A DNA stretch of 64,000 bases, taken from positions 76,222-140,221 of the forward strand of contig JAJECN010000035.1 in the NCBI GenBank assembly GCA_022821965.1, in the 5' to 3' direction. The stretch comes from Candidatus Poribacteria bacterium. GTDB taxonomy: Bacteria; Poribacteria; WGA-4E; WGA-3G. The notes under the pieces were generated by a model. That model made no database searches, was not told where the DNA came from, and saw only the letters and a program-made list of their open reading frames with translations. Below, piece by piece: positions 1 through 64,000 of this stretch. The number at the start of each line of letters is the position of its first letter. The stretch's first letter is position 1. The position numbers and the translations under genes were made by a program.

Positions 1-854
1 CCGACGTTCCGCACTGCTACCCAGTGTCGGAGGAAGAATTCGCCATTGCGATCCGGGGAGTTACTACCGGTAAAGCCGATGAAAAGGAGGGTGGAATCGA
101 CTCTGAAACCGCTTTCGTTGCGCTAACAGAAGGGGCAGTGCAGGCGTTTATTCATGTCGGTATCGGTCAGGAGGAAAGGGTGGAGGATGTTGGCGTTATT
201 CGGTTCTTCGGTTACGAACGTGGTGCACGGCGCATTGGACAAGCCGTACTTGAAAAGGCGGAAGCCTATCTGAAAACTTATGATATTTCTAAAATCTTCG
301 CATTTTCACAAGACTGCCGATACCGCTTCTATCATTTTGAACACGCCTATCTATCGGATGCGCTTGATCAAGTTCAAGGACTCCTTGGGTTTAATGGATA
401 CCACCGCTCTGCAGGCGAAGTCTTTCTGGATTGGGAAGACTATTCCGTTACACCAGTCCCTTCAAGTTTGCCGGTAACGCTTTCTATTGATTGGAAGGAT
501 GGACGTGGACAACTCCCAAACTGCACTGCGTACGCTCACCAAAACGGTGAACAGGTTGGCATCTGTGAGTCTCTTTGTGGTGGTGAGTTTTCAAGCCACA
601 CTGACGCACAAGACTGGCTTCATACTGTTTGGCTCGGCATTGAAGATGAATTTCAGGGACAAGGTTTGGGACGTTATCTACTCCAATACGCACTTCAAGA
701 GATGCACAAAGTCGGATACCGGCACGCAGCGATTAGTACCGCCTGGGATAACCACCGAGCGTTCCTCTTTTATAGCAACTGCGGTTATCGGACTGTAGAT
801 TGGACTTATGAATTCGTCAAAAACCTCTCCGAACCATCAACAGAAAAGTGGTAA
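1..854 (+). CDS. Two-domain GNAT-family N-acetyltransferase; 5' end runs off the left window edge (frame continues to nt 3)
   Basis: C-terminal GNAT motif A (QGQGLGRYLLQYALQEM...NCGYR). N-terminal half is also GNAT-like. About 70% identical to the downstream paralog, and the alignment shows the true start lies upstream of the window. Confidence 0.6.
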   Translation, partial: DVPHCYPVSEEEFAIAIRGVTTGKADEKEGGIDSETAFVALTEGAVQAFIHVGIGQEERVEDVGVIRFFGYERGARRIGQAVLEKAEAYLKTYDISKIFAFSQDCRYRFYHFEHAYLSDALDQVQGLLGFNGYHRSAGEVFLDWEDYSVTPVPSSLPVTLSIDWKDGRGQLPNCTAYAHQNGEQVGICESLCGGEFSSHTDAQDWLHTVWLGIEDEFQGQGLGRYLLQYALQEMHKVGYRHAAISTAWDNHRAFLFYSNCGYRTVDWTYEFVKNLSEPSTEKW

Positions 855-976
855 CCTCAGATTCAGACAATCAACACGACCTAACCGCATCATCTCATTT
901 CTCATTTTCTGGGGTGGCAGTGGTGGCAGCGCAATTTTACTGCAAGTGGCTCAGAAAAAGAAGGTAAAAGAGACAG

Positions 977-1897
977 ATGGAAATTCTCCAATATACCGCC
1001 GACATGCAAACATCCCTAACACAATTTTATAATCGTTTGACCGCTGATGTTCCGCATTGCTATCCGATAATGGAAGAAGAATTCGCTATCGTACTATGCG
1101 GCGTTACGACCGGTAAAGCCGACAAAAATGACGTTGGACTTGGGCTCGATTCCGAAGCTGCCTTCGTCGCAATACAAAACGGTATAGTGCAAGCGTTTAT
1201 TCACGTTGGTCTCACGCAAATTAGAGAAGAAGACGTAGGTATTATTCGGTTTTTGGGTTACGAACGTGGGGCACGGCACGCTGGACAAGCCGTGCTTGAA
1301 AAAGCGGAAGCCTACCTGAAAACGTTTAATGTAACCCGAATTGCCGCTTTCGAAACAAACTGGCGATATCGTTTCTATCATCTTGAATACGCCAGTTTAT
1401 CGGATGCGCTTGATCAGGTTCAAGGGCTCCTTGGATTCAACGGATACCACCGTTCCAATGGATGGGTCTTTTTAGACTGGGAGAACTACACAGTTACGCC
1501 AATATCGGTACCCATACCGGTAACGCTTTCCGTAGATTGGCATCAGGGACGCGGAGAACACCCAGACTGCGGGATAAAAGCCTACCGAGACGATGAACTA
1601 ATTGGGGAATGTTTTTCTGTCTCCGGAGGTGAAACTTCAAGTCACCCAGATGCTCAAGACTGGCTTCATACCGTTTGGCTCGAGGTTGAAGGTCCGTTTC
1701 AAGGACAAGGTTTGGGACGCTACGTGCTCCACTACGCGCTTCAAGAGATGAAGAAAATCGGATACCGGCACGCCGCAATCAGCACGCGTTGGGATGATTA
1801 TCGCGCACTTCTCTTTTATAGCAACTGCGGTTATCGGGTTGCAGATTGGACCTACGAGTATGAAAAAGTTATCTCTAAAGTTCCAACGCCCAATTAA
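977..1897 (+). CDS. Two-domain GNAT-family N-acetyltransferase, tandem paralog of the upstream gene
   Basis: 306-aa ORF with GNAT motif A near the C-terminus (FQGQGLGRYVLHYALQEM). Collinear with ORF 1..854 over its full length. Confidence 0.6.
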   Translation: MEILQYTADMQTSLTQFYNRLTADVPHCYPIMEEEFAIVLCGVTTGKADKNDVGLGLDSEAAFVAIQNGIVQAFIHVGLTQIREEDVGIIRFLGYERGARHAGQAVLEKAEAYLKTFNVTRIAAFETNWRYRFYHLEYASLSDALDQVQGLLGFNGYHRSNGWVFLDWENYTVTPISVPIPVTLSVDWHQGRGEHPDCGIKAYRDDELIGECFSVSGGETSSHPDAQDWLHTVWLEVEGPFQGQGLGRYVLHYALQEMKKIGYRHAAISTRWDDYRALLFYSNCGYRVADWTYEYEKVISKVPTPN

Positions 1898-2577
1898 CAC
1901 GTCCTCAACCGCAGCATTTCGTTTCCTGTTTTCTGGAAATGATATGGAACGCGTTCAACTGAGCAAGCAATTCCGTCTTTTTCAAGTGTATCAATAACAG
2001 GTGATAAGAAAGGCGAGGGGTTGCTGTTCACATCAACGATAGGAAAAATTCTCACCTCAGTCCCGATGCGAAGCAGTTCGCGCACGGCATCGAGATGAAA
2101 CGCCAAATCTCTGTTGGCAGAATAAAAAAAGAGGAGGTGTGCGGAGAGCACGAGATCGAAATGACCTTTGGGGAAAGGTAAATTGGGGAGTGATGCGTCT
2201 ATATAGCGTCCGTGCTGCTTACCGCTCTCAAAATCTCGGCAGAACTCGTCCATCGCCTGCATTCTGATTTCTGCTAATTCATCAATAGACGATATTTTTG
2301 TCCAGACGAATTTATCCCGGTTTTGACGGGCTTGCGCGATGATATCATCGCAGGTTTCCTGAATTCGCTGGCGCAATTCCGTCTCTGAATACCGGTAAAC
2401 TGGATCCACCGAGACTATTGGTGTGCCACGCTGATGCATCCAGAAATTGAACGACGCGGGACCATCACCTACGCCAACAATGTCCCGTGCCAAGTCGTCT
2501 TCGGAGAGGTCAAACATATCAATGTATTCGTCAAACGACCTACCCCACGGAACAATGTCTTTGTAGTGGAAATCCAT
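1894..2577 (-). CDS. Class I SAM-dependent methyltransferase
   Basis: Motif I-like DIVGVGDGPASF and downstream hydrophobic motif II/III. Overlaps the stop of the upstream PhyH gene by 1 nt (ATGA). Confidence 0.5.
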   Translation of the reverse strand: MDFHYKDIVPWGRSFDEYIDMFDLSEDDLARDIVGVGDGPASFNFWMHQRGTPIVSVDPVYRYSETELRQRIQETCDDIIAQARQNRDKFVWTKISSIDELAEIRMQAMDEFCRDFESGKQHGRYIDASLPNLPFPKGHFDLVLSAHLLFFYSANRDLAFHLDAVRELLRIGTEVRIFPIVDVNSNPSPFLSPVIDTLEKDGIACSVERVPYHFQKTGNEMLRLRTC

Positions 2578-3620
2578 TATTGCGCAGCCCCAGCGTTAAT
2601 TTCTTGCAGAACCACCGCCGCCCGCTGTGCCAATTCAGTTGTCGCGTCCCGTTTGATCGCCCGGTTCAAGTGTAGGATAGCGCGTTCATCGCCGTCTTTC
2701 GCCAATTCCAACGCTTCCTCAAATCCTTTGTTCCCGTAACTGAAATCCCTCGGCAGAACCGTCAGGTCGTGATCCTTCCAATAATACTTCAGTTCATCGG
2801 ACTCCCAATTTCGGTAGACATCTTCCCATTGAAGGGAATTGAAGACGTTCAGGTGTGGTTCAAGCATGTGCTCAGCGATCGGATCACCGACAGCCTGATA
2901 ACGGTTGTCGAGTGACACGCGAAGCCGATCCTCGGTCAAGTTTGGCAGTGCCTTATGAATGGTCAAAGCGGGGAAGATGAGCGTATCGCCAACTTCATAG
3001 TTCGTGGAATGCCATTCACCGGACAACTCGTCCTCATTTACGCACAGACTGCCAGCACCGAGTGAAAAGTGGTGCTCCATAACCTTATTGACTTTATGCG
3101 AACCGGGTAGGACTGCCAAGCCTCCCAACTCTATCGGACAATCTCCGACAGGTGCCCAACAGGTATAGGTTTGGAAATTCCCTTGGAAGTGAACGAAGTC
3201 TTGGTGTATCGGTGTTGTATGTGCAGTGTACTTAGGAAACCAGAGGCGCGCAATCTTCTGTGGATGCGGCAGCACCTCTCTACCGATAATTTTCTCCACC
3301 ATATCAACGACTTCGTGCCAGTGTCCGGAACGGTGGAACGCTTGTAATTTATACACCGCGTGGTATACATCCGTGTATTCCGGGTCGCCCTCGGTACACT
3401 GGGTGGAAATATCGGCGATGCCGTCCATCGGGTCGGTCCCCGCGATGAGCCAACCGCCTTCCTGCATCGTCGTTAGCATTTCTCGCCGCAACGCCCAGAG
3501 TTTGTCGGGATTTTGCAGCTTCTTGAAGAAGAGATACCCCTCTTCCGAGATCCGGTGACGCAATTCTTCCGGATCATTCATCGCATCGTTGGATACGCGA
3601 AGTTCTTTTAAGGTTTCCAT
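2577..3620 (-). CDS. Phytanoyl-CoA dioxygenase (PhyH) family Fe(II)/2-oxoglutarate oxygenase
   Basis: HxD motif (HQDFVHF) and a distal His (PGSHK) typical of PhyH-family proteins. 347 aa. Confidence 0.6.
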   Translation of the reverse strand: METLKELRVSNDAMNDPEELRHRISEEGYLFFKKLQNPDKLWALRREMLTTMQEGGWLIAGTDPMDGIADISTQCTEGDPEYTDVYHAVYKLQAFHRSGHWHEVVDMVEKIIGREVLPHPQKIARLWFPKYTAHTTPIHQDFVHFQGNFQTYTCWAPVGDCPIELGGLAVLPGSHKVNKVMEHHFSLGAGSLCVNEDELSGEWHSTNYEVGDTLIFPALTIHKALPNLTEDRLRVSLDNRYQAVGDPIAEHMLEPHLNVFNSLQWEDVYRNWESDELKYYWKDHDLTVLPRDFSYGNKGFEEALELAKDGDERAILHLNRAIKRDATTELAQRAAVVLQEINAGAAQ

Positions 3621-3637
3621 TTGACTTCTCCTTGAGT

Positions 3638-3844
3638 CTATCCGTGCTGGTCTCCGTTCTGTGACGGAGAGGGTTCATTAAAGGGAACACCTTTCACCTC
3701 GGCTGAGAGGCGGCGTTTATTCCAAGCGTCAATGGCTTGGTACGCTTCTGCGCGCCCCTGTTCAATACCTTGTTCTTTGGCTTTTTCAAGGCTGTGTGCA
3801 TGTTCAGCACGCCACTCGTTAAAACGTCTTAACATGATATCCAC
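3638..3844 (-). CDS. Small hypothetical protein (68 aa)
   Basis: ORF only. Lies between the PhyH and AAC(3)-family genes on the same strand. No recognisable motif. Confidence 0.3.
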   Translation of the reverse strand: MDIMLRRFNEWRAEHAHSLEKAKEQGIEQGRAEAYQAIDAWNKRRLSAEVKGVPFNEPSPSQNGDQHG

Positions 3845-3986
3845 TCCTTAGATCGCCTTCTATGTTTTTCTTCCTCCTTAGGTTGCAACTTTGGATATTT
3901 ATAATATAGCACATAGGAAATGAAAAAATCAATTTTTTATCGGCTATCGGCGATCAACGGTCCCTTAAATCTATATGCTTTCCAAT

Positions 3987-4811
3987 TTATTTGCCTCTAT
4001 TTTTTTGAAGCCAATCAACAGCAAAGTCAACAACAACACGTTGCGGCATGAGTTGGCAATCTACGATACCCACTTTTCCATGCTGAACCACCTTGCTTGC
4101 ATCAGAACACAAAAAGTCCTCACCGAGGCGATCGAAATCTGAATCGTCCACATCAATATTTTCAAAGGTACTCCATATCCTTGACCCTGCCTCTGAAATC
4201 GGAGCACCTTCCGTGACGACGCGTTTGGTGGGGAAGTCCGCTCGATATTCTGCGAGATGTATGGATGTATTGCTTGAATGCCCGACACCGAGGAGCAGGA
4301 CAGAACCTTGTAAATCGTAGATTCTGCCAAGTGGCGAATTCTCACCCATACCATACGCCAAGGAATGATCATTTATGATGCCCTGTGCTTGAGGACCACG
4401 GGCACAAAATGAATGCAGTGGATGGGCACTACGGAGAACACCGTCCTGTTTTCGGAAGGTTTCAGCAATTTTGCCCATTGAACGGGTAGGGGTTAAATCG
4501 GGATCGTAGGCAGGCATCGTCTCGCGTATTGTCTGCCACCATGACTCAGGAACAGGTGGGTTCTCCCACTGACTTGGATCGCTGAGGTCGGTTGAATGGG
4601 TCGGCATCACCAACGTGCCAGTTTCTCCCAAGACCTCCTGCAGCGCAATGATCGCAGCAACAGCACCCCCACAGACCCATCCGATCGCGCTCAAGGACGA
4701 GTGGACAATCAAGACCATCCCCTTTTTGACACCGAGTGCCTCAAAATCCGCCTGCAGCGATTCGACCGTGGCGAGTGTTTCGGTCTTGTCAACCACCTGA
4801 CCTTCAGGCAT
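3987..4811 (-). CDS. Aminoglycoside N(3)-acetyltransferase family protein (AAC(3)/Antibiotic_NAT fold)
   Basis: Full-length similarity to the AAC(3) family (LIVHSSLSAIGWVCGG..., HSSNTSIHLAEY). 274 aa. Confidence 0.7.
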   Translation of the reverse strand: MPEGQVVDKTETLATVESLQADFEALGVKKGMVLIVHSSLSAIGWVCGGAVAAIIALQEVLGETGTLVMPTHSTDLSDPSQWENPPVPESWWQTIRETMPAYDPDLTPTRSMGKIAETFRKQDGVLRSAHPLHSFCARGPQAQGIINDHSLAYGMGENSPLGRIYDLQGSVLLLGVGHSSNTSIHLAEYRADFPTKRVVTEGAPISEAGSRIWSTFENIDVDDSDFDRLGEDFLCSDASKVVQHGKVGIVDCQLMPQRVVVDFAVDWLQKNRGK

Positions 4812-4822
4812 TATTAATCACC

Positions 4823-5032
4823 TCAATCTTTTGATTTTCTAAGTTCCATTGCTGCATCACTGATATCCTCCACGCTTTTTTCAGCCCATAATTTTTTCTG
4901 CCATTTGGTATAATCAAATGGAGAACGCATAATTAATGCAATGAACTTTTCAGCTTGGACCTCGCCTAAGGCTTCCGTAAGAGCCTTTAAGCCTTCTATC
5001 TTGAGTTGCTCATCTGTTATCATGGAATACAC
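4823..5032 (-). CDS. Small hypothetical protein, possible partner of the upstream PIN-domain gene
   Basis: 69-aa ORF overlapping the 3' end of the PIN gene by about 20 nt and ending 11 nt before the AAC(3)-family gene. No recognised family. Confidence 0.3.
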   Translation of the reverse strand: MYSMITDEQLKIEGLKALTEALGEVQAEKFIALIMRSPFDYTKWQKKLWAEKSVEDISDAAMELRKSKD

Positions 5033-5471
5033 TCCTAATAAAATCGAGAGGATCTATAATCTTAACTTCTTCAAAGCTAACTGTCTTCCTGAGAATTTCA
5101 TCATCTGTGGTGACAAAGTAATCACATTTTGCTGCAACAGAACAAGCTAAATGAAGAGCATCTTTATTTCGCAAACCGAGTTCTCTTAAAGTGTTTGCTT
5201 TTGTAAGAATTTCAAGGTCGGCATCCACATCAACTGAAGCACGGGCTTTCCAATTTTGAATGGTGTTTCTGCGTTCCTCAAATGGATTTGCTATATTCTC
5301 GTAATCAAGAATGTATGACCATACCAATTCCAAAGTACCATCTCGAATTCTTTCCTGAATATACAATTTAGCCTCTGTTTCAAGCCTAATTCTAATCTGA
5401 GTTTGATCGTCAAAAGGGCGATTGAAAGTACAGTTATCAAGATAAACACGCATACAACTTCCCATAGCCAA
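5010..5471 (-). CDS. PIN-domain protein (VapC-like nuclease fold)
   Basis: N-terminal RVYLDNCTFNRPFDD and C-terminal DALHLACSVAAKCDYFVTTDD match the PIN acidic residues. Probable start at the internal Met (MRVYLD, about 5453). Confidence 0.55.
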   Translation of the reverse strand: MAMGSCMRVYLDNCTFNRPFDDQTQIRIRLETEAKLYIQERIRDGTLELVWSYILDYENIANPFEERRNTIQNWKARASVDVDADLEILTKANTLRELGLRNKDALHLACSVAAKCDYFVTTDDEILRKTVSFEEVKIIDPLDFIRSVFHDNR

Positions 5472-5527
5472 TCCTAAAGACGTTAGGAATTATTTTTCAC
5501 GTTAAATTTATATGTCTTACAATCCTT

Positions 5528-6349
5528 CTATTTCGTGCCTATTGCAAGGAAATGTGCACTCATGCCGAGTATCGAAGGCTCTGCTTCAACCTTCCGAATC
5601 AGATCCAAGACTACAAGACGTAGCGCAGGATCTGTCCAATAATTCTCAAAGGATTCAAAAAGCCATGCTGGTCCTTCTACAGCAAGCGTTGCTTGATGTT
5701 GAAAACCGACTTCGATGACTTCAGAACTAAACACTTCTGGACGGTGAAGATATGCATCCGTAAAATACTTACGGTCTTCGGTCAGGTTGCGATGGTACCC
5801 CGTTTCAAGGTCGTTTTGAACAATGTCTCTATGAACAGGATCCGTGAATCGCCCCTCAAAAAAACTGTCGAGCATAGACGCAAAGCGTGAGATACCGGCG
5901 GCAACCATAACACCACCGTTTCGTAATACACGATATGCTTCTCTCAGAGCAAGCAGCCGTTCACTTTTATCTATCAGATGATAGAGCGGTCCCAATAGCA
6001 GAACAGCGTCCGCAGAGGCTGACGAAAAACGCAGTGTCCGTGCGTCGCCAAGTGATATACTGGCAATCGGGTGTTCCGGCTGTTGATTTGAGGCTTCTTT
6101 CGCCTGTTCAATATGTAAATCGACTGGATCAACGAGATGGACATCATAACCCATCTTTGCTAACCAACAGGCGTAAGGACCGGAACCACCACCGATGTCA
6201 AAAACGACTGCGTGTGGATCGGGTAAATAGCGAGTGATAATCTCTTGCGTCCGCGCAAATTCTATCTGTCCCCTGACATCCTTTGTAAGTCTTTTAGATT
6301 CTTGCGTCTGTCTATAGAACGAAAGAATCTCATCTGAAAACTGATACAA
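5528..6349 (-). CDS. Class I SAM-dependent methyltransferase
   Basis: Motif I VVFDIGGGSGPYACWLAKMGYDVHLVD. Methyltransf_11/25-like architecture. 273 aa. Confidence 0.7.
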   Translation of the reverse strand: MYQFSDEILSFYRQTQESKRLTKDVRGQIEFARTQEIITRYLPDPHAVVFDIGGGSGPYACWLAKMGYDVHLVDPVDLHIEQAKEASNQQPEHPIASISLGDARTLRFSSASADAVLLLGPLYHLIDKSERLLALREAYRVLRNGGVMVAAGISRFASMLDSFFEGRFTDPVHRDIVQNDLETGYHRNLTEDRKYFTDAYLHRPEVFSSEVIEVGFQHQATLAVEGPAWLFESFENYWTDPALRLVVLDLIRKVEAEPSILGMSAHFLAIGTK

Positions 6350-6371
6350 TTACCTTTCCTTTCAAAACCAA

Positions 6372-7130
6372 TTATCGGGTCTGTTTTACCCATGCCCACG
6401 TTATCGCCAACTTATCTTCAGGATCAACGGAAAGCGGTTCGAGGTCTAAGGCGTTGGTAACATCAATATAATTCGGCTTTCCAAACCCGCCCTTACCATC
6501 GTTTCCATTCTTAGTATTATCGTTGGCATCGCCTGCATCAAAAGTGTAGTGTGCGTTCAAACCCTTTTCATCGCCATTGAGGACGTTCATCATGAATTCA
6601 TTAATCTCTTCTTCGGTCCGAGCGACTTCCCAGATACGGATTTCATCAATGGCTCCTGTACAGAACCAATTTTGACTATCACCAACACCGATATACAGCG
6701 AAGCGTCGGTTGCCGCTAATTCCTTCGCCTCGAAGGGTAAGGCACCCTTCTCCTCTCCATCAATATACGTCCGCATTTCTTTACCGTCCCAGACACCCGC
6801 GACATGCTGCCATTCATTCGGCTTCAATCCAGGGACATCAAGGATTTTCGTGCCGGGCCAGAGGACAAATCGCAATCCGTTTCCATTTTGGACGATCTCT
6901 GGGAAAATGTAATCCCTTTTGCCGCCCCAATCCTTTGCGAGACATTCACCAACAGGTTTGCTCATGTTCATCCACGCCTCTATTGTTATCGCGTTTTTGG
7001 GATTCAAGCTGTCACTGTTTGGGACTTCAATAGCCGTTTTGCCGTCTAATTCCAATGCCATATTTTTCGCCCAAAGCGTGCCAGGCGTTATCAAACTGAC
7101 AACGAGCGTTATAAGAAACAGCACTTTCAT
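6372..7130 (-). CDS. Secreted LamG/concanavalin-A-like lectin-fold protein
   Basis: N-terminal signal peptide (MKVLFLITLVVSLITPGTLWA). Laminin_G_3-like core (LYIGVGD..., IDEIRIWEVARTEEEI). Confidence 0.55.
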   Translation of the reverse strand: MKVLFLITLVVSLITPGTLWAKNMALELDGKTAIEVPNSDSLNPKNAITIEAWMNMSKPVGECLAKDWGGKRDYIFPEIVQNGNGLRFVLWPGTKILDVPGLKPNEWQHVAGVWDGKEMRTYIDGEEKGALPFEAKELAATDASLYIGVGDSQNWFCTGAIDEIRIWEVARTEEEINEFMMNVLNGDEKGLNAHYTFDAGDANDNTKNGNDGKGGFGKPNYIDVTNALDLEPLSVDPEDKLAITWAWVKQTR

Positions 7131-7182
7131 GGTCTTCCTCCTGAGTTGCCAATTTCGATTAGCAATTAAAAATCGTTCAAAT

Positions 7183-8079
7183 CTATGATGCTAAATCATC
7201 AAGCATCTGGCGGATATTGTGTTCACCGCTGTCAATAAACAGCGGTGCTAAAGGACCTCTACCGTGTAAGGTTTGAAGTAGTGTATCAATCTGTATCATA
7301 CGCTGTTGCGGCGTGTAGCATCTGAGCCATTTTTTAATGAAGTCACGCGCGGGTCTTGGATTGCCGGTTCTCAGTGAACGGGTGCTTTTACGCCACGCCT
7401 GCCATCTAAAAGTATGCCCACAACTTGAACATTCGAGTTTTTCGTCCTTCTTTTTTAAGCTCTTGCGGTAATCTCGCCACCGGCGTTTGTAGCCGCAGGC
7501 TGTACATTCGATATTGCCATGCTGATGAAGCGCAACGGCTTGGCACTTGGGGCATTGCAATTCAGGATTGGATCGCCGACCTTTGGCAGTTCGATTCCTT
7601 GGAGGCGGATCCGGTCTACGGACGAGGTTGAGACAGTGAGGACACGGCAGACGGACGCGGGTTCTCACCGATTGGTTATAGGTTTCCTGGGACCAAGTTT
7701 TACCGCAAACACATTGCATCTCGTCCGCTTTCTGCAAGACAGTACGACAATCAAAACACCGAGGGGTGTTTCGGAGCGATTGGCGACAATCACGCCAGAG
7801 CAGCCGCTTGTCACAATGCATACAACGAAACCAGTTCTCGTGCGTTCCACCTTCGCCGGAACTAAAGAGCGGGTCAATCCGACGGGCAATCTTTGTGCTG
7901 CATCGTGGACAAGGCACACGCCCGCCTCGATAAACATCGGCAACCGTAGCAATATCTGTACAACGCGCATAGAGTTCCCAACCGACATCGTGTAGCAACG
8001 TATCATCATAGATGCCAAGTCGGGCATATCGGTAAAGTCGACGGATTTTGATGGGTTTTACACGCGGTGTCCAGTTCAC
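7183..8079 (-). CDS. Basic Cys-rich protein built from four CxxC...CxxC zinc-ribbon modules
   Basis: Four repeats of the pattern CxxC-(13-33)-CxxC, each followed by W(R/Q)(D/E)x(R/N)xS(L/V), e.g. CMHCDKRLLWRDCRQSL. Very R/K-rich. 298 aa. Confidence 0.5.
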   Translation of the reverse strand: MNWTPRVKPIKIRRLYRYARLGIYDDTLLHDVGWELYARCTDIATVADVYRGGRVPCPRCSTKIARRIDPLFSSGEGGTHENWFRCMHCDKRLLWRDCRQSLRNTPRCFDCRTVLQKADEMQCVCGKTWSQETYNQSVRTRVRLPCPHCLNLVRRPDPPPRNRTAKGRRSNPELQCPKCQAVALHQHGNIECTACGYKRRWRDYRKSLKKKDEKLECSSCGHTFRWQAWRKSTRSLRTGNPRPARDFIKKWLRCYTPQQRMIQIDTLLQTLHGRGPLAPLFIDSGEHNIRQMLDDLAS

Positions 8080-8231
8080 AGTGGTTCCTTGACCTTTTTC
8101 TCACGCACTTTTCTTACACCATTTCTAAAAGCTTCTATCGCATTAACCACCCTTTAGTGCACAGACTAACAGTCTATGCTACAAGGGACACAAACTAAAA
8201 GTTTATGCTACAATTTCAACCAGAAATGGTA

Positions 8232-8420
8232 TTAGGTGTACTTCATTGCTTCTTGTACATCAGCAGTTTCCAATTCTGGATACAGCTCAATAACATCTTC
8301 AACCGACCGACCACCGGCTAACAACTTGAGAATTACACTTACCGTGATCCGGGTGCCTCGAACTATAGGTTGCCCAAGACAAATTTTGGGATTAATTTGG
8401 ATTCGATCTAACTTCTCCAT
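8232..8420 (-). CDS. DUF433-family small protein
   Basis: MEKLDRIQINPKICLGQPIVRGTRITVSVILKLLAGGRSVEDVIELYPELETADVQEAMKY matches the DUF433 consensus. GGAGG sits 6 nt upstream of the ATG at 8420. The ORF-track 5' extension is probably spurious. Confidence 0.55.
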   Translation of the reverse strand: MEKLDRIQINPKICLGQPIVRGTRITVSVILKLLAGGRSVEDVIELYPELETADVQEAMKYT

Positions 8421-8607
8421 TTCTACCTCCGCTAACAGGAACCAGCAATCCATCCGCTTGAAGCGCAACGATGTAGCCTTCAATCGCCTCTCTGATATTG
8501 CCGATAGCTTCTTGCTTTGTTTCAGCTTGGCTGATGCAACCGGGTAAACTGGGGCATTCAGCAACCCAATAACCATCTTCACCCGGATAAATAACCACTT
8601 GTCTCAA
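8392..8607 (-). CDS. UPF0150/HicB-like antitoxin-fold protein
   Basis: YWVAECPSLPGCISQAETKQEAIGNIREAIEGYI is the HicB/UPF0150 signature. TTG start with GGAGGT 5 nt upstream. Overlaps the DUF433 gene by 29 nt. Confidence 0.6.
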   Translation of the reverse strand: MRQVVIYPGEDGYWVAECPSLPGCISQAETKQEAIGNIREAIEGYIVALQADGLLVPVSGGRNGEVRSNPN

Positions 8608-8681
8608 TTTTTACCTCCAATATAAGACCTTGCTCAAGAACCAAGATTAGAAAAAAGTAATCTTTCTATCCGCTCTACAGG

Positions 8682-9701
8682 TCACACTGGAATTTGAACG
8701 ACTTCTCCAGTTTCAACACTATGGCTAATCGCTTCCAAAACTCGCATGTTCTGATAGGAATCTTCAAGGCTTGAATGTGGCTGCGTTCCTGCTTGCAACG
8801 ACTGTGCCCAATGCTGCATCTCCTCAAGATAACCAGGTCTACCGATACCGTGGTATGCGGTGTTGAGAGTCCATTCTTCAGTCGGTGTATCCGCATAGCC
8901 ACCACCGAAACCGAGCCAGGTCGGATGCCGATAACGGCGCAATTTGCGTGTCTCCAACACCTGAATCGCTTGATTGCCGGTGCCTTTGACAAAAACCATT
9001 GCTTCCAAAACTGGACCTGTGCCGAGTGTCATCGTGCCGATGCCGCCGTTTTCGTAACGTAGGTTCACGGATATTGACACAGTGCTGGATTCAGCATCAA
9101 CCGTTCCTGTCGCGTATACTTCGCTAACCTGTCCCATGAAGAAACGCATGCAATCGGTCGGATGGATCGCCTGATCGAGCATGAAGGACCATGCAAAGGG
9201 CGATCCTGCCTCGTTTAGACGGGGACCCGGTGCGAGATACCGAGTATGATATTGACACGGTGTACCGAACTCATCCTTGTCCATCAACTGTTTAGCGATC
9301 TGATTCGCGGGGGCATGTCGCCACATTGTACCGACCATCCCTGTTTTACCGGTCTCAACGGATGCATCGACGAGCATCTTCGCGCCTTCAGCAGTGGTCG
9401 CGGGCGGCTTTTCTGTATAGATATGATATCCCCGTTGGAGACACTCAATACCGATGTCTCGGTGTAGTTTGTCCTCCGGTCTGCCCACAACAGCCACGGC
9501 ATAGAGGTCTTCATTGTTGAACATTTCATTGTAATCGGTATAATGACGGAGGGCACCAAACCTACGGGCGTTCGATGCTGCCTTCTCTTCAACGAGATCA
9601 CAAGTGGCTACGAATTCAAATTCTGGCACCATCGGTATACACTGTTGTAGTTGCGACGACATACCACCACAACCAATAAAAGCAATTCGGATTTTATCCA
9701 T
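8682..9701 (-). CDS. Gfo/Idh/MocA family NAD(P)-dependent oxidoreductase
   Basis: Rossmann N-terminus MDKIRIAFIGCGGMS and a GFO_IDH_MocA C-terminal domain. Start re-assigned to ATG 9701 (GGAGAA SD). Confidence 0.75.
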   Translation of the reverse strand: MDKIRIAFIGCGGMSSQLQQCIPMVPEFEFVATCDLVEEKAASNARRFGALRHYTDYNEMFNNEDLYAVAVVGRPEDKLHRDIGIECLQRGYHIYTEKPPATTAEGAKMLVDASVETGKTGMVGTMWRHAPANQIAKQLMDKDEFGTPCQYHTRYLAPGPRLNEAGSPFAWSFMLDQAIHPTDCMRFFMGQVSEVYATGTVDAESSTVSISVNLRYENGGIGTMTLGTGPVLEAMVFVKGTGNQAIQVLETRKLRRYRHPTWLGFGGGYADTPTEEWTLNTAYHGIGRPGYLEEMQHWAQSLQAGTQPHSSLEDSYQNMRVLEAISHSVETGEVVQIPV

Positions 9702-9743
9702 AAGGTATTCTCCAATCCAAGTCTGAAAGATCACTCCTACTGC

Positions 9744-10463
9744 CTATTCCACGCTTAACAGATCTGCCAACTCGTTAAAATCGTTAGCGACGAGGTCAGA
9801 CGGATGCGCGTTTACACCTTGAACGCCACCAGGTCCATATTCTAAAGGACGCGGCACCAATGCAGTTTGAAAACCGACAGCCTGCGAGGCTCGAAGATCG
9901 CCAGGGTGCGCAGCTACCATCATAACTTCACCGGGGGTCAAACCGAGCAGGGAAGCGGCGGTTTGGTAAACTTCAGGATCCGGTTTGTAATGCCCTGTTA
10001 ATTCGGCAGACAGGATACAATCCCACGGCAACCCGCCAAATTTCGCCATATTGGTTAACAAAGCAACATTACCGTTAGAGAGTGTAGCGACGATATACTG
10101 CTTACGGAGCCGGTTCAAGCCGCTGACCGCATCGGGCCACGGTTTGAGTCGATGCCAGACCCGATTCAGATGATCTTTATCGGTTTCACTCAAGCCGACG
10201 ATTTCAAATTCGTCAAGAAGACTATTCAAAATAAGTCGATGTAGCGCGTCAATGTTTTGCCACGGCAATTCGCCACGTCGGACTCTATCCATCGCGGGAC
10301 CGTATCCAGAGCGCCATTTCAAGGCGAACTGCGCCCAATCAATATCAATACCGTGGGTATTTCCAAATACTTCACCTTCGGCAACAATTGAACCGTACCA
10401 ATCTACAACCGTGCCAAAAACATCAAAGGTGAGTGCTTTGACTTTGGAATGCTCGCTTTGCAT
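9744..10463 (-). CDS. HAD-superfamily hydrolase (haloacid dehalogenase type II-like)
   Basis: Motif I LTFDVFGTVVDW (DxYGT-like). 239 aa. 42 bp upstream of the Gfo/Idh/MocA gene, so a likely operon. Confidence 0.6.
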   Translation of the reverse strand: MQSEHSKVKALTFDVFGTVVDWYGSIVAEGEVFGNTHGIDIDWAQFALKWRSGYGPAMDRVRRGELPWQNIDALHRLILNSLLDEFEIVGLSETDKDHLNRVWHRLKPWPDAVSGLNRLRKQYIVATLSNGNVALLTNMAKFGGLPWDCILSAELTGHYKPDPEVYQTAASLLGLTPGEVMMVAAHPGDLRASQAVGFQTALVPRPLEYGPGGVQGVNAHPSDLVANDFNELADLLSVE

Positions 10464-10791
10464 CGTCCTATCCCTTTCTGTCGTTCAAAATTTATCAAGA
10501 AGAATGAACTCATTCTCTTTTTTAACTCAAGTCACATCATAAATCAACTTATCTCAATTGTCCATTGAATTGTTTTATCTATCCCGTAAATCAAAATACC
10601 TTTGGATCCATTCATTTCAATTTCCTCAGAGAGTTCTCGAATGTGCAAGTTTCACTATTCTTCAAAATAGATTACCAGACGTGAAGATCAACGCTATCAT
10701 AGAAGCGTCCGTTAAAAAAAGCACCCTGACGTGAAGTCGGACGCCAGAGTGCAAAGAGGGTTTATATGTTTAGAACCTAAGGACCTATATA

Positions 10792-11382
10792 TCACAAACT
10801 TGTCCTATAGGGTGCCAAAAATTTCCGGAGTTGTCGAATCGCGGCGTTCTTGCGCGAGGCAACAGTCCCAATCGGACATTCGAGGATCGTCGCGACTTCT
10901 TGATAAGACAATCCTTGAACCTCTGTCATCCGAAACACCACTTGGTGTTCCTTCGACAACTTATCAATCGCAGACTGGATCGCCTCATAGGTCTCTTTGG
11001 CGATGAGCAGTGCCTCCGGAGAATAACGTGTATCCGCTATAGCAACCGTGATAGGATGAGAATTTTCATCTTCATCACTATAGGCGGCATCCAATGATTC
11101 AATCTGGGGTGTCCTCTGCTCTTTCGCCAATTGTTTCAAACAGACATTCTTGGCGATGTGATAAAGGAACGTTCTAAACTTAGCAATGGGTCGGTACGTT
11201 GGGACACAACGCCACAGCCGCAGGAACGTCTCTTGACAAAGGTCCTCCGCGAGTGTTTGGTTTTTGACAAATCGATAGATAAAATTTAAAGTATTTCCGT
11301 AATGTCGCTCCGTTAAAATTCGGAATGCGTCTCTGTTTCCATCCTTCACAGAAAGCATCAACTGTTCGTCAGTGTGTATCAT
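10792..11382 (-). CDS. ECF-type RNA polymerase sigma-70 family factor
   Basis: Sigma70 region 2 (FRILTERHYGNTLNFIYRF) and region 4 (LSYQEVATILECPIGTVASRKNAAIRQL). Start re-assigned to ATG 11382 with GAGGAG 6 nt upstream. Confidence 0.7.
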   Translation of the reverse strand: MIHTDEQLMLSVKDGNRDAFRILTERHYGNTLNFIYRFVKNQTLAEDLCQETFLRLWRCVPTYRPIAKFRTFLYHIAKNVCLKQLAKEQRTPQIESLDAAYSDEDENSHPITVAIADTRYSPEALLIAKETYEAIQSAIDKLSKEHQVVFRMTEVQGLSYQEVATILECPIGTVASRKNAAIRQLRKFLAPYRTSL

Positions 11383-11718
11383 GCTTGTCTCCTCAAACGA
11401 GGAGCGTTTCAAGCGAAGGCGTATAACCCTCCTTCCAATCCAGCATAGCGGAGGATGCCTGCTTGTTCGCTCCTTGGTCTGTGCCTTCTCCATAATCGAG
11501 TTCTGGTCCAACAACGGTGTACGTTAGCAATCCCTGATGCCCGTACCTTCAGAGAAATTACTTTCAGAGAAATCCGATCGCTTAATGTACAATCACGATC
11601 ATCTCTACTGATTCCGTTATTCCATGTTCTCTTTCCAACCGCACAAGAATGAGGCATAGCCTCCGTTGAAGATAAAATACACGTCATTTTAAAACTCCTT
11701 TTTAGTTTATTTACCAGA

Positions 11719-11748
11719 TCGGGGCAGTGTTAATGCCCCTTTTTCGCT
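11719..11748 (+). terminator. Intrinsic-terminator-like hairpin plus T-run on the + strand
   Basis: GGGGCAgtgttaaTGCCCC followed by TTTTT. No annotated + strand CDS lies upstream of it. Confidence 0.35.
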
Positions 11749-11863
11749 CCATTAAAAAGATTTGCTAATAGTTTAACCCACATCTTTTGAAACAATTCAT
11801 TTAAAATTAAAAAAATATTTTCACCTGCTGCTCAGAGCTTTTAAAGCCCGCAGAAATGTTCTC

Positions 11864-13015
11864 TTACACCCCATTTGGCTGAAACGGTTCCAGTGACAAC
11901 GATGGTTGTCCGGTCGTGAGCAGTTCACCAATAAGCTGCCCTGTGATGGGTGCGAGAAGAATACCGTTTTTGAAATGTCCAGATGCCAAAACGACGTTAT
12001 CATACCCCGGCAAGTAGCCGAGAAGCGGCCCTTTTTTCACATAAGGACGCAAACCCACCCATGTTTGCACGAAAGTGCTGTCCGCGAGTTTCGGAGCGAT
12101 GGCAATGCCCGCGTCAATCATCTGCTTGGCACCGTCCACCGTCGCGGTTTTGTCATAACCGACAAATTCGACCGTAGCACCGAGTAGAATTTTACCATCG
12201 GCTCTCGGGACGACGTAAATGCCAAGTCCATCAACGATGTGCTTGAAAGGCGGCGGCATCGCTTCAACGAGGACAATCTGCCCCTTCGCAGGTTCAATCT
12301 GTATCGGCACGTCAAGTTGGGCAGTTAGTGCCCCTGCCCAACATCCGGCAGCAATTACGAACGTGTCCGCGTATAAGGTTTCACCGTTCACGACAACACC
12401 GATAACGCGGTTTCCACCATTTTCACTCGCTCGGACGAAATCGGTGACAGGATTACCTACTTGGAATTCCGCGCCGTGTTTTGCTGCTCCCTTTGCGAGT
12501 GCTGTTACCATCTTCGGGTTGCGGACTTGGGCATCTTCAGGAAACAGAACGGCACCAGCAATAGATTTCGAGAGTGTCGGCTCCAACTCCCACGCTTGTT
12601 CGGCTGTCAAAACTTCCGTTGAAAAACCGCGTTTCACACGCCGGTCTGCGAGACCAATTAACCCCGCCGCCTCAGCCCGATTGAAGAATACCGATAGGGT
12701 ACCAGATTGGATGAACTCAATATCTATCTGGGTCTCTGTCCGGAGTTCCTCCGCCAACGATGGATACAACTCAAGGCTCGCGCGGCAGAGTGTCGGATAC
12801 GGTTCATGCGTTGACGCGTGTGAGGTTAAAATTCCTGCGCCCGCCCATGAAGCCTCTGTACCGACGGTGTGCGCTTTGTCAATTACCAACGGTTTCACGT
12901 TTCGCTTGGCAAGATCGTAAGCGATGGCACACCCGATAATCCCTCCACCGATAATGATGACATCCGCGTGATTTCGATTCAAATTTTCCTCCACTTTACC
13001 CCAAAATTGCAACAA
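11864..13015 (-). CDS. FAD-dependent oxidoreductase (DAO/glycine oxidase ThiO-like family)
   Basis: N-terminal dinucleotide-binding motif VIIIGGGIIGCAIAYDLAKRNVKPLVIDK. About 380 aa, typical for DAO-family enzymes. Confidence 0.65.
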   Translation of the reverse strand: MLQFWGKVEENLNRNHADVIIIGGGIIGCAIAYDLAKRNVKPLVIDKAHTVGTEASWAGAGILTSHASTHEPYPTLCRASLELYPSLAEELRTETQIDIEFIQSGTLSVFFNRAEAAGLIGLADRRVKRGFSTEVLTAEQAWELEPTLSKSIAGAVLFPEDAQVRNPKMVTALAKGAAKHGAEFQVGNPVTDFVRASENGGNRVIGVVVNGETLYADTFVIAAGCWAGALTAQLDVPIQIEPAKGQIVLVEAMPPPFKHIVDGLGIYVVPRADGKILLGATVEFVGYDKTATVDGAKQMIDAGIAIAPKLADSTFVQTWVGLRPYVKKGPLLGYLPGYDNVVLASGHFKNGILLAPITGQLIGELLTTGQPSLSLEPFQPNGV

Positions 13016-13114
13016 TTTAGTTTAGCACATTATTGGGTCGCCTGTCAATCTCACTTGCCAAATGCCAATTCGACTACTTATACACATTTTCGGATGCACT
13101 TATTCTGGCACTGC

Positions 13115-13143
13115 AGATTGCAGCTTGAAAATTCGGCGGATCT
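13115..13143 (+). promoter_or_regulatory. Sigma-70-like promoter TTGAAA-17-TATAAT upstream of the EutN/CcmL-like gene
   Basis: Perfect -10 box and good -35 box with a 17-nt spacer, about 110 nt upstream of the ATG at 13253. Confidence 0.4.
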
Positions 13144-13252
13144 CGTGTATAATTACTACGAATAGCATAAAGCGAGCTATCTCAAATTCGGTGGTGCAGG
13201 AAAAAGTAGATTAAAACAAAAGCCTCGCCCAACATGAAAGGTCTTTTATTAA

Positions 13253-13540
13253 ATGATCCTTGGAAAAGTGACCGGGACAATCGTCGCGACGCAGAAAGAT
13301 GAAAAATTGATCGGAAGCAAACTGATGGTTGTCCAAGATGTAAACCTGGACGGAGAAGTTGACCGGAAATATACAGTCGCTGTAGATGCGGTAGGTGCTG
13401 GTATCGGTGAAATTGTCCTTATCGCCACTGGTAGCTCCGCCCGACAGACCGCAGTGACGGGCAATAAACCGGTTGACGCTGTAATCATGGCGATTGTTGA
13501 TACCGTGGAAGTCGCTGGAAAAGTCAGGTATCAAAAGTAA
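13253..13540 (+). CDS. EutN/CcmL/PduN-family bacterial microcompartment vertex (pentamer) protein homolog
   Basis: 95 aa. MILGKVTGTIVATQKDEKLIGSKLMVVQDV...VAVDAVGAGIGEIVLIATGSSARQ...DAVIMAIVDTVE aligns with the PF03319 consensus. Confidence 0.7.
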   Translation: MILGKVTGTIVATQKDEKLIGSKLMVVQDVNLDGEVDRKYTVAVDAVGAGIGEIVLIATGSSARQTAVTGNKPVDAVIMAIVDTVEVAGKVRYQK

Positions 13541-13546
13541 AAAACA

Positions 13547-14122
13547 ATGAAAATCGCGACCGAACGGAAACGCGTCCGCACTGAAACACTCCGCCGTCGC
13601 GAGGCACTCATCTCAGAAGAAAGGGCAAGGCTCAGCCAGCGCATCGTTAATTCCGCTTTGCGCTGGATACAGCGTGAGGGTTTCGATGCCGTGATGCTCT
13701 ACCTGAGTATGAGAAGCGAGGTTGAAACCACCGATCTGCTTGAAGGGTTACTTAATTCAGGTAAGCAGATTTGCGCGCCAGTGATAAATACCGAACAGGT
13801 AAAACTCACACCAAGGCGGATTCAGAATCCGAACACTGAACTGGTACGTCACCGCTACGGCATGTTGGAACCTAAAGACGCATGTCCAATTTTCCCGACT
13901 GAACACCTTCAACTCATCGTGGTTCCCGGTATCGCCTTCGATCGAAAGGGGTACCGCCTCGGCTATGGCAAGGGTTTCTACGATCAATTCCTCACGAAAT
14001 GCCCACACGCCATCCCTATTGGATTAGCATATCAGATACAGGTTGTAGAAGATACATTTCCACAAGCGTGGGATGTTCCAGTTCAACACATCTTCACAGA
14101 GACCGGTAGGATAGAGATTTAA
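13547..14122 (+). CDS. 5-formyltetrahydrofolate cyclo-ligase (MTHFS)
   Basis: 191 aa. 5-FTHF cyclo-ligase family motifs (GYGKGFYDQFL). Starts 7 nt after the EutN-like gene. Confidence 0.7.
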   Translation: MKIATERKRVRTETLRRREALISEERARLSQRIVNSALRWIQREGFDAVMLYLSMRSEVETTDLLEGLLNSGKQICAPVINTEQVKLTPRRIQNPNTELVRHRYGMLEPKDACPIFPTEHLQLIVVPGIAFDRKGYRLGYGKGFYDQFLTKCPHAIPIGLAYQIQVVEDTFPQAWDVPVQHIFTETGRIEI

Positions 14123-14509
14123 CTACTTAACATCAACGAAAGGTCTCAATTTCTCCAATGTCTTTGCCCCCACACCTTTGACATTCTGGAGAGCATCCAC
14201 ATTGGTAAAGTTACCGTTCTGCGAGCGATAGTCGATAATTTTTTGCGCCATCCCCGCGCCGATATTCGGAAGGGTCTGGAGTTCCTCGGCAGAGGCGGTG
14301 TTGATATTAAGAAGTGCAGGTTTAGCCGGTGTTCCTTGGCTTTGTTGGTGTTCTCCATCTGGCCCAACGATCAGATCCGGTTTTCCGAGGAAGATCGCAG
14401 GTGCGAACCGCCTCATACCCCAAAAACCGGTCCCGACTAAAATCAGTATCACGAGAAAAACGACCGCTTTCCAATAATGGCGTTCAATAGTATCCGATAC
14501 GTTATTCAT
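14123..14509 (-). CDS. comEA: ComEA-like helix-hairpin-helix DNA-binding protein with N-terminal membrane anchor
   Basis: C-terminal tandem HhH ([28 protein letters not shown]...[10 protein letters not shown]). TM segment [12 protein letters not shown]. Start moved to ATG 14509 (GGAGG-like SD). Confidence 0.6.
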
Positions 14510-14522
14510 CTCCGCCTTCCTC

Positions 14523-15062
14523 TCAATCAAAATACTCATCTTCACTAAATTTCGTCCACGATTCAAATATCGGAAACGGTCGGGGAAAATTGTCATTGTC
14601 AATATTCAACTTGAATCGAATCCTTTTGCTATCGAAAAGATTTCGGACCGAAATGGAGATCCCCGAAGTTTCAATGCAGTTGTCGCACTGCGTCGGGAGT
14701 ATTTGTACCGAACGCGGTACGTCAAAATAGATACGGTATTCCGAACCCGCCTTTTCAAGGCGATAATCGTCCGCTAAAATCTCCCACTCGCTTAAGGCAG
14801 TGTTGCCTTCAGAGTACTGCGCCCACAAACTGACACCACTAAAGAAATCAAGAATAACACCTTTTCTCTTGCGTGCGTCTTTAGATGGGTCGAATTGTCG
14901 AAATGAACGACCCTTCAGGGCTGCCTTTACCTGCTCTTCCTCTTGCATACTTACCGGTTGCAGCGGATTGAGACACGATGAAAGCATCAAGCACATGGAT
15001 GCAAGCACTAAAGGCACAAAGTGTATTTTTGTGTTCGTATTGAAGGTTTTGTGTTGACACAT
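14523..15062 (-). CDS. Hypothetical lipoprotein
   Basis: Signal peptide with lipobox (LMLSSC). No recognised domain. Confidence 0.4.
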
Positions 15063-15217
15063 GTTTTCCCTCCGACGTTTTAAGTAAATTATAGCGTTAA
15101 TCGAATAGTTTTATCTAAAGAAAACGGATCGCGCATATTGAAGTATTCGGATTATACTTGATATGGAAACCCGCCTCTGCTAAAATAGGCAGTGAATTCA
15201 CGATTGGAGAGAATATT

Positions 15218-16246
15218 ATGCAGGAGATTGTTGTAGATTCAGCGAAATTACACGATTTCGTCCGGACGCTTTGTGAAAAGGCAGGATTGCGCGCTGAAGA
15301 CGGGGAAACGATTGCGAAACATCAGGTGCTAACCGATCTGCGCGGTGTGCATTCACACGGCACACGCGCCTTGCCGGGTTACCTCAACCTTATCCTTGAT
15401 GGAAAGATGAATGCACAACCCAATCTCCGCGTCGCGACAGAGGGCCCGAGTTTTGCCGTCGTTGACGGAGATAACGGGATGGGACATCTGGCAAGCACGC
15501 TTGCAATGGAAACGGCGATAGCAAAGGCGAAAACAACAGGCATCGCTGCTGTAGGGGTTCGCAACGCTGGACATTTCGGTGCAGCCGCATGCTACGCAAT
15601 TATGGCGGCATCGAAGCAGATGATCGGATTTTCGACAACGAACACAGGTGGTGCATCTATTGTTGCTCCGGGTGGTGCAGAAGCGGTGGTCGCCAACAAC
15701 GCGATGAGTTACGCGTTGCCCATTGGTGACGGACACCCGATTGTATTGGATATGGCGTGTGGTGTTTCCGCATGGGGAAAGATAGGTACACTACGAATGT
15801 ACGGTAAACCGATTCCAGATGGGTGGCTCATAGATGAGACAGGCCAACCTACCAGCGATCCAGATAAGGGACGCTTCCTTGCACCAGCAGCGGGACCGAG
15901 AGGTTATGGATTAGCACTCATTATGGGTATTTTAGCGGGTCCTCTCAGTGGTGGCTTGATGGCTTGCAATAAATCAGGCGATCCCTCTGAACACTTCTTC
16001 TTCGCTATGGATGTTGCGAATTTCACAGACTACGACGGCTATGTTGCAGAAATCCAACGCGGTATAGATAAGATTCACGCTTCAAAAACGGCAGAAGGCG
16101 TGGAGCAAGCCTACCTGCCCGGCGAAATTGAGTGGAATAACTACGACAATTACCTTGAAAACGGTATTCCGATCCATGTAGACCATTTACGAGGCCTCGC
16201 AGGCATCGCTGACAAGTTAGATGTCCCTATATGTTGGGAGTGGTAG
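15218..16246 (+). CDS. Ldh_2-family (malate/L-sulfolactate-type) NAD(P)H-dependent 2-hydroxyacid dehydrogenase
   Basis: Full-length Ldh_2 (PF02615) similarity (LRGVHSHGTRALPGYLN...). Start re-assigned to MQEIVVD with GGAGAG SD. Confidence 0.65.
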   Translation: MQEIVVDSAKLHDFVRTLCEKAGLRAEDGETIAKHQVLTDLRGVHSHGTRALPGYLNLILDGKMNAQPNLRVATEGPSFAVVDGDNGMGHLASTLAMETAIAKAKTTGIAAVGVRNAGHFGAAACYAIMAASKQMIGFSTTNTGGASIVAPGGAEAVVANNAMSYALPIGDGHPIVLDMACGVSAWGKIGTLRMYGKPIPDGWLIDETGQPTSDPDKGRFLAPAAGPRGYGLALIMGILAGPLSGGLMACNKSGDPSEHFFFAMDVANFTDYDGYVAEIQRGIDKIHASKTAEGVEQAYLPGEIEWNNYDNYLENGIPIHVDHLRGLAGIADKLDVPICWEW

Positions 16247-16311
16247 AAAACGGGCGATAACAGATCAACGCCTCAATCCGTAATCAAAATTAGAGGGCGA
16301 AAGGGTACAAT

Positions 16312-17808
16312 ATGGCAGAAACGAAAGAAACTGTATCAGGCGGCACACTTCCCGATTGGGAGGTCGAAGATTTACCTGCACCACCGAAGTATCAATTTGG
16401 AAAAGCGTTTCGGAGTATCTTAGGTCCCGGCATCATCGCCTTAGGAGGTTCAATCGGCAGCGGTGAGTGGCTGCTTGGTCCTGCCATTACCGCACAATAT
16501 GGAGGCAGCTTGCTCTGGATTGCGACAATTGCTATCCTGCTTCAGGTAATCCTGAACACAGAGGCAATCCGCTATACGCTTTATACCGGCGAACCGATGT
16601 TAAGTGGTTACATGCGCTGCAAGCCGGGCGCGCCGTTTTGGGCATCTTTCTATTCGGGGATTAACTTTTTCGGGATTTGGCCCGGTTGGGCGATGACTGC
16701 TGCGACAGCACTTGCTGCGGCATGGATCGGTTATATGCCACAAGACGCAGATAGCGGGACCGTGCGCCTGTTCGCATATATCATATTTTTTGCCTGCTTG
16801 GGGATTGTCCTATTCGGTGGGAAGATCTACAATGCCCTTGAGAAGGTGCAGCTATTCATGGTCATCTGGATTATCAGTTACCTTGTTGTAATCGACCTAT
16901 TTTTGGTACCCCCAAGTGTGTGGTGGACAACGATCAAAGGCTTCTTTAGTTTCGGATCACTCCCTACGCCAGGACCCGATGGACAGGTTAATTGGCTGTT
17001 GCTTGGGGCTTTCGCTGCCTACGCCGGAAGTGGAGGCTTAGGCAATGTCACCATCACCAATTACGTGCGCGATAAGGGGTGGGGGATGAGCAGTCTCGTC
17101 GGTGCGATTCCATCTATGATCGGTGGACAGAATGTAACGCTTTCGCATTGGGGCAAAGTGTTTCGCATCTCACCAGAAAATCTCAAAAGGTTCAAAGAAT
17201 GGTGGAAATATGTCCGATTTGAGCAGTACGGTATCTGGCTCATTGGGTGTTTTATTGGGATTGCGCTACCAGCAATGCTCACGATAGCGTTTGTGCCTGC
17301 TGGGCAGGAGATGGATCAGTGGTCAGCAGCAGGCTTCCAAGCAGAGGGACTCGCGGAAAAAGGCGGTAGAGTGATGTGGTATCTCACACTGCTGTGCGGG
17401 TTCTGGGTGCTGTTCTCGACACAACTCGGTGGTGTGGACGGCGTTCCGCGAACTTATACAGATATTATATGGACAGGGTTGAAGCGTGCGCGCAACTTAG
17501 GCGAAAACAACGCGAAATGGATCTATTATCCGATTCTCGGTGTCTATATCCTGTGGGGTATCATTGCGATGTATCTCGCCAAGCCGTTCTTTATGATCTT
17601 GGTATCGGCAACAATCGGTGGGTATCTACTGGTGATTACGGCGTTACACACGCTCTACGTGAACCGAAAATTCTTACCACCAGAAATACAAGCACCGTTG
17701 TGGAAACAGATAGGTCTGTTGTTGTGTGCTGGGTATTATTCAATCTTTGGAACAATCACTGTCTATCAGAAAGTGATCGTGCCTTATGTGTTCCCGATTT
17801 TTGGTTAA
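16312..17808 (+). CDS. NRAMP-related polytopic membrane transporter
   Basis: N-terminal segment ILGPGIIALGGSIGSGEWLLGPAITAQYGGSLLW parallels the Nramp/MntH motif (GPG...DPGN...G..LLW). About 11 predicted TM helices. 498 aa. Confidence 0.5.
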   Translation: MAETKETVSGGTLPDWEVEDLPAPPKYQFGKAFRSILGPGIIALGGSIGSGEWLLGPAITAQYGGSLLWIATIAILLQVILNTEAIRYTLYTGEPMLSGYMRCKPGAPFWASFYSGINFFGIWPGWAMTAATALAAAWIGYMPQDADSGTVRLFAYIIFFACLGIVLFGGKIYNALEKVQLFMVIWIISYLVVIDLFLVPPSVWWTTIKGFFSFGSLPTPGPDGQVNWLLLGAFAAYAGSGGLGNVTITNYVRDKGWGMSSLVGAIPSMIGGQNVTLSHWGKVFRISPENLKRFKEWWKYVRFEQYGIWLIGCFIGIALPAMLTIAFVPAGQEMDQWSAAGFQAEGLAEKGGRVMWYLTLLCGFWVLFSTQLGGVDGVPRTYTDIIWTGLKRARNLGENNAKWIYYPILGVYILWGIIAMYLAKPFFMILVSATIGGYLLVITALHTLYVNRKFLPPEIQAPLWKQIGLLLCAGYYSIFGTITVYQKVIVPYVFPIFG

Positions 17809-17848
17809 CGCAACATCAAGCAGTACTCTGCTTGGATCAAAACTCACA

Positions 17849-17877
17849 TTGACTTTGCCTCCAAGATAGGATATACT
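17849..17877 (+). promoter_or_regulatory. Sigma-70-like promoter TTGACT-17-TATACT
   Basis: Good -35/-10 hexamers with a 17-nt spacer, about 60 nt upstream of the coiled-coil ORF at 17936. Confidence 0.4.
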
Positions 17878-17935
17878 ATAGACAATGGCTTGTGAGTTAT
17901 GCCCTTTTAAACATTAGCAAATAGGATGAAATCCA

Positions 17936-18268
17936 ATGCAGCAGACAAATGAACAAATTCTCCAAAAACTCGGAGAGATAGAACAGCGTTTTACAAATCT
18001 TGAGGCGGATGTAAAGGCACTTGACGCTGCACAGAAGGCGCGTGACGACCTACAGAAAGTCCATAACGAGACACAAGAACATCGGTTAACACGGATCGAG
18101 GCTGAACTGAAAGAGGCTCGAACGGAGATGAAGGAAACTCGAACGGAAATGATTGAGCTCCGAAAAGAGGGGGCTGATCAACGTGTGAGTCAGGCAAGAG
18201 TTGAAGCAAAACTTGATGGTCTGATTATACATATACAGGACCAGAAAACTGACAGAAGTGAACGTTAG
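17936..18268 (+). CDS. Hypothetical coiled-coil protein
   Basis: 110 aa, highly charged heptad-like sequence. Candidate promoter upstream. Confidence 0.35.
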   Translation: MQQTNEQILQKLGEIEQRFTNLEADVKALDAAQKARDDLQKVHNETQEHRLTRIEAELKEARTEMKETRTEMIELRKEGADQRVSQARVEAKLDGLIIHIQDQKTDRSER

Positions 18269-18551
18269 AAAATAACAGGGATCGTGGCTTCTATTCTCAT
18301 CGGTGTGGCAGCCTTCTTGAAGTCCTTCTTTTTCGGATAGCTGCCGAAGCATTAGTCATAGCATATATCGCAAGATAGGCGTGCCGTATCTTACACCTCT
18401 TGACACTCTCCAATAATCGCCTCAACAAGTCCCTCGTTGGCGAGGTTTGTAACCTCGCCCTTCCACAAAGACGGTTAACATATCTCAGGATTCATCAACG
18501 AGTTGTCCCACGGAGTGATGGTTTTGTAATCTAATACCACCAGCGCACACC

Positions 18552-20267
18552 TCATTTCAGAATGTCTAAGCGCTGTAAAGTAGCGAGTGGACTTACATCA
18601 TTCACTGAAGTTCCACCGAGATTGAGACTCCTTAACCTCTCTAAACCGGCGAGTGGACTTACATCATTCACTAAAGTTCCACCGAGATTGAGACTCCATA
18701 AACTCTGTAAACCGGCGAGTGGACTTACATCATTCACTGAAGTTCCGGCAAGATTGAGACCCCATAAGTTCTGTAAACCGGCGAGCGGACCCACATCGAT
18801 CACTGAAGTTCCACGCAGATCGAGCCAATTCAGATTCTGTAAACCGGCGAGTGGACTTACATTATTCACTGAAGTATAAGTGAGATCAAGACTCCATAAC
18901 CTTTCTAAACCATCGAGCGGACCCACGTCATTCACAAAAGCACCACGGAGATTCAGCCACTCCAACTCCTCTAAATCAGCAAGCGGGCCTATATCACTCA
19001 CAAAAGTTTCACTGAGATTGAGCCTCTCCAACTCCTCTAAACCAGCAAGCGGACTTATATCATTCACTGAAGTATTACGGAGATTAAGATCCCTCAAATT
19101 CTTTAAACTGATAAGAGGACTCACGTCATTCACTAAAGTATTACGGAGATTGAGCCTCTCCAACTTCTCTAAACCAGAAAGCGGACTTATATCATTCACT
19201 GCGGTTTCGCGGAGATTGAGCCTCTCCAGCTCCTCCAAACCAGCAAGCAGACTTATATCATCCACTGCGGTTTTGCTAAGATTGAGACTTTTCAACTTCT
19301 CTAAACCAGCGAGTATACCCACATCATTCACTGAAGTTCCACAAAGATTAAAACTCTTCAACTTCTCCAAACCGGCAAGTATACCCATATCATTCACCGA
19401 AGTTTCCTGGAGATTGAGCCGTTCCAACTTCTCTAAACCGGCAAGCGGACTTATATCATTCACTGCGGTTTCGCGGAGATTAAGACTCTTCAACTTCTCT
19501 AAACCAGTGAGTATACCCACATCATTCACTGAAGTATCAGTGAGATCAAGACTCCTTAAATCCTTTAAACCAGCCAGCGGACTCACGTCATTCACTAAAG
19601 TATTAGCGAGATCGAGACTCCTTAACTTTCCTAAATTAGCCAGCGGACTCACGTCATTCACTGAAGTTTCATGGAGATCCAACTGCCTCAAGTTTTCTAA
19701 ACCAGCCAGCGGACTTACATCATTTACCGAAGTATAAGCGAGGTCCAGACTCCTCAAGTTCTCTAAACCGGCAAGTGGACTCACGTCATTCACTGAAGTT
19801 GTATTGAGATATAGACTCCTCAAGTTCTCTAAACCGGCAAGTGGACTTACGTCATTCACTAAAGTTACATAGAGATACAGCGTCCGCAAGTTTTCTAAAC
19901 CAGCGAGTGGACCCACATCATTTACTGGAGTATCAGCGAGCTGAAGCCACCTCAAGTTCTCTAAACCAGCCAGCGGACCCACATCGATCACTGAAGTACA
20001 AACAAGACTGAGCTGTTCCAACTTTTCTAAACCAGCGAGTAGACTTACATCATTCACTAAAGTATCAACGAGCGATAACGCTATCAAACCCTTCGCCTTT
20101 TCCAAACCCGTTAAGTCGCTTATATCCCGGAAGCTAGCATCCAACTGTCTTAATCCTTTAAGTGCCGACTCCGTAATAGGTTCACTCGATTCTAAATCTA
20201 AAGCTTCACGGATTGCCTTAGCTAAGTACACATCTGGTATCATCACATTCGTAGTAGGATTTGTCAT
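18552..20267 (-). CDS. Leucine-rich repeat (LRR) protein with about 24 near-identical 22-aa repeats
   Basis: Repeat unit LAGLENLRSLDLxxTSVNDVSP iterated across about 540 aa. 66-bp DNA periodicity. Antisense ORFs 18562..18879 and 18880..19737 are repeat artefacts. Confidence 0.8.
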   Translation of the reverse strand: MTNPTTNVMIPDVYLAKAIREALDLESSEPITESALKGLRQLDASFRDISDLTGLEKAKGLIALSLVDTLVNDVSLLAGLEKLEQLSLVCTSVIDVGPLAGLENLRWLQLADTPVNDVGPLAGLENLRTLYLYVTLVNDVSPLAGLENLRSLYLNTTSVNDVSPLAGLENLRSLDLAYTSVNDVSPLAGLENLRQLDLHETSVNDVSPLANLGKLRSLDLANTLVNDVSPLAGLKDLRSLDLTDTSVNDVGILTGLEKLKSLNLRETAVNDISPLAGLEKLERLNLQETSVNDMGILAGLEKLKSFNLCGTSVNDVGILAGLEKLKSLNLSKTAVDDISLLAGLEELERLNLRETAVNDISPLSGLEKLERLNLRNTLVNDVSPLISLKNLRDLNLRNTSVNDISPLAGLEELERLNLSETFVSDIGPLADLEELEWLNLRGAFVNDVGPLDGLERLWSLDLTYTSVNNVSPLAGLQNLNWLDLRGTSVIDVGPLAGLQNLWGLNLAGTSVNDVSPLAGLQSLWSLNLGGTLVNDVSPLAGLERLRSLNLGGTSVNDVSPLATLQRLDILK

Positions 20268-20549
20268 AAATTTTTCTGACTCTTATCAACGTGAGTTCGG
20301 TATAAGAAATTGGTTTGTCATGTAGATGCGATTGAACAACAGTGAGACAAAACACCGAAGCGCGTACTGCGGGAGTATGTCTGTCATCAAATCGGCGATA
20401 GATGTAATATGTCGTGTCGAATTTCTCTAAAGCCTCAAGTCAAACTCGTGTTACAATAATTAAAGACACAATTTTTAGGTAAAACGTTACATGACGTAAA
20501 AAAATTAGCAGAGGGTCACTTGAGGAGATATACTGAAGGGTAGCCACGT

Positions 20550-20569
20550 TTATCAGGAACCCCTGATAA
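20550..20569. other. Hairpin TTATCAGG-aacc-CCTGATAA, 30 nt past the stop of cobA-hemD
   Basis: 8-bp perfect stem. No immediate U-run on the minus strand, so rho-independent termination is not supported. Confidence 0.25.
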
Positions 20570-20600
20570 GACTTCCATACGCAAGTCGTGTTATGCTTTT

Positions 20601-22118
20601 TTATTGGGAAAAGTTGTGATATGTCTCAACAATTGCTGCTACAAGGCTTTTGACGGAGGCTTCCTTTGCCACCACGTCAACGTGAACGCCATGTTCCACT
20701 GCTGTTTTCTGTGTTGTCGGACCGATCACAGCGACCTTAACATCGGCGAGTAGGACTGTAGGTTGGTGTGCGGAAAACATCTCTAAGAAGTTCGTAACCG
20801 TTGAGGAACTCGTGAATGTAACGAGATCAATCTTGCCGTTCAGAAGATCGGTTTCAATCATCTCTCGGTTTTCGCCTGGTACTCTGACGGTATCATAGAG
20901 GTGCACATCATCGACATGTGCGCCTTTCTCGCGTAAAGCATTGGGGAGGTCGGCAGTGGCAATTTTCGCACGCGGCAGAAGGATTTTTTTCTCGTCCACA
21001 TCCCCTATTTCAACGGCGATCGCACTTCCACGGGCGTTGGATGGGACAAAATTCGGCTGTATACCGATGCGGTTTAGAGCCTCCACAGTTTTCGCACCAA
21101 CAGCACAAATTTTGCTTGTGCCGAATGCGCGTGCATCCTTTCCGTTTTTTCTCAAGCGTTCATAGAAAATCTCAACAGCATTGACACTCGTAAAGATAAC
21201 CCAATCGTATTCGCTGGGAGAAGGCACGTCTACACCCTCAACAGGTTGGATCTTTATCGTAGGGAATTGGATGACCTCGGCACCGTTTGCTTCTAAGAGA
21301 TCAGCGAATTCGCTGGCTTGTGCGCGGGCGCGCGTGACAAGAATCCGTTTCCCGAAGAGCGGTTTGGTATCAAACCATCGGAGTTGCTCGCGCAATCGGT
21401 TCACCTCACCGACCACGATAATTGCCGGACTCTTGAGTTGGGCTGCCTCTACTTTTTGCACAATATCGGTAAGGGTGCCTTGGACGACTTGCTGCTGCGG
21501 TGTTGTTCCGACGCGGACTAAACTGACAGGGGTCTCAGGGTCTCTATCGTGTGTTATGAGCCGTTCCACAATTTGGCGAAGGTGTGCAACCCCCATGTAT
21601 ACAACAAGTGTATCCACCGCCGTAGCGAGCTGTTCCCAGTTGATATTTGAGTCTGAACGCAGTGCTGCGGAATGCCCCGTAACAAATGCAACCGACGAGG
21701 CGTAGTCACGATGCGTGACTGGAATACCGGCATAAGCGGATGCAGCAACCGCAGAAGTGACACCCGGAACGATCTCAAATGGAATGTTTGCTTCGGTGAG
21801 CGCAACTGCCTCCTCGCCGCCTCGCCCGAAGATATATGGGTCCCCACCCTTGAGACGAACAACGATTTTGCCTGCTTTCGCGTGCTCAACCAGCAAATGA
21901 TTGAGTTCATCTTGGCGGGTCGCTCGGATTCTGGGATCGGGTGCTTGGATTTTTTCGGTGTGCGCGGGGCAATGTTCCAGTAACGCATCGTTCAGGAGTA
22001 GATCGTAGATGACGACATCGGCGCGTTGAAGGCATTCCACGCCTTTGAGGGTGATAAGCTTCCTATCCCCCGGACCTGCCCCTACGATATAGACAATACC
22101 TGTGCGTGGTTCGTTCAT
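20601..22118 (-). CDS. cobA-hemD: Fused uroporphyrinogen-III C-methyltransferase / uroporphyrinogen-III synthase
   Basis: N-terminal SUMT signature (IVYIVGAGPGDRKLITLKGVECLQRADVVIYD) and C-terminal HemD-like half. Overlaps the hemC stop by 4 nt. Confidence 0.8.
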   Translation of the reverse strand: MNEPRTGIVYIVGAGPGDRKLITLKGVECLQRADVVIYDLLLNDALLEHCPAHTEKIQAPDPRIRATRQDELNHLLVEHAKAGKIVVRLKGGDPYIFGRGGEEAVALTEANIPFEIVPGVTSAVAASAYAGIPVTHRDYASSVAFVTGHSAALRSDSNINWEQLATAVDTLVVYMGVAHLRQIVERLITHDRDPETPVSLVRVGTTPQQQVVQGTLTDIVQKVEAAQLKSPAIIVVGEVNRLREQLRWFDTKPLFGKRILVTRARAQASEFADLLEANGAEVIQFPTIKIQPVEGVDVPSPSEYDWVIFTSVNAVEIFYERLRKNGKDARAFGTSKICAVGAKTVEALNRIGIQPNFVPSNARGSAIAVEIGDVDEKKILLPRAKIATADLPNALREKGAHVDDVHLYDTVRVPGENREMIETDLLNGKIDLVTFTSSSTVTNFLEMFSAHQPTVLLADVKVAVIGPTTQKTAVEHGVHVDVVAKEASVKSLVAAIVETYHNFSQ

Positions 22119-23041
22119 TTATCGCTCTCCTGGGCCTTCAACAGTTCAGTCGCGCCACTGTTCTTGAGTTTTTCAGCGACAACCCCACCTAAGTGCTTTG
22201 CTGTATCCGGTGCCCCTGTGGCACGCTCCGTAATACGCAGGCTACCCTCTGGATGACAGACCGCACCAACGAGTGAGAGTTCATCACTAATATATTCGGC
22301 GTACGCGCCAATCGGTACTTGACATCCACCACCGAGACTTTCCAACACGGCTCTTTCGGCGGTGATTTCTGCTGCTGCTCGATGGTCATTCAAGGGAGCG
22401 ATTAATTTCTCAGTCCGGTCATCCCCCTCCCGTACTTCAATGGCGAGTGCCCCTTGTCCAACTGCCGGGACCATATCTTCCGTATCAAAAAATTGTGTAA
22501 TAATCTCCGGGTTGAGAAGACGCTTAATGCCAGCGGCGGCGAGGATAATGCCGTCAAGGTCGGTTTCATGAAGTTTGCGTAATCGGGTATCAACGTTGCC
22601 CCGGACATCAACGACCTTCACGTCTGGACGAATGTAGAGCAGTTGTGCTTTTCGGCGTGGACTTGTGGTGCCGATTTTCGCCTCTTCTGGCAGGTTTTCT
22701 AAGGGGAGTCCTATGGAGGTAATAAGCACATCGCGTGGATCCTCTCGCACGGGAATAGCAGCAATGCAGAGTCCTGCTGGTAATTCTGTCGGAAGATCTT
22801 TCAAACTATGAACAGCGAGGTCAATGTCGCCAGTTAAGAGCGCATTTTCTATCTCTTTGGTAAAAACGCCTTTGCCCAGTCCAACCAATGAGCGGTTTTG
22901 AATCGTGTCGCCCGTGGTTTTGATGACCTTGAGATGGACCTCAATATCCGAAAAATGGCGTTCTAATTGATTTTTGACGAATTGTGACTGCCAAAGAGCA
23001 AGTTGACTACCACGTGTCCCTATTGTGAGCGAGTTGCGCAT
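22115..23041 (-). CDS. hemC: Hydroxymethylbilane synthase (porphobilinogen deaminase)
   Basis: TIGTRGSQLALWQSQFV N-terminus and overall HemC similarity. Start placed at the ATG (MRNSLTIG) rather than the GTG-extended ORF. Confidence 0.85.
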   Translation of the reverse strand: MRNSLTIGTRGSQLALWQSQFVKNQLERHFSDIEVHLKVIKTTGDTIQNRSLVGLGKGVFTKEIENALLTGDIDLAVHSLKDLPTELPAGLCIAAIPVREDPRDVLITSIGLPLENLPEEAKIGTTSPRRKAQLLYIRPDVKVVDVRGNVDTRLRKLHETDLDGIILAAAGIKRLLNPEIITQFFDTEDMVPAVGQGALAIEVREGDDRTEKLIAPLNDHRAAAEITAERAVLESLGGGCQVPIGAYAEYISDELSLVGAVCHPEGSLRITERATGAPDTAKHLGGVVAEKLKNSGATELLKAQESDK

Positions 23042-23172
23042 TTTTAAATTATTAAATCTGATCACCGTTCCATTACATTTCACGGTGATTTTCGGTTAAT
23101 TCCAACCGACCCTGGGTTATGAAAAGTTTTTAATGATCTGGAGACCGATCGCTGATCACTAACTGCCGATGG

Positions 23173-24471
23173 TTATTCTGGATTCTCATCGCTAACATCC
23201 AAGGCAAACAATTCTTGTAACGCTTGAACATACTGCCCGTGATCGGCATCGCCATCGTTGACGGCACAGCGAAGATTCTGCATGGGATGATGGAGCAGTT
23301 TTTTGACGATTGCCTGAGCCATAGAGGCGACAGCTGCCTCCTGCTGATCAGAAAGCGTTGCTTTGTAGAAACACGCTTGCAATTCGGTATCAGCTACCTC
23401 TCGAAACTGCTGATGGAGTGCCTTAATCGTAGGGTTAACTTGGAAGATTTGCAATTGGTCGTAGAACCGTTTGGCTTCCTCAGTGACAATTTGTTCTGCC
23501 CTGACTGCTTCGTGTTGCCTATCCTTCAGGTTAGAGGCAACAACGGCTTCCAGATCGTCTATATTGTAGAGAAAAGCGGAGTCGATTTTACTCACGTCCG
23601 GTTCAATATCGCGTGGCACAGCAATATCAATGAGGAACATATAGCGATGCTTCCGTTTCCGCATGATGTTAGCGAGAGACCGTCGCTTGATGAGGTAATC
23701 GGGGGCATTGGTAGAACTAATGACGATATCGGCATCAATAAGGAAATCAAGATCGCTATCATAAGCGAAGGGTGTTCCGTTAAATTTCTCGGCGATTTTA
23801 ACTGCGCGTTCATAGGTCCGATTCGCGACAATCACATTAGAGACCCCATTTGCAACGAGATGCTTTGCTGTGAGTTCGCTCATCTCACCCGCCCCGATAA
23901 TCGCAACGGTTTTACCTTCAAGCGTATTGAAAATCTTTTTGGCGAGTTCAACGGCGGCGTAACTAATAGAAACAGCACCTGTAGTGATTGTCGTCTCGGA
24001 ACGGATGCGTTTGCCAACGCTGAAAGTTTTAGTGAAAAGACGATTGAGAACCGGCCCCGTGCTACCTGACGCACGAGAGAAGTCGTAAGCGGCTTTGATT
24101 TGTCCCAGTATTTGGGATTCACCGACGACCATAGAATCAAGGCTCGATGTCACTCTGAAGAGATGCTGGATCGTCTCCAAGTTATGGTGGACATAACTCC
24201 ATTTTTTGAGCGACCCTACGTCAATCTGATGGTAGTCAGAAAGGAACTCTACCAATATTTTGGCAGCTGCGTCGGCATTCCGCACAGAATTCGCGACAGC
24301 ATAAATCTCCACCCGGTTGCAGGTAGAGATAATGACTGCTTCCTGTACCTGATCAGATTCACGAAGGCACTGGAGGGATTCAGTAAGTTGTTCTTCGGAA
24401 AACGCCAATCTTTCCCTAAATTCAATGGGAGCGACATGATGGCTGGTTCCGACGGAAACGATTTGGTTCAT
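23173..24471 (-). CDS. hemA: Glutamyl-tRNA reductase
   Basis: VIISTCNRVEIYAV catalytic-Cys motif and NAD-binding region (AIIGAGEMSELTAKHL). Confidence 0.85.
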   Translation of the reverse strand: MNQIVSVGTSHHVAPIEFRERLAFSEEQLTESLQCLRESDQVQEAVIISTCNRVEIYAVANSVRNADAAAKILVEFLSDYHQIDVGSLKKWSYVHHNLETIQHLFRVTSSLDSMVVGESQILGQIKAAYDFSRASGSTGPVLNRLFTKTFSVGKRIRSETTITTGAVSISYAAVELAKKIFNTLEGKTVAIIGAGEMSELTAKHLVANGVSNVIVANRTYERAVKIAEKFNGTPFAYDSDLDFLIDADIVISSTNAPDYLIKRRSLANIMRKRKHRYMFLIDIAVPRDIEPDVSKIDSAFLYNIDDLEAVVASNLKDRQHEAVRAEQIVTEEAKRFYDQLQIFQVNPTIKALHQQFREVADTELQACFYKATLSDQQEAAVASMAQAIVKKLLHHPMQNLRCAVNDGDADHGQYVQALQELFALDVSDENPE

Positions 24472-24753
24472 TCCTTTTACCAGAGAATCTAAAAACGTGG
24501 AATACTTTCAGGCATCAGACAAATTATATCACATATCAGTGGTTGTGTCAAATTTAGAACTAAGATTAGACCAGTTCGTAGTAGGGCAGTTTATTGCCCG
24601 TTATACACAACTTTAGGACGTGCGATAATGCACTTCGCATTTGGGCGAGTATGCCGCAGAATCGCATTACTACAAACGCACTTACTCGTAGTTGGGAATC
24701 ACTGATTGTCCATCAATTTGAACGATTTAATAAATTCTTAAAACTAAATATCC

Positions 24754-25596
24754 CTAACGATATGTATGCATGCTGTCTAAAAAGAGATCCACGCCAACGT
24801 AGGTGCAGAGCACAGCAACGAACCCAAGGATCGCGGCATACGCTGCTCTTCGTCCGTGCCAACCCCAAAATTGGCGGATACCGATTTGGGCGACATAGAT
24901 AAACCAAGTCACCAGTGTGGAGATTACCTTAGCGTCAAGCCATCTCCAGGGAACATCTCGGATATATTGCGTCCAGAGGCTGCCAACGATAACTCCCATC
25001 GTAAGCAGAATCACGCCAAGGATGGTGCAACGATAGCCAAGCTCATCGGAAGTCCCGAGTGATGGGAGGAGATTGTCAAGGAGGGCATCTGTCTTCTGAC
25101 GAATCTTCCGCTCTGTTATCAGGTACATCAACCCAAATCCAAATGCGGCGATAAATGCTGCATAAGCGAGAAAAATCAGTGTGGTATGCGCCAGAAGCCA
25201 ATAGTTTTGCAAGGGTTCCGGGAGTGCCGCGGTGTGCGTGGCGAAACTATACGAAATGAGGATAGCAATGAATGCAACCGGCATCACAAAACTGCCGAGT
25301 GTGCGGAGATGCGTCAAACGCACGATGATGAGATAGATCAGTGTAATTGCCCATGCAAAGAAAGCAGTGGAGTCGGTCCAGTGCGTCATCGGGAAATGCC
25401 CCTGTTGTAGCCACCAAAGCACAATAAAGAGGGTCAGAAAAGCAAAACCGATAGTGGTACCCCAAAAAGCGACTCGTTCAATTGTCGGACGAATCACCGC
25501 CGCTCCGGACCTGTTACCGATAGCGAACGAGAGGGTTTGAAAAATGCTCGCTGCTAAGTATATTAGAAGGGTGACGAGAAACAGAAAATTTATCAT
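24754..25596 (-). CDS. CcsA/HemX-like polytopic membrane protein (cytochrome c assembly family)
   Basis: Eight hydrophobic helices and a Trp-rich segment (RQFWGWHGRR). Sits immediately upstream of hemA, as hemX does in hemAXCDBL-type operons. Confidence 0.5.
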   Translation of the reverse strand: MINFLFLVTLLIYLAASIFQTLSFAIGNRSGAAVIRPTIERVAFWGTTIGFAFLTLFIVLWWLQQGHFPMTHWTDSTAFFAWAITLIYLIIVRLTHLRTLGSFVMPVAFIAILISYSFATHTAALPEPLQNYWLLAHTTLIFLAYAAFIAAFGFGLMYLITERKIRQKTDALLDNLLPSLGTSDELGYRCTILGVILLTMGVIVGSLWTQYIRDVPWRWLDAKVISTLVTWFIYVAQIGIRQFWGWHGRRAAYAAILGFVAVLCTYVGVDLFLDSMHTYR

Positions 25597-25659
25597 ACAC
25601 AGTGCTTTTTGAGATAATAAGGGTAGACAGTGGATAGATACAACTGCCTTTTAGATGTA

Positions 25660-26481
25660 TCATTCGCCTTCATTTTCGCGGTTGGCGAGTTGCGTCCGGA
25701 GGCGTTCTAACTCAGCCTCCACAACCTGTCGCCGTTCCCTTTCCTCTCTGGCGAGTCTTTCTGCCGCCTGTCGCCGTTCCACTTCTCCTGCCACCAATTC
25801 TTCCGCTGACACTCGTAGGTGATGTTCTTCCATGGAAGTTGTAATAGCGGTGCCATCAGGAAGATACGGACGCAAAAGCCGCAGCTCCCACGCCTCATGA
25901 AGCTCCCATCGAAAATAAAGATTTAATGACGCACTGAACAAACCCTCATCAGCATCTTCTTCAATCTCAACGATGTCGCCTAATGCATCCCGTCGCCACC
26001 CACGACATTCTATAGGGCGATTCATATCGGGTTGATGAATGAAATACTCCGCAACCCCCATATCACGCAGATACACCTCAACTTTTTCATGACGATCCTC
26101 AGACGCTGTTGTATCTGAAAGGAACTCAAAAACTGCTGTAGGGACGGTGCCCTCTGCCCAGGTATAAAAACTCCTTCGTAACGGAAGTTTCGCGGCACCG
26201 AGGACGACATACACATCGGGAGCCACGACTTTTCTGATATCGCTTTCTCGGTAATAAATAAAGTTGTCCATACCAACATGGATATGCGGGTGTGCCTGAA
26301 AATATCGTAAGAATTGGTCAAATAAGCTATGCATCTGCATCCCGTGAAATTCGCCTGCTGGCATAGGTTCATCGTCCTCATAGGGGTAGCCTTGGATGTA
26401 AACGGTTGGTTTTCCACTCGCTTTTGGAAAGACAGGCATGTACTTTCTTTGCTTGAGTTCAAACTCGTTTAGCGTATTCAT
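25660..26481 (-). CDS. Uma2 (DUF820) family PD-(D/E)xK endonuclease-like protein with C-terminal coiled coil
   Basis: Uma2 signature regions (GYPYEDDEPMPAGEFHGMQ..., PDVYVV, TAVFEFLSDTT, AEYFIHQPD). Confidence 0.65.
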   Translation of the reverse strand: MNTLNEFELKQRKYMPVFPKASGKPTVYIQGYPYEDDEPMPAGEFHGMQMHSLFDQFLRYFQAHPHIHVGMDNFIYYRESDIRKVVAPDVYVVLGAAKLPLRRSFYTWAEGTVPTAVFEFLSDTTASEDRHEKVEVYLRDMGVAEYFIHQPDMNRPIECRGWRRDALGDIVEIEEDADEGLFSASLNLYFRWELHEAWELRLLRPYLPDGTAITTSMEEHHLRVSAEELVAGEVERRQAAERLAREERERRQVVEAELERLRTQLANRENEGE

Positions 26482-26601
26482 GATTTTCTTCCTTTGGCTA
26501 TCAGGACAGGAATGTCACTCATCCACGTAAGATGGTTAAAGCAGTTCTCAACCGTTTTGAAAATCTTTAAAAAAGCAGACTATTTTCGCTTTCGGGCAAT
26601 T

Positions 26602-27777
26602 TTAACAACCCCCGTCCGCTTTGTCAAGTAGTTTGGTGGTAAAGGCGTTGGCGCGTTCCAAGTTGCCGTGCCGAACCCAGTTGAAAAGGCATTCAGCAGC
26701 ACATTCAGGATTTGTGAGACCGAGACAGCATGTTGTAGGAGGGGTTTGTAACCCCAATACCGAATCTTCAACGCTATCAATGAGCGTTTCAAAGAAGTCG
26801 GCACGCTTTTTAGGTGTCGGAAAAGTCTTGAGAATCTCAGAACGGCGCGTTCCAAGGAATTCAATAAATGCTCCGTAGCCGCTGTTTTCAAACCGGTTTG
26901 CGAGTTTTTTATGCAGGCGTTTCACCTTGTCAATGCTCGCGCTGTTCCGAGCCGATATACTGATTATTAGATTGTCATCTATTATGAGTTCAGGAGTGAA
27001 GTGAGTGCCAGCATCTGATTGATCAAGGTATTCTCGAATGAAAGTACCTTCACTTTCATAAGACGCGCTTACAGCAGAAGATTTATCTGCAATAACAAGG
27101 AATGCATCTTCAAAGTGATGCGGTTTCATTTCGTCGGGTGCCGGACATAATACAAACGCACCACACTGATGTAGCAATGAGATACGACGTTCAATTTCTG
27201 GTGTTTTTTCTTCACACAAGACGATACACGTGCGATTTTCCAATAGGAGATAGACCGGATAGGGCAGTCCTTGATTTTCAATCGGTACCGGTTCGCCATC
27301 TTCGTATCCGAGTGTGTATAACGAAGTGGCGTTCAACACCCCCTCAAAATGTTCACGGATACGGCGACTCGTCGCGGGGCTTTTGCCACTCGTTGAGATG
27401 CTCAGCATAAGGTCGCCATCGGTTACGACAGAGGCGGCGGCAAATGTGCATTGTGGGATAACGTCAACAACATTGACCAAGCGAATCTTGTTTTTTTCAT
27501 ACGCTTCTGTGAAAACAGCACTATTAATATCCGTGAAATCGGTAGCAGCGCAGACGAGAAAATAGCCGTCCGTATCGCCCGACTTCAACTGCCGCTTGTG
27601 CCAACGAATCGTGCCGATATGTGCAAGGAACGTTAGTAACTTCGTTGCATCAGGACTGATTACGGTGACATCGCCACCACTAAGCAGCATGGCAACGACT
27701 TTTCGCTCCGCAACGGCACCACCGCCGACAACGAGGCATTTCCGATCCTGAAGGTTTATGTACGCAGGATAAAACAT
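26602..27777 (-). CDS. Precorrin-2 dehydrogenase / sirohydrochlorin ferrochelatase (SirC/Met8-like N-domain) with an unexplained ~190-aa Cys-containing C-terminal extension
   Basis: N-terminus YINLQDRKCLVVGGGAVAERKVVAMLLSGGDVTVISP matches the CysG N-terminal domain. Residues about 200-391 match no family I recognise (contains CCLGLTNPECAAEC). Confidence 0.55.
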   Translation of the reverse strand: MFYPAYINLQDRKCLVVGGGAVAERKVVAMLLSGGDVTVISPDATKLLTFLAHIGTIRWHKRQLKSGDTDGYFLVCAATDFTDINSAVFTEAYEKNKIRLVNVVDVIPQCTFAAASVVTDGDLMLSISTSGKSPATSRRIREHFEGVLNATSLYTLGYEDGEPVPIENQGLPYPVYLLLENRTCIVLCEEKTPEIERRISLLHQCGAFVLCPAPDEMKPHHFEDAFLVIADKSSAVSASYESEGTFIREYLDQSDAGTHFTPELIIDDNLIISISARNSASIDKVKRLHKKLANRFENSGYGAFIEFLGTRRSEILKTFPTPKKRADFFETLIDSVEDSVLGLQTPPTTCCLGLTNPECAAECLFNWVRHGNLERANAFTTKLLDKADGGC

Positions 27778-27796
27778 CTTAACCGAAAACTATCCC

Positions 27797-28777
27797 TCAT
27801 GACTCACGTGAAACGACATAGTCCGCAAGTTCTGATAAGGCGGTCCGGGCAGGTGTTTCAGGAAAGATTGCCAACGCTGCTTTGGCGCGGTCAGCATAGC
27901 CTTGGGCAACTTTCAGACAGTGCGGTTCGACCCCGTAGCTTTGAAACAGAGATTCAACAAAAGCAATTGCCTCGGTTTCATCCGTATCAGGGTGCAGCAT
28001 TTTTTCAAGCATCTGCTTCTCACTATCATTACAGACTGTTCGCGCATAAATAATAGGAAAGGTAAGTTTCCCTTCGCGGAGGTCACCGAATGCATCTTTC
28101 CCCAACTTATCAGAATCTTCTGTGAAATCAAGCAGATCATCAACGATCTGGAATGCGGTGCCAATCTGCTGTCCATAGACTGTGAGAGCCTCAATCTGTT
28201 GTGCCTCTGTTGTACCGAGATGCGCGCCAAGAGTGCAGGACGCAGCAATCAGTTTACCTGTTTTGAAACTGATAATCTTGAGGTATTCGTCTTCGGAGAT
28301 GTCAAAATCACCGCTCTTATATGCGTGGATAACCTCGCCTTCACACATCGCCTGCGTGGTATCGGCGAGGATCGCCATCGCTGGATCATCAGAACGGCGA
28401 GCCACAAGCATAGAAAGGACCCGTGCATGCAGGTAATCTCCGACGAGGACAGCAACCTTATTACCCCATTTCGTCTGTAACGTTTCACGTCCACGGCGGA
28501 TCGCAGCCTCGTCAAGTACATCGTCATGAACAAGCGATGCAACATGGATGAGTTCAACAACAGCAGCAAGCGTGTGGGCATCGCTCCCTTCATAGTCGCA
28601 GACTTTGGCAGAAAGCACAACGAGAATCGGACGGAGCCGTTTACCACCACCCTCCACAACATGTTGGACCGCCATGTCAACAAAAGTATATTCACTCGCG
28701 GTATGCTCGGTGAGCTTCGCCTCAATAGCACTGAGGTCGTCGGCAATTAATTCAACAATTTGATCAAAGTTGGACAT
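27797..28777 (-). CDS. Trans-polyprenyl diphosphate synthase
   Basis: FARM motif LVHDDVLDEAAIRRGRET and second Asp-rich motif (IVDDLLDF). The N-terminal 12 codons of the ORF-track call lie inside a repeat element, so ATG 28777 is preferred. Confidence 0.75.
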   Translation of the reverse strand: MSNFDQIVELIADDLSAIEAKLTEHTASEYTFVDMAVQHVVEGGGKRLRPILVVLSAKVCDYEGSDAHTLAAVVELIHVASLVHDDVLDEAAIRRGRETLQTKWGNKVAVLVGDYLHARVLSMLVARRSDDPAMAILADTTQAMCEGEVIHAYKSGDFDISEDEYLKIISFKTGKLIAASCTLGAHLGTTEAQQIEALTVYGQQIGTAFQIVDDLLDFTEDSDKLGKDAFGDLREGKLTFPIIYARTVCNDSEKQMLEKMLHPDTDETEAIAFVESLFQSYGVEPHCLKVAQGYADRAKAALAIFPETPARTALSELADYVVSRES

Positions 28778-28789
28778 AATGTAATAGTT

Positions 28790-28921
28790 CTTGGTTTTCA
28801 GAGTCAGAGTCATCGGTTATCAGTTATCGGTTTTCAGTTAAGAGAAATTCTGTAGCGATCACTTATAAAGCAACTGCCATAAAGCGTTAACTGATAACTG
28901 ACAACTGACGACTGACAACTA
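28790..28921. repeat. Palindromic intergenic element built from tandem heptamers (CAGTTAT/CGGTTTT ... ATAACTG/ACAACTG), STRR-like
   Basis: Left arm ggttatcagttatcggttttcagttaag, about 40-bp spacer, right arm gttaactgataactgacaactgacgactgacaact. The right arm ends at the hemL stop codon. Confidence 0.7.
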
Positions 28922-30262
28922 CTAACAGAGATTCGCCAATACCTGTGTTGCGGCTTGAACGGTTGTGTTGATATCCTCGTCAGAATGGACCAAAGAGACA
29001 AATCCTGCTTCAAATTGGGACGGGGCAACATAGACACCACGCTCCACGAGTCCCCAAAAATATTGCTGGTAACGTTCAGTATCCGCCGTGCGCGCGCCAT
29101 CAGCATCCGTGACAGTTTCCGGTGTAAAGTAGAGCATCAACATCGAACCGACTCGACTGTGCCACGCATCAATGCCGTGTTTTTGGGTTGCCTCAGCGAG
29201 GCCCTCCGCGAGGGTAGCGGCACTGCTCTCAAGTTGTTCATAAACCCCCGGTTCAGCGAGTTTCCGCAGCGTCGTTATACCCGCAGTAACGGCTAACGGA
29301 TTGCCAGACAGTGTCCCTGCCTGATAGACATCGCCTTCCGGGGCAACACACCGCATGATGTCCTGATTTCCGCCGTATGCCCCAACAGGTAAACCACCAC
29401 CGATAATCTTCCCTAAACAGGTCATGTCGGGCGTGACGTTATAGTAGGATTGGGCACCGCCATAAGCCACTCGAAAGCCGGTGATGACTTCATCAAAAAT
29501 AAGCACGATGCCGTGCTCTTCAGTGATTTCACGGAGTTGATTGAGGTAACCCTCGTATGGTGGGATGATGCCCATATTGCCCATAATCGGTTCGAGAATG
29601 AGACAGGCAATTTCGTCTGGATTGGCTTCTACCGCTTCGCGGACAGCCTCAGGGTCGTTAAAAGGTACAGTGAGCGTATTACGTGCGAAATCCTCTGGGA
29701 CGCCACCACTATCGGAAAGTCCAAATGTTGCAACACCGGAGCCTGCTTTCGCCAATAGGTAATCCACATGACCGTGATAGCAGCCATCGATTTTGAGGAT
29801 TTTATCGCGACCGGTATACCCGCGAGCGACGCGGATAGCACTCATTGTCGCCTCGGTACCAGAGTTGACGAGTCGCACCTGTTCAATCGAAGGCACCGCG
29901 TTTACAATGGTTTCAGCGAGTTCTGTCTCTCGTGTCGTCGGTGCCCCAAAACTCGTACCGTCCAACGCTGTCGAACGAATAGCCTCTATAACGCTCGGAT
30001 GTGCATGCCCCAAAACCAATGGACCCCATGAAGCAACATAATCAATATATTCGTTTCCATCAATGTCGTATACTTTTGAACCCTCACCGCGGGCAATGAA
30101 ACGGGGATGTCCACCGACTTTGCTGAAGTTTCGGACAGGACTGTTGACCCCACCTGGGATAACTCGTTGTGATTTTTGCCATGCGGCTAAGGATTTACTA
30201 CTCTCCAAAGCGTTTCCTCCAATTTTTCTATGGCTATCGGCTGACAGCCAATTTATAGCCAT
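28922..30262 (-). CDS. hemL: Glutamate-1-semialdehyde 2,1-aminomutase
   Basis: Full-length class III aminotransferase/GSA-AM similarity. PLP-binding Lys region ([18 protein letters not shown]). Confidence 0.9.
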
Positions 30263-31224
30263 TCCACAACGGACTTTGCGAAATAGGTTAAAATCATATC
30301 AGCACCTGCGCGCTTGATACTGTTGAGTACTTCCAAAGCGACCCGTTCCTCATCTACCCAACCGTTCTGCGCCGCTGCTTTAATCATAGCGTATTCACCG
30401 CTGACATTGTAAGCAGCAACAGGGACCTGAAATTCTGTTTTGACTCGATGAATGACATCCAGATAGGAAAGGGCAGGTTTCACCATAAGAACATCCGCGC
30501 CTTCTTGAATATCCAATGCAACCTCGCGCAACGCTTCTTCTGCATTTGCCGGATCCATCTGATAAGAACGTCGGTCACCAAACTGTGGTGTAGATTCCGC
30601 CGCTTCACGAAAAGGTCCGTAAAAGGCGGAAGCGTATTTGGCAGAATACGCCATAATTGGTACGTTTTCATACCCGTTTTCGTCCAACGCCTCGCGAATC
30701 GTCCCGACACGACCGTCCATCATATCCGAAGGCGCGATGACATCGGCACCGGCGCGTGCATGCGATAAACTCTCCTTAACGAGCAACTCCAGTGTCGGAT
30801 CGTTTTGTACTTCACCAGCCTCGATGACACCGCAATGCCCGTGGTCAGTGTATTCACAGAGACAGACATCTGTCATAACAAGCAGATCAGGCACCGCGTC
30901 CTTAACGGCTCGAACCGCCTGCTGAATGATACCGTCGTCGGCGTACGCCTCAGAACCGAGCGCATCTTTCGCCTCTGGAACCCCAAACAAGATTGTGCCG
31001 GGGATTCCGAGTGCGGCGAGTTCTTTCGCGGCGGTGACGAGAGTGTCAACCGAGTATTGGTAACATCCGGGCATTGCTGAAATTTCGGTTGCGGTGTTAT
31101 GTCCATGAACGACGAACATCGGATAGATGAGATCATCAACGGAGAGCGTTGTTTCACGAATGAGCCGCCGCAGGTTCTCATTCGCGCGAAGTCGCCTTGG
31201 ACGATAGATGGGAAAGGTACTCAT
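30253..31224 (-). CDS. hemB: Porphobilinogen synthase (delta-aminolevulinate dehydratase)
   Basis: ALAD family signatures ([10 protein letters not shown] active-site Lys region, Cys-rich metal site [12 protein letters not shown]). 10-nt overlap with hemL. Confidence 0.9.
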
Positions 31225-32147
31225 TCTTCCTCCGAAGGTGAGCCTGTGATTTCGTACCGTACCAACTCAAGCGTTTGGTCTTCGGGAGCCTCCAATCCGA
31301 AGGCTTCATTCCCTTCAGGCTGCTCGTGCGTATGTTCAAATTTGACAATACCGACATTAGGTGCCAACCAGATCGTTGTTAAGGTTACATCCTTCTGTTC
31401 TTGCGGTCCCGGTTGTTCCGGCACCTCCACAGATAGAACCGTTTCTGTTGTTGCATCCGTTCGGTATTCAATCACCAAACAGTCCTCAAAAGTGCCAGCG
31501 TCTGTTTCCACCGTTTCTGTTCCAGTGACATTCCCCGTCTCTACGAGGGTCGTAAAGGTTTTAACAGACTGCATCGAGCCACCCGGTAACTCCATAGGTG
31601 CTCCTTGGATATCAATTGTTACGGTCAGTACAGCGTTTATCTCAATGGCTGGCCACTCTTCACCGAAAGTAGCGGGTGTTGGTAGGAAATAGAAGTAGTC
31701 TTGGGATTCTGCCTCAATATCGTAATCTATGTCGAATGTGATATTTAATCCCTCTGGGACCTGCTCCTGCATCCCTTGCCGCAGTACCCCCATTAATTCT
31801 TCCATCTGTTTCATTGTAGCTGCCTTGAGAGCGTTCTCAATTTCATCGCCAACAAAAAACGCTATCCAATCATCACCAATTTGGTAGAAATAGGGGTTAA
31901 CATAATGCTCAAAGTTTGCCCAGTCTTCCAACGGAGGATCATAACTGAAGGCACGATAGGTTTCACCATCAATATCCTCTGGCTCTATCGCGTAGCGCGT
32001 TACCTCATCACCATTTTGATCTTCATAAACCCAGTAGCTGCCGACTGCAGCTGGAAAGTAGTAGTTCGCCCATTCATTTCCTATCGACACCGCGCTGAAA
32101 CTAAAAATGAGCAAAAGCACGAAAACAGGTTGCAATTTCTTGAACAT
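31221..32147 (-). CDS. Secreted hypothetical protein
   Basis: Signal peptide [23 protein letters not shown]. Acidic. No recognised domain. 4-nt overlap with the hemB start. Confidence 0.4.
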
Positions 32148-32237
32148 GAAAAACTCCTCTTGTGTTTTATATTTTCTCCAATTAAAGTATACAGAATCTT
32201 ATCCCAAACGGCAAGGAAAATTCCATGAATGCGTCAC

Positions 32238-33323
32238 TTAGCGTTTCTCATATTCAAAGGGGAAGGTAATAGGTGCCCCGTTGTTTGACCATGAACGCGC
32301 CATCGCAACATCAATCTCCCGATCCTTACGACCGTTGTAAGCACCGTATTCAGGCTCTGTGTCGTTGCGAACGGCATTGACAAGACTCATCAGTTCTGAG
32401 GCAACAGTAATCTCGCCGTCGCTGAGCGGATAATTTTGCAACGGATTTTCCCATACCACTTCGGGTTCAGTATCAGCGACAAGCGCGGCTAAGGTTTCAT
32501 AACCATCAACCGTATTCGTTCTACGGGAAATGTTAATTGCGCGTTGTTCATCGGCAGTCTCATTCAAGATGACTGCGTCATTTCGGAAACACATCCCACG
32601 TTCCGCATAGAACTTCGAGCCGTTAAAGCCTCGCAATGGGGAGCCGTAGGAGAGACCACTGAAGTTAAAAATCCCAACTGCACCGTCTGAAAACTCAATG
32701 ACTGCATGTTGCCAATCCTCAGTGTCGCGCGTGGGCTGTCCTTGCCGCCAGACATGTTCTTGGACACTATACCCTTTTCGGAAGCCGTAAACCTGCACGG
32801 GTTCGTTATCAAAACCGACGTAGCTGCGGATAAGCCCGATACCGTGATAGCCGTGCCCTCGGAAGTCATTGTAAGCGACATTGACTTTGCCGAAGACTCC
32901 CGCCAGAATCATTTCCCGTTTTATCCGCTCCGTAGGTACCCGGTAATAGTTTTCGTTGACTTCCAACTTTGTGCCGTTCGCCTGTGCAGACGCGATCATC
33001 TTGTCTGCCCATCCGAGATCGGTATCAATCGGCGTTTCAGTGCAATAACTGACACCACGTTCAGAACAGAGCAAGCCCGGAATATGATTGTTGCTGGGTG
33101 TAATCACGATTGCACAGATATCAGGTTTCGCCGTGTCCAACATCTGCTCGGTGTCTGTGTAAGCAGGAACATTGTATTTCTCACCCTGTTCAGTAACACT
33201 CTCTTCGCGTGGATCGCAAACAGCGACGAGTTCTAAGTCATCTGTCAATTTTGAGATAAGGGGAAGGTAGGTTCCGGCACCGCGTCTGCCTGTACCAATA
33301 TGCGCGATTTTGAGTCTATCCAC
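32238..33323 (-). CDS. Gfo/Idh/MocA family oxidoreductase
   Basis: MDRLKIAHIGTGRRG Rossmann N-terminus plus the C-terminal GFO_IDH_MocA_C region. Confidence 0.75.
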   Translation of the reverse strand: MDRLKIAHIGTGRRGAGTYLPLISKLTDDLELVAVCDPREESVTEQGEKYNVPAYTDTEQMLDTAKPDICAIVITPSNNHIPGLLCSERGVSYCTETPIDTDLGWADKMIASAQANGTKLEVNENYYRVPTERIKREMILAGVFGKVNVAYNDFRGHGYHGIGLIRSYVGFDNEPVQVYGFRKGYSVQEHVWRQGQPTRDTEDWQHAVIEFSDGAVGIFNFSGLSYGSPLRGFNGSKFYAERGMCFRNDAVILNETADEQRAINISRRTNTVDGYETLAALVADTEPEVVWENPLQNYPLSDGEITVASELMSLVNAVRNDTEPEYGAYNGRKDREIDVAMARSWSNNGAPITFPFEYEKR

Positions 33324-33365
33324 GGCTTTCCTCCTCGGAGGGGTGTGAGTCGGTGCCCGCCTTTA

Positions 33366-33854
33366 TTATTCCACCCAAAAGACATGGCTCCGCTCAAAGA
33401 GATCATCGTCTAAGTAGATTTCAACGAACCATTCGCCTGTAATTTCTGGCAGGTCAATATAAAACCACGTAATTTTATCGCCGGTTGTTGATCTGAGGGT
33501 CTGCTCCTCTGTCCAGAACGGAGGATCGTCCAAGTCATCCTCTGGCGAGTACCACAAGACTTTAACGGTGTGTGGTTCCGCGATATTTGCCCATAAGATC
33601 CATAAAAATACCCGATCATTGACCCCAGCAGAGAAAGTGGTCGTGATACCATCGGGTCTATCCTCAAAGACACTGATCGCCAAGACAGAATCAACAATAG
33701 TCGGCTCATCTCGACCTATATCTGTGACACCACTTCCACCGGAAGAGGTCTCACTACAACCGCTCAACGCAATGGTTAGCGACAGTAGCACTATCCCGAA
33801 TATAGAATATGGAGTTGGGGGCAACTTCTTGACGAAGGTGTAGGCTTGACGCAC
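33366..33854 (-). CDS. Hypothetical lipoprotein
   Basis: Signal peptide with lipobox (LTIALSGC). Confidence 0.4.
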   Translation of the reverse strand: MRQAYTFVKKLPPTPYSIFGIVLLSLTIALSGCSETSSGGSGVTDIGRDEPTIVDSVLAISVFEDRPDGITTTFSAGVNDRVFLWILWANIAEPHTVKVLWYSPEDDLDDPPFWTEEQTLRSTTGDKITWFYIDLPEITGEWFVEIYLDDDLFERSHVFWVE

Positions 33855-34000
33855 GTGTCTTCTCCTGTGTGGGCGCGAAACTTAAGTAAGTAATCCAATA
33901 CAAATTCCAGTTCCTATTGTATCAGTCTGCCGATTTTTTGTCAAAGAAAAATTGAGGAAAGAGAGTTCCAGTTTAGAGATGAATCCCACCAAAATCCGTG

Positions 34001-34029
34001 TTGACATACACTGTCTTTGGTGATAAACT
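34001..34029 (+). promoter_or_regulatory. Sigma-70-like promoter TTGACA-17-TAAACT
   Basis: Perfect -35 box, 17-nt spacer. Followed by AGAGGAG SD and ATG 34054. Confidence 0.4.
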
Positions 34030-34053
34030 AAAGCAACAATAGAGGAGCAGCTT

Positions 34054-35610
34054 ATGAGATTTGATACAATTATTGCAGGCGGAAATATCGTAGACGGAAC
34101 GGGTGAACGGGAACCTTTTGTTGCGGACATCGGCATTCAAGACGACCAAATCGCCGCGATCGGCGACCTTGCTAAAGCGGAAACAGGACATCGGATTTCC
34201 GCGGAGGGGCAGGTTGTTTGCCCCGGTTTCGTCGATGTGCACGTGCATTCTGAAATCGCCTTGCTCGGTGGACGCGACCAATTCGCTGCCGTCAGTCAAG
34301 GTGTAACGACGCATTTAGCCGCGCCAGATGGCTTCGGATGGGCACCCTTACCGCCAGAGCAGGCGAAAGAATTGTGGCACTACACACAATTCGCTTATGG
34401 CGATGCTGAACTGCCACTCAACTGGGAAACACCTGAAGCGTATCTCGATATGTTCCACGGGCGAATCCCTGCGAACCTCTGTCCGCAAGTACCGCACTGC
34501 GCTGTTCGGCTCGGTGTGATGGGTTGGGATCCGCGTCCGGCAACCAGTGATGAACTTCTATCAATGTCGCGTGTAACCCGTAGGTGGTTAGAGGAAGGGG
34601 CTTGCTGTCTTTGCTTAGGGTTGGATTATCAACCCTCCGCAAATGCCGATTTAAATGAACTTGTGTATCTTTCAGGTATCGCTCAAGCCTACGGTGCAAT
34701 CTACGCAGCACATATTCGATACCGCATTCTTGGGAGAAAAAAGGCGTGGGAGGAAACGATTGAAATTGCACAACGCGCCGGGATTCCTGTGCATATCTCA
34801 CATGAACGGGTAGACGATGAAGTTGCTGATATACTTGAACGTGTTGAGAATGAACAGATCGATTTGACCTTTGAATCCTACCTCTACCCCGCTGGTATGA
34901 CACACCTCGCAATGATGCTCCCAATGGAGTATCAGACCGGTGCCCCTGATGATATGTTAGCACAACTGGAAAACCCAGAAGTCAGGGAAAAATCGATCAC
35001 ACACCTACGAAGTGAATTACGCGACGGCAGCCAGATTGTGGGTTACAACCGTTCCGGTAGGTTTATCGGGATGACACTCGCTGAAGCCGCTGAAAGCGAA
35101 GGTAAGTCTTATGAAGAGTTTGCCTTCGATTTTATTCGTGAAGAAGCCGCGGTCGAAACCTTTGTGATGCCGTGGGCGACAACACCCGAAGAAAACGAAC
35201 GCATCCTGAACCGTACGGCAAGCCACCCCCGCATGATGATTGCAAGCGATGGCGTTTACAACATTCCACATCCACACCCTCGGAGCTACGGCTGTTTCGT
35301 GCAATACCTCGGCAAGTTCGTGCGTGAACGCCAGTTGATCTCGTTGAAAGAAGCCATCTATAAAATGAGCGGTTTTCCAGCAGAACGATTCCGATTGTAC
35401 GACCGCGGAAGAATTGACCGCGGGCTTGCTGCTGACATCGTTGTCTTTGACCCAGATACCGTTGCAGACCGATCCACTTGGTTTGACCCCGTCCAATCCC
35501 CTGTCGGTGTAAACTGGGTGTTCGTTAACGGCGTTTCAGTTGTTGAAGATGGAAACGTGACGGGGCAACTGCCGGGCAGAGTGCTGCGTCAACAACGATG
35601 GACGAGATAA
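34054..35610 (+). CDS. Amidohydrolase-superfamily enzyme (N-acyl-D-amino-acid deacylase / D-aminoacylase family)
   Basis: IIAGGNIVDGTG...PGFVDVHVHSE metal-binding HxH motif and overall D-aminoacylase-like length (518 aa). Confidence 0.7.
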   Translation: MRFDTIIAGGNIVDGTGEREPFVADIGIQDDQIAAIGDLAKAETGHRISAEGQVVCPGFVDVHVHSEIALLGGRDQFAAVSQGVTTHLAAPDGFGWAPLPPEQAKELWHYTQFAYGDAELPLNWETPEAYLDMFHGRIPANLCPQVPHCAVRLGVMGWDPRPATSDELLSMSRVTRRWLEEGACCLCLGLDYQPSANADLNELVYLSGIAQAYGAIYAAHIRYRILGRKKAWEETIEIAQRAGIPVHISHERVDDEVADILERVENEQIDLTFESYLYPAGMTHLAMMLPMEYQTGAPDDMLAQLENPEVREKSITHLRSELRDGSQIVGYNRSGRFIGMTLAEAAESEGKSYEEFAFDFIREEAAVETFVMPWATTPEENERILNRTASHPRMMIASDGVYNIPHPHPRSYGCFVQYLGKFVRERQLISLKEAIYKMSGFPAERFRLYDRGRIDRGLAADIVVFDPDTVADRSTWFDPVQSPVGVNWVFVNGVSVVEDGNVTGQLPGRVLRQQRWTR

Positions 35611-35611
35611 C

Positions 35612-37054
35612 GTGGAGGGGAAAACCGTGGATGTATATGATTTGACGATTATTGGCGGCGGAAGTGCTGGACTCGTGCTTGCCGTGGCGGGTGCAAAGTT
35701 AGGCAAAAAGACAGCACTTGTAGAGAAACACCGCATCGGTGGAGATTGCCTCTGGACAGGATGCGTGCCTTCCAAAGCACTCCTTAAAGTGGCAAAGGTC
35801 GCGAATTACATCGGAGATGCCGAGAAATACGGGATTACATCCACCGACACAACGCTCAACTGGCAGAGCGTCATGGAGTATGTACGTAGCACCCAACATG
35901 TCATAGAAGAGGAACATGACAATCCTGAGCGATTTCGTGAGATGGGCGTTGATGTCATCTTCGGAAACGGGCATTTTGAATCAAGGGACACTTTCGTTAT
36001 AGAAGATACTGAGAACGACCAACCCCGTACGCTCAAAAGCAAAAGGTTTGTGATTAGCACCGGTTCTCGACCGCTTGCCCCACCTATACCCGGATTGGAA
36101 GCTTGTGATTATCTTGACAGTGAGAACGTCTGGGAACTTGAAGAGTTACCCAACCGACTGCTCGTCGTCGGCGCGGGTCCCATCGGCGTTGAATTGGGGC
36201 AAGCGTTTCATCGACTCGGTGCTGATGTGACGATAGCACAACGGAGCGGACGCATCTTGACGAAGGAAGACACCGATGTCTCTGAACAAATGCTGGGTTA
36301 CCTCCGCGAGGAAGGCGTTACGATCCGACTCAATACGAACATTGCACAGGTTGTGCAACGTCAAGAAGGCATAAGCGTGACCTTCAGCAACGGTGAAAGC
36401 GAAACGACGGAACAAATCTTTGATAAGATTCTAATTGCTGCAGGACGTGCGCCGAACGTTGAAGGGTTAGAACTTGACAAAATCGGGGTGCAGGTAGGCA
36501 AGCGTGGCATTGAAGTAAACAACAGACTTCAGACAAACATCAAAAACATCTATGCCGCAGGCGATGTCATCGGACACTATCTGTTCACACACGTTGCTGC
36601 TTTCCAAGCGCAACTACTCATCCGAAATATCTTCTTCCCGCTCTCCAAAACGATCAACTATGCTGTTGTCCCGTGGACAACCTTCTGCGACCCGGAGGTT
36701 GCCCGATGTGGTCTAACCGAGGCAGAGGCGCGCGAGAAATATGGGGATGTTGATGTGTTCACACTCGATCAGAACGACGTTGACAGAGCCGTCGCGGAGG
36801 GCGAGACGCGAGGTTTTAGTAAAGTTATTGCGAGTCGTTGGACAGGAAAAATATTGGGAGTGCACCTCGTCGGAGCAAATGCTGGAGAGGTTATCCATGA
36901 ATACGTTTTGGCAATGCAAGAGGGGATCCCACTGCGGAAGTTGAGCGGGATGATTCATGTATATCCAACGTTTTCGAGCAGTGTTTGGCGCGTAGCAGGC
37001 AAATGGTTCTCAGAAAGCACGCTCATTCAGACACTGAGGAAATTGATTCCATAA
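35612..37054 (+). CDS. Class I FAD-dependent pyridine nucleotide-disulfide oxidoreductase (dihydrolipoyl dehydrogenase / mercuric reductase-like)
   Basis: FAD motif LTIIGGGSAGL. Redox-active disulfide GGDCLWTGCVPSK. NAD motif VVGAGPIGVE. C-terminal dimerisation domain. Starts 2 nt after the amidohydrolase stop. Confidence 0.7.
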   Translation: MEGKTVDVYDLTIIGGGSAGLVLAVAGAKLGKKTALVEKHRIGGDCLWTGCVPSKALLKVAKVANYIGDAEKYGITSTDTTLNWQSVMEYVRSTQHVIEEEHDNPERFREMGVDVIFGNGHFESRDTFVIEDTENDQPRTLKSKRFVISTGSRPLAPPIPGLEACDYLDSENVWELEELPNRLLVVGAGPIGVELGQAFHRLGADVTIAQRSGRILTKEDTDVSEQMLGYLREEGVTIRLNTNIAQVVQRQEGISVTFSNGESETTEQIFDKILIAAGRAPNVEGLELDKIGVQVGKRGIEVNNRLQTNIKNIYAAGDVIGHYLFTHVAAFQAQLLIRNIFFPLSKTINYAVVPWTTFCDPEVARCGLTEAEAREKYGDVDVFTLDQNDVDRAVAEGETRGFSKVIASRWTGKILGVHLVGANAGEVIHEYVLAMQEGIPLRKLSGMIHVYPTFSSSVWRVAGKWFSESTLIQTLRKLIP

Positions 37055-37127
37055 CACTACAGCGCGTGTCTCTACACGGACGAAACACCGTGGCAAAGCA
37101 CACGAGAACGAAAGAGGTTTTCCTATA

Positions 37128-37166
37128 ATGCCGTATGGACAGGCACGGATACCTGTCCATACAATA
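37128..37166. terminator. Perfect 11-bp stem hairpin between convergent genes
   Basis: GTATGGACAGG-cacggata-CCTGTCCATAC, located between the stop at 37054 (+) and the stop at 37178 (-). No strong U-tract. Confidence 0.4.
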
Positions 37167-37177
37167 GTGTTCTGAGA

Positions 37178-39283
37178 TTATTGCGCGCCTTCTATTGGCA
37201 GCACACCCGCTTCCACGCCTCCTACTTTAATCCTAATCTGTACCTCTTTAGATCCTGTTACGATGAAACCTTTAATAATGAGTTCAGTTTCTATAGGTTG
37301 TTCCGCAGAACCGTCTGGGAGTGGGAAGCCTTCCGGCAATGGAAAACCTTCTGGAATTTTTCCGTTATCGCCTTCACCTTCTTCGCCATTCTCTGGGAGT
37401 GGGAAGCCCTCTGGCAGCGATAAATCTTCCGGTAATGGGAATCCACCGCCAAAAGCTGAGGGTGTAAGGGTTATTGTAATTAACCCCGCATCCATCTGCT
37501 CTTCTTCCTTCTGACGGATGAGTTCGTCGAGGTTCCTTGGCAACGGTTTTTCATCTTCCTCTTCTTCCGTATCTAAGATGTCATCGAAAATATCGCCGAA
37601 GAGTTGTGTGAATTCTGTGTCGTCAGTCGATTCATCGTCGGCGGAAACCGTAAGGGTCGCTTCACCTATCGGGAAGCCGTCAGGGATGTCAAGTATAACT
37701 TCTCTTTGAATTGTTCGTTCAGCACCGGCAGTGCTCCAATGCGGAAGTAGCACAATCGAAACCGTGAGACTTTCCCCAGGCATCACTTCAGTGGGTACAA
37801 TAATTTCGTCAATTTCGGCTTTGGCAATTTGCGGTTTGTCCGTTATAGAAATCGACACCGCTTTCAATGTTGCTTTGCCCGCGCTGTTTCTAAGTGTATC
37901 GGTGAACGAAGCAATAACTGAACCCGTTCCTATGAACACATCTAAAAACGGATTTGAAGAGGCAGTTCGGAACTTTTCTGTATACACAGTTTCGGTTTCT
38001 TGAAAGTGAAGTGTTACAGTCCCTTCAACTGTTGCGGGGTTCCTTTCCATCCGAATAGCATCCATCGTTAAGGCTGCAACAGCCGGAATCGCCCATTCTT
38101 GACCATAAGCCACAACGTGATGTTTCTCCATTGGCGTGTTATTAACAGGACGATAAGAGAATTTCACTGGAATCATTGCTGGCCCCGGACCGAGCTCTCC
38201 TACAATTCCGGGATGTAGGTCTTTGGTTATTGTTCCGATCGGATTTCCAAACTCGGAGACGGATTTAACTGATAGCACCAACCTTGGCACGATTCCATGT
38301 GTCACTGCTCTGTATACCGGTAATGCAGACTTCCCATCAGCCACGAATGGATGCCCAAAGGCTACAAATTTATTGTCATAAATCTGTGTCACTGTCCCAA
38401 AACCAATGACACTCACAACGTCTCCTGTAGCTATGGCAGCACCAATCATATCTCCCGCAGAGAGTTTTGTTTTCACACCCGCAGGCGGTGCCGCACGGAC
38501 ACCCCCGATATTACCAAGCAATTCAACAAAATTGAATCTTGAATCGGAAAAGTATGAGGAAAGTTCTTGAATTCTGTGAGGCTGAATCCCTGTAATCATC
38601 ATAGGTGTTTTAACTGGCGCGTACAAGGAATTAATCGTGAGTGCGGGTGCCGCGGGTGCCGCCTCTTCCTCCAGAAACTCACCAAACGTTGGGTGGTTTA
38701 TTGCTGCCTCCATATAATCAATAGGTGTGACCAAGAACCGATACGGCGGTTTACTATACGAATATGCAAAGGCGAGAGCCCCCATAACACGTCCCGGGGG
38801 ACCGATAGGACTGCCCGACATTCCAGCTGCGACACCACCTAAAGCCTCTGCGGATTCATCAATCAATTCGCACTCGTAGACAGGTGATCCCAAAGGACCC
38901 TCTCGAACGGATCGAAATCGTGCCTGTAGGATAACTTTGCTGGTACCCTCAAGCACGGTAATGATTTCCAAGGGTGTTTTGCTTGTCAGTTTTCCAGCTT
39001 CATCCTCATACATATTTTCCAGTACAACATCTCCGGCAAAACGTGGGGCGTTAAGAACGGATGTAGAATCGTTCGTTATCGGATTTTCAGACTGTGTTTG
39101 CTCTTCATCAAGAGAACAGCCAAGTTGGTATAGCATCGTAATAGCAATGCTGGCAAAAATGAGCAGACGTTTCACTTTGATTCCTCCAAAGACAAAGGTT
39201 TCCTTAATTGTTTTGTTATAGTACACACTAAATTGACCCCTATCGATGAAATTCGCCAGCCATCCATCTTCGGAACACTTCAA
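37178..39283 (-). CDS. Secreted protein with SpoIVB/peptidase-S55-like serine protease core and C-terminal PEGFPLP repeat tail
   Basis: Signal/TM (LLIFASIAITMLYQLGCS). Candidate catalytic Ser in GMSGSPI and His in FVAFGHPF. C-terminus has five or more copies of PEGFPLP plus an acidic low-complexity stretch. Confidence 0.45.
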   Translation of the reverse strand: MKCSEDGWLANFIDRGQFSVYYNKTIKETFVFGGIKVKRLLIFASIAITMLYQLGCSLDEEQTQSENPITNDSTSVLNAPRFAGDVVLENMYEDEAGKLTSKTPLEIITVLEGTSKVILQARFRSVREGPLGSPVYECELIDESAEALGGVAAGMSGSPIGPPGRVMGALAFAYSYSKPPYRFLVTPIDYMEAAINHPTFGEFLEEEAAPAAPALTINSLYAPVKTPMMITGIQPHRIQELSSYFSDSRFNFVELLGNIGGVRAAPPAGVKTKLSAGDMIGAAIATGDVVSVIGFGTVTQIYDNKFVAFGHPFVADGKSALPVYRAVTHGIVPRLVLSVKSVSEFGNPIGTITKDLHPGIVGELGPGPAMIPVKFSYRPVNNTPMEKHHVVAYGQEWAIPAVAALTMDAIRMERNPATVEGTVTLHFQETETVYTEKFRTASSNPFLDVFIGTGSVIASFTDTLRNSAGKATLKAVSISITDKPQIAKAEIDEIIVPTEVMPGESLTVSIVLLPHWSTAGAERTIQREVILDIPDGFPIGEATLTVSADDESTDDTEFTQLFGDIFDDILDTEEEEDEKPLPRNLDELIRQKEEEQMDAGLITITLTPSAFGGGFPLPEDLSLPEGFPLPENGEEGEGDNGKIPEGFPLPEGFPLPDGSAEQPIETELIIKGFIVTGSKEVQIRIKVGGVEAGVLPIEGAQ

Positions 39284-40037
39284 CGTCTGTAAAATCCTTG
39301 AGAATATATCCGATTAACACGGGATCCTTGAGCGCGAGCCAAATAAGTGCATCCTGCTCGTCGTATTCATCAAACAGTTCTCCAGCGAGCGCAGCATCCG
39401 CCTGCTCAGTTTTTCCAACGTAAAAGATGAGTTCCAGGAGAAAGAAAGCGAACTCCACCCCATTCACAGCATTCCGTTTGGGATGTACAAAATGCTTAAA
39501 TCCTATATTGAGTCCAGGACCGTCCATCAACTTCGCGAATTCGTCTTGAAAAGTATCAGGATCTTCGCCATGGTATCCACGGGTCAGAACATGTCTATAG
39601 TGTACTGCGAAAAGATGGGCATTCGCGGCATCTTCTTCGTCAGGTTTCTTAAGCTGCTGCTTCAAAAATGGCATGTATCGCGATGGATGAGACGATGCCA
39701 TTTCCCAGAACGCATCATAAGTTTGATAGCGGTCTTCTAACGGATGGTTACGTCTGAGGAAGTCTAAATAGGTCCTGGACGTGACGAGTCGCCGGAGCGT
39801 TCTGAAGTCGTCATCTAAAATGTTCCCCGGGTTTTCACGCTTGAGTTGTTCAAACGTTTCCTCGGGCGTTGGGGGTCGTGCGACTGGCTCAACACGGCTC
39901 TCTGTGTTGATGTCTTCTTTTTCGGGTTTTAGCGTGCTTGGATCTGGACTGGATTGGCACGCGAAAAGTAGGGAGATCCCTAAAAAGAGACAGACTCGCA
40001 GTTGGTTGAAAAAGTGTTGACATTCAAAGTATCGCAT
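39240..40037 (-). CDS. Hypothetical lipoprotein (paralog A)
   Basis: Lipobox LLFACQSS. Conserved blocks shared with the next gene (NPGNILDDDFRTL...TYLDFLRRNHP, KDFTDVEVFRRWMAGEF). Confidence 0.4.
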   Translation of the reverse strand: MRYFECQHFFNQLRVCLFLGISLLFACQSSPDPSTLKPEKEDINTESRVEPVARPPTPEETFEQLKRENPGNILDDDFRTLRRLVTSRTYLDFLRRNHPLEDRYQTYDAFWEMASSHPSRYMPFLKQQLKKPDEEDAANAHLFAVHYRHVLTRGYHGEDPDTFQDEFAKLMDGPGLNIGFKHFVHPKRNAVNGVEFAFFLLELIFYVGKTEQADAALAGELFDEYDEQDALIWLALKDPVLIGYILKDFTDVEVFRRWMAGEFHR

Positions 40038-40140
40038 GTTCGTTATATCCTCCGAAGGTTAGGATGTACCAGCGGGCACTCACCGGAACACGCTGCCCAC
40101 AATATCATAGGACTGCAGGCGGACGTGTCACTTTTTTACA

Positions 40141-41061
40141 TTAGTCCTGGGGTAGCATCCACCAGGAGGCGATTTCACTAAATTCTCCATTAACCCATTT
40201 CCGGAACACCTGAACGTCTGTAAAATCTTTGAGGACATATCCGAGACTCACCGGTTCTTGGAGTGCGACCCGTAAAATCCCTTTTTGAACGCCATGTTCA
40301 ACAAAAAGTGCCTGTATTTTTGCCCGATCTTCCTCTTGCAGGTCCTCGACCAGAATCAGATGATAGGCCAAAATTTTTATCCAAAGAAGAAAGTTTACGC
40401 CTTCGGCATCAAAAAGGCGTTGCTCCAGCCAACTGTTCACAGGCTCATTCATCATCATATCCACAGTACTTTCACGTCCTTGGTTCTCACCATGATACGT
40501 GCGGACATTCAAGGTGCGATGATGCAAAGTCATATAACGAAGGATATCAACATCCTCTGCAGTCGGAGCAGGGCGAGGCGGCTTAAGATGGGTGTTCAAA
40601 AGTTCCACGTACGGCTCTTCATCTACAGATACCAACGCCCAAAACTCATCGAAATTCTGAAACTGATTTTCCTGTGGATAGGTACGTTTCAAGAAGTCTA
40701 TATAAGTTTCTGAGTTGATGATGTCTTGAATCCTTGTGAAGTCGTCGTCTAAAACGTTGCCAGGAAATTCCAGACGCAACTGCGCCGTCATCTCCGCCAT
40801 TGTAGGGAGCCTTTGCATCGGTGCCATTGGTGCTGCGTCAACAAATTGCGGTGCGGATTCCATCGCCAAGACATTTTTCTGTACATTCGCCAGCACCTCT
40901 GCCACCATTTCTCTCGTGATGGATTGCGTCGTTGTTTCTGCTGGGGCTAACGCGTTGCGGTCTTGGGGTTCCGAACAGCCGCAAACCGCTGCACCTCCGA
41001 GAAGGACACAAAAGGTCAATAGATTGAACAGACACTGATATTGAGATCGAAAATATACCAT
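40141..41061 (-). CDS. Hypothetical lipoprotein (paralog B)
   Basis: Lipobox-like signal (LLGGAAVCGCSEP). Same conserved blocks (EFPGNVLDDDFTRIQ...TYIDFLKRTYP, KDFTDVQVFRKWVNGEF). Confidence 0.4.
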   Translation of the reverse strand: MVYFRSQYQCLFNLLTFCVLLGGAAVCGCSEPQDRNALAPAETTTQSITREMVAEVLANVQKNVLAMESAPQFVDAAPMAPMQRLPTMAEMTAQLRLEFPGNVLDDDFTRIQDIINSETYIDFLKRTYPQENQFQNFDEFWALVSVDEEPYVELLNTHLKPPRPAPTAEDVDILRYMTLHHRTLNVRTYHGENQGRESTVDMMMNEPVNSWLEQRLFDAEGVNFLLWIKILAYHLILVEDLQEEDRAKIQALFVEHGVQKGILRVALQEPVSLGYVLKDFTDVQVFRKWVNGEFSEIASWWMLPQD

Positions 41062-41232
41062 GCTTTTTCTCCTTAAGTTGTGTGGACGTTTCTATAAACA
41101 TTCCGCCCCGCTGGGGCTACTGTATCCGCCTTTTCAACGATTTACAATGAGGATCAAACACATTGAAAAATCGACAAATACTTGAAAACTCAATATGAAA
41201 TGGACAGAAATTGATCAACCTTTAGTCACTTT

Positions 41233-41283
41233 TTAATGATACAATTTAAGGGGCAAAAGGGTGCATAATTTGAAAAAAAAATT
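41233..41283. repeat. About 50-bp direct repeat, copy 1 (ttaatgatacaatttaaggggcaaaagggtgcataatttgaaaaaaaa)
   Basis: About 47/50 identical to copy 2 at 44531..44580. Lies between the stop of the sigma-fusion gene and the start of lipoprotein paralog B. Confidence 0.7.
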
Positions 41284-41349
41284 GGAAAAACTGAATCAGA
41301 ACGGCGATAAAATGAAAATGAAAGGTTTTTCAGGAGCCTTCTGTCAATA

Positions 41350-44322
41350 TCAATCGTTTTCTTTTTTAAGCGAGGCATGAAATATCCCGCTCCGCTTGGT
41401 AGCGATATAAAGTCTATCACCATCAATGGCAACGGAGATGACCCTGTTCGGCACCTCTGGCAAGATTTGTTCCCATTTTCCCCGGTTATCCAATTGATAG
41501 ACCCCCGCATTACCAGCCCCATAAATCGTCGTGCCAACCACAGCAATTCTATCTATAATAGTGCGGGTCCCTGCCTTATCAGTTAGCGTGCGCCAGTTTT
41601 CACCCTCATCTGATGTTAAGACACCTGCGTCTGTAGCGACGTGAACCGCTGAACCGGCAAAAACTATCTCGTTGAAATGCTCAAATTGGAACGGCAGCGT
41701 TGCAGTGAGGTCTTTCCATGTGTTACCACCATCAAGCGATCGAAAGAGATGCCCATTGCGTTTGCCAACATAGACAGTTTCGCCTGAAACAGCGAGAATG
41801 AAACGATTGGGATCATCGTTAGCAGGTTCATAGATGTCTACCAGTCCAGTGTCGAACCATTCAGGTTCGCCGCGTCTCCACCGCAGAAGTCGCCCCTGAT
41901 ACGTCACATAGAATGCATCGCCGCTAACCGCAAATTCGCGAGGAATACTCCGTGGCTTTGTATTTGTCGAACTACTAACTTTTTCAGGATCGTTAGCGGA
42001 ATCGTCTGCTATATTTTCTTTGGGGACTTTCTCTGATACCTCTATAGGGAGACTCCCGCCAAAAACAGGGATATCTTGAATAAGAACCAAGGTCCTGCCA
42101 CTGAAAGAAAGACGGAAAATGCGCAGTGCATCTTCCATGCCTAAGATGGGTGTGATGCCGTAAAGCACACCGTCAGAAACCGCCATTTTTGGAAAACCCA
42201 ACAGCCCCCCAGCGTCCAATCCATCTACTTTTGGTAACGCATTAGGACCGAAGCCCAAGGTTTTCCACGACCTCCCACCATCAATGGATTTAGCGATATT
42301 CATACCGGTATTTATATAGAGCGCGTTTTTGAATGCCAGTAACTTAAAAATTCCGGTCCCTACCATCCCTGCTATAAATGGATGCCACGATTCACCGCTA
42401 TCGGTTGAACGGGTAAGCCCAAAAAGCCCGGCTTTGAACAGTGTATTTTCGTCCACTCCGACAACCGGTAATACGCTCAGCATCATTGAATTCACCATCG
42501 AATTTAAGTCTAATTTGTTAGCTTCGGGGTGCGTCCATGTTTCCCCGCGATCAGTTGATCGGAATTGGAACCCGATATATCCGAGTGCCCAGAGCGTTTC
42601 TCCAGCAGTCAGGACTTTAATCCCCGGTGATATCCTTAACAAGATCGATTCATTTACGGGGGTTATTTCAGTCCACGAATCGCCCAAATCGGTTGAACGA
42701 AAAATTTCCCACATATTTTGCTTCTTCTCCATTGCTTCTTGTACAGATGCCTTCACTCGAGAAGAATTGAAAAGATCGGGTCCTGTCCCGACATAAAGGT
42801 TATTTTCGGAAACTGCCAAGGAATGGATAGCCAGAGTAGTATTCAATGGCAATTTTTCTAAACCGTGTCTTGACTTGATACGGTAGAGTCCTTGATTTGT
42901 CCCGACAAATACTGTGTTTTCAAACATAGCCAAGGCAAAGACTGTTACCTCTGTACCTTCATCATTCAATAGCGTCCACTGCTTACCCATATCTTCAGAT
43001 CGAAAAACACCTTTGTCTTGAAGCGCGAGGTACAACGCTTCATCCGTTATCGCTAATCCGATAGCAACTCCTTCTGGACGTGTCCCAAGCGATGTCCATA
43101 TCTCTCCACTATTGCTCGAACTGAACACTTCATTAACAGAGACAAGATAGAGCGTGTCATCTTTCTCTGCCATCGGTATCAGGTCGGCACCGGTGGAAGC
43201 GGTTGGAAAGTTAACAGCGGATGCAGGACTAACGAACGTCCATGCAGGAGCATCGGGTGTCAATCTATAGATACCGAGGTGCGAAGCGGCGTAGGTAGTG
43301 CCTTCTGAACTGACGAATAAGCCCGATATCAGACCCCCTCCCGGACCGCTTGCTTGTACCCACTGCTGCTTCATTGTCTCGGGTACTTCCTTCTCTATCT
43401 GCGCGGCAGCAGGCACAACAGGTTCCGAAACTTGTGGACCAGCACCTCTGCTCCTACCGGTAGTATCAAAACGTCCGGCTTGGTTCCGTAAATCCGGCTC
43501 CGCTTGTGTATCAAGGACGATAGGCGCGTCAATGATTTCAACAGTGGTTTCCGATTGGGCGTTTAAGTTGTAAGGCTTTTGAAAGCGGGCAAGGTACTGA
43601 GACCCGATACCGATCATTAGAATAAAAAAAATAGCAGCAGTACCAAAAGCTACCCACGGTAGCAGTGGTTTCCCAGACTGAGGCGCAATCGGCTTCATGT
43701 CGGCAACTTGCCGCATAATACTCTCCATGAAATCGGTAGACAATTGGACGCTGCCGAGCGTTTCACGAACTAAGAGTTCTTCTTCTTGTAAACGCTCTCG
43801 TGCCCGGCGAAGGCGACTCTTAATCGTGTTCACTGACACACCTAAGAACTTGCCAATCTCTTTCGTTGTCATTTCACCGAGATAATGGAGTGTCACCACT
43901 GTGCGTTCACTCTCCGGCAGCTTTTCCAGCAGTTCTTTGACGATTTCGTGGCGATGTTCCATAACTTCCATCTCCCGTTGATCCGATACATAATGTTTAT
44001 AAGAAGATTCCTCTATCTCCGTTACAGGTGTGTCCCCCAGGGATTGCATCGTAGGTTTTCTCTTTTGATGCCATCTCTTGCAAAGATTACTCGCAATAAC
44101 ATAAAGCCATCCAGCAAACTGGTTGGGATTCCTTAGTGTAGCGAGGTTTTTGTATACTTGGAGGAAGGCATCTTGGGCAATCTCTTCAGCGATATGAAAA
44201 TCTCCAATTTTCCGCCACGCAAGTGCGTGAACACTCTTTTGGTATTTTCGGACCAAGGCACTGAATGCCTCCTCATCACCTGCTAACACTCTGTAAATCA
44301 GTTGAACATCGTCTTCCACCAT
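41350..44322 (-). CDS. Single-polypeptide ECF sigma factor - transmembrane helix - BNR/Asp-box beta-propeller fusion protein
   Basis: Residues 1-190 carry sigma-70 regions 2 and 4 (ERTVVTLHYLGEMTTKEIGKFLGVSVNTIKSRLRRARERL). One TM helix (LLPWVAFGTAAIFFILMIGIG). About 700-aa extracytoplasmic region with eight or more SxDxGxxW Asp-box motifs. Confidence 0.7.
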   Translation of the reverse strand: MVEDDVQLIYRVLAGDEEAFSALVRKYQKSVHALAWRKIGDFHIAEEIAQDAFLQVYKNLATLRNPNQFAGWLYVIASNLCKRWHQKRKPTMQSLGDTPVTEIEESSYKHYVSDQREMEVMEHRHEIVKELLEKLPESERTVVTLHYLGEMTTKEIGKFLGVSVNTIKSRLRRARERLQEEELLVRETLGSVQLSTDFMESIMRQVADMKPIAPQSGKPLLPWVAFGTAAIFFILMIGIGSQYLARFQKPYNLNAQSETTVEIIDAPIVLDTQAEPDLRNQAGRFDTTGRSRGAGPQVSEPVVPAAAQIEKEVPETMKQQWVQASGPGGGLISGLFVSSEGTTYAASHLGIYRLTPDAPAWTFVSPASAVNFPTASTGADLIPMAEKDDTLYLVSVNEVFSSSNSGEIWTSLGTRPEGVAIGLAITDEALYLALQDKGVFRSEDMGKQWTLLNDEGTEVTVFALAMFENTVFVGTNQGLYRIKSRHGLEKLPLNTTLAIHSLAVSENNLYVGTGPDLFNSSRVKASVQEAMEKKQNMWEIFRSTDLGDSWTEITPVNESILLRISPGIKVLTAGETLWALGYIGFQFRSTDRGETWTHPEANKLDLNSMVNSMMLSVLPVVGVDENTLFKAGLFGLTRSTDSGESWHPFIAGMVGTGIFKLLAFKNALYINTGMNIAKSIDGGRSWKTLGFGPNALPKVDGLDAGGLLGFPKMAVSDGVLYGITPILGMEDALRIFRLSFSGRTLVLIQDIPVFGGSLPIEVSEKVPKENIADDSANDPEKVSSSTNTKPRSIPREFAVSGDAFYVTYQGRLLRWRRGEPEWFDTGLVDIYEPANDDPNRFILAVSGETVYVGKRNGHLFRSLDGGNTWKDLTATLPFQFEHFNEIVFAGSAVHVATDAGVLTSDEGENWRTLTDKAGTRTIIDRIAVVGTTIYGAGNAGVYQLDNRGKWEQILPEVPNRVISVAIDGDRLYIATKRSGIFHASLKKEND

Positions 44323-44443
44323 CGGAATTCTCCATGATTATAGTAAAATCTAAATTATCCATACATCAACAAAATGGCGACGTTACAAATCTCCACAGCG
44401 AAGAAACACGGCTGCAGAACTGTTCAGGACTTACGCAGCCTCT

Positions 44444-44472
44444 CGCTGGCGAGGTTTAAAACCTCGCCAGCG
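44444..44472. repeat. GGCGAGGTTT...AAACCTCGCC palindromic hairpin element (family copy)
   Basis: cgctggcgaggtttaaaacctcgccagcg with a 13-bp stem. Related copies at 18439..18459, 45926..45946 and 62972..62992. Confidence 0.55.
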
Positions 44473-44530
44473 GCGTGTAGGAGGCAAGTACTTATCAGAA
44501 AAGTGCGCAAATCTCCCTGTTATTCAATTA

Positions 44531-44580
44531 TTAATGATACAATTTTAAGGGGAAAAGGGTGCATAATTTGAAAAAAATTA
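44531..44580. repeat. About 50-bp direct repeat, copy 2
   Basis: ttaatgatacaattttaaggggaaaagggtgcataatttgaaaaaaatta, about 210 bp upstream of the sigma-fusion start codon. Confidence 0.7.
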
Positions 44581-44807
44581 GATAGAACTTACGCAAATTG
44601 ACCAGAAAAAAGGTATATTTTGCTGAAAAGTTGTTATTTGATTGTATTTAACCCCCTAAATCCCCCTTATCAGGGGGACTTTAAGAGAAAATGCGTAAGT
44701 CCTATTAGAAAAAGAATCTGATACTCATCGGATTTGGGCAAATTCCACTAAGATAAATTGGGCAGGAGTAGTCCTTGGAAGTATGTATTAAATTTAGGAA
44801 CAAAAAA

Positions 44808-46010
44808 TTACTGCTTTTTCACCTCTCCCCACGTTGTTGTCAACAATTTCGGCTGCGGTGAAACAGGCAACGCGACGACTGGATCAAACCAATCCGCCAA
44901 GGAATTTGCTTGAAACCGAGCTAATCCAACGACATGGGTGAGTTGTATTGGCGTGCGGCTGCCTAAGTCAATTTTGAAAAGTTGGAGGTAATCATCAATT
45001 TCCTGCGTATAAATAAGTGCATCACCCCGCGGCGACCAAACCGGATCCCTGGCTTGTGCTCCCGCTTCATCAACAATCTGTTGAAGTCCGGTGCCATCTC
45101 TATTCGCAATGTAGATTGTCCCTTTGTCCCGTACATCTTGGATATCTACTTCAGCGAAATCAACACCTCGATTCTGAGCCCGTTTCAATTTTTCTTTCCA
45201 GAAATCATGCCTGAGCCAGAAAAAAGCGAGTTTGTCGCCGGACGGGGACCAAGCAGCCCTATACATATACGGATGATGATTTGGAAGGAACGTCTCTTCT
45301 ACACGTGTTCGGAGGTCGAAAAAATGAAGTTGAGAGAGACGACGAATAATCCATAGGTTGGGTGCCAGCATTTCGTGTTTTTTACCCGTTGAGACAAAGA
45401 CTATCTCCGTCCCGTCAGGTGACCAACTGGGTGAAAGTCCGATCGCTATTCGTTGCTCCTGTTTGCCAGTTACTTCCGCTGTATAGATGAACCACGCAGC
45501 ACCATCAAGTCGCTCATAAGCAATTCTTTTTCCATCCGGAGACCACGTTGGGTGTGCCCTATGTGCAGACTTCCCGAAAATTTTCCGTACATTGCCACCG
45601 TCGGCATCCATTAGATATAGGTCCCGCACACCATCACGGTCTGAGACAAAAAGAATTTGCTCTCCTGTGGGCGACCAGACCGGATAAACATCCTCTGCTG
45701 GATGGTTGGTAATATTGACCTGTTGACTTCCATCGGGATTCATTAAGTATATCTCGCGATTTCCATCACGGAATGACGCGAATACAATCTTTGCTGTGTC
45801 TGGTGCCTTGCCAAAAGCTGGACGAATGCTCACGCATAACAATACTATACTGAATAGAAAAAAAATATGGTAAAATCGAAAAATATGTGAACAGTTCGGC
45901 ACGGAACAAACACCCCACCGCCCCTGGCGAGGTTTGGAATCTCGCCTTTGTGTGGGTGTATAGGTAATTGCGGATTTTACTATAATCGAAAGACTTTGTG
46001 TGGGTTTCAT
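44808..46010 (-). CDS. TolB-like periplasmic WD40-like (PD40) beta-propeller protein
   Basis: Repeated PD40 units (DGNREIYLMNPDGS, SPDGKRIAYE, SPDGTEIVF). Start uncertain: the upstream part of the ORF-track call overlaps a hairpin repeat and the neighbouring gene. Confidence 0.6.
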   Translation of the reverse strand: MKPTQSLSIIVKSAITYTPTQRRDSKPRQGRWGVCSVPNCSHIFRFYHIFFLFSIVLLCVSIRPAFGKAPDTAKIVFASFRDGNREIYLMNPDGSQQVNITNHPAEDVYPVWSPTGEQILFVSDRDGVRDLYLMDADGGNVRKIFGKSAHRAHPTWSPDGKRIAYERLDGAAWFIYTAEVTGKQEQRIAIGLSPSWSPDGTEIVFVSTGKKHEMLAPNLWIIRRLSQLHFFDLRTRVEETFLPNHHPYMYRAAWSPSGDKLAFFWLRHDFWKEKLKRAQNRGVDFAEVDIQDVRDKGTIYIANRDGTGLQQIVDEAGAQARDPVWSPRGDALIYTQEIDDYLQLFKIDLGSRTPIQLTHVVGLARFQANSLADWFDPVVALPVSPQPKLLTTTWGEVKKQ

Positions 46011-46036
46011 CACAAATTTCGCCTGCAATGGGTCAA

Positions 46037-47032
46037 CTATTTGGAGGCATCTTCTGATTGCTTGAGTGCCCCCCAGAGCGTTATCTGTTTCTCCGCACTC
46101 GGAGAAACGGAAAGAAAACCCTCCGGCACCCACTCAGGACCATCAGCTACCAGTCTTCTTGTTGCCTCAATCGGATCCCCGCCCGCAACGTCTGCCATAT
46201 TTGCAACACAGATGACCGAGTTCGCAAAAAACTCTTCCGCCAGACCCCACACCTCTGGACGAATTTCTGGTAGTTGAATCAAAAGATAGGCGATCCATTT
46301 CCCATTCGGTGACCACGTAGGTTCAAAGATTGCTACAGGTTTTCTATACAACCGAGTGAGTTGGCGCATATTTTTTCCATCTATGTCAATACTGAAAAGA
46401 GCAGCACCCCCGACAGCCCCCCATCGTGGGACAAAAGCAATCTCTTTACCACTCGGTGACCATGTGCAGTCAGTAGAAGACGTGTCTGCGAGGGGTTGCT
46501 CCTTTTTCCCTTCAGTAGTCATCAGAAAAAGAGAGGATTTTGAGATAAAGGCGATCCATTGGCTATCTGGAGACCACGCGGGTCTTTTGCAGCCTCCTCG
46601 ATTCGTCAGTCGCATCACATTTTCTCCATTGGCATCCATTCTGTAGAGGTCTATATTCCCCGCGCGATTTGAGGCGAAGGCGATCCATTTTCCATTCGGA
46701 GACCACGCGGGCCACCAATCCCTACCATCATCGAAGGTCAACCGACGATGTGTGTCCGTTCTCACATCCATTACGTAAATATCAGGGTCCCCATTTCGAT
46801 TGGACATATAGGCAATCAAGCGTCCATCAGGGGACCAGGTGAGGTGGCCTATGGATTCTTTTACCATCAGTGTTTGAAGGAATTCGCCTCGGGTATTTAT
46901 GAGTTGGATAGAACGCCTATCCTTTCCCGTGACAAAAGAGAGGACATCACGCTCATCCGCCCAGCCACGGCTAACAAACGTGAAAGACCCTATCAATAAC
47001 ACCATCCCTAATATCACACAAATGAATAAGCG
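46037..47032 (-). CDS. TolB-like periplasmic PD40 beta-propeller protein
   Basis: Signal peptide MKRLFICVILGMVLLIGSFT. PD40 repeats (SPDGRLIAYMSNRNGDPDIYVMD, SPNGKWIAFASNRAGNIDLYRMD). Start re-assigned to ATG 47032. Confidence 0.65.
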   Translation of the reverse strand, partial: RLFICVILGMVLLIGSFTFVSRGWADERDVLSFVTGKDRRSIQLINTRGEFLQTLMVKESIGHLTWSPDGRLIAYMSNRNGDPDIYVMDVRTDTHRRLTFDDGRDWWPAWSPNGKWIAFASNRAGNIDLYRMDANGENVMRLTNRGGCKRPAWSPDSQWIAFISKSSLFLMTTEGKKEQPLADTSSTDCTWSPSGKEIAFVPRWGAVGGAALFSIDIDGKNMRQLTRLYRKPVAIFEPTWSPNGKWIAYLLIQLPEIRPEVWGLAEEFFANSVICVANMADVAGGDPIEATRRLVADGPEWVPEGFLSVSPSAEKQITLWGALKQSEDASK

Positions 47033-47530
47033 TTTCATATCTATATTTCCTTTTTGATGTTGCATTATATAGGGGGTAATGGATAGACGCAACGGAAATT
47101 TCGATGGAAAACTGACAGGGCTGTTTGAAAGAGAAAGAAAAGGAGCCGGAAACCATGTCCTAATCGGTTCCAAGAGGTTCAGGGACTCTAACCTAACTCT
47201 CGTGTGCAACAGAGGCTTGCAAACTATACCTTTTAGGAATTATGGCTCCGGCTTACCCAAGGAGGCTTATATAAGACATTTGCAATTTCCGTGCCAATAG
47301 AAAAGTGCCTGTTTTAGGCAATTTGCGGAGGGTATTGCCCACTTTTTCAACATTTTATGATAAAAAAATAAACACGACTCTAATAGCAACAGGAAACCGA
47401 GCAAGTTACAGAATATCGGCAACGCGGAAGAGCGTCGCGACTGGAGTCTGTATAATTAACCGACAACCTCCATTGCCATCCAAAGTCGCCCACAGATTGA
47501 TACCCCCGCTCAGACCATGATACATCAACG

Positions 47531-48043
47531 CTACTTCAGGGGTTGAACAGTATACTGTTCAGCCAACATATTTTCTAACAAAGTAGAGTATACTTGGTTT
47601 AAATCCCTGAATTTAAGTCGCACATTTGTAAAGCAAGACGTGTTGACCAATTCCTCTATCTGTGCCTCGGTAAGATTCCCTGATACCAGAATCGGAATTT
47701 CCGCTAAGCATCCGTTGATAAGCTCATCAAGCAACGCTGAGGAGGCACCATCCCGAACCTCATCCTCTAATAATTTGCCTGTATCAAAAGCGATTTCATC
47801 GGGTAGACTATTTAAAGCATCGACCCCAATTAACGCCCGAATCTCAGGATCTACCCGTGATACCGCAGCCTTAACATCCGAAAGCGGCATTCCCTCAAGG
47901 ATAGCCGATAGGTCGTCCACAGTGACAACCGAGGGATTTAAGACATCTTGTGCTTCAATTGCGGTATCGCAGGAGGTCAACATAAAAGGCAGGGTTAAGA
48001 CTACACTTGCAACCACGAACATAACTGGCATTAAATTTCTCAT
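47531..48043 (-). CDS. Hypothetical lipoprotein
   Basis: Lipobox FMLTSC. Acidic. No recognised domain. Confidence 0.35.
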   Translation of the reverse strand: MRNLMPVMFVVASVVLTLPFMLTSCDTAIEAQDVLNPSVVTVDDLSAILEGMPLSDVKAAVSRVDPEIRALIGVDALNSLPDEIAFDTGKLLEDEVRDGASSALLDELINGCLAEIPILVSGNLTEAQIEELVNTSCFTNVRLKFRDLNQVYSTLLENMLAEQYTVQPLK

Positions 48044-48067
48044 GTCATTCTCCTTCTTTAAGTGAAT

Positions 48068-48126
48068 CCTACAGCAGAACAGCGGTCAGCAAAATAGCTA
48101 TCAGCCATCGGCTGTCAGTCATTAGT
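48068..48126. repeat. Degenerate heptamer-repeat palindromic element (CAGCGGT/CAGCCAT ... CTGTCAG)
   Basis: agcagaacagcggtcagcaaaatagctatcagccatcggctgtcagtcatt, between a lipoprotein gene start and the rtcB stop. Confidence 0.45.
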
Positions 48127-48160
48127 AGTGGCATTTGAGGATAGAAGATAGGTTCTAAGA

Positions 48161-49615
48161 TTAACCCTTTACGACACCAATGGGACGGAGGCGTGCGACA
48201 CGGCGAGAGAGACCCGCTTTGTCAACAACGCGGACGACTTCGTCAACATCTTTGTAAGCTTCGGAGACCTCTTCTTGGAGGGTTCGTCTACCTTCTGCTC
48301 GGACGTAGATACCCCGTGCCTCCAAATCTTTCTGGATAGAACGTCCCTTCGTCAAGGCGATCGCCTTCCGCCGGGAGAGCACTCTGCCAGCACCGTGACA
48401 GGTTGTACCCCACGTCTCTGCCATCGCCCCCAGATTGCCGACAAGTACGTAAGAGGCAGTCCCCATATCGCCGGGGATCAACACGGGTTGACCGACTTTC
48501 TGGTATTTATCGGGGATCTCAGGATGCCCGGCTGGAAACGCACGCGTCGCGCCCTTACGATGGATAAACAACTCGCGTTCCTCGCCATCAACGGTGTGCT
48601 TCTCGAACTTCCCGATGTTGTGTGCCACATCGTAGACAAGTTCTAAGCCGAGTTCATCTTCAGTCGTCTCAAAAAATTGCATGAAGGTCTGCCGGACGAG
48701 GTGCATGATACACTGCCGATTGTTCCACGCATAGTTGGCACTACACGCCATCGCGGTGATGTAATCTTGCCCTTCTGGCGAGTTAATCGGTGCGGAGGCG
48801 AGTTGCCGGTCGGGGAGATTTATGCCGTATCTCTCGGCGACTTTGACCCAACTCTTGACATGCTCATCACAGATTTGATAACCGAAGCCGCGTGAACCGG
48901 TATGAATCATGACACAGATGTTGCCTTCACTTAATCCCATCGCATTAGCGGCTTCTCGGTAAAAAATGCGGTCAACGGCTTGAACTTCAAGGAAATGATT
49001 ACCGGAGCCGAGCGTGCCGAGTTGGTTCTTGCCGCGCTCTAAGGCGCGTTGACTTGCCGCGTCAGCACTCGCGCGTTCAAGGAAACCCGTCGCCTCTGTA
49101 AAATTCAGGTCGTTCGGATGCCCGTATTCCCGCTCAATCGCCCACAGCGCGCCCTTTTCCAACATCCGCCGCTCCTCTTGGACGGTGAGCCGAATCTTGC
49201 CACTGGAGCCGACACCACACGGGACATTCTCAAACAACTTGGCAACGAGTGCTTTCCGTTTGCCTTCCAGCTGCGAAACATCAAGGTTTGTACGGATGAG
49301 GCGGACTCCGCAGTTGATGTCGTATCCGATACCACCCGGAGAGACCACACCATCCGCTTTTGGATCTGTGGCAGCGACCCCACCAATGACGAAGCCGTAT
49401 CCCCAATGCAAATCCGGCATCGCAAGCGAATGTTTAACAATACCGGGGAGGTGTGCAACGTTTGCGACTTGTTGCAATGCCTCGTCGCTTTTCGCGTGTT
49501 CAAGAAGCTTCTCATTGGCATAAACAATGCCATCAACACGCATCCCCTTCATATAACTTTTCGGGATACGCCAGCGGTATTCATCTATTTTCTGGAGTGT
49601 TATGTTTTGTGCCAT
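48161..49615 (-). CDS. rtcB: RNA-splicing ligase RtcB (3'-phosphate/5'-hydroxyl RNA ligase)
   Basis: Full-length RtcB similarity including the metal-binding His/Cys regions (HTGSRGFG, HNIGKF, CHGAGR). Confidence 0.9.
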   Translation of the reverse strand: MAQNITLQKIDEYRWRIPKSYMKGMRVDGIVYANEKLLEHAKSDEALQQVANVAHLPGIVKHSLAMPDLHWGYGFVIGGVAATDPKADGVVSPGGIGYDINCGVRLIRTNLDVSQLEGKRKALVAKLFENVPCGVGSSGKIRLTVQEERRMLEKGALWAIEREYGHPNDLNFTEATGFLERASADAASQRALERGKNQLGTLGSGNHFLEVQAVDRIFYREAANAMGLSEGNICVMIHTGSRGFGYQICDEHVKSWVKVAERYGINLPDRQLASAPINSPEGQDYITAMACSANYAWNNRQCIMHLVRQTFMQFFETTEDELGLELVYDVAHNIGKFEKHTVDGEERELFIHRKGATRAFPAGHPEIPDKYQKVGQPVLIPGDMGTASYVLVGNLGAMAETWGTTCHGAGRVLSRRKAIALTKGRSIQKDLEARGIYVRAEGRRTLQEEVSEAYKDVDEVVRVVDKAGLSRRVARLRPIGVVKG

Positions 49616-49808
49616 GATAATAATTTCCGATGCGCTTCTTTATTCTTTAGGACTTACTAATAGAGGCGATAAATCGCCTCACTACCAACAGATACGCTTC
49701 GGAACAACGTTTTTTCTCAAAAAGGTATAGTTTGTCCTCGCGCAATTCTGCGGTGTACTCGTCCAAATGCGACGTGCATTATTACGCCTTGCGTAAGTCC
49801 TATTCTTC

Positions 49809-50480
49809 TTATGCTTTCTGTGCCACCATGCTTGCGAGGATCCCCAAGATTATATCGCACTGCGAGATTTGATAAGCACTCATGTCAATGTAGAGTTTCT
49901 TTCCCTCCAACTTGAGGAAGAGCCAATCTATCCCGGATGTGATGGTCCCATAAATACAAGCGATGTCATTCTTTTCCTCGGCGTTAAAACGTTGTGCAGC
50001 GACCATTTCCGCGACGCACTGCCCGAGTCCTGCTGTCAGATCATCCTTTTTTGCCTCAACGAGGATTAGGGCAGGGGCTTCTAAATAAAATTGCTCTGGC
50101 GATAAACTTACCAAAAAATCGCAAACGCCGGTGAGTCCTTCTTCGGGATTTACGTTAAAGTCAATCCCTGAAAAAAAACTGATGCGTCGCTCAAAGTGTT
50201 CCCGGAGCTCAACCAGAACGGAGGCGACAATGAGTTCTGATTTTGCCTTCTCAGTACCGATAGCGAATGCTAACGGTACGTTTCGCTCCAACACTGTAGT
50301 GAGAAGTGTGCTTGGAACTACCGGTTCTACATCCGCAAAGAGGCCAGCAGCTTCAACTGTTTTGAGGTGAAATGTTTTGCGTGCATCCGCTAAGGTAAAG
50401 TTGCTATATGCCATGAGAGAGAATCCATTGTAACAAGTTTGTTGGTGTGGGATGTGTTGTAACTCTGATGCCCATTCCAC
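49809..50480 (-). CDS. Hypothetical protein with PD-(D/E)xK-like motif
   Basis: GVCDFLVSL ... PALILVEAKKDD fits the D...ExK nuclease core pattern. No named family recognised. About 190 bp upstream of rtcB on the same strand. Confidence 0.3.
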   Translation of the reverse strand: MEWASELQHIPHQQTCYNGFSLMAYSNFTLADARKTFHLKTVEAAGLFADVEPVVPSTLLTTVLERNVPLAFAIGTEKAKSELIVASVLVELREHFERRISFFSGIDFNVNPEEGLTGVCDFLVSLSPEQFYLEAPALILVEAKKDDLTAGLGQCVAEMVAAQRFNAEEKNDIACIYGTITSGIDWLFLKLEGKKLYIDMSAYQISQCDIILGILASMVAQKA

Positions 50481-50565
50481 CTATAACAGAATGTTTAGAT
50501 TATGTTTCTATTATACAGCATTTTTTTGGAGAACGCAAACCTCTTGTCTGAATCGCCAGAGGCAT

Positions 50566-50630
50566 TCAGTTTTCGGCAATCAACGATCGGCAGTCAACAG
50601 TCAGAAACCGTCAGCAATCAGTCGTTAGGT
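50566..50630. repeat. Tandem heptamer array (CAGTTTT CGGCAAT CAACGAT CGGCAGT CAACAGT CAGAAAC CGTCAGC AATCAGT)
   Basis: Nine consecutive 7-nt units of consensus C(A/G)G(T/C)(A/T)(A/G)T in an intergenic region. Contains the exact heptamer CAACAGT. Confidence 0.5.
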
Positions 50631-50722
50631 GTCGGGGTGGGTAATGATGGAATAAACACGCCGATACATCTGCCTGTATCCTCGTGATACTTCCGCAATT
50701 TTTTACTGAACATCAACAGGCT

Positions 50723-51892
50723 TTAGAGCGTTGAGAGTTCTGGCAATTCTACCCACTTCCGTGTCTGCCACGATTCCATGCCCTTTTCCGCCAACTGCAC
50801 ACCCTTCGCACCGGCGAGCAGCGTCCACGGGAACGGTTCATCAGCAACGACATGTCGTAGGAAGAGTTCCCACTGCGCTCTAAAGGCGTTCTCATAGTCT
50901 TCCTGCTCAGGGACTTTGAGCCATCCGTCAAAGAATTTGATCGGTTGTTCAATATCAGGATTCCAGACAGGACGTGGGGTGCCAGAGAGCGGTTGGATCC
51001 AGCAATCTCTCAAACCAACAACAGCGGATCCGTTCAAACCATCCACATGTATCGTCAGCAGATCGTCGCGACGGACTCTGACTGCCCAAGATGAATTAAA
51101 ATGTGCAATGATACCGTTCTCCAATTCAAACGTCGCATACGCAGCATCTTCAGCCGTACACGCGTAAGGTTTGCCCTCTTCGTCCCACCGTTTCGGTAGA
51201 TGCGTGGCAGCGATACAAGAAACACCTTTCACCGCGCCAAAAAGGTTATCAATGACGTATCGCCAGTGGCTGAACATATCAAGGATAATACCACCCCCAT
51301 CTTCGACACGGTAGTTCCACGATGGACGTTGCGTCGGAATCGCATCGCCTTGGAAAACCCAATAACCGAACTCACCACGGACAGCAATAATCCGCCCGAA
51401 AAAGTCGGCATCTATCAAACGTTTCAGTTTCTGAATGCCGGGTAACCAGAGTTTATCCTGAACAACACCATTTTTGAGTCCCGCTTTCGCCGCCTGTTCA
51501 TAGAGACGATACGCATCCGCAGTCGTGGTAGCAGTCGGTTTTTCACAATAGATGTGTTTACCCGCTGATATTGCGGCTTCTACTGCGTCAACCCGACGGG
51601 ACGTAACCTGTGCGTCGAAATAGACGCTATAAGCGTCATCGGCGAGAGCAGCGTCTAAATCTGTGCTCCACTTCTCAACGCCTGTGGTTTCGGATAACCT
51701 CTCCAGTTTAGCAGGGTTTCTACCGACGAGAAACGGGTCGGGCATAATCACTTCACCGTCCGCAATCGGGATGCCCCCCTCTTCTGCGATTGCTAAGATG
51801 GAGCGGATAAGGTGTTGGTTTGTTCCCATCCTGCCGGTGACACCGTTCATTATGATACCGACGCGGTGTGTTTTTTGGGTATGATTGGTCAT
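50723..51892 (-). CDS. Gfo/Idh/MocA family oxidoreductase
   Basis: HRVGIIMNGVTGRMG Rossmann N-terminus and C-terminal family domain. ATG 51892 with AAGGA SD preferred over the TTG-extended ORF. Confidence 0.75.
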   Translation of the reverse strand: MTNHTQKTHRVGIIMNGVTGRMGTNQHLIRSILAIAEEGGIPIADGEVIMPDPFLVGRNPAKLERLSETTGVEKWSTDLDAALADDAYSVYFDAQVTSRRVDAVEAAISAGKHIYCEKPTATTTADAYRLYEQAAKAGLKNGVVQDKLWLPGIQKLKRLIDADFFGRIIAVRGEFGYWVFQGDAIPTQRPSWNYRVEDGGGIILDMFSHWRYVIDNLFGAVKGVSCIAATHLPKRWDEEGKPYACTAEDAAYATFELENGIIAHFNSSWAVRVRRDDLLTIHVDGLNGSAVVGLRDCWIQPLSGTPRPVWNPDIEQPIKFFDGWLKVPEQEDYENAFRAQWELFLRHVVADEPFPWTLLAGAKGVQLAEKGMESWQTRKWVELPELSTL

Positions 51893-51902
51893 TAACAATC
51901 CT

Positions 51903-51966
51903 TTTTATAGTTATCGGTTATCGGTTGTCAGCAGGAATGGTTATCAGTAGTCGGCTGATAGCCATT
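51903..51966. repeat. Short heptamer-repeat palindromic element (AGTTATCGGTTATCGGTTGTCAGC ... GGCTGATAGCC)
   Basis: Fills the 75-bp gap between the Gfo/Idh/MocA start and the cupin stop. Confidence 0.5.
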
Positions 51967-51967
51967 C

Positions 51968-52411
51968 TTAAGGTTTGTCAGTACATTGCGGTGCTGCGCC
52001 TTCCGGGAGTGGTGGTGCTTCGACACCGGCTTTCGGAAGCGTGCCAGCGAGTTCTTGCTTCCAGTGCGCTACATCCCCCGCGGGTCCATAACAGTAGACC
52101 ATGTGCATCGGTGTGTCGCCAGTATTCGTCAACTGGTGGAAAACCCATGAAGGAATAAACACAGTCTGCCCCGCGGAAAGCACTTGACGCTCTTCACCGA
52201 GACACATTTCACCTTCGCCTTCAACGATAAAATAGATTTCTTCCTGTTCGTGGTTGTGCCACGGCACTTGTCCACCATTTGGCTCTAAAACGACGAACCC
52301 CATACAGAATTCACCTATCTGGATCGGGGATGCACCGCCGACGAGATTTTTGGTTAACCTGCGCGCAGGATACGATCTTCCTTCCATTTCATTTACATCT
52401 GCGATTAACAT
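51968..52411 (-). CDS. Cupin-fold protein (cupin_2)
   Basis: WHNHEQEEIYFIVEGEGEM metal-binding motif. Start moved to ATG 52411 because the GTG-extended N-terminus lies inside a tandem repeat. Confidence 0.6.
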   Translation of the reverse strand: MLIADVNEMEGRSYPARRLTKNLVGGASPIQIGEFCMGFVVLEPNGGQVPWHNHEQEEIYFIVEGEGEMCLGEERQVLSAGQTVFIPSWVFHQLTNTGDTPMHMVYCYGPAGDVAHWKQELAGTLPKAGVEAPPLPEGAAPQCTDKP

Positions 52412-52426
52412 TGTGTGTTTTCCTTT

Positions 52427-52496
52427 CCAATGCTGACGGCACACGGACTGTGCCTGCTACTCCAATGCTGACGGCACACGGACTGTGCCTGCTACT
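52427..52496. repeat. Perfect tandem duplication of a 35-bp unit containing a hairpin (GGCACAcggacTGTGCC)
   Basis: ccaatgctgacggcacacggactgtgcctgctact x2, between the cupin start and the stop of the Uma2 gene at 52502. Confidence 0.7.
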
Positions 52497-52501
52497 TTGC
52501 C

Positions 52502-53101
52502 CTACTCAAAAAGTTTTGCCGCTTGACAAGAAAATCCCTCAACGACATTTTCACCGGTGAGCGTGTCATTCCGCGTAAGTAACGTAATGTCCGTTTCGGA
52601 ACGATAGACCGTCACTGTCTTGGATCTCGGTTCAAGCACCCATACCAATTGTGTGCCTGCATCAAGATAAGCAAATGCTTTTTCCACAACCCGGTGTAAT
52701 GCATCTGTCGGAGAAACCACCTCAACGGCGAGGTCTGGTGGGATAGGAGATGCTTTACTGAGGTCATCAGGTATCCGCACGCTTGCAAGAAATGCGATAT
52801 CTGGCATCAGTACTTGTTCTCCCACCCGAAAGCCTGTATCCGGCATATAGATGCCCCCTAACTGATTTTCTCGGACATACAAACCTAACGGTAAAAACAA
52901 GTTCGTGGTAATATTACCATGTTCCAATGAGGTTGGAGGCACTGGTATTAATTCTCCTTTAATGTATTCATATCCCTCTAAATCGCTTTCGAGGAATTCC
53001 TCCAACGTCATCTTCATAGGTTTAAGAGGGAGTCCTTCTTGTGAGAGTAGGGCATCGGGGCCTCCATCGGCAGGTAGTGCGCCAAATTCTTGTGCGTTCA
53101 T
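52502..53101 (-). CDS. Uma2 (DUF820) family endonuclease-like protein
   Basis: Uma2 blocks: YEYIKGELIPVPPTSLEHG, PDIAFL, PDLAVEVVSPTD. Confidence 0.65.
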   Translation of the reverse strand: MNAQEFGALPADGGPDALLSQEGLPLKPMKMTLEEFLESDLEGYEYIKGELIPVPPTSLEHGNITTNLFLPLGLYVRENQLGGIYMPDTGFRVGEQVLMPDIAFLASVRIPDDLSKASPIPPDLAVEVVSPTDALHRVVEKAFAYLDAGTQLVWVLEPRSKTVTVYRSETDITLLTRNDTLTGENVVEGFSCQAAKLFE

Positions 53102-53200
53102 GTTTTCACCTCGCGATGCGTTTAGGAGAGTTGTAGCCTAATAAGGATACTGCAGGCGGGGTTTCAAACCCCGCCTACAAGCAGTTTGCATAGGTACAGA

Positions 53201-55834
53201 TTAATCTTCTGCCTCAATCACAGCTTGCGCTGCAGCGAGACGCGCAATCGGTACACGGAACGGGGAACACGACACGTAATCGAACCCTAATCCATAGCAG
53301 AACTTCACAGAACTTGGTTCGCCGCCGTGCTCACCACAGATACCGACTTTCAGATCGGGACGCGTCGCCCGTCCTTTCTCAGCACCGATTTGCAAGAGAC
53401 TACCGACACCATCTTGGTCAAGAACTTGGAACGGATCGTATTCAAGCACGCCGTTTCTGACGTAATCATCAAGGAATTTCACTGCGTCGTCACGACTCAT
53501 CCCAAATGTTGTCTGGGTGAGGTCGTTGGTGCCGTAGGAGAAAAACTCGGCTTCGGCAGCGATTTTGTCAGCGGTAAGTGCTGCACGTGGTAACTCAATC
53601 ATTGTACCGACGAGGTATTCAACCCGGGTCCCAGTTTCTTTAAACACGGCTTCCGCTGTGTCAACAACAACTTTGCGTTGCAAAGATAATTCGTTGATAT
53701 GCCCAACAAGCGGAATCATAATCTCTGGCAAAACTGTGATGCCGCGTTTTGAGACATCAACAGCGGCTTCAAAGATCGCACGCGCTTGCATTTCGGTTAT
53801 CTCTGGATAGACGATACCGAGTCTACAACCACGATGTCCAAGCATCGGGTTGAACTCGTGCAATTCCTCAACGCGCTCACGAAGTTTTTGCGGTTCAATA
53901 CCGATTCGCTCGGCAAGCTCAAGGATCTCAGCTTCACTTTTCGGTAAAAACTCATGGAGCGGTGGATCGAGGGTACGGATCGTAACTGGATAGTCTGCCA
54001 TCGCCTCAAAGATACCGATAAAATCTGAACGCTGATGGGGTAACAGTTTGACCAACGCTGCTTCGCGCTCTGCTGTGTCATCGGCGAGAATCATCTCACG
54101 GATAGCATCAATTCCTGTGCCAAAGAACATGTGCTCGGTACGGCAAAGCCCGATACCTTCTGCACCAAATTGTCTGGCATTTTTTGCGTCTTCAGGTGTA
54201 TCCGCATTTGTGCGAACACCTAAGGATCGTACCTCATCTGCCCATTCCATGAGCGTTCCGAATTGTCCACTCAATTCGGGTTGGATCAGTGCCACCTGTC
54301 CATCAAGAACATCACCTGTAGATCCGTTAAGCGTGATATAATCCCCTTCAGTGTAGCGTTTCCCCTCCGCGTAAAATTCCAATGCTTCTTCATTGATAAA
54401 CAGAGCAGAACAGCCCGCGACACAGCATTTTCCCATGCCTCGTGCGACAACAGCGGCGTGGCTTGTCATACCCCCACGTGCAGTGAGTATTCCCTCTGCG
54501 GCATCCATACCACCAATATCCTCTGGTGATGTTTCAGTCCGCACGAGGATAACCTTCTCGCCAGCGGCTGCGTGTTCTTCAGCGTGAAGCGCGGTAAAGA
54601 CAACCTTACCAACAGCTGCACCCGGAGAGGCAGGCAAACCTTGCGCGATAACCTCAACGTTAGCCGCCGGGTCAACGCTCGGGTGCAGCAGTTGATCCAA
54701 GTCGTTAGCAGGAACGCGTGTCAAAGCGGTCGGTTTATCGATTAAACCTTCCTCAACCATTTCAACAGCGATACGAACGGCAGCTTGACCGGTGCGTTTT
54801 CCGTTACGGGTCTGGAGCATGTAGAGTTTGCTATCCTGAATAGTAAACTCCACGTCTTGCATGTCCTTGTAATGTGTCTCAAGTCTCAAGCCGATATCGA
54901 CCAATTCATTATACGCATCAGGCAAAATGTTTCTCAATTCGGCGACCGGAAGGGGTGTGCGGATGCCAGCGACCACGTCTTCGCCCTGTGCGTTAATAAG
55001 GAATTCGCCGTAAAATTGGTTCGCGCCGGTCGAAGGATTACGGGTGAAGGCGACTCCTGATCCGGAGGTTCCGCCCATATTTCCGAACACCATGGCTTGG
55101 ACATTGACAGCGGTGCGTCCGAGTTCTTCGGAAATATCGTTAAGACGACGATAGGTAATAGCTCGCTGGTTGCCAGAGGATTCAAAAACGGCATCCCGTG
55201 CCATGTCTAATTGCTGACGGGGTTCATCAGGGAAATCACTTCCTGTGTGCTGTTTGACGGCACTCTTGAATTCATGGACAAGTGCCGATAAATCGTCGGC
55301 TTCTAATTCGGTATCTAATGTAACACCTTTTGACTTTTTCTTTTCTTCAAGTAAATGCTCAAACTCGTCGTGATCAACGTTGAGGACAACATTTCCGAAC
55401 ATTTGAATGAAGCGGCGGTATGAATCGTAAGCGAAACGTTCATTTTCGGATTTAACGATAAGTCCCTTAATCGCATCGTCATTCAAGCCGAGGTTGAGAA
55501 TCGTGTCCATCATACCTGGCATTGAGACTGCAGCACCAGAACGGACAGAAAGGAGGAGTGGATTTTCGGTATCACCGAATTTTGCGCCCAGGGCGTTTTC
55601 TAATTTTTCCAGATTCTCGTCAATCTGTTCGTCAAGCCCTGCGGGATACTGTTTGTCATTTTCATAGTATAATTTGCAAACTTCAGTGGAGATAGTGAAA
55701 CCCGGCGGAACGGGCACACCAAGGTTGCTCATCTCCGCGAGATTCGCTCCTTTTCCGCCAAGCAGCGTTCGCATTGTGGCATCACCGTCGCTTTCACCGG
55801 CTCCAAAGAAGTATACATACTTTGGTTGTGGCAT
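53201..55834 (-). CDS. ppdK: Pyruvate, phosphate dikinase
   Basis: Full-length PPDK architecture with the phospho-His region ([19 protein letters not shown]). ATG 55834 with GGAGG 6 nt upstream. Confidence 0.9.
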
Positions 55835-55850
55835 CAAAAGCCTCCTGTGT

Positions 55851-55958
55851 TATAGTTTTCAGTTATCAGTTATCAGTCGTCGGTTAAGAGATGTTTAGGC
55901 AAGAAAAATCAACATAACTGCCACACACTGAAAACTGACTACTGACAACTGATAACTA
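55851..55958. repeat. Palindromic heptamer-repeat element, same family as 28790..28921
   Basis: Left arm cagttatcagttatcagtcgtcggttaagag, spacer, right arm ctgaaaactgactactgacaactgataact. Fills the whole ppdK-pafA gap and ends 1 nt before the pafA stop. Confidence 0.7.
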
Positions 55959-55959
55959 T

Positions 55960-57318
55960 TCAGATTGAATAAATTGTTCGACTTGCTTCGTCAAATTCAG
56001 GTTTAAATGGATCCGTCGATAGATAAAGGATTTGGTACGGCTCATAAAGTTGGATATAACTCCAATTGACACCGCACAAGACCTTTCCTTCGTTGACTTT
56101 CTTGATAAATTTACCTCGAAACTTGGCTCGCGTGCGTTCAGGTGGGAATTGTTCAGCGTGCCGAATCTGCTCATCTCTGACAATTCGTTCGATCTCCGCA
56201 CGGCTCTCAAGGGTATAGTAGAGGCTTTCCTCCTGACGCACATTGTGGTACTTTAAATCGAGATGCTTCACCTGTGGTGCATCCCACTCAAGTCCACGTT
56301 TCGTCAGATAAGTTTGTAGCCACTTCCACTTAATGACCCAGTCTAACTCCCGGTCCAATTGCATCGGATCGCTTTCCAAGCAGGTAAGGACGTATTCCCA
56401 GCGCGCCATAACTTGGTTTGTTGTTGAATCAGATTCAGCTTGTTCAAGGTACCGCTTGGCACACTCTAAGTACTGCCACTGTAGTTCGACGGCGGAGAGT
56501 CGCCTTCCACTCTGGAGCTCAATCTGGTGTGTACATGTGGTATCATCAGAGATCGCTTGGATGGCTTTGACCGGGTCGCGGAGTGCGAACCTTTGCTGAA
56601 TGAAGTTGTCTTCAATCATACGGAGGATAATACCGGTTGTACCTACCTTCAAAAAAGTCGAAAATTCGGACATATTGGAATCCCCGACGATAACATGTAA
56701 ACGTCTGTACTTCTCACGGTCAGCATGCGGTTCATCGCGTGTGTTGATAATTCCACGTGCTGTCGTTGTGCCGATAGAAATTTCTTCTCGGATGTGCTCA
56801 GCACGTTGCGAGATCGCGTAATACCCGCGATGGCTCGGCTTAATCTTTCCTGCCCCTGCGAAGACCTGGCGAGTGACAAAGAACGGAATCAACTGCCCTG
56901 CCAACTGACGGAAGTCAACATGCCGCTCCATTAGGTAGTTCTCATGGCAGCCATAAGTATTTCCGGGGGTATCTAAGTTATTTTTAAAAATAGAAATCTT
57001 TCCATAGAACCCATCATTGCGCATGCGCCGTTCCGCAGTACTGGCGAGACGCGTAATAATGCGCTCACCTGCTTTATCGTGGGCAACGAGTTCGGCAACA
57101 TCATCACATTCTGGGGTTGCGTATTCTGGATGGCACCCAATGTCTTGGTAAAATCTCGCACCGTTTTCAAGGAAAACATCAGGGTACATTCTCCCAGCAA
57201 CAATTTCACGAAAGAGGTACATCACAACATTCTGAACAGTGAGTGTCTTTCTACGCGGGACATCTGGTGTCCAAATAATTCCGAATTCAGTTTCCAGCCC
57301 ATAAATTCTGCGCTTCAT
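55960..57318 (-). CDS. pafA: Pup--protein ligase PafA
   Basis: MKRRIYGLETEFGI N-terminus and RNGARFYQDIGCHPEYATPEC. Collinear with actinobacterial PafA. 452 aa. Confidence 0.9.
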   Translation of the reverse strand: MKRRIYGLETEFGIIWTPDVPRRKTLTVQNVVMYLFREIVAGRMYPDVFLENGARFYQDIGCHPEYATPECDDVAELVAHDKAGERIITRLASTAERRMRNDGFYGKISIFKNNLDTPGNTYGCHENYLMERHVDFRQLAGQLIPFFVTRQVFAGAGKIKPSHRGYYAISQRAEHIREEISIGTTTARGIINTRDEPHADREKYRRLHVIVGDSNMSEFSTFLKVGTTGIILRMIEDNFIQQRFALRDPVKAIQAISDDTTCTHQIELQSGRRLSAVELQWQYLECAKRYLEQAESDSTTNQVMARWEYVLTCLESDPMQLDRELDWVIKWKWLQTYLTKRGLEWDAPQVKHLDLKYHNVRQEESLYYTLESRAEIERIVRDEQIRHAEQFPPERTRAKFRGKFIKKVNEGKVLCGVNWSYIQLYEPYQILYLSTDPFKPEFDEASRTIYSI

Positions 57319-57382
57319 CGGCTACCCCTTCACAAACATTTCTTCTGTTGAAAGTTTGCCCCTAACTACCAAGTATAACAGA

Positions 57383-58102
57383 TTAGGACAATAAGGTTGT
57401 AACTTCGTCAGTAGAAAGCCGTCGAAATTTTCGCCGAGCGGCGGTTTGTTCAAGACACGCCACTTCTATCGTTTCCGGCGTGATTTCATAATCATCTTCT
57501 GCCTCCGCTTCAACGGTTTGAAAGGCTTCCGTTACAAGTTGAAGTGCCGCTGACATCTCCAACTCATCTGAATAATCTTGTTCGAGAATTTCTGTTATTG
57601 TTGTGGCGCGCCCACCAATAACAGCGTATTTCTCCTCTTCTGAATAGATACCATCAAACGCAATGTGATAAATTTGATTTCTCTGTAATCCAGCACTTGT
57701 TGAAGCATCGGTCGTCCCTATCTCACACACAAGGAGCTCAATCTCTAAGGGTTTCGCGTCCCATGCCTGCGCGACCGCTCCCATGTGTTGTGAATAGAGA
57801 TTCGTTAACCACTTTGCCGTGACATCTTCTCGATAGTAGCGAAAGCCTTTAATCTCGGATTCGCGAATGCCAGCGACACGTAACGCCTCATACTCCGCAA
57901 TCCTACCTGCCGCTGCGAGGGCAATCCTATCGTAAATTTCGGAGACCTTAAAGGTGGTCTTGCGTGGATTCTCGGCAACCATTAGGAGTCCATCTCGATA
58001 CTCTAAGACAACGACCTCTTTCGCCTGGGCGATGCCGCGACGGACGAAATCCTCTTTATCCTGACGAATTTGTTCCGGTGAAACATAATAGGGTGTGGAC
58101 AT
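57383..58102 (-). CDS. prcA: 20S proteasome alpha subunit
   Basis: MSTPYYVSPEQIRQDKEDFVRRGIAQAKEVVVLEYRDGLLMVAENP aligns along its full length with actinobacterial PrcA. Confidence 0.9.
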   Translation of the reverse strand: MSTPYYVSPEQIRQDKEDFVRRGIAQAKEVVVLEYRDGLLMVAENPRKTTFKVSEIYDRIALAAAGRIAEYEALRVAGIRESEIKGFRYYREDVTAKWLTNLYSQHMGAVAQAWDAKPLEIELLVCEIGTTDASTSAGLQRNQIYHIAFDGIYSEEEKYAVIGGRATTITEILEQDYSDELEMSAALQLVTEAFQTVEAEAEDDYEITPETIEVACLEQTAARRKFRRLSTDEVTTLLS

Positions 58103-58111
58103 ATCTGTATT

Positions 58112-58210
58112 TTAGTTCTCGGTTATCAGTTCTCGGTCTTCAGAAAGAAAAACACGTGTGTCCCTGAAAACTATATGTCGATCTCCGTGACAACCAAAGA
58201 CTGAAAACCA
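58112..58210. repeat. Heptamer-repeat element in the prcB-prcA intergenic gap
   Basis: tagttctcggttatcagttctcggtcttcag ... ctgaaaac ... gactgaaaacc. Contains a CACGTG palindrome. Confidence 0.55.
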
Positions 58211-58215
58211 TTCCT

Positions 58216-59010
58216 CTATAGGCGCGATATAAGATCGCGATATAACGCCTCAACAGTCGCCTGAGGAATCTCGGCGACTCCTTCTTCAGTAATAGTGTAA
58301 AGCGTTGGAAAGATTTTTCGGATGAGATCAGGACCGCCCGTCGCGATATCCTCATCAGCGGCATCCCAGAGTGCTTCTGCCACAATCTCCAAGGCATCCT
58401 GACGGGTGATCTCCGGCGTGTGTCGTTTTTTAAGGGTTGTGCGGGCATCCTTACCGCCGGAGCCGATCGCGTAATAGTCGTCTTCCTCATAACGACCACC
58501 GACAGCATCATATTTGAAAATTCTACCACGCTGTCGTTTTAAGTCATAACCGGCAAAGAGGGGCAAGACAATTAAACCCTGCATGGCAAGCCCAAGGTTG
58601 GAGCGCACCAAGTGTGAGAGGAAATTCGCCTGTCCTTCAAGGCTGAGGCTAACCCCTTCTGTCTTTTCGTAAAATTCGACCTCAACTTGAAAGAGTTTTG
58701 CCATTTCAATACAGGGACCAGCAGCACCTGCAACAGCAATCGCTGAGTGCCGATCAACTGGATAAACCTTCTGGATTCGACGCTCGCCGACTTGATAGCC
58801 CTCCGTTGCTTGTCGGTCACCAGCCATGATGACCCCGCCATCGTAAACAACCGCCAAAACGGTTGTGCCTTCGTAAGGACGGAGGGACGACTCTGTTGTA
58901 CGGACACTTGAGGTTGAATCCGGTGAATTGAGCGTCGCCAATAATTCAGGGTGACGACGCTTGAGGATTTGAAAAAAGTTGGAGGTGCCGTAATCATCAA
59001 GTTCAAGCAC
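58216..59010 (-). CDS. prcB: 20S proteasome beta subunit with N-terminal propeptide
   Basis: Propeptide followed by TTVLAVVYDGGVIMAGDRQAT (catalytic Thr1 context). Starts 2 nt after the pup stop. Confidence 0.9.
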   Translation of the reverse strand: MLELDDYGTSNFFQILKRRHPELLATLNSPDSTSSVRTTESSLRPYEGTTVLAVVYDGGVIMAGDRQATEGYQVGERRIQKVYPVDRHSAIAVAGAAGPCIEMAKLFQVEVEFYEKTEGVSLSLEGQANFLSHLVRSNLGLAMQGLIVLPLFAGYDLKRQRGRIFKYDAVGGRYEEDDYYAIGSGGKDARTTLKKRHTPEITRQDALEIVAEALWDAADEDIATGGPDLIRKIFPTLYTITEEGVAEIPQATVEALYRDLISRL

Positions 59011-59012
59011 TC

Positions 59013-59210
59013 CTACTGCCCTCCACGTTGAATATAATTTTCGACAAATTCTTGTGAATCCTCTTCCAAAATTTCATCAATTTCATCAAGGAGCGAGTCC
59101 AAATCTTCAACGAACTCCTCGTCCATTTCGCCAGGTTCAACATTAGGTTGAATCTCTTCGGTTTCCTCAACATCGCGCTTGATGTGTTCCTGTCGTTTTT
59201 CAGTAGACAT
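59013..59210 (-). CDS. pup: Prokaryotic ubiquitin-like protein Pup (C-terminal GGQ)
   Basis: 65 aa, acidic and disordered-like. C-terminal ...YIQRGGQ matches the Pup family. AGGAGA SD 6 nt upstream. Confidence 0.85.
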   Translation of the reverse strand: MSTEKRQEHIKRDVEETEEIQPNVEPGEMDEEFVEDLDSLLDEIDEILEEDSQEFVENYIQRGGQ

Positions 59211-59223
59211 TGTGCTCTCCTTT

Positions 59224-59362
59224 AATAGTTGTGGATTGCCAGTTATCAGTAGTTATCAGTTAATATCTTGTAGCAGTTGTCTTATAGGTAACTACCACAG
59301 CACATCTCTTTAACCGATAACTGAAAGGTTTTTCGCAGAAAAACCGCCCTGACAACTGACGA
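59224..59362. repeat. Palindromic heptamer-repeat element in the dop-pup gap
   Basis: Left arm ccagttatcagtagttatcagttaat. Right arm ccgataactgaaagg ... ctgacaactgacgactat. Embedded 8-bp hairpin GGTTTTTCgcaGAAAAACC. Ends at the dop stop. Confidence 0.7.
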
Positions 59363-60874
59363 CTATTCTGATGCGTTGCCTCGAATCTCCTTAACGAGTT
59401 CCTCTGCTGTACAGTTGTTCAGTAACTCACCTACGATCTTTTGTGTACCGAAGTGAGGGCGATCCATCATAATTTTGTCAAGCCCGCCCGATTTACCGAT
59501 AAAAATCATTGAGTTCCAACTGGCACTATAAATGTGCTTTGGAAACTTTCGTAAACAGGTACCGCGAAAGTATGCCCGGGTGTCCACAGGTGGATAGTGC
59601 ATCGCATGTACAATCTCTTCACGGTCAAGTAAGCGTTTAACATGTCCGTTTTTCAACAATCTAATGTAAAGCCCTTTGTCCGGACGTATATCATGGTACT
59701 GCAGATCAAGCATCTGCACATGCGAGTCATCCCACTTGTATCCGTGTCGTTTGCGGTAGGCATCTATCAACTTCTTCTTGATAACCCAATCTAAGTGTTG
59801 ACTCAACCGCATCGGGTCAATTTCCAAGTTATCAAGAACGTATTGCCATTTTTCAAGGACATCCTCAACGACAGGTGTTCGTTCCTCAGGGGCAAGATGT
59901 TTCTGCGCGAGTTTGAGGTACGCCCGCTGCACTTCTATTGGTGTCCACTCCTGCCCATCTGCAAGTTCTATCTGTTCTCGGCATGAGAGATCTCGCGAGA
60001 TATGTTTTATTGCAGCGACCGGGTCCTTTAAACTGAATTTTTTGCCAATCACACCTTTCTCAATCAACTGGAGCACAATAGAGGTAATACCAGCCTTGAG
60101 ATAGATGCTTAACTCAGACATATTAGAGTCGCCAACGATCACATGCAAGCGTCGATAGAGTTTGTCATCAGCATGCGGTTCATCGCGCGTATTAATCAAT
60201 GGACGATTCACCATAGTGCTGAGTCCTACCTCTTTTTCAAAGAAATCGGCACGCTGGGAGATTTGATAATCCGCTTCGTCGCTCCCGTTCTCCGCACCAA
60301 CTTTTCCGCTCCCGGTGATAATAATACGTGTAACAAGGAAGGGTATCAACCCATCAACGATTGCATCAAACGGCACTTTGCGCGACATGAGGTAGTTTTC
60401 ATGAGAGCCGTAACTATGCCCCTTGTAATCGGTATTGTTTTTATAGATGATAATTTCTTGGTTGTCAAGCAGAAGGCGTTCTGCCGTGATCCTGCTGACT
60501 TCCAATATTAATTCACCCGCTTTTTCGTATAGAAGCAGATCGCGTGCGTTTGCACACTCCGGCGTGCAATACTCAGGGTGCGCATGATCTACGTAGTAAC
60601 GCCCTCCATTTATCAAGATATCGTTAACGGCACTGTTCGTATCTGCCTCAGTAATAGTCGGTTCCGCCTCCGCAAGAAACCCACGAGCGTCTACCAACGG
60701 ACTCTCTTGGTCGTAATCCCACGTGACAGAAGAATTCGCACTTGGCGCATCATCCCGAGAAGTTTTATAGGCATTAACGACCAAGGTAGAAGCAGCAACC
60801 GGATCTTGCTCACGTGCATTTTTGACTGAGATGCCATACTCAGTCTCTGTTCCCATTATTATTGGTATTTCCAT
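59363..60874 (-). CDS. dop: Pup deamidase/depupylase Dop
   Basis: MEIPIIMGTETEYGIS ... INGGRYYVDHAHPEYCTPEC. Dop-type insertion relative to PafA. ORF-track start trimmed to ATG 60874. Confidence 0.85.
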   Translation of the reverse strand: MEIPIIMGTETEYGISVKNAREQDPVAASTLVVNAYKTSRDDAPSANSSVTWDYDQESPLVDARGFLAEAEPTITEADTNSAVNDILINGGRYYVDHAHPEYCTPECANARDLLLYEKAGELILEVSRITAERLLLDNQEIIIYKNNTDYKGHSYGSHENYLMSRKVPFDAIVDGLIPFLVTRIIITGSGKVGAENGSDEADYQISQRADFFEKEVGLSTMVNRPLINTRDEPHADDKLYRRLHVIVGDSNMSELSIYLKAGITSIVLQLIEKGVIGKKFSLKDPVAAIKHISRDLSCREQIELADGQEWTPIEVQRAYLKLAQKHLAPEERTPVVEDVLEKWQYVLDNLEIDPMRLSQHLDWVIKKKLIDAYRKRHGYKWDDSHVQMLDLQYHDIRPDKGLYIRLLKNGHVKRLLDREEIVHAMHYPPVDTRAYFRGTCLRKFPKHIYSASWNSMIFIGKSGGLDKIMMDRPHFGTQKIVGELLNNCTAEELVKEIRGNASE

Positions 60875-60983
60875 CTTTTTATTAGCCATCAGCCATCGGA
60901 AACTATCAGTAAGGAGTGGGTTGTGGAATTCGGGCAATATGCAACCGCCACACGCGCGACTGACCGCTGATTGCTGACCGCCA
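60875..60983. repeat. Variant heptamer-repeat palindromic element (CAGCCAT ... CTGACCG) in the arc-dop gap
   Basis: agccatcagccatcgg ... gactgaccgctgattgctgaccgccatc. Right arm ends at the arc stop codon. Confidence 0.6.
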
Positions 60984-62813
60984 TCAAAGAAATGTACCGC
61001 CCCGGGCCACTCGGACATTCTGTGTCTTTTCTTGTGCAGGTTCATTAATCAAAGCACGGATATTGACAATCTTTTCACCCTTCCTGCCTGAGATTTTCGC
61101 CCAATCATCAGGATTTGTGGTGTTCGGGAGGTCCTCATTTTCGTGGTATTCTTCCCGGATAGCGGCTTTAAGATCGTCAAGACACATCCCTTTGTGGGTC
61201 CCATCAGAAGTAATAAAACGTTTGATCGCCGCTTTCTTCGCACGTGAAACGATGTTTTCGATCATTGCACCGCTGACAAAATCTTTGAAGAAGAGAGTTT
61301 CCCGTTCGCCGCGGGCGTAAGTGACTTCAATAAACCGATTTTCGTCAGTCGTCGCATACATTTCGTTTACAGCCTCATCAATGAAATGCTTCGCAATAGC
61401 TTCAGTATCCCCATTAAACTGCTGAAAAGTGGTTTCAGCGAAGGGGAGATCCGGTGTCAGATATATAGAGAAAATATCTTTAGCACCATCTAAGTTGGGG
61501 CGGTCAATTTTAATTTTGACATCGAGTCTGCCGGGTCTTAAAACAGCAGGATCAAGGAGGTCTTGTCGGTTACTGGCACCAATGACGATGACATCCCGGA
61601 GGTTCTCAACCCCATCAATCTCAGAAAGGAACTGCGGCACAAGCGTTGATTCCATATCCGATGAGATTCCCATGCCTCTGGAGCGGAAGAGGGAATCCAT
61701 TTCATCGAAGAAAATGATAACCGGAAATCCTTCTTTCGATTTATCGCGCGCCTTCTGGAAGACTTCACGGATTTTACGCTCAGTTTCACCAACGTATTTA
61801 TTTAGAAGTTCCGGTCCCTTAATATTAATGAAATACCCGCGCACTTCATCTCTGCCAGTCTCTTTACGGACCCGCTCAGCGATACTACTGGCGACAGCTC
61901 GGGCTATTAAGGTTTTACCACAACCCGGAGGACCGTAGAGGAGAACACCTTTCGGGGGTGAGAGGTTAAATTCCTTATATTCGTTAGGGTAAAGGTATGG
62001 CAGCTCAACGGCATCGCGAATCGCCTCTATCTGGGTATCAAGTCCACCAATGTCAGTATAACCGATATCCGGTACTTCTTCGAGTAACAGATCTTCGACC
62101 TCCCGTTTCGGGAGCTTTTCCATGAGCATGCTGGTCGTATGATTGAGAAGGACGTTATCTCCGGTCTTCAGCGTTTCCTCTTGGAGCGGTTCAGCTATCC
62201 TGACGACACGTTCTTCATCAGTGCGGAGACTTATAATGGCAAGTTCATCGGTAATGCGTTCTTTGATTTTGACAACGTCTCCATGCCGTTCAGGCGTTTT
62301 AACGTCAACGACGTTCATCCCGCTATTGACAATAACCTCCTGCCCAACCTCTATATCTTTCTCTTTGAGTACTGGATCAAGATTGACGCGCCATTTCCTA
62401 CCACTCACATCAATATCAACAGTGCCATCTTCGTTTGACGCGAGGAAGACTCCATAATTATTGGGCGGTGCACTGAGCTGGTCGACCTTTTCCTTGAGGA
62501 TCTCCAGTTTCTCTTTCGCCTCTTGCAGAGTGCTCGTGAGTTTCTTGTTGCGCCGGTGTGCCGTCATCAACTCACGTTGCATTTCATAGAGCCGAGTCTC
62601 AAGGTCCTTGACATATACAGCACCCTGTTGCTGCCGCATGCCTTCCAGTTCACCTTCCAGCATGTCAATGGTTCCTTGGAGCGTACGAATTTGCTGCTCA
62701 TACGAGACAGCGTCGTACGTCTCTTGCGCCTCAAAGGAATCCTTGGAATTTCCTCTTTTGATACCCATACGTGAAATTCTCTCTTTCCAAAACGATTTTT
62801 CCGACCCACCCAC
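60984..62813 (-). CDS. arc: Proteasome-associated AAA+ ATPase ARC/Mpa
   Basis: N-terminal coiled coil, OB domains, Walker A GPPGCGKTLIARAVAS. 609 aa. Sits at the head of the arc-dop-pup-prcBA-pafA array. Confidence 0.9.
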   Translation of the reverse strand: MGGSEKSFWKERISRMGIKRGNSKDSFEAQETYDAVSYEQQIRTLQGTIDMLEGELEGMRQQQGAVYVKDLETRLYEMQRELMTAHRRNKKLTSTLQEAKEKLEILKEKVDQLSAPPNNYGVFLASNEDGTVDIDVSGRKWRVNLDPVLKEKDIEVGQEVIVNSGMNVVDVKTPERHGDVVKIKERITDELAIISLRTDEERVVRIAEPLQEETLKTGDNVLLNHTTSMLMEKLPKREVEDLLLEEVPDIGYTDIGGLDTQIEAIRDAVELPYLYPNEYKEFNLSPPKGVLLYGPPGCGKTLIARAVASSIAERVRKETGRDEVRGYFINIKGPELLNKYVGETERKIREVFQKARDKSKEGFPVIIFFDEMDSLFRSRGMGISSDMESTLVPQFLSEIDGVENLRDVIVIGASNRQDLLDPAVLRPGRLDVKIKIDRPNLDGAKDIFSIYLTPDLPFAETTFQQFNGDTEAIAKHFIDEAVNEMYATTDENRFIEVTYARGERETLFFKDFVSGAMIENIVSRAKKAAIKRFITSDGTHKGMCLDDLKAAIREEYHENEDLPNTTNPDDWAKISGRKGEKIVNIRALINEPAQEKTQNVRVARGGTFL

Positions 62814-62971
62814 ACGGGTAAAATCCGGTACGCGGATAATCGGATTCGATTGGGTTTCAGATCTACACCCAACACTTTTATTTAGAGTATAGCACGCTGA
62901 AAAAATTGTGTCAAGAAAAAGTTGATATTGATATTTCTATTTTTCCCAATGCTTTTAGATGACGTTGTATA

Positions 62972-62992
62972 GCGAGGGATAAAAACCTCGCC
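62972..62992. repeat. GCGAGG-gataaaaa-CCTCGC hairpin (GGCGAGG family), 40 nt past the recA stop
   Basis: Same stem sequence as the copies at 18439, 44444 and 45926. Confidence 0.45.
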
Positions 62993-63032
62993 ATACAAGC
63001 AAACGTAGAAACCTCACCGTCTGCTTTACGTA

Positions 63033-64000
63033 TTACGACACGACATCAACCGTGTCGTGAGCCTCGTCCTCATCGTAGTCGGCATCTTCAGGAATCGCAC
63101 CAGCAATAGCGTCTTGAGCCACACTGAGTGCTTCCCGTATTTTCGCCTCAATTTCCGCTGCGGCATCTGTGTTCTCTTCCAGATATTTCTTGGCATTCGT
63201 TCTGCCTTGACCAATTCGCTCACCGTTGTAGGCAAACCAAGAACCGCTCTTCTGGATAAACTCATTGTCCACAGCAATATCTAAGAGATTTCCTTCTTTA
63301 GAGATGCCCTGTCCGAAGGTAACGTCATATTCTCCCTCCTTGAAAGGAGGAGCTACCTTATTTTTCACCACTTTGAAACGTACACTGCTCCCAAGAATCT
63401 CATTACCATCTTTAATCTGAGTGCCGCGACGGAGTTCCAACCGAATGGAGGCATGGAACTTGAGCGCAAGTCCACCCGGAGTTGTATCTGGGTTACCGAA
63501 CATGATCCCAATTTTCTGCCGAATCTGATTTGTAAAAATAACACACGTTTTTGATTTATTCGTAACACCGGACAACTTCCGCAACGCTTTGGACATCAAG
63601 CGAGGCAGCAAACCAACGTGTGCGTCACCCATTTCACCCTCAATTTCGGCTTGAGGGGTCAAGGCGGCTACAGAGTCAACAACTACCAGATCAATCGCAC
63701 CGCTGCGGATCAGCGTTTCGACAATCTCTAACGCCTGCTCACCGGCATCGGGTTGCGCAATCAACAGGTTTTCCATATTGACCCCAATATTTCGAGCATA
63801 GGAGGTGTCAAGCGCGTGTTCAACATCAACGAACACCGCGGTGCCGCCCAACTTCTGTGCTTCAGCAACAATATGGAGTGCTAATGTGGTTTTTCCAGTG
63901 CCTTCATGTCCGAAAATTTCAATGATCCTGCCGCGCGGGACACCTCCCACACCGAGCGCGAGATCCAGCGAGAGAGAACCCGTTGGGATTGCTTCAACAG
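63033..64000 (-). CDS. recA: Recombinase RecA; N-terminus runs off the right window edge
   Basis: Walker [22 protein letters not shown]1/L2 loop regions. The frame stays open to nt 64000 and encodes ...[18 protein letters not shown]. Confidence 0.9.

Follow-up and report, generated by a model that had tools for sequence, protein, structure and literature searches.

The promoters of B. subtilis SigW (TGAAAC-N16-CGTA) and E. coli RpoE (GGAACTT-N16-TCAAA) are of the AAC/CGT type, and ECF groups are usually orthogonal to each other. Such promoters are bipartite, with an AAC-type -35 block and T-run, a CGT/GTC-type -10 block, rigid spacing and an AT-rich upstream tract, and they stand upstream of their own sigma gene and of envelope-related targets; the repeated element described here is alike in these respects. 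ECFs usually autoregulate, and their promoters have been predicted from that autoregulation (PMC7826278); the prediction uses a 16-18 bp spacer (PMC7776599). ECFs also occur as parts of larger membrane proteins. In IutY of Pseudomonas putida (ECF243), SCO4117 of Streptomyces coelicolor (ECF52) and members of ECF48/53, an N-terminal ECF, a transmembrane segment and an extracytoplasmic domain are combined in one polypeptide, a recognisable anti-sigma or zinc-finger domain lies between sigma and membrane, and activation has been proposed to occur by proteolysis that frees the sigma domain (PMC8999054). Planctomycetal ECF57-type proteins, in turn, have the ECF core fused to WD40-like beta-propeller repeats in a C-terminal extension (PMC8999054).

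The window analysed here, a stretch of 64 kb in full, encodes a 990-aa protein of comparable build (41350-44322, minus strand), which we call the sigma-fusion protein. Its ECF sigma part (regions 2 and 4) takes up residues 1-190; a short linker and a single hydrophobic segment lead on to BNR/Sortilin-type beta-propeller repeats. The Pfam families Sigma70_r2, Sigma70_r4_2 and Sigma70_ECF all matched, covering regions 2 and 4 only, and the NCBIfam model TIGR02937 matched the sigma domain at 101 bits against a cut-off of 42.9. The best named relatives of this domain are SigW and RpoE (PDB SigW, E=2.6e-26), and it is a bona fide ECF. As in IutY and its counterparts, sigma domain, membrane segment and ectodomain share one chain, and the same release of the sigma domain is the proposed route of activation. 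In contrast to those proteins, the stretch between region 4 and the hydrophobic segment is only some 30-40 residues long, and domain-family searches of the protein detected no anti-sigma family. The ectodomain also differs, being a propeller of the BNR/Sortilin type (BNR/Sortilin or PD40-like repeats, rather than the WD40 repeats of ECF57), and the family is strongly expanded in one phylum. There is no other ECF gene in the window.

The sigma-fusion gene is bracketed by two near-identical direct repeats of about 60-62 bp each, copy 1 at 41222-41283 and copy 2 at 44520-44581. The initial annotation had reported the pair as 50-bp units; the repeat itself was borne out, but the actual element is slightly longer, at about 62 bp. 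Global alignment of 41233-41283 with 44531-44580 gives 48 identical columns and three indels of 1-2 nt, the ungapped comparison of the longer copies matches at 52 of 62 positions, and the 100-nt flanks of both copies share 17% and 27% identity, which is the random level. Allowing up to three mismatches, the 64-kb window contains the 22-mer AAAGGGTGCATAATTTGAAAAA exactly twice, and none of 100 shuffles contains it. A repeat search of the whole window found no further close family member beyond the two copies.

Each copy lies upstream of a minus-strand gene, as had been noted at the outset. Copy 2 ends 201-209 nt before the ATG of the sigma-fusion gene at 44322 and, taken as a motif site, lies 214 nt upstream of it; copy 1 ends about 165-172 nt before the ATG at 41061 of a 306-aa ORF (40141-41061, minus strand), the first gene past this copy. 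The 306-aa product, lipoprotein paralogue B, belongs to no Pfam or NCBIfam family; an RBS (AAGGAG) and a lipobox-like AAVCGC can be read from its sequence. The next gene on the same strand encodes lipoprotein paralogue A (265 aa, 39240-40037), the end of which is overlapped by a 701-aa ORF, also on the minus strand (37178-39283), and we infer that both of these are possibly carried on the lipoprotein B transcript. Looking up the clusters of the sigma-fusion protein and lipoprotein B gave no name for either.

Read on the minus strand, both copies have a T-tract, then the extended -35 ATTA-TGCACC-CTTT and, after a fixed spacer, the -10 GTATC followed by TTAAT. The minus-strand CAAATTATGCACCC singled out in the initial annotation corresponds to this extended -35. 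Copy 2, which matches the family model described below at nhmmer E=1.8e-17 and is a putative ECF-type promoter for the sigma-fusion gene, has its T-tract at 44571-44577; this tract, upstream of the -35 and UP-element-like, is frequent but non-obligatory in the family. The -35 core TGCACC lies at 44558-44563 (family TGCA(C/A)C, with ATTA before and TTT after), and the -10 core GTATC follows about 19 nt past the -35 hexamer at 44536-44540 (family (C/T)GTC, with GTATC in the closest paralogues), which places the predicted transcription start near 44528. Copy 1 is a putative promoter of the same type for the string of lipoprotein B, lipoprotein A and 701-aa genes (nhmmer E=2.5e-14, same model), with the T-tract at 41273-41281, the -35 core TGCACC at 41260-41265, the -10 core GTATC at 41238-41242 and a predicted start near 41230.

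Set against the SigW and RpoE promoters, the Poribacteria element differs in several ways: a conserved ATTA precedes its -35 core TGCA(C/A)C, -35 and -10 lie about 2 nt further apart than in the SigW and RpoE consensus, the window copies have ACC and ATC in place of AAC and GTC, and no separate anti-sigma gene stands beside the window sigma gene. The two window copies are unusually alike, spacer included, and have the rare GTATCATTAA in common, and we infer from this near-identity a recent duplication or conversion of the promoter.

The repeat is no private duplication but a phylum-wide element. An 18-mer taken from it matched 95 places among species-representative genomes, about 40 of them intergenic and distributed over at least 24 Candidatus Poribacteria MAGs, the remainder being coding matches in uvrA; the roughly 40 intergenic sites give an unbiased view of conservation outside the bait, and the element is also present in sponge metagenomes. 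The 18-mer bait had biased the initial family model, which was corrected with sites that the bait had not picked and with loci chosen via protein alone. The sites not picked by the bait read ATGCA(A/C)C..TTTT / (C/T)GTC(T/A)(T/C)TA, and include the classic TGCAAC...CGTC, which many sites show. On the minus (gene) strand, the family motif consists of an optional T-tract, ATTA-TGCA(C/A)C-TTT, a rigid spacer of about 18-19 nt and (C/T)GTC-TTAAT, with two peaks of information content at the blocks and a spacer of variable sequence. The spacing TGCAxx-N19-xTC is found in 73 of 88 sites and N18 in the other 15, corresponding to a 17-bp spacer if the -35 is counted as a 7-mer and the -10 as a 5-mer, which falls within the 16-18 bp used to predict ECF promoters (PMC7776599).

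When the family model was run on 1.09 Mb of Poribacteria-type DNA, it gave 138 matches at E<=0.01, and a reversed-motif control gave none. Nearly all matches (131/138) are intergenic, and for 115 of the 138 an ORF starts within 400 nt downstream. The downstream neighbour is co-oriented with the motif in 106 cases versus 5, and within gaps between co-directional genes in 67 versus 3. The initial annotation had suggested a search for further copies, holding that scatter unrelated to gene starts would point to a dispersed repeat; the copies turned out to be many, and almost all of them face a gene start. Other genes that follow the motif are largely of envelope or secreted types (PD40, LamG, trypsin-TPR, ABC-2 permease, M16, redoxin). 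Other short repeats that are genuinely dispersed are also present in these genomes.

The connection to sigma-fusion genes was also examined in a set of 78 metagenome loci, picked solely because they encode the first 300 aa of a sigma-fusion family member. There, 90 of 94 motif matches are on the sigma strand, and 43 of the 72 testable sigma-fusion genes are preceded on the correct strand by the motif, at 28-241 nt from the start, where about 1-2 would be expected by chance. The other 29 have no site within 400 nt, although for some a site lies about 1-2 kb upstream behind another gene. Loci fetched by the motif likewise have sigma-fusion genes immediately downstream or upstream of it, as in the window. 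The family is large: a single contig of 552 kb carries at least six sigma/beta-propeller paralogues, and the scanned sponge metagenomes contain 133 relatives. The DNA-recognition regions of these paralogues are nearly invariant, and all stand behind essentially one promoter core. The flavour of that promoter follows the identity of the paralogue to the window protein, being G/A-TCTTTAAT at 59% identity or more and GTCAC/T-TA at 56% or less, a co-variation that may stem from gene and promoter having been inherited together and not from specificity.

We consider it probable, from the sequence comparisons, that the repeats are two copies of a promoter read by the membrane-anchored ECF sigma encoded between them, which would thereby control both itself and the lipoprotein genes. 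Each repeat would be an ECF-type (group 4 sigma-70) promoter on the minus strand, at which RNA polymerase with the sigma of a sigma-fusion protein would start transcription, and the reader of both sites would most likely be the membrane-anchored ECF sigma/beta-propeller fusion family, whose sensor domain is predicted to control release or activity of the sigma domain. Copy 2 would then provide positive autoregulation of the sigma-fusion gene, and copy 1 would bring the lipoprotein B-A(-701 aa) string into the same regulon. The family motif has the AAC-type -35 and CGT/GTC-type -10 blocks of ECF promoters, of which the window copies are variants (TGCACC ... GTATC), as well as a rigid spacer in the ECF range, a position upstream of and towards its own ECF gene, and an orientation that places it before its targets. 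As a counterpoint, it is at the two most diagnostic positions that the window copies depart from the family consensus, with TGCACC for TGCAAC and ATC for GTC. Conservation, rigid geometry, orientation towards genes and the strong association with sigma-fusion genes hold across the phylum, and this comparative evidence supports the reading as a cognate autoregulatory promoter, in line with the proposal in the initial annotation of a shared cis-regulatory module for the fused ECF and the lipoprotein genes. Outside the window, a lipoprotein A/B homologue follows a sigma-fusion gene at one locus only (L100), with no motif before it; a conserved lipoprotein-gene promoter was therefore rejected as an explanation, and copy 1 is probably a lineage-specific addition.

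With one core motif common to many paralogues, the window sites may be read by a paralogue other than the adjacent one. A different sigma could read this ECF-type promoter, for example a stand-alone ECF of 223 aa acting as master regulator, with the sigma-fusion genes as its targets. Stand-alone ECF genes do lie downstream of the motif at two loci (L019 and L086), and a single upstream regulator would also explain how dozens of paralogues come to have one core motif. We nevertheless regard this alternative as unlikely, as independently chosen loci link the motif to sigma-fusion genes in 43 of 72 cases, its flavour tracks the sigma-fusion subfamily, the window holds no ECF gene but the one between the repeats, and ECFs as a rule autoregulate (PMC7826278).

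An operator for a conventional DNA-binding repressor or activator, with the two blocks as half-sites, seems to us decidedly improbable. The blocks are loosely alike when compared directly (AAAG..AATTT on the plus strand), but they are neither palindromic nor true direct repeats, and their sequences and spacing fit the -35 and -10 of an ECF promoter. A strict orientation (67 versus 3) is expected of a promoter and not needed by an operator, and no candidate regulator gene is conserved beside the motif.

The plus strand offered a further reading, in which TGATACAAT is an extended -10 that drives a small-RNA gene or an antisense transcript, and the initial annotation had raised both this -10 and a small-RNA gene family. 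Although TGATACAAT fits TGnTAnAAT in both window copies and about 230 nt of non-coding DNA follow copy 2 on the plus strand, it is merely the reverse complement of the ECF -10 (GTATC), and other genomes read AGACACAAT or AGACGCAAT there, so that the TG plus hexamer is not conserved. Downstream on the plus strand the sequence is unrelated between the copies, and in other loci this direction usually enters the 3' end of a convergent gene. An Rfam search gave no match, neither copy is followed by a terminator, and the folds differ, with z-scores of only -1.5 and -1.9; a structured RNA, with neither a significant nor a shared fold, was set aside on the same grounds. Small peptide ORFs in the element were likewise rejected, as their lengths are not conserved between the copies (39 versus 8 codons on the plus strand, 6 versus 14 on the minus strand). 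We give a plus-strand transcript very little credence.

There is next to no chance that the element is a dispersed selfish repeat (REP/MITE) or a target-site duplication, as had also been suggested, here left by an insertion carrying the sigma-fusion gene: two direct copies do flank one gene, the pair is unusually alike even in the spacer, and truly dispersed short repeats do occur in these genomes, but 62 bp far exceeds any target-site duplication, terminal inverted repeats and palindromes are absent, the element occurs singly before many different genes with its orientation tied to the gene, the sigma-fusion family has the upstream motif in many genomes, and a target-site duplication would not account for an element that stands upstream of a gene in more than 100 places across many genomes.

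Several other signals were considered at the repeats and rejected. For sigma-70, a consensus scan calls nothing at the repeats on either strand, and minus-strand hexamers at 17-nt spacing fall on non-conserved positions. A sigma-54 promoter (GG-N10-GC) on the plus strand, GGGTGCATAATTTGA, has TTGA rather than TTGC at -12 and points into convergent genes. The Bacteroidetes-type -7 box (TAnnTTTG) has a counterpart in the element, TAATTTG, that is one base short and on the wrong strand. An attachment site was dismissed as well, as the window contains no tRNA or tmRNA.

To return to the ECF-type promoter reading, an autoregulated ECF is the expected arrangement for this class of regulator and no new principle, here found in an uncultivated sponge-symbiont phylum. 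Because Poribacteria are uncultivated, nothing is, to our knowledge, known experimentally about their transcriptional regulation. Our literature search on Poribacteria and ECF sigma factors found no paper linking the two, and the main text of the ECF classification paper makes no mention of BNR or Poribacteria. With a directional, phylum-wide motif and an expanded family of sensor/sigma proteins, regulons become predictable by scanning complete genomes, the parts to be tested are short (a 62-bp promoter and a 190-residue sigma domain), and cross-talk among many paralogues with one promoter type becomes addressable.

More tentatively, and with considerable doubt, we suggest that the paralogues, present in dozens per genome, may all read the same promoters, so that many sensors would feed into one regulon with mutual cross-activation. 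Such a fan-in, if true, would be the opposite of the orthogonality usual between ECF groups, and in a sponge symbiont it would connect extracellular sensing with envelope proteins and eukaryote-like (LRR) proteins, with host glycans possibly sensed through the BNR/Kelch propellers.

LRR proteins are a class long discussed in sponge-symbiont interaction, and the motif, which ties the signalling family to secreted and envelope proteins, may extend to one of them in the window. A weaker third site lies at 20446-20491 on the minus strand (family-model E=6.4e-6), with TGTAAC at 20491-20486, an N18 spacer, GTC at 20467-20465 and then TTTAAT. At 200 nt downstream of it, on the same strand, is a leucine-rich-repeat (internalin-like) gene of 571 aa (18552-20267), which this divergent site would add to the regulon.

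The two repeat copies reported in the initial annotation are present. Aligned in its coordinates, they match in 48 of 50/51 columns, with three small indels; over the wider span of 41222-41283 (copy 1) against 44520-44581 (copy 2), ungapped identity is 52/62. The flanks are unrelated, as had been noted, with merely 17% and 27% identity over the adjacent 100 nt on either side. A core 22-mer occurs exactly twice in the 64-kb window when up to three mismatches are allowed (0 in 100 shuffles), and a whole-window repeat search gave no third close copy of the element. Every gene around the repeats lies on the minus strand. Between the copies is the window's one sigma-fusion gene (41350-44322), whose 990-aa product carries BNR/Sortilin-type repeats behind ECF sigma regions 2 and 4. 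The ECF superfamily model recognizes its sigma domain, with SigW and RpoE as the best named relatives; only ~30-40 residues separate region 4 from the hydrophobic segment, and no anti-sigma domain is detectable in the protein. The neighbors are two PD40 beta-propeller proteins (44808-46133 and 46037-47209) and two paralogous ORFs with lipoprotein-like N-termini and no family match, here called lipoprotein B (40141-41061) and lipoprotein A (39240-40037). Copy 2 is located ~205 nt upstream of the sigma-fusion ATG (44322), and copy 1 is located 70 nt past the sigma-fusion stop codon and ~170 nt upstream of the lipoprotein B ATG (41061).

This putative regulatory element is not private to the window. 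The 18-mer GGGTGCATAATTTGAAAA, used as bait in a search of one genome per species, was found at 95 places, which split into two classes by their flanks. Roughly half fall, in unrelated phyla, within the part of uvrA that codes for its N-terminus (peptide GARVHNLKN) and are chance coding matches. The second class, ~40 places, is intergenic, comes from at least 24 Candidatus Poribacteria MAGs at no fewer than 10 different orthologous positions, and shows conservation that extends beyond the bait. A Poribacteria genome is therefore almost certainly the source of the window as well, and a public run includes a 3.4-kb contig identical to part of it.

At the Poribacteria loci, the motif as initially written lies on the strand opposite to that of the neighboring genes. 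Read on the gene strand, the copies stack as T-tract - CAAATTA-TGCACC-CTTT - ~9 variable nt - AAATTG-(T/C)GTC-TTTAATAAT, with information content peaking in two blocks. The invariance of the first block in 39 copies is an artefact, since that block contains the bait used to find them. A profile search of the collected loci yielded ~15 additional copies without the bait, and these show the true constraint, (A/T)TTA-TGCA-(C/A)-n-n-TTT and TTG-(T/C)-GTC-TTTAA, with the block distance fixed: from the TGCAxx hexamer to xTC it is 19 nt in 73/88 sites and 18 nt in 15/88. Many copies read TGCAAC...CGTC outright. Two blocks at a fixed distance are the arrangement of an ECF promoter. SigW promoters read TGAAAC-N16-CGTA and RpoE promoters GGAACTT-N16-TCAAA; the Poribacteria motif is of the same kind but differs in its TGCA core, in the conserved ATTA that precedes this core, and in its spacer, longer by about 2 nt. 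ECF promoter prediction uses a 16-18 bp spacer, and the Poribacteria spacer still falls inside this range (PMC7776599). The extended -10 first proposed on the + strand, TGATACAAT, corresponds in reverse complement to ATTGTATCA, the -10 region of the window copies; other genomes read AGACACAAT or AGACGCAAT, and therefore TGATACAAT is not a conserved + strand -10.

Specificity and direction were assessed in 118 Poribacteria-type loci totaling 1.09 Mb. At E<=0.01 the model gave 138 matches, whereas a control of identical composition, the reversed (not complemented) model, gave 0. Intergenic positions account for 131/138 matches, and an ORF starts within 400 nt downstream in 115/138. Of the long ORFs located up to 600 nt downstream, 106 share the orientation of the motif and 5 oppose it; between neighboring genes of like direction, the motif follows that direction 67 times and runs counter to it 3 times. 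Neither a dispersed repeat nor a non-polar operator nor a + strand RNA gene would be expected to show this polarity. The initial annotation had suggested searching for further copies and their downstream genes, with copies scattered without relation to gene starts pointing to a dispersed repeat; the copies found are instead tied to gene starts and orientation.

Flanking ORFs of the motif-chosen genome loci, a biased sample, were clustered and their N-termini inspected. Sigma-fusion homologues directly follow the motif in eight instances and directly precede it in eight, both counts including the window's own two copies; together these arrangements are the same pair as in the window. Also directly behind the motif are genes for PD40/TolB-like proteins, a 113-aa STAS protein, a trypsin-like protease with TPR repeats, a LamG-type lectin, a 3-keto-disaccharide-hydrolase-like protein, an ABC-2 permease, an M16 peptidase-like protein, an AhpC/TSA-type redoxin, and a stand-alone ECF sigma. 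An independent test used an alignment of the N-terminal 300 residues of eight paralogues (sigma domain, short linker, hydrophobic segment, and conserved juxtamembrane motif) and metagenome loci chosen without the DNA motif. The protein search retrieved 133 relatives, and 78 loci, every one from a sponge-type metagenome, were retained; at least six sigma-fusion paralogues lie on a single 552-kb contig. In these protein-chosen loci, 70/74 matches of the first model fall on the sigma strand, and 38/72 testable sigma-fusion genes have a site, with the -10 at 30-241 nt upstream of the start. A second model, retrained on non-bait sites, places 90/94 matches on the sigma strand and a site upstream of 43/72 testable genes at a median of 61.5 nt, where chance would give one or two. 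Several genes lacking a near site have one 0.9-2.3 kb upstream, beyond another co-oriented gene. At the level of sequence, the motif is thereby shown to be directional, bipartite, ECF-like, and tied to sigma-fusion genes, which favors the cognate ECF promoter among the options originally raised.

When the retrained model is run on the 64 kb, exactly three sites are found, all on the minus strand: the two repeat copies (E=1.8e-17 and 2.5e-14) and a weaker third at 20446-20491 (E=6.4e-6; TGTAAC-N18-GTC-TTTAAT). The third site is 200 nt upstream of a gene (18552-20267, minus strand) for a 571-aa protein made of 22-residue leucine-rich repeats with internalin-like matches; internalin-like LRR proteins are of the 'eukaryote-like' class typical of sponge symbionts. 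At the DNA level, ~25 tandem 66-bp units at 18441-20136 encode the 22-residue repeats.

In the simplest model, a signal at the BNR/Sortilin propellers would activate the sigma domain through proteolytic release, by analogy with IutY and the ECF52 proteins (PMC8999054); alternatively, sigma could be active while membrane-tethered. RNA polymerase with the family's N-terminal sigma domain would start ~7-9 nt past the -10, giving predicted transcription starts near 44528, 41230, and 20457. The start at copy 2 would provide positive feedback on the sigma-fusion gene, and that at copy 1 would drive lipoprotein B and possibly also lipoprotein A and a 701-aa ORF, both located downstream of it on that strand with gaps short or absent. 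It is possible that a different sigma factor reads the same promoters, as the motif core is common to many paralogues and a stand-alone ECF gene also lies behind the motif in two loci. An operator for a classical regulator fits poorly with the polarity and ECF-like blocks of the motif. The suggested small RNA does not hold up against conservation, Rfam, terminators, and folding, and target-site duplication or a mobile repeat is contradicted by length, absent symmetry, gene-tied orientation, and distribution.

The two window copies form the closest of 22 same-locus site pairs (5 differences in 52 nt, spacer included), a closeness equaled by just 0.8% of between-locus pairs. Their -10 region is in both cases the uncommon GTATCATTAA, which elsewhere is found ahead of those paralogues that most resemble the window sigma (loci L099, L102, L103, L105, L106, L124, and L133). 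L100, the only other locus with a lipoprotein A/B homologue after the sigma-fusion gene, has no motif in the intergenic region between the two. We infer that copy 1 derives from a recent event in which the promoter in front of the sigma gene was duplicated or converted, an origin that would have wired the lipoprotein genes into the sigma regulon.

Autoregulation is the norm among ECF sigma factors, and conserved upstream motifs are routinely used to predict their promoters (PMC7826278); sigma factors fused to membrane-spanning extensions are already known (PMC8999054). The combination of this motif, its phylum-wide use in Poribacteria, and a greatly expanded sigma/propeller family sharing it appears undescribed in the searchable literature. 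The many paralogues may all read one promoter type, as a fan-in network, or may discriminate through subfamily-specific flavors.

Individual loci show further variation. The 661-aa sigma-fusion paralogue of L047 has the same N-terminal sigma and membrane module, and by eye its ectodomain resembles Kelch-type repeats more than BNR/Sortilin ones; sensor propellers therefore seem to be swapped within the family. In L020, L036, L055, L083, and L087, two motif copies lie back to back, facing outward, with ~230 nt between them (for instance, L087 3800-3837 minus and 4063-4124 plus); behind one is a 102-111-aa ORF, and behind the other ~1.8 kb without an ORF of at least 80 aa on that strand. The first ORF behind the motif in L003 (1472-2900) resembles by eye a TnpB/OrfB-type transposon protein of 370 aa and, if so, probably reflects an insertion that separated the promoter from its original target. 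Arrays of 7-nt units (CAGTTAT / CGGTTAT / CAGTCAT) form inverted pairs at window 28803-28913, 55849-55957, and 58109-58151, which could fold into long hairpins; several Poribacteria loci, among them L002, L022, L035, L037, and L094, have comparable arrays just ahead of the motif T-tract, and these may be insulating terminators.

Other repeats occur in the window. The GC-rich palindrome GGCGAGGTT-N(2-6)-AACCTCGCC has 26 occurrences in the 1.09 Mb, with none expected, and is found in the window at 18439-18459, 28331-28339, 44448-44468, 45926-45946, and 62984-62992. It is REP-like rather than a terminator because no T-run follows it. One copy lies inside the predicted sigma-fusion leader, between promoter and ATG, and this is also the exact end (window 44471) of the public Logan contig L001. 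The 11-mer GGACTTACGCA, with 31 copies vs 0.5 expected, is strongly over-represented and occurs at 44427-44437 (+), 44692-44702 (-), and 49790-49800 (-), with a variant at 44585 (+); in L100 (8932-9260) two copies bracket a short ORF that looks like a transposase fragment by eye, and the 11-mer may mark the terminus of a small mobile element. The 15-mer GATTTTACTATAATC, with a sigma-70-like TATAAT, occurs twice in inverted orientation, at 44336-44350 (-), immediately upstream of the sigma-fusion RBS, and at 45973-45987 (+), each ~30-100 nt from a GC palindrome; it may serve as a basal housekeeping promoter or belong to a larger repeat module. The 35-bp unit TCCAATGCTGACGGCACACGGACTGTGCCTGCTAC, with a short hairpin inside, is perfectly duplicated in tandem at 52426-52495, and two adjacent ~1046-bp units at 3-1857, 74-80% identical, are most likely tandem paralogous genes.

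Follow-up and report, generated by a model that had tools for sequence, protein, structure and literature searches.

The 990-aa gene described here is a real fusion, in which a sigma factor, one membrane-spanning helix and a double-propeller sensor are joined. It represents a large, modular and so far undescribed family, seen here nearly exclusively in Poribacteria, whose members carry a common cassette of sigma domain, linker, transmembrane (TM) helix and juxtamembrane segment joined to BNR, WD40, LRR, GHL15-like and other outside domains. The features are compiled in Table 1 with their positions in the window, i.e., the whole 64-kb stretch of DNA that was analysed.

Table 1. Features of the fusion gene, its protein segments and its surroundings (positions in the window)
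Feature	Residues	Coordinates	Strand	Basis
Sigma-TM-propeller fusion CDS including stop codon		41350..44322	minus	ORF list and end-to-end homologue alignment
ECF sigma domain	1-190	43753..44322	minus	Pfam, TIGR02937, AlphaFold
Cytoplasmic linker	182-218	43669..43779	minus	AlphaFold, conservation over 111 representatives
Single TM/signal-anchor segment	219-241	43600..43668	minus	hydropathy, AlphaFold helix 225-240
Juxtamembrane segment	242-319	43366..43599	minus	AlphaFold, conservation
Tandem double beta-propeller, extracytoplasmic	320-990	41353..43365	minus	AlphaFold, Foldseek, Asp-boxes
Putative target gene 1, 306 aa, lipoprotein-like N-terminus		40141..41061	minus	conserved synteny
Putative target gene 2, 265 aa		39240..40037	minus	paralog of 306-aa gene; position conserved
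Putative last cluster gene, ~665-aa protein		37178..39175	minus	homologue lengths, conserved synteny
Promoter-like module 1 (T-tract, TGCACC, 20 nt, TCATTAAT)		44528..44571 (core 44530-44563)	minus	pattern and PWM
Promoter-like module 2, nearly identical including T-tract		41230..41273 (core 41232-41265)	minus	pattern and PWM

Architecture of the fusion protein

The fusion gene forms one continuous frame from its ATG with zero internal stops in the ORF list, and a GGAG Shine-Dalgarno sequence is situated 7-10 nt before this start. Full-length alignment to the product was obtained for more than 120 homologues (976-1020 aa, 57-100% identity). The preliminary description had proposed an ECF sigma factor, a TM helix and an Asp-box propeller in a single polypeptide, an architecture that is borne out and kept across hundreds of loci; the position given there stands, while the strand is corrected to minus. 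It had also named a missed stop or frameshift as a possible flaw, of which no trace was found. That the fusion is artificial, with a sigma gene and a distinct anti-sigma or sensor gene brought together by faulty assembly or a frameshift, is extremely improbable in view of the uninterrupted frame and of independent full-length homologues from many assemblies, complete chromosomes among them, and this reading is effectively ruled out by the conservation data. A few database relatives (P0250 and P0211, MIREAL...) begin exactly at the linker and are possibly true split genes. Due to the presence of the same start Met internally in fused proteins, we presume truncated gene calls.

The gene product is a genuine ECF sigma factor with a covalent tether to the cytoplasmic membrane. 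As proposed earlier, the N-terminal 190 aa contain a complete ECF sigma domain, since both Sigma70_r2 (PF04542, residues 23-89, 47.4 bits vs. a cutoff of 24) and Sigma70_r4_2 (PF08281, residues 126-178, 63.2 bits vs. 25.7) exceed the curated Pfam cutoffs. Further matches were obtained to Sigma70_ECF of Pfam (residues 7-181) and to the sigma70-ECF model TIGR02937 of NCBIfam (101.2 bits vs. a cutoff of 42.9), and none to Sigma70_r3 or r1 of Pfam in the entire 990-aa protein. In the AlphaFold model, the sigma-2 helices (5-87) and the sigma-4 helices (118-190) are separated by a disordered connector of ~30 aa (89-119), with a pLDDT of ~81-89 across most of sigma-2 and sigma-4 and lower values at the domain ends. 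The domain thus shows the properties of an ECF (group 4) sigma factor, i.e., sigma-2 and sigma-4 above curated thresholds, a short connector, and neither sigma-1.1 nor sigma-3. Its core is closer to SigW/RpoE-type models than to FecI (NCBIfam). Conservation among 111 representatives is highest in the sigma domain. C81 in sigma-2 is kept in 97% of the family, and position 153 in sigma-4, a Thr in the fusion protein, is a Cys in 44%.

Within the 37 aa of the linker, AlphaFold predicts a single short conserved helix (198-208), for which the 111 representatives give the family consensus LTENIM, and a K218-P219-x-x-P222 motif is located at its boundary to the TM helix. With only these 37 residues between sigma-4 and the TM helix, there is no room for a class I anti-sigma domain. 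Furthermore, residues 182-330 matched no anti-sigma family in Pfam (E up to 10) or NCBIfam (E up to 1). Of the anti-sigma-like segment assumed in the preliminary description, nothing was thus detected beyond the TM helix. The sole match of this region at permissive thresholds is irrelevant (E 0.13).

The single TM helix suggested earlier agrees both with the AlphaFold helix and with the hydropathy profile, in which the sole hydrophobic segment peaks at a Kyte-Doolittle value of 2.18 compared to 1.29 for the runner-up segment. Its hydrophobic core of 15-17 residues (~223-237) starts after K218-P219. The helix ends in a near-invariant small-x-small motif, G238-x-G240 (bases 43603-43611): position 238 is occupied by G in 106 and by S in 5 of the 111 representatives, and position 240 by G in 75, S in 29 and A in 2 (G/S/A in 106 of 111). 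Judged by its letters, this helix end resembles a signal-peptidase site and represents a possible candidate cleavage site. In case of the sigma-less relative P0261, the equivalent place is where a signal-peptide-like N-terminus ends, with the letters CAYG-QY. As a signal-peptidase motif, G-x-G is weaker than A-x-A, and 5 of the 111 representatives have a Pro at +1, by which signal peptidase I would be blocked at this site.

The juxtamembrane segment has a conserved core of ~45 aa (242-283) with the consensus QYLxRFQxPYSLDAxSExTVEIxDAPIV...KPxxRNQxG and a consensus fraction of 0.61-0.66, which is similar to that of sigma-4. With a block-mean pLDDT of 23-40 and no secondary structure in the AlphaFold model, the segment is predicted to be disordered though conserved.

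The ectodomain consists of this disordered juxtamembrane part (~80 aa) and of ~670 aa that are folded as two propellers, with a pLDDT of mostly 80-94 and a disordered insert at 759-790 (AlphaFold). In the preliminary description it was regarded as one BNR/Asp-box propeller of ~700 aa with eight or more SxDxGxxW repeats. The Asp-boxes hold, the single propeller does not. Seven strict S-x-[DN]-x-G-x-x-[WFY] boxes are present at positions 402, 442, 543, 589, 639, 679, and 862, and a relaxed one at 903 brings the number to eight. Regarding the Pfam cutoffs, Sortilin-Vps10 (40.7 vs. 33) and DUF6242 (33.9 vs. 29) pass, BNR_6 is barely at the cutoff (27.2 vs. 27), and BNR slightly below it (26.2 vs. 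27). The closest solved fold found by Foldseek against the PDB is the GH74 xyloglucanase 2cn3_A (E 4.7e-21, TM-score of 0.59 on target), accompanied by ~20 further GH74 chains; TM-scores for GH74 range from 0.43 to 0.60 on target. Ectodomains of glycan-sensing Bacteroides hybrid two-component systems (TM-scores of 0.2-0.3) and PorZ follow. GH74 propellers are seven-bladed. By sequence, no GH74 chain was matched, the best matches being Ycf48-like propellers (E ~1e-3). The match to the NCBIfam glycosylhydrolase family F510_1955 is sub-threshold (106.6 bits vs. a cutoff of 175).

A portable cassette with exchangeable ectodomains

In a scan with one genome per species, 584 related loci were confirmed. 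Among the best 80 of these, 79 are titled Poribacteria MAGs, and two chromosomes contribute five loci each to this list, so that a single chromosome can carry at least five paralogs. Fusions also occur in close proximity, with three copies within 19 kb at locus L001 and three within 10 kb at locus L087. The cassette corresponds to residues 1-300 and thus comprises the sigma domain, the 37-aa linker, the TM helix and the conserved disordered juxtamembrane segment. In ~80 of the best 150 representatives (50% identity), it is present without a match to the BNR tail. For ten such proteins the tails were assigned by Pfam to WD40 (five), LRR (two) and GHL15 (one), and two contained nothing recognisable. 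Where cassette proteins begin with the sigma N-terminus, their TM helix is located at ~220 and the juxtamembrane module at ~242-300, the latter in nearly all cassette-bearing representatives and with any C-terminal domain. The gene is not a one-off fusion, and the preliminary description missed this modular and expanded Poribacteria family and its candidate cognate promoter.

Considering the GH74 xyloglucanases as top structural matches, the F510_1955 match, sub-threshold as it is, and the hydrolase-like GHL15 tail on another paralog, the ectodomain might primarily act as a membrane-anchored, GH74-like glycoside hydrolase, with the sigma domain being secondary or vestigial. We regard this as highly doubtful. 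The sigma domain is better conserved than any other part and passes every curated threshold, the non-enzymatic WD40 and LRR domains ride on the same cassette, Bacteroides hybrid two-component systems use double propellers as pure sensors, and there is no GH74 sequence match from which the catalytic Asp pair of the inter-propeller cleft could be mapped.

Promoter-like modules and the downstream cluster

Two promoter-like modules were identified, one ~207 nt upstream of the ATG of the sigma gene (module 1) and one in the 288-nt gap between its stop codon and the 306-aa gene (module 2). The exact pattern TGCACC-N20-TCATTAA occurs twice in the window vs. 0.00 expected from 100 shuffles. Both modules (63.2 bits for module 1 and 60.4 bits for module 2, with a shuffle maximum of ~0) are the only PWM sites within the 64 kb, and their spacer is conserved as well. 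The promoter search suggested in the preliminary description hence yielded an ECF-type candidate before the fusion gene and before the next gene. The motif is also situated upstream of 42 of 76 paralogs, 54-211 nt before the start, and at loci L001-L006; upstream of the other 34 paralogs it was not found within two mismatches. As a control, 436 kb of coding sequence gave 11 matches. Paired copies in front of the sigma gene and the next gene were observed at L001, L003, L004, L005, L006, L008, L022, and L024. The -35-like block TGCACC is the same in many paralogs of one genome, and the -10-like block varies by clade. In case of the WD40 paralogs, the -35 block is diverged.

The common -35 element of many paralogs poses a crosstalk problem. 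Due to the identity of TGCACC in many paralogs of the same genome, which leaves paralog specificity unexplained, and to a spacer conservation that exceeds the needs of a bare -35/-10 promoter, the element could be bound by another regulator or serve a different family member as its promoter. In that case autoregulation and regulon would be wrong, and the architecture would stand. We consider this improbable. The two-block layout with T-tract, the ECF-like spacing and the location close to the start in more than half of the paralogs argue for an ECF promoter, as do the co-variation of the -10-like block with clade and the diverged -35 block of the WD40 paralogs. Moreover, the element does not match sigma-70, and sites of a generic sigma-70-like kind occur at background in the region. 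ECF sigma factors are typically autoregulated and their target promoters are conserved within groups (PMC7826278).

The 306-aa gene is located directly downstream of the orthologues at L001, L003, L004, and L006, and its product has no family matches in Pfam, NCBIfam or the PDB. The 265-aa protein shares 31% identity with it (BLASTP, E 2e-47). For the last gene of the cluster, the GTG at 39175 is the likely start, as it gives a lipoprotein-type signal (...LYQLGC). Its 429 homologues, mostly ~636-726 aa in length, cover ~95% of the 701-aa ORF. The ~665-aa protein carries an invariant GMSGSP motif, and family searches gave a local sub-threshold match to SpoIVB/S55 and nothing else.

Proposed activation and comparison with known systems

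We infer an autoregulated one-polypeptide TM sigma factor that is freed by proteolysis as in RsiV and IutY, a mechanism to which we give about an even chance. Activation by regulated proteolysis, suggested in the preliminary description, is thus plausible and has gained a candidate site. In the resting state, the sigma factor would be inactive through membrane tethering and not through a fused anti-sigma block. The double propeller would bind a ligand, with a glycan or glycoconjugate as the most likely candidate, and binding would alter the juxtamembrane segment and thereby expose G238-x-G240 at the outer helix end to a site-1 cut, either by signal peptidase, as for RsiV, or by another periplasmic protease. 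The leftover signal-peptide-like stub would then be cut within the membrane by a site-2 protease. Genes for a site-1 or site-2 protease were not identified within the window. The freed sigma factor would bind core RNA polymerase and transcribe from TGCACC-N20-TCATTAA promoters, so that its targets would be its own gene (positive autoregulation), the two paralogous lipoprotein-like genes and the gene of the ~665-aa protein.

Alternatively, the sigma factor might stay permanently membrane-bound in a ToxR/CadC-like manner, with the ligand shifting its conformation or oligomer state and RNA polymerase being recruited near the membrane without proteolysis. As an anti-sigma domain is absent, there is nothing obvious to destroy; the conserved juxtamembrane segment and the linker helix could be a conformational or dimerisation relay instead of a cleavage site, and the 37-aa linker together with the disordered 30-aa connector between sigma-2 and sigma-4 would give some reach. 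However, we know of no precedent for a holoenzyme sigma factor that works while anchored, and a cleavage site better accounts for the near-invariant small-x-small motif and the short hydrophobic core. Moreover, TM-fused ECFs (IutY, ECF48/52/53), characterised or predicted, are assigned to proteolytic release (PMC8999054). All in all, we judge permanent anchoring to be unlikely compared to release by proteolysis.

With sigma factor and TM helix in one polypeptide, the fusion resembles the sigma/anti-sigma hybrids, but it has no recognisable anti-sigma domain. The hybrid IutY of Pseudomonas putida (ECF243) is released by Prc and then RseP (PMC8999054). In both proteins, an N-terminal ECF sigma factor is combined with one TM helix and a sensing part in the periplasm. 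In contrast to the fusion with its 37-aa linker only, IutY has a FecR-type anti-sigma domain before the TM helix; it signals via a TonB-dependent receptor, whereas the fusion has a double propeller as ectodomain and a sigma core that is SigW/RpoE-like rather than FecI-like. For ECF52, ECF48 and ECF53 of the Actinobacteria, e.g., SCO4117, proteolytic activation is predicted (PMC8999054, PMC5826349). They share with the fusion a C-terminal extension with TM helices, which in their case has an extracytoplasmic carbohydrate-binding part, but their extensions also include a proline-rich region and an anti-sigma domain of the zinc-finger (ZAS-like) type, neither of which was found in the fusion, and they belong to another phylum with another ectodomain fold.

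The Planctomycetes precedent mentioned in the preliminary description, ECFs with propeller-repeat extensions, is real (ECF57, PMC8999054; ECF01-Gob, PMC5766207). ECF57 has WD40-like C-terminal extensions and conserved cysteines in sigma-2 and sigma-4, and protein interaction or a conformational change was proposed for it, not membrane release (PMC8999054); ECF01-Gob is listed among the groups with C-terminal extensions (PMC5766207). By published description, both resemble the Poribacteria cassette proteins in their long propeller-repeat tails and, in particular, the WD40-tailed paralogs. Differences are given by the BNR/Asp-box instead of WD40 propellers of the fusion and by its single cysteine of the two, with C81 present and a Thr at 153.

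In case of the SigV-RsiV pair of the Firmicutes, the sensor binds the ligand itself and is thereby opened to signal peptidase, after which a site-2 cut follows (PMC4183432). The fusion shares with RsiV a conserved small-x-small motif directly behind the single TM helix (PMC4183432). In contrast, RsiV is a protein of its own, in which an anti-sigma domain on the cytoplasmic side is combined with an ectodomain that binds lysozyme, whereas the tethered substrate in the fusion would be the sigma factor itself. Neither DUF4179 nor a lysozyme-binding domain was found in the fusion (Pfam), the two are unrelated in sequence, and the likeness is one of mechanism only. SigI-RsgI systems share a constant cytoplasmic, TM and juxtamembrane part, a disordered region, interchangeable ectodomains and many paralogs per genome (PMC10556640), but RsgI is a separate anti-sigma factor. 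Furthermore, the SEAL domain of RsgI is a folded alpha/beta domain of five strands and helices that self-cleaves at a conserved Asn-Pro (PMC10556640), whereas the ~45-aa juxtamembrane core of the fusion is predicted to be disordered and has no conserved Asn-Pro.

The periplasmic tandem beta-propeller of the fusion belongs to the same fold class as those of the Bacteroides hybrid two-component systems BT4663 and BT4673 and of the GH74 xyloglucanases. BT4663/BT4673 also unite sensor and transcriptional output in one membrane protein, but this output is a kinase, receiver and AraC module and not a sigma factor.

Among sigma factors, ECFs that carry a fused regulatory extension are viewed as the counterpart of one-component systems. 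To our knowledge, very few membrane-spanning ECF sigma factors have been studied, and each keeps an anti-sigma domain; the family would show that tethering alone can serve as the off-state. It is tempting to speculate that Poribacteria hold a distinct class of one-polypeptide TM sigma factors, in which an anti-sigma-free cassette of ~300 residues is shuffled onto eukaryote-like repeat ectodomains and activated via signal-peptide processing by signal peptidase and then a site-2 protease. We put this forward tentatively, as a possibility somewhat short of even. With a single cassette, a variety of ectodomains and a recognisable promoter, the compact modular receptor design appeals to synthetic biology, and the candidate promoter motif would let Poribacteria regulons be predicted from genome sequence alone. 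The WD40, LRR and BNR repeat proteins that abound in these uncultivated sponge symbionts are to be reread. If such a class exists, each Poribacteria genome would contain parallel receptor-to-promoter lines, and many of the "eukaryote-like proteins" of sponge symbionts would be transcription-wired sensors and not secreted host-manipulation factors.

Layout of the fusion gene and its ectodomain

The fusion is encoded by one uninterrupted, ATG-initiated ORF, which is preceded by a GGAG ribosome-binding site. A missed stop codon or frameshift is excluded because more than 120 proteins of 976–1020 aa align with the fusion end to end (57–100% identity), and sigma factor and sensor indeed form one polypeptide, as stated in the preliminary description. 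The complete ECF sigma factor described there for the N-terminus was confirmed by Pfam matches to Sigma70_r2 (residues 23–89), Sigma70_r4_2 (126–178), and an ECF model (7–181), each above its curated cutoff. The general ECF model of NCBIfam, TIGR02937, scored 101 bits (cutoff 42.9); the nearest named NCBIfam models are of the SigW/RpoE-like type, and none of them reached its equivalog cutoff. Hydropathy revealed one strong hydrophobic segment only (residues 219–241), in agreement with the single TM helix claimed previously, and the eight or more SxDxGxxW repeats were recovered as eight Asp-boxes at 402, 442, 543, 589, 639, 679, 862, and 903 (seven strict, one relaxed). For the ectodomain, Sortilin-Vps10, DUF6242, and BNR_6 were observed at or above the Pfam cutoffs and BNR slightly under its cutoff. 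The AlphaFold model of the full-length fusion was based on 88 homologues and reached a mean pLDDT of 74.6; low confidence is usual for TM helices.

The top Foldseek matches of the ectodomain in the PDB were GH74 xyloglucanases (2cn3_A, E 4.7e-21, TM 0.59 on target), and the periplasmic double-propeller sensors BT4673 and BT4663 of Bacteroides hybrid two-component systems as well as PorZ were among the top matches. Based on the matches to GH74 and Bacteroides double propellers, the modelled ectodomain is read as a tandem double propeller. Of the propeller sensor proposed beforehand, the Asp-box propeller ectodomain is thus retained, with two propellers instead of one. Similarity at the sequence level is limited to Ycf48-like propellers (E ~1e-3), and the sequence search gave no alignment on which GH74 catalytic residues could be placed.

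Features of the fusion protein (residue numbers) and of the surrounding DNA (window positions)
Feature	Position	Strand	Remarks
Fusion ORF	window 41350–44322	minus	990 codons
Sigma-2 helices	residues 5–87		confident (AlphaFold)
Sigma-2/sigma-4 connector	residues 89–119		disordered (AlphaFold)
Sigma-4 helices	residues 118–190		confident (AlphaFold)
Short single helix	residues 198–208		moderate confidence (AlphaFold)
TM helix	residues 225–240		low confidence (AlphaFold)
Juxtamembrane stretch	residues 241–319		without secondary structure; block-mean pLDDT 23–40 (AlphaFold)
Beta-propeller	residues 320–990		confident; disordered insert 759–790 (AlphaFold)
Promoter-like module, copy 1	window 44530–44563		upstream of sigma gene; exact pattern, PWM 63 bits
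Promoter-like module, copy 2	window 41232–41265		between sigma stop codon and next gene; exact pattern, PWM 60 bits
Inverted repeat	window 44444–44472		perfect, 14-nt arms, 1 nt between arms
701-aa ORF	window 37178–39283	minus	overlaps end of 265-aa gene
PD40 (TolB-like) genes	window 44808–46133, 46037–47209	minus	directly upstream of fusion
LRR protein	window 18552–20267	minus	571 aa, free-standing; LRR_4 E 2e-62
Stand-alone ECF sigma	window 10792–11514	minus	240 aa; Sigma70_r2 and r4_2 above cutoffs

The stand-alone ECF sigma factor of the window shares 24% identity with the sigma part of the fusion, lacks a fused TM helix or sensor, and carries an N-terminal extension of ~45 aa in the listed ORF.

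Linker, cassette and distribution of the family

The end of sigma-4 is separated from the TM helix by only 37 residues. Permissive scans of residues 182–330 alone, with E limits of 10 for Pfam and 1 for NCBIfam, matched no anti-sigma family and gave no sign of a hidden anti-sigma domain in this region. Due to this result and the short gap, the label “anti-sigma-like” of the preliminary description is unsupported; except for this label, its architecture is right, and the fusion is real and well conserved. Judged by its sequence, the C-terminal continuation of the sigma factor is a bare tether. The database relatives P0250, P0211, and P0241 start exactly at the linker. Separate anti-sigma genes were considered for P0250 and P0211 and rejected, and since their start Met is also present internally in fused proteins, these two entries are probably truncated gene calls; P0241 may be one as well. 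P0261, P0182, P0211, and P0241 (~720–790 aa) have no sigma domain; their BNR double propeller is the same as in the fusion and is preceded by a signal or anchor at the N-terminus.

With HMMER, 1.84 billion representatives at 50% identity were searched exhaustively, which yielded 478 clusters at E <=1e-30. Among the best 150 of these clusters, ~35 comprise full-length sigma-BNR proteins, and ~80 (400–1377 aa) show similarity to the query solely in its first ~300–350 residues, with 45–65% identity and without a match to the BNR tail. According to Pfam, the tails of ten such cassette-only proteins are double or triple WD40 propellers (5), long LRR arrays (2), a GHL15 glycosidase-like domain (1), or devoid of a recognisable domain (2). 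Where cassette proteins begin with the N-terminus of the sigma domain, their TM helix is located at ~residue 220 and adjoined by a homologue of query residues 242–300. For 111 representatives, the core of this juxtamembrane segment follows the consensus QYLxRFQxPYSLDAxSExTVEIxDAPIV...KPxxRNQxG, with a conservation similar to that of sigma-4 and far above that of the sigma-2/sigma-4 connector. In view of the varied tails and the conserved residues 1–300, the latter are regarded as a portable cassette joined to many different ectodomains.

A distribution scan with one genome per GTDB species gave at least 598 matching stretches, and 584 of those listed were confirmed. Except for one unlabelled uncultured bacterium, the best 80 of these matches are titled Poribacteria MAGs (79), with five loci each on the chromosomes OY761015.1 and OZ220722.1. 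Three fusions are situated within 19 kb in L001 and three within 10 kb in L087, two of the related loci. In public records, the family proteins are named “hypothetical protein” or, generically, “sigma-70 family RNA polymerase sigma factor”.

Several observations concern the genomic surroundings of the family. An IS605 OrfB/Cas12f-like TnpB gene is located at L002 11495–12544 between two tandem sigma-BNR paralogs and is possibly a vehicle for, or by-product of, local duplication. The LRR protein of the window consists of the repeat type that is fused as a tail to the cassette in paralogs such as P0179. A gene encoding a 591-aa protein without Pfam family (L086 632–2407, L088 479–2254) is situated divergently just upstream of an LRR-tailed and a GHL15-tailed cassette gene; this shared neighbour suggests that these two fusions are located at corresponding sites of different genomes.

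Promoter-like module and neighbouring genes

When aligned, the sequences upstream of orthologues and paralogs share a promoter-like module, which consists of a T-tract, ATGCACC, a T-rich then A-rich spacer, and (T/C)G(T/C)(A/G)TCATTAA with its GTATCATTAA block. The exact pattern TGCAMC-N20-TCATTAAW occurs twice in the window compared to 0.00 expected occurrences (100 shuffles). With a PWM built from 64 instances, no other site above 12 bits was found in the rest of the 64 kb, and the peak of shuffled sequence was near 0. Paired modules, of which one precedes the sigma gene and the other its downstream neighbour, were observed in L001, L003, L004, L005, L006, L008, L022, and L024. Among the 76 Poribacteria paralogs with sufficient upstream sequence, 42 carry the module within two mismatches, at a distance of 54–211 nt ahead of the start; as a control, 436 kb of coding sequence contained 11 matches. 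The -35-like TGCACC is constant, and the -10-like block is clade-dependent (GTATC, GCGTC, GCATC, GTGTC, ACGTC). One LRR paralog carries the module; in WD40 paralogs, the -35-like block is diverged and occurs together with CGCGTCACTA.

In its two-block layout, the module is similar to ECF promoters rather than to sigma-70 promoters. A scan for generic sigma-70 promoters and terminators gave background levels in the region, and no Rfam families were matched in window 36000–48500. We infer that the fusion would be positively autoregulated and would control the adjacent cluster.

In the long 5' leader between the module and the sigma start codon, an inverted repeat (CGCTGGCGAGGTTT / AAACCTCGCCAGCG) was observed, which may either stem from insertion of a repeat element or form a hairpin in the leader. 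A similar GC-rich repeat is present at the same leader position in L003; the leaders of L004 and L005 are short and lack it. In L006, the leader of the sigma fusion at 6001 is extended to ~400 nt by three tandem units of ~32 nt (CTTTTGTAGCACAAACATCCCTGTTTGTGG...), located at 5340–5440 downstream of the promoter-like motif and ahead of the start codon.

The cluster after the fusion begins with 306-aa and 265-aa genes, which are paralogs (31% identity, E 2e-47) encoding proteins with lipoprotein-like N-termini, for which no known family was found, and ends with a gene for a ~665-aa protein. This gene order is conserved in L003, L004, and L006, and part of it also in L001. Due to the length of the homologues of the 701-aa ORF (mostly ~636–726 aa, covering ~95% of it), the true start is probably the GTG at 39175, which would give the lipoprotein-type signal LYQLGC. 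This ORF contains an invariant GMSGSP motif and a proline-/glutamate-rich repetitive C-terminal region (PEGFPLPE repeats). When the ORF was considered as a SpoIVB-like (S55) site-1 protease, only a local match around GMSGSP emerged (E 9e-4 in Pfam, under the cutoff; E 0.006 for TIGR02860), an invariant His upstream of the GMSGSP serine is absent in alignment A4, no PDB sequence match was obtained, and the AlphaFold model (mean pLDDT 45) is too poor for a structure search. Since the gene is specific to the orthologue group of the fusion, it more likely represents a target than a general signalling component.

The pairing of PD40 beta-propeller genes with the fusion is kept in L001, L003, L005, and L006; two fusions of L006 each have a PD40 gene in front. 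In the window, no promoter-like motif was found before the PD40 genes. Their listed ORF starts look over-extended because homologues comprise ~330–350 aa.

Activation and relation to known systems

The hydrophobic core of the TM helix spans only ~15–17 residues and starts right after K218-P219. At its outer end, the helix displays a small-x-small pattern, with G or S at position 238 in all 111 representatives and G, S, or A at position 240 in 106 of them; this pattern fits the -3/-1 rule of signal peptidase I. As a motif, G-x-G is weaker than A-x-A, and Pro occurs at +1 in 5 of the 111 representatives. At the corresponding position, the sigma-less relative P0261 has an apparently ordinary, cleavable signal peptide that ends in CAYG-QY and is adjoined by a juxtamembrane-like stretch. 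No protease genes for such a cleavage were identified in the 64-kb window.

A precedent is given by RsiV, which carries a conserved AXA motif just past its TM helix; ligand binding to its ectodomain turns it into a signal-peptidase substrate, and its release is finished by RasP, a site-2 protease that also clears signal peptides (PMC4183432). By analogy, activation of the fusion would proceed by proteolytic release, and considering the small-x-small site together with RsiV we propose a ligand-gated cleavage. Binding of a ligand to the double propeller would alter the juxtamembrane segment and expose the small-x-small site, a site-2 protease would clear the remaining stub, and the freed sigma factor would drive its own promoters. 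The main rival explanation is a ToxR-like sigma factor that is active while still tethered; it stands because the fusion has no inhibitory domain that needs removal, and we consider it less probable than proteolytic release.

ECF sigma factors with a membrane-spanning regulatory extension are a known concept, which the fusion shares with IutY, ECF48/52/53, and the WD40-bearing ECF57/ECF01-Gob; the latter represent the Planctomycetes precedent invoked in the preliminary description. IutY and ECF48/52/53 keep an anti-sigma domain, of the FecR type and the zinc-finger type, respectively (PMC8999054), whereas the Poribacteria fusion lacks one. For RsgI, a separate anti-sigma factor, a constant juxtamembrane unit with exchangeable ectodomains is described (PMC10556640); this design recurs here, but with the sigma factor in the same polypeptide. 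A SEAL/SEA-like autoproteolytic juxtamembrane domain was rejected, as the segment is short, predicted disordered, and devoid of an Asn-Pro hairpin.

In the family alignment, C81 is conserved in 97% of the members and a second Cys is present in sigma-4 in 44%. Both recall the two-cysteine feature of ECF57 (PMC8999054), and the family may be related to this group. The fusion itself lacks the second Cys: position 153 (window ~43864–43866), Cys in 44% of the cassette representatives (consensus EMTCxEIS), is Thr.

Papers linking Poribacteria with ECF or BNR fusions were not found in the literature searched, which is not proof of absence. Apparently new are the lack of an anti-sigma domain, the conserved, disordered, non-SEAL juxtamembrane segment, the small-x-small site at the TM end, an ectodomain of the BNR/GH74-like type, the extent to which the family has expanded in Poribacteria, and the family-wide candidate promoter. 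The fusion does not represent a new principle. It is a transmembrane sigma factor of unusually clean and modular design that is well accessible to experiments and offers a candidate cleavage site and a promoter-like module, both testable, in an uncultivated phylum. The family may account for the role of many Poribacteria repeat proteins.

Follow-up and report, generated by a model that had tools for sequence, protein, structure and literature searches.

The window, the whole 64,000-nt stretch of a Candidatus Poribacteria contig analysed here, carries on its minus strand the proteasome operon arc-dop-pup-prcB-prcA-pafA-ppdK (Table 1). We found inverted arrays of the heptamer CAGTTNT / ANAACTG at four of its six junctions. 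The original prediction had every gap of the operon occupied; this holds for these four, but the pup-prcB gap measures 2 nt and the prcA-pafA gap retains only the remnant of a small element. In the latter gap we found neither an array nor a significant fold (z –1.1); the alignment shows the small element intact in a ~97%-identical relative (L125).

Among the promoter-like sites of the region, the best lies 5' of arc and is kept in L001, L003, and L005, and no credible promoter was found in the gaps of the operon. Given this one strong conserved site, the operon elements are expected to lie inside one transcript. The hairpin 3' of ppdK likely marks the end of the transcription unit.

Table 1. 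Genes, repeat elements, and signals in the window
Feature	Position	Strand	Basis
arc	60984-62813	minus	Pfam
dop	59363-60874	minus	Pfam
pup	59013-59210	minus	Pfam
prcB	58216-59010	minus	Pfam
prcA	57383-58102	minus	Pfam
pafA	55960-57318	minus	Pfam
ppdK	53201-55834	minus	Pfam
hemL	28922-30298		Pfam
polyprenyl synthase gene	27797-28816		Pfam
Promoter-like site TTGACA-17-TATACT with TG, 5' of arc	62886-62914	minus	
GC-rich hairpin after ppdK, second palindrome family (GGCGAGGTTTnnAACCTCGCC)	53150-53180	minus	
E1, pafA-ppdK gap	55851-55959	minus	TRF, period-7, paired-pattern match, fold
E2, prcB-prcA gap	58113-58212	minus	TRF, fold
E3, dop-pup gap	59224-59367	minus	inverted-repeat arms, fold
Mini-hairpin GGTTTTTCTGCGAAAAACC nested in an E3 arm	59327-59345	minus	terminator-like match
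E4, arc-dop gap, weak degenerate CAGC-type variant	60885-60983	minus	
prcA-pafA gap, decayed remnant of small element	57319-57382	minus	
E5, strongest copy, between hemL and polyprenyl synthase gene	28807-28928	minus	TRF, fold
Partial copy, single array TAGTTAT CGGTTAT CGGTTGT CAGC	51908-51966		
Degenerate CAGC/CAGT-type array AGCTATC AGCCATC GGCTGTC AGTCATT AGTAGTG	48096-48130		
Degenerate one-sided array CAGTTTT CGGCAAT CAACGAT CGGCAGT CAACAGT ...	50567-50625		

Heptamer arrays and their pairing

The operon elements have tandem arms in common but differ in strength (two strong, one moderate, one weak), E4 being of the degenerate CAGC type and E2 having one degenerate arm. E1 has arms of 5 units each (55853-55884 / 55927-55958; the inverted repeat 55852-55884 / 55927-55959 is 33 nt long and 79% complementary) around a spacer (55885-55926) with the inner box TTAAGAGA / TCTCTTAA; in mRNA sense it ends 8 nt ahead of the ppdK Shine-Dalgarno sequence AGGAGG. 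The good arm of E2 (58113-58144: TAGTTCT CGGTTAT CAGTTCT CGGTCTT CAGA) faces a degenerate partner (58187-58212), with mostly G-U pairing on the sense strand. E3 combines outer (59224-59242 / 59349-59367) and inner arms (59240-59263 / 59310-59325), and its mini-hairpin insert is repeated within arrays at other Poribacteria loci (L103, L105, L108, L125, L152). The arms of E4 read TAGCCAT CAGCCAT CGGAAAC TATCAGT (~60884-60910) and GACTGAC CGCTGAT TGCTGAC CGCCATCA (60958-60983). E5, in the heme cluster, has arms of 5 and 7 units, and in the partial copy a short hairpin of its own (51933-51970) comes after the array. RNA folding, proposed as a check, gave strong results on the sense strand for E1 (–39 kcal/mol, z –3.9) and E3 (–50.7, z –6.0) and weaker ones for E2 (–31.1, z –2.1, versus –21.1 antisense) and E4 (–35.1, z only –1.2); E5 reached –45.4 (z –5.4).

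Several arms were also said to end exactly at stop codons. Arms do abut them: the dop TAG (59363-59365) sits within the terminal TAGT unit of E3, the arc TGA (60984-60986) is in or adjoins the first E4 unit, the hemL TAG (28922-28924) lies within the E5 array, and in mRNA sense E1 begins 1–2 nt past the pafA TGA. On the other side, the right arm in the window stops 9–25 nt short of the start codon, and the Shine-Dalgarno sequence is usually left free.

The arrays, and likewise their arrangement as inverted pairs, far exceed what chance would produce. Self-match at period 7 reaches at least 15/21 at 64 positions (0–3 for periods 5, 6, 8, 9, and 10), TRF also detects period-7 tandem arrays, and TAACTGANAACTGA with up to one mismatch occurs 6 times versus 0.13 expected. 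Together with the shuffles, these signals bear out the heptamer over-representation that had been set beforehand as a refutation test. Reverse-complementarity of the arms beyond chance was found as well: the paired pattern AGTTNTCRGTTNTCRGT-N35-65-ACYGANAACYG has 7 matches versus 0 in 100 shuffles. Unit-by-unit covariation between arms is absent (58.2% versus 58.5 ± 0.8%); their complementarity comes solely from both being built of one heptamer unit in tandem. The spacer, originally called unique, is not: the boxes CAGTTAAGAG(G)...(C)CTCTTAACTG and TGTGGC...GCCACA are common to the window and other Poribacteria copies, in which the arms flank a short core with common boxes (TTAAGAGG ... CCTCTTAA).

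Distribution among relatives, phyla, and viral contigs

Ancestrally the operon was compact, and its elements are gains specific to this lineage. Presence at orthologous gaps differs among relatives, a comparison that the original prediction had called for, and in distant relatives the compact prcB-prcA (13–48 nt), prcA-pafA (–11 to 26 nt), and dop-pup (59–94 nt) gaps hold no arrays. Three of the four operon copies are missing from relatives having the same operon. E2 is found in L125 and L003 and missing from L001, L005, and L127-L130; E3 is missing from L001, L003, L005, and L127-L130; for E4, the arc-dop gap of L127 holds a clearer copy and that of L005 a trace. E1 has orthologous copies in L125, L127, L003, and L001.

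Arm length and sequence vary between ~97%-identical strains. The coding DNA of L125 is 96–98% identical to that of the window, yet the pafA-ppdK arms are strongly diverged, and one arm of the L125 dop-pup element has ~3 additional heptamers. The dop-pup gap is identical in an independent sample (L126). Array length is unchanged between two 99.8%-identical contigs (L003 and L004), hence slippage is not extremely fast. Near-identical whole elements also sit at unrelated loci: those of L105 and L108 are 81–87% identical, spacer included, and their flanks are unrelated (blastn, tblastx). No transposase, target-site duplication (TA or other), or other mobility signature was found, so copying to new sites draws on two cross-genome comparisons.

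The heptamer family extends beyond this organism, and the same inverted-array architecture is present in many phyla and in viral contigs. A scan of database genomes revealed at least 119 paired (inverted) elements in ~12 phyla (at least 11 besides Poribacteria), with a chance expectation of roughly 0.5 estimated from the information content of the pattern; viral contigs contain 46, including contigs of 70% G+C. Their distribution over gap types resembles that of gaps in general, with 92 co-directional, 13 convergent, and 11 divergent cases, the left arm begins –3 to +7 nt from the upstream stop codon in ~60% of co-directional cases, and some copies also follow tRNA genes. The CAGT core is unchanged across genomes of 45% to 70% G+C, which argues for a sequence-specific partner, perhaps a mobility enzyme, perhaps a regulator, and counts against the tolerated repeat considered below. 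So do copies in other phyla that are found in essential, highly expressed operons (atp, ribosomal protein genes), where a useful element would likewise sit. Overall, the original observation is partly confirmed, real yet overstated, and our data support the elements being members of a repeat family and not operon-specific signals.

Possible origin and role

We suggest, with about an even chance of being right, that the elements belong to a dispersed and hypervariable foldback repeat, which owes its tolerance between cistrons to its folding out and whose effect on the mRNA is modulatory at most. Its arms are inverted tandem TAACTGA-type (STRR-like, CAGT-core) heptamer arrays. Replication slippage in 7-nt steps would lengthen or shorten the arms, whole elements may be copied to new sites, and selection would spare only the copies placed precisely in the interval from a stop codon to the following ribosome-binding site. 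As part of the arc-to-ppdK mRNA, the elements are predicted to fold to 25–35 bp stems interrupted at about every seventh position and to rejoin the upstream stop codon with the downstream start region, so that an insertion of 100–150 nt might be largely neutral for translational coupling. They might also block 3'-exonucleases, provide an RNase site, or mask the following start as long as the upstream ribosome has not reached it. Whatever they do to the proteasome operon is probably a secondary, modulatory effect and not a regulatory feature that the operon had ancestrally. Gene synteny with relatives speaks for this tolerated repeat, while retention of the pafA-ppdK copy in five genomes counts against it, as does the better sense fold of all five window copies.

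That retention would instead fit selected intercistronic RNA structures setting the relative expression of neighbouring cistrons, whether by protecting the upstream mRNA from 3'-exonucleases, by offering or avoiding RNase III/E sites, or by a stem that encloses the next start region and is opened by the ribosome terminating upstream (strict translational coupling). The base of the hairpin runs from the stop codon to a point just short of the ribosome-binding site or start codon, ACTG directly adjoins ATG without a Shine-Dalgarno sequence in many Acidobacteriota copies, and the same functions have been put forward for the STRR hairpins of cyanobacteria (PMC2670836) and for TAACTGA repeats (PMC4679880). 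All five window copies fold 2–13 kcal/mol better in sense, with more G-U pairs, a bias confounded by the G- and T-richness of that strand; the sense fold is favoured in 57/92 co-directional cases across phyla, but the bias is not general across Poribacteria (16/27, p = 0.44). Given also the arms without covariation, the three operon copies absent in relatives, and the elements in convergent or divergent gaps and after tRNA genes, we regard this reading as tentative and on the unlikely side. The lack of covariation suggests that the conserved thing is the unit and not the pairing, as would suit binding-site arrays for a putative protein that recognises the heptamer on single-stranded RNA or on DNA, each 7-nt unit being bound by one subunit or domain; the inverted arrangement would then be incidental or load the protein on both strands. 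HutP, which binds UAG triplets spaced 7 nt, offers a parallel. The 4–5 nt core (CAGT / ACTG) is invariant over the G+C range above, positions 5–6 drift by lineage (TAT, TGT, TCT, TTT), the paired 5x heptanucleotide MTYCTGA of Geobacter metallireducens is annotated as putative global regulator sites (PMC2700814), and MacGregor proposed S1, Csp, or CsrA-type binders (PMC4679880). Against this, no candidate protein was found, and the sites lie between a stop and the next start within operons or after tRNA genes, not in promoters, which makes such arrays rather improbable.

Intrinsic, possibly bidirectional, terminators splitting the genes into individual transcription units would account for long hairpins at gene ends and for the T-run after the right arm and A-run before the left arm of many Acidobacteriota copies. 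We consider them very improbable here: a U-tract follows 0/4 operon copies, a consensus scan flags no whole operon copy, only the mini-hairpin nested in E3, the one strong conserved promoter precedes arc with no credible one in the gaps, and the relatives' junctions at the same places overlap or measure 13 nt. Chance low-complexity sequence or an assembly artefact, to which the non-significant fold of the arc-dop copy on its own might point, has next to no probability. For the family as a whole it is refuted by the shuffle controls for the period-7 signal, the paired pattern, and TAACTGANAACTGA, by the identical dop-pup sequence in an independent sample, and by related copies in many independent assemblies.

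Comparison with known repeat families

Eukaryotic foldback (FB) transposons have long inverted arms of short tandem repeats, variable in length, around a central loop that is variable or absent; they are far larger and built of other repeat units, and the likeness is an analogy of architecture implying no homology. MITEs such as the Neisseria Correia elements are likewise non-coding, 100–150 bp long, with inverted ends, situated between genes, co-transcribed, able to form mRNA hairpins, and variable in presence between strains, but their terminal inverted repeats are fixed and they show a target-site duplication (TA in Correia elements), whereas the window elements end in arrays of variable length. 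The REP, BIME, and REPIN sequences of Proteobacteria are also short palindromic extragenic repeats, often inverted doublets with a spacer, co-transcribed at gene ends in hundreds of dispersed copies and known to stabilise upstream mRNA. However, REP arms are single imperfect palindromes of fixed length (20–40 nt), not tandem arrays of variable number, and REPINs are tied to a RAYT transposase gene. The 'global regulator sites, class 3' of Geobacter metallireducens (MTYCTGA; PMC2700814) share five tandem heptamers, many copies, mostly pairing on opposite strands, and the CTGA part; their unit differs at three positions and they are putative DNA regulator sites by annotation.

The claim of a palindromic STRR-like family stands, the heptamer being the described TAACTGA and the Nostoc 7120 repeat ttgtcagttgtcagttgtca a match. 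Classical STRR1 (CCCCAGT) and STRR3 (CAACAGT) also contain the CAGT core. In Nostoc PCC 7120, csR1.1 ttgtcagttgtcagttgtca, (CAGTTGT)n with 44 copies per genome, and csR1.3 ccactgactactgac (ACTGAC..) share one intergenic region, i.e. the unit family of the window in both orientations (PMC2408588). STRRs of heterocystous cyanobacteria are likewise tandem seven-base units, intergenic, with many copies per genome, and can form hairpins between co-transcribed genes, as recorded between hupS and hupL (PMC2670836). They differ in host phylum, in the dominant unit (here CAGTTAT), and in the common inner boxes of the Poribacteria copies; the likeness gives no mechanism for the window elements.

TAACTGA was described as a direct repeat of intergenic regions in marine Beggiatoaceae, 15 Cyanobacteria, and 5 Bacteroidetes (MacGregor 2015, PMC4679880), a host list without Poribacteria, Acidobacteriota, Planctomycetota, Verrucomicrobiota, and Chloroflexota. 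The heptamer is identical (exact TAACTGATAACTGA at window positions 28888 and 55859), arrays have 2–7 units split by related heptamers, nearly all are intergenic with the forward array upstream of the next start codon, close strains differ by 7-nt-step indels, and phyletic distribution is patchy. In contrast, 169/170 sets of the BOGUAY genome are one-sided, and the majority stop 1 nt short of the start codon; here and in the scanned genomes inverted pairs surround a spacer, and the right arm in the window stops at a distance of 9–25 nt. The fast-changing heptamer family is therefore already known from cyanobacteria and giant sulfur bacteria; new, as far as literature searches show, are the inverted-pair (foldback) form as the rule, spacers with common inner boxes, and the spread of inverted pairs over ~12 phyla and viral contigs.

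Heptamer elements of the proteasome cluster

The minus-strand proteasome cluster of the window runs from arc to ppdK (Table). Four of its six junctions, namely arc-dop (109 nt), dop-pup (152 nt), prcB-prcA (113 nt) and pafA-ppdK (125 nt), contain an element in which a spacer separates CAGTTNT-type heptamers arrayed on the left from complementary ANAACTG heptamers arrayed on the right. The original prediction that every junction is occupied was overstated, because the 64-nt prcA-pafA gap has neither an array nor a significant fold. Alignment with a close relative identifies that gap as the remnant of a small element, and pup-prcB spans just 2 nt. On the sense strand, i.e. the mRNA strand of the flanking genes, the pafA-ppdK and dop-pup elements fold well (z = –3.9 and –6.0, respectively). 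The prcB-prcA element has one degenerate arm (z = –2.1) and the arc-dop element is a weak CAGC-type variant (z = –1.2). The best window copy lies outside the cluster, in the gap that separates hemL from a polyprenyl synthase gene (z = –5.4).

Coordinates of genes and sequence features in the window
Feature	Position	Strand	Assignment
recA fragment	63033-63950	minus	Pfam, start adjusted from sequence
arc/mpa	60984-62813	minus	Pfam, start adjusted from sequence
dop	59363-60874	minus	Pfam, start adjusted from sequence
pup	59013-59210	minus	Pfam, start adjusted from sequence
prcB	58216-59010	minus	Pfam, start adjusted from sequence
prcA	57383-58102	minus	Pfam, start adjusted from sequence
pafA	55960-57318	minus	Pfam, start adjusted from sequence
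ppdK	53201-55834	minus	Pfam, start adjusted from sequence
Promoter-like site upstream of arc	62914-62886	minus	
Element, hemL/polyprenyl synthase gap	28807-28928		
Exact TAACTGATAACTGA	28888-28901; 55859-55872		
Nested mini-hairpin	59327-59345		
GGCGAGGTTTnnAACCTCGCC palindromes	~18470; ~44450; 53150-53180; ~62975-63000		
576-aa repeat ORF	18552-20282	minus	
35-nt tandem duplication	52426-52496		
Uma2-family genes	52502-53101; 25660-26514		PF05685
Gaps with ttaatgatacaatttaaggggNaaaagggtgcataatttgaaaaaaa block	41092-41349; 44338-44807		

As had been anticipated, heptamer arrays are over-represented. In a sliding self-match (≥15/21), 64 window positions score at period 7 versus 0–3 at periods 5, 6, 8, 9 and 10; TAACTGANAACTGA occurs 6 times with ≤1 mismatch (0.13 expected), TAACTGATAACTGA occurs exactly at two positions, and the paired pattern matches 7 times in the window and never in 100 shuffles. 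Window arrays comprise 3–7 units. Arrays of at least 4 units are all located in gaps between long ORFs, and the three 3-unit matches inside ORFs equal the shuffle expectation (0–5). Heptamer copies number 6–10 in the 64 kb of the window, with more in every related locus. Rfam gave no match in the window at gathering score, and at relaxed E only chance miRNA-like hits (E 0.25–3.5).

The prediction that arms reach the adjacent stop codons also held: the TAG codons of dop and hemL lie inside a terminal TAGT unit, the TGA of arc is in or beside the first unit, and the TGA of pafA is 1–2 nt from the arm. At the other end, the right arm is forward-oriented; in the window it stops 9–25 nt short of the start codon, and in two of four cases a Shine-Dalgarno sequence follows it.

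The region has only one strong promoter-like site, TTGACA-17-TATACT with TG, which lies upstream of arc. It is kept in three relatives (L001, L003 and L005) and is likely the promoter of the whole arc-to-ppdK unit. The best terminator-like hairpin of the region is 3′ of ppdK, and none of the four operon elements is followed by a U-tract. Given this single promoter-like site, the distal hairpin and the lack of U-tracts, we infer that the four elements are most likely co-transcribed within one polycistronic RNA.

Other repeats are present in the window. A second palindrome family, GGCGAGGTTTnnAACCTCGCC, with a GC-rich 8-bp stem, occurs at operon ends (after ppdK, in the recA-arc gap and in one convergent gap), as well as in gaps of L001, L003 and L127; in appearance it resembles a REP or a terminator, and it differs from the heptamer elements. 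A perfect 35-nt duplication, TCCAATGCTGACGGCACACGGACTGTGCCTGCTAC, is present in 2 copies at a cupin/Uma2 gene junction. A block of ~55 nt, ttaatgatacaatttaaggggNaaaagggtgcataatttgaaaaaaa, lies upstream of two neighbouring minus-strand genes and could be a shared promoter or leader element. Elsewhere, an ORF of 576 aa carries a 66-nt (22-residue) tandem repeat (22.5 copies, 75% identity) and probably encodes a leucine-rich-repeat-like protein; eukaryote-like proteins of this kind are common in sponge symbionts.

Gain, turnover and dispersal of the elements

We compared the syntenic operon with that of nine other assemblies; Dop homologues at 55–90% identity are labelled Candidatus Poribacteria. 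Conservation of the elements does not follow that of the operon, and orthologous gaps differ in whether they contain one. The dop-pup copy is confined to the window lineage: it is identical in L126, and L125 (~97% coding-DNA identity) has about three additional heptamers in one arm. The prcB-prcA copy was found only in the window, L125 and L003. That of arc-dop is shared by the window and L127, and L005 shows a trace of it. The sole widely shared copy is at pafA-ppdK (window, L125, L127, L003 and L001), where a spacer segment is recognisably common and the arms are very different. Distant Poribacteria (Dop 73–79% identical) have a compact operon, with prcB-prcA gaps of 13–48 nt, dop-pup gaps of 59–94 nt and prcA/pafA overlapping or ≤26 nt apart, and none of these gaps contains an array. 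Hence, comparison of the sequences shows the operon elements to be recent lineage-specific gains that apparently enlarged ancestrally short junctions. The elements change much faster than the flanking genes. However, L003 and L004 (99.8% identical) show no change of array length and a single 6-nt indel, in coding sequence, so that turnover is fast but not extreme.

In the distant Poribacteria relative L128, sites that carry heptamer elements or the GGCGAGG hairpin in the window lineage have a different GC-rich hairpin repeat, GCCGGTAGGCGCGCTTTCCAAACGCGCCTAC (L128 positions 11667-11757 and 14389-14525), of which two copies follow ppdK and one precedes it. Genes of the Uma2 family (PD-(D/E)XK nuclease-like), which is expanded in cyanobacteria, adjoin or sit within operons that bear elements. 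Relatives differ in which of these genes they have: the one after ppdK is missing from L003 and L005, and L128 has two (L128 positions 14526-15500). Uma2 is a possible lead for a candidate partner protein.

The spacers had been described as unique, which did not hold. Poribacteria copies share inner arm ends of the form CAGTTAAGAG(G) ... (C)CTCTTAACTG, and a subset has a second inner stem, TTGTGGC ... GCCACAA. Elements L105 and L108, from different genomes, are 81–87% identical over 90 nt, spacer included, and their flanks share nothing by blastn or tblastx. The pafA-ppdK spacer type recurs at another locus (L074). A mini-hairpin of 19–23 nt, GGTTTTTC-nnnn-GAAAAACC, is nested in arrays at several independent loci (in the window and in L103, L105, L108, L125 and L152); its form suggests the CAGT-core heptamer as an inverted pair of single units and recalls the very small dispersed repeats of Nostoc. 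Taken together, the shared boxes, the L105/L108 likeness, the L074 spacer and the recurring mini-hairpin argue that the elements are a dispersed family of common descent, not independent local repeats.

Relative to transcription, the orientation of the inner CTCTTAA box is not significantly biased (3′ CTCTT in 13/16 versus 5′ AAGAG in 8/16; exclusive in 7 versus 2), and for the TGTGG box orientation carries no information, the inner stem itself being palindromic. Element ends gave no consistent signal of a target-site duplication, TA or other, or of a fixed terminus; they vary in length, and the outermost unit is TAGT at 20% of stop-side and 13% of start-side ends. No transposase was found among the 20 window proteins scanned.

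Occurrence across phyla and possible readings

The paired pattern was searched in 185,579 species genomes and found in at least 119 stretches, versus ~0.5 expected by chance by our own estimate (~41 bits of pattern information, 1.2e12 positions). Among the matches listed, record titles assign ~70 to Acidobacteriota, 12 to Poribacteria, 11 to Bacteroidota, 7 to Planctomycetota, 5 to Chloroflexota, 4 each to Verrucomicrobiota and Alphaproteobacteria and 2 to Cyanobacteria; Calditrichia, Armatimonadota, Altiarchaeota and Bifidobacteriaceae are represented by single MAGs, whose lone contigs may be mis-binned. A viral collection added 46 stretches; G+C is 70% on some of the contigs concerned, and some carry several copies. 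The CAGT/ACTG core is constant, and position 6 of the unit varies by lineage (TAT in Poribacteria; TCT, TGT or TTT elsewhere). Off the target match, flanks of the fetched loci, a sample biased to genomes carrying the element, contain further heptamer arrays, of which 49/162 are CRGT-type and 28 of CAGC/AGCT type versus an 11% random-unit expectation, and period 7 exceeds periods 5 and 8–12. Nearly all additional CRGT arrays appear paired, judging from counts (25 paired elements versus 49 CRGT arrays). The 7-kb locus L034, from a Chloroflexia MAG, has AAGAATT 10 times plus AAATTCG, AAATTCC, AAAATCT and AACCACT arrays; some genomes therefore carry several unrelated heptamer families.

In 148 paired elements, arms are mostly 4–6 units long (range to 22) and the median spacer is 25 nt. 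Elements lie in 92 co-directional, 13 convergent and 11 divergent gaps, proportions that resemble ordinary gaps, i.e. no gap type is enriched. In co-directional gaps ~60% of left arms begin –3 to +7 nt from the stop codon of the preceding gene; 13 begin at precisely –3, so that the first core starts at the stop codon (that TAG is the first TAGT core was verified by eye for individual copies only, e.g. dop and hemL). Across phyla the right arm ends 0–25 nt upstream of the start codon in ~55%, and in many Acidobacteriota copies the final ACTG abuts ATG without a Shine-Dalgarno sequence. In other phyla, paired elements are found between atpA/atpG and atpD/atpC, before rpmA, rplP and dnaX, and directly after tRNA genes (L038, L069, L078, L104, L025, L036, L008 and L029; neighbours identified from first codons).

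We consider it an even call that the window elements belong to a foldback repeat of the STRR/TAACTGA kind that is both dispersed and hypervariable. Arm length would shift by slippage in 7-nt steps, whole elements would be copied, and selection would retain an element only where it fits precisely into the space from a stop codon to the next ribosome-binding site. The element would fold in mRNA into a long stem, broken about every seventh position, which may return the stop and the next start to the short spacing of relatives, so that the insertion is tolerated. The element may plausibly also affect segment stability, processing or coupling, but such effects would be secondary.

The main alternative, somewhat unlikely in our judgement, is a selected intercistronic RNA structure. 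All five window copies gain 2–13 kcal/mol when folded as the sense strand, where G-U pairs are also more numerous; however, the window sense strand is G- and T-rich anyway, which confounds this advantage. Across 27 Poribacteria copies sense folding is favoured in 16 versus 11 (P = 0.44; 57/92 across phyla), and G-U enrichment thus fails as proof of RNA-level selection. A test for pairing selection or fold-back copying found no covariation: where unit positions vary, the two arms of one element agree at 58.2%, versus 58.5 ± 0.8% when the arms come from different elements that share a dominant unit (shifted register, 55.8%). Both arms are arrays of one unit, and this is why they form a stem. With 5–6 of 7 positions constant, the null result leaves a useful hairpin possible and removes its usual evidence. 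That the arrays are protein-binding sites is a less probable reading still; paired five-heptamer sites with the consensus MTYCTGA are on record in Geobacter metallireducens (PMC2700814). Intrinsic termination by the operon copies was rejected because U-tracts are absent, the terminator scan flagging only the nested mini-hairpin, and we regard terminators as very improbable. An artefact, against which the shuffles and the period-7 excess speak, has a negligible chance.

A wider proposal, which we think unlikely, is that the CAGT-core foldback is one pan-bacterial system, in which a putative unit-specific protein mobilises the element or controls operon mRNAs. Candidates could be a nuclease/transposase or a ring-shaped RNA/ssDNA binder with one subunit per 7 nt. 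If true, this would explain the same core at 45% to 70% G+C in at least 12 phyla and their viruses, and would unite STRRs, the TAACTGA repeats of Beggiatoaceae and the Acidobacteriota, Poribacteria, Planctomycetota and Bacteroidota copies under a common mechanism. For the proteasome operon there is little consequence, the elements being recent additions outside conserved regulation. Some carriers are tractable strains in culture, among them Brevifollis gellanilyticus NBRC 108608, Flavobacterium collinsii CECT 7796, Hymenobacter sp. CRA2 and Nostoc PCC 7120, and the function of the repeats is therefore open to direct experiment.

Comparison with known repeat systems

Several known systems differ in anatomy. 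In REP/REPIN systems each arm is one conserved, imperfect palindrome whose length is fixed, whereas the arms described here are arrays of 3–7 (up to 22) units of variable number. REPINs also go with a RAYT (Y1 transposase) gene in the genome; the 20 window proteins scanned include no transposase. MITEs have fixed terminal inverted repeats and a target-site duplication; the present elements show no consistent duplication and have ends of variable length, although near-identical copies at unrelated loci, as for L105/L108, are MITE-like. Integron attC sites were rejected: there are no RYYYAAC ... GTTRRRY core sites, the arms are heptamer arrays, and the flanking genes are not cassettes but make up an operon with conserved synteny. 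Anatomy also led us to reject CRISPR and phase-variation promoter spacers.

The likeness to STRRs proposed from the sequence alone was well founded. Like the STRRs of heterocystous cyanobacteria, the window elements are tandem heptamers in many intergenic copies; STRR hosts are cyanobacteria with units STRR1-3, whereas here the host is Candidatus Poribacteria and the unit CAGTTAT. The CAGT core is also found in STRR1 and STRR3, and Nostoc csR1.1 matches the CAGTTAT unit except at position 6. One intergenic region of Nostoc PCC 7120 contains ttgtcagttgtcagttgtca (44 copies per genome) and ccactgactactgac, each scored 'no hairpin' by the authors (PMC2408588); together the two are the CAGT-core heptamer in both orientations. 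Cyanobacterial 7-bp STRR hairpins are on record in the hupS-hupL gap, with suggested roles in transcript stability or translational coupling (PMC2670836).

The unit itself, TAACTGA, was described by MacGregor (PMC4679880) as an intergenic direct repeat abundant in marine Beggiatoaceae, 15 Cyanobacteria and 5 Bacteroidetes. The window unit is likewise TAACTGA in direct tandem and almost wholly intergenic. In the BOGUAY genome 169 sets are direct repeats, most of them in forward orientation and closely preceding a start codon, and one set is inverted (PMC4679880); inverted sets thus make up 1/170 there, whereas inverted pairs are usual in the window and scanned loci. No explanation has been found for STRRs since 1990 or for TAACTGA repeats since 2015, and both were regarded as curiosities of one or a few lineages. 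The CAGT-core inverted pair is widespread, abundant in Acidobacteriota and present in other phyla and viral contigs. A literature search found no paper mentioning such repeats in Poribacteria. Overall, this kind of repeat is already known from the STRR and TAACTGA systems; what appears new is the host phylum, the inverted pair as a rule with shared inner boxes, and the breadth across phyla and viral contigs.
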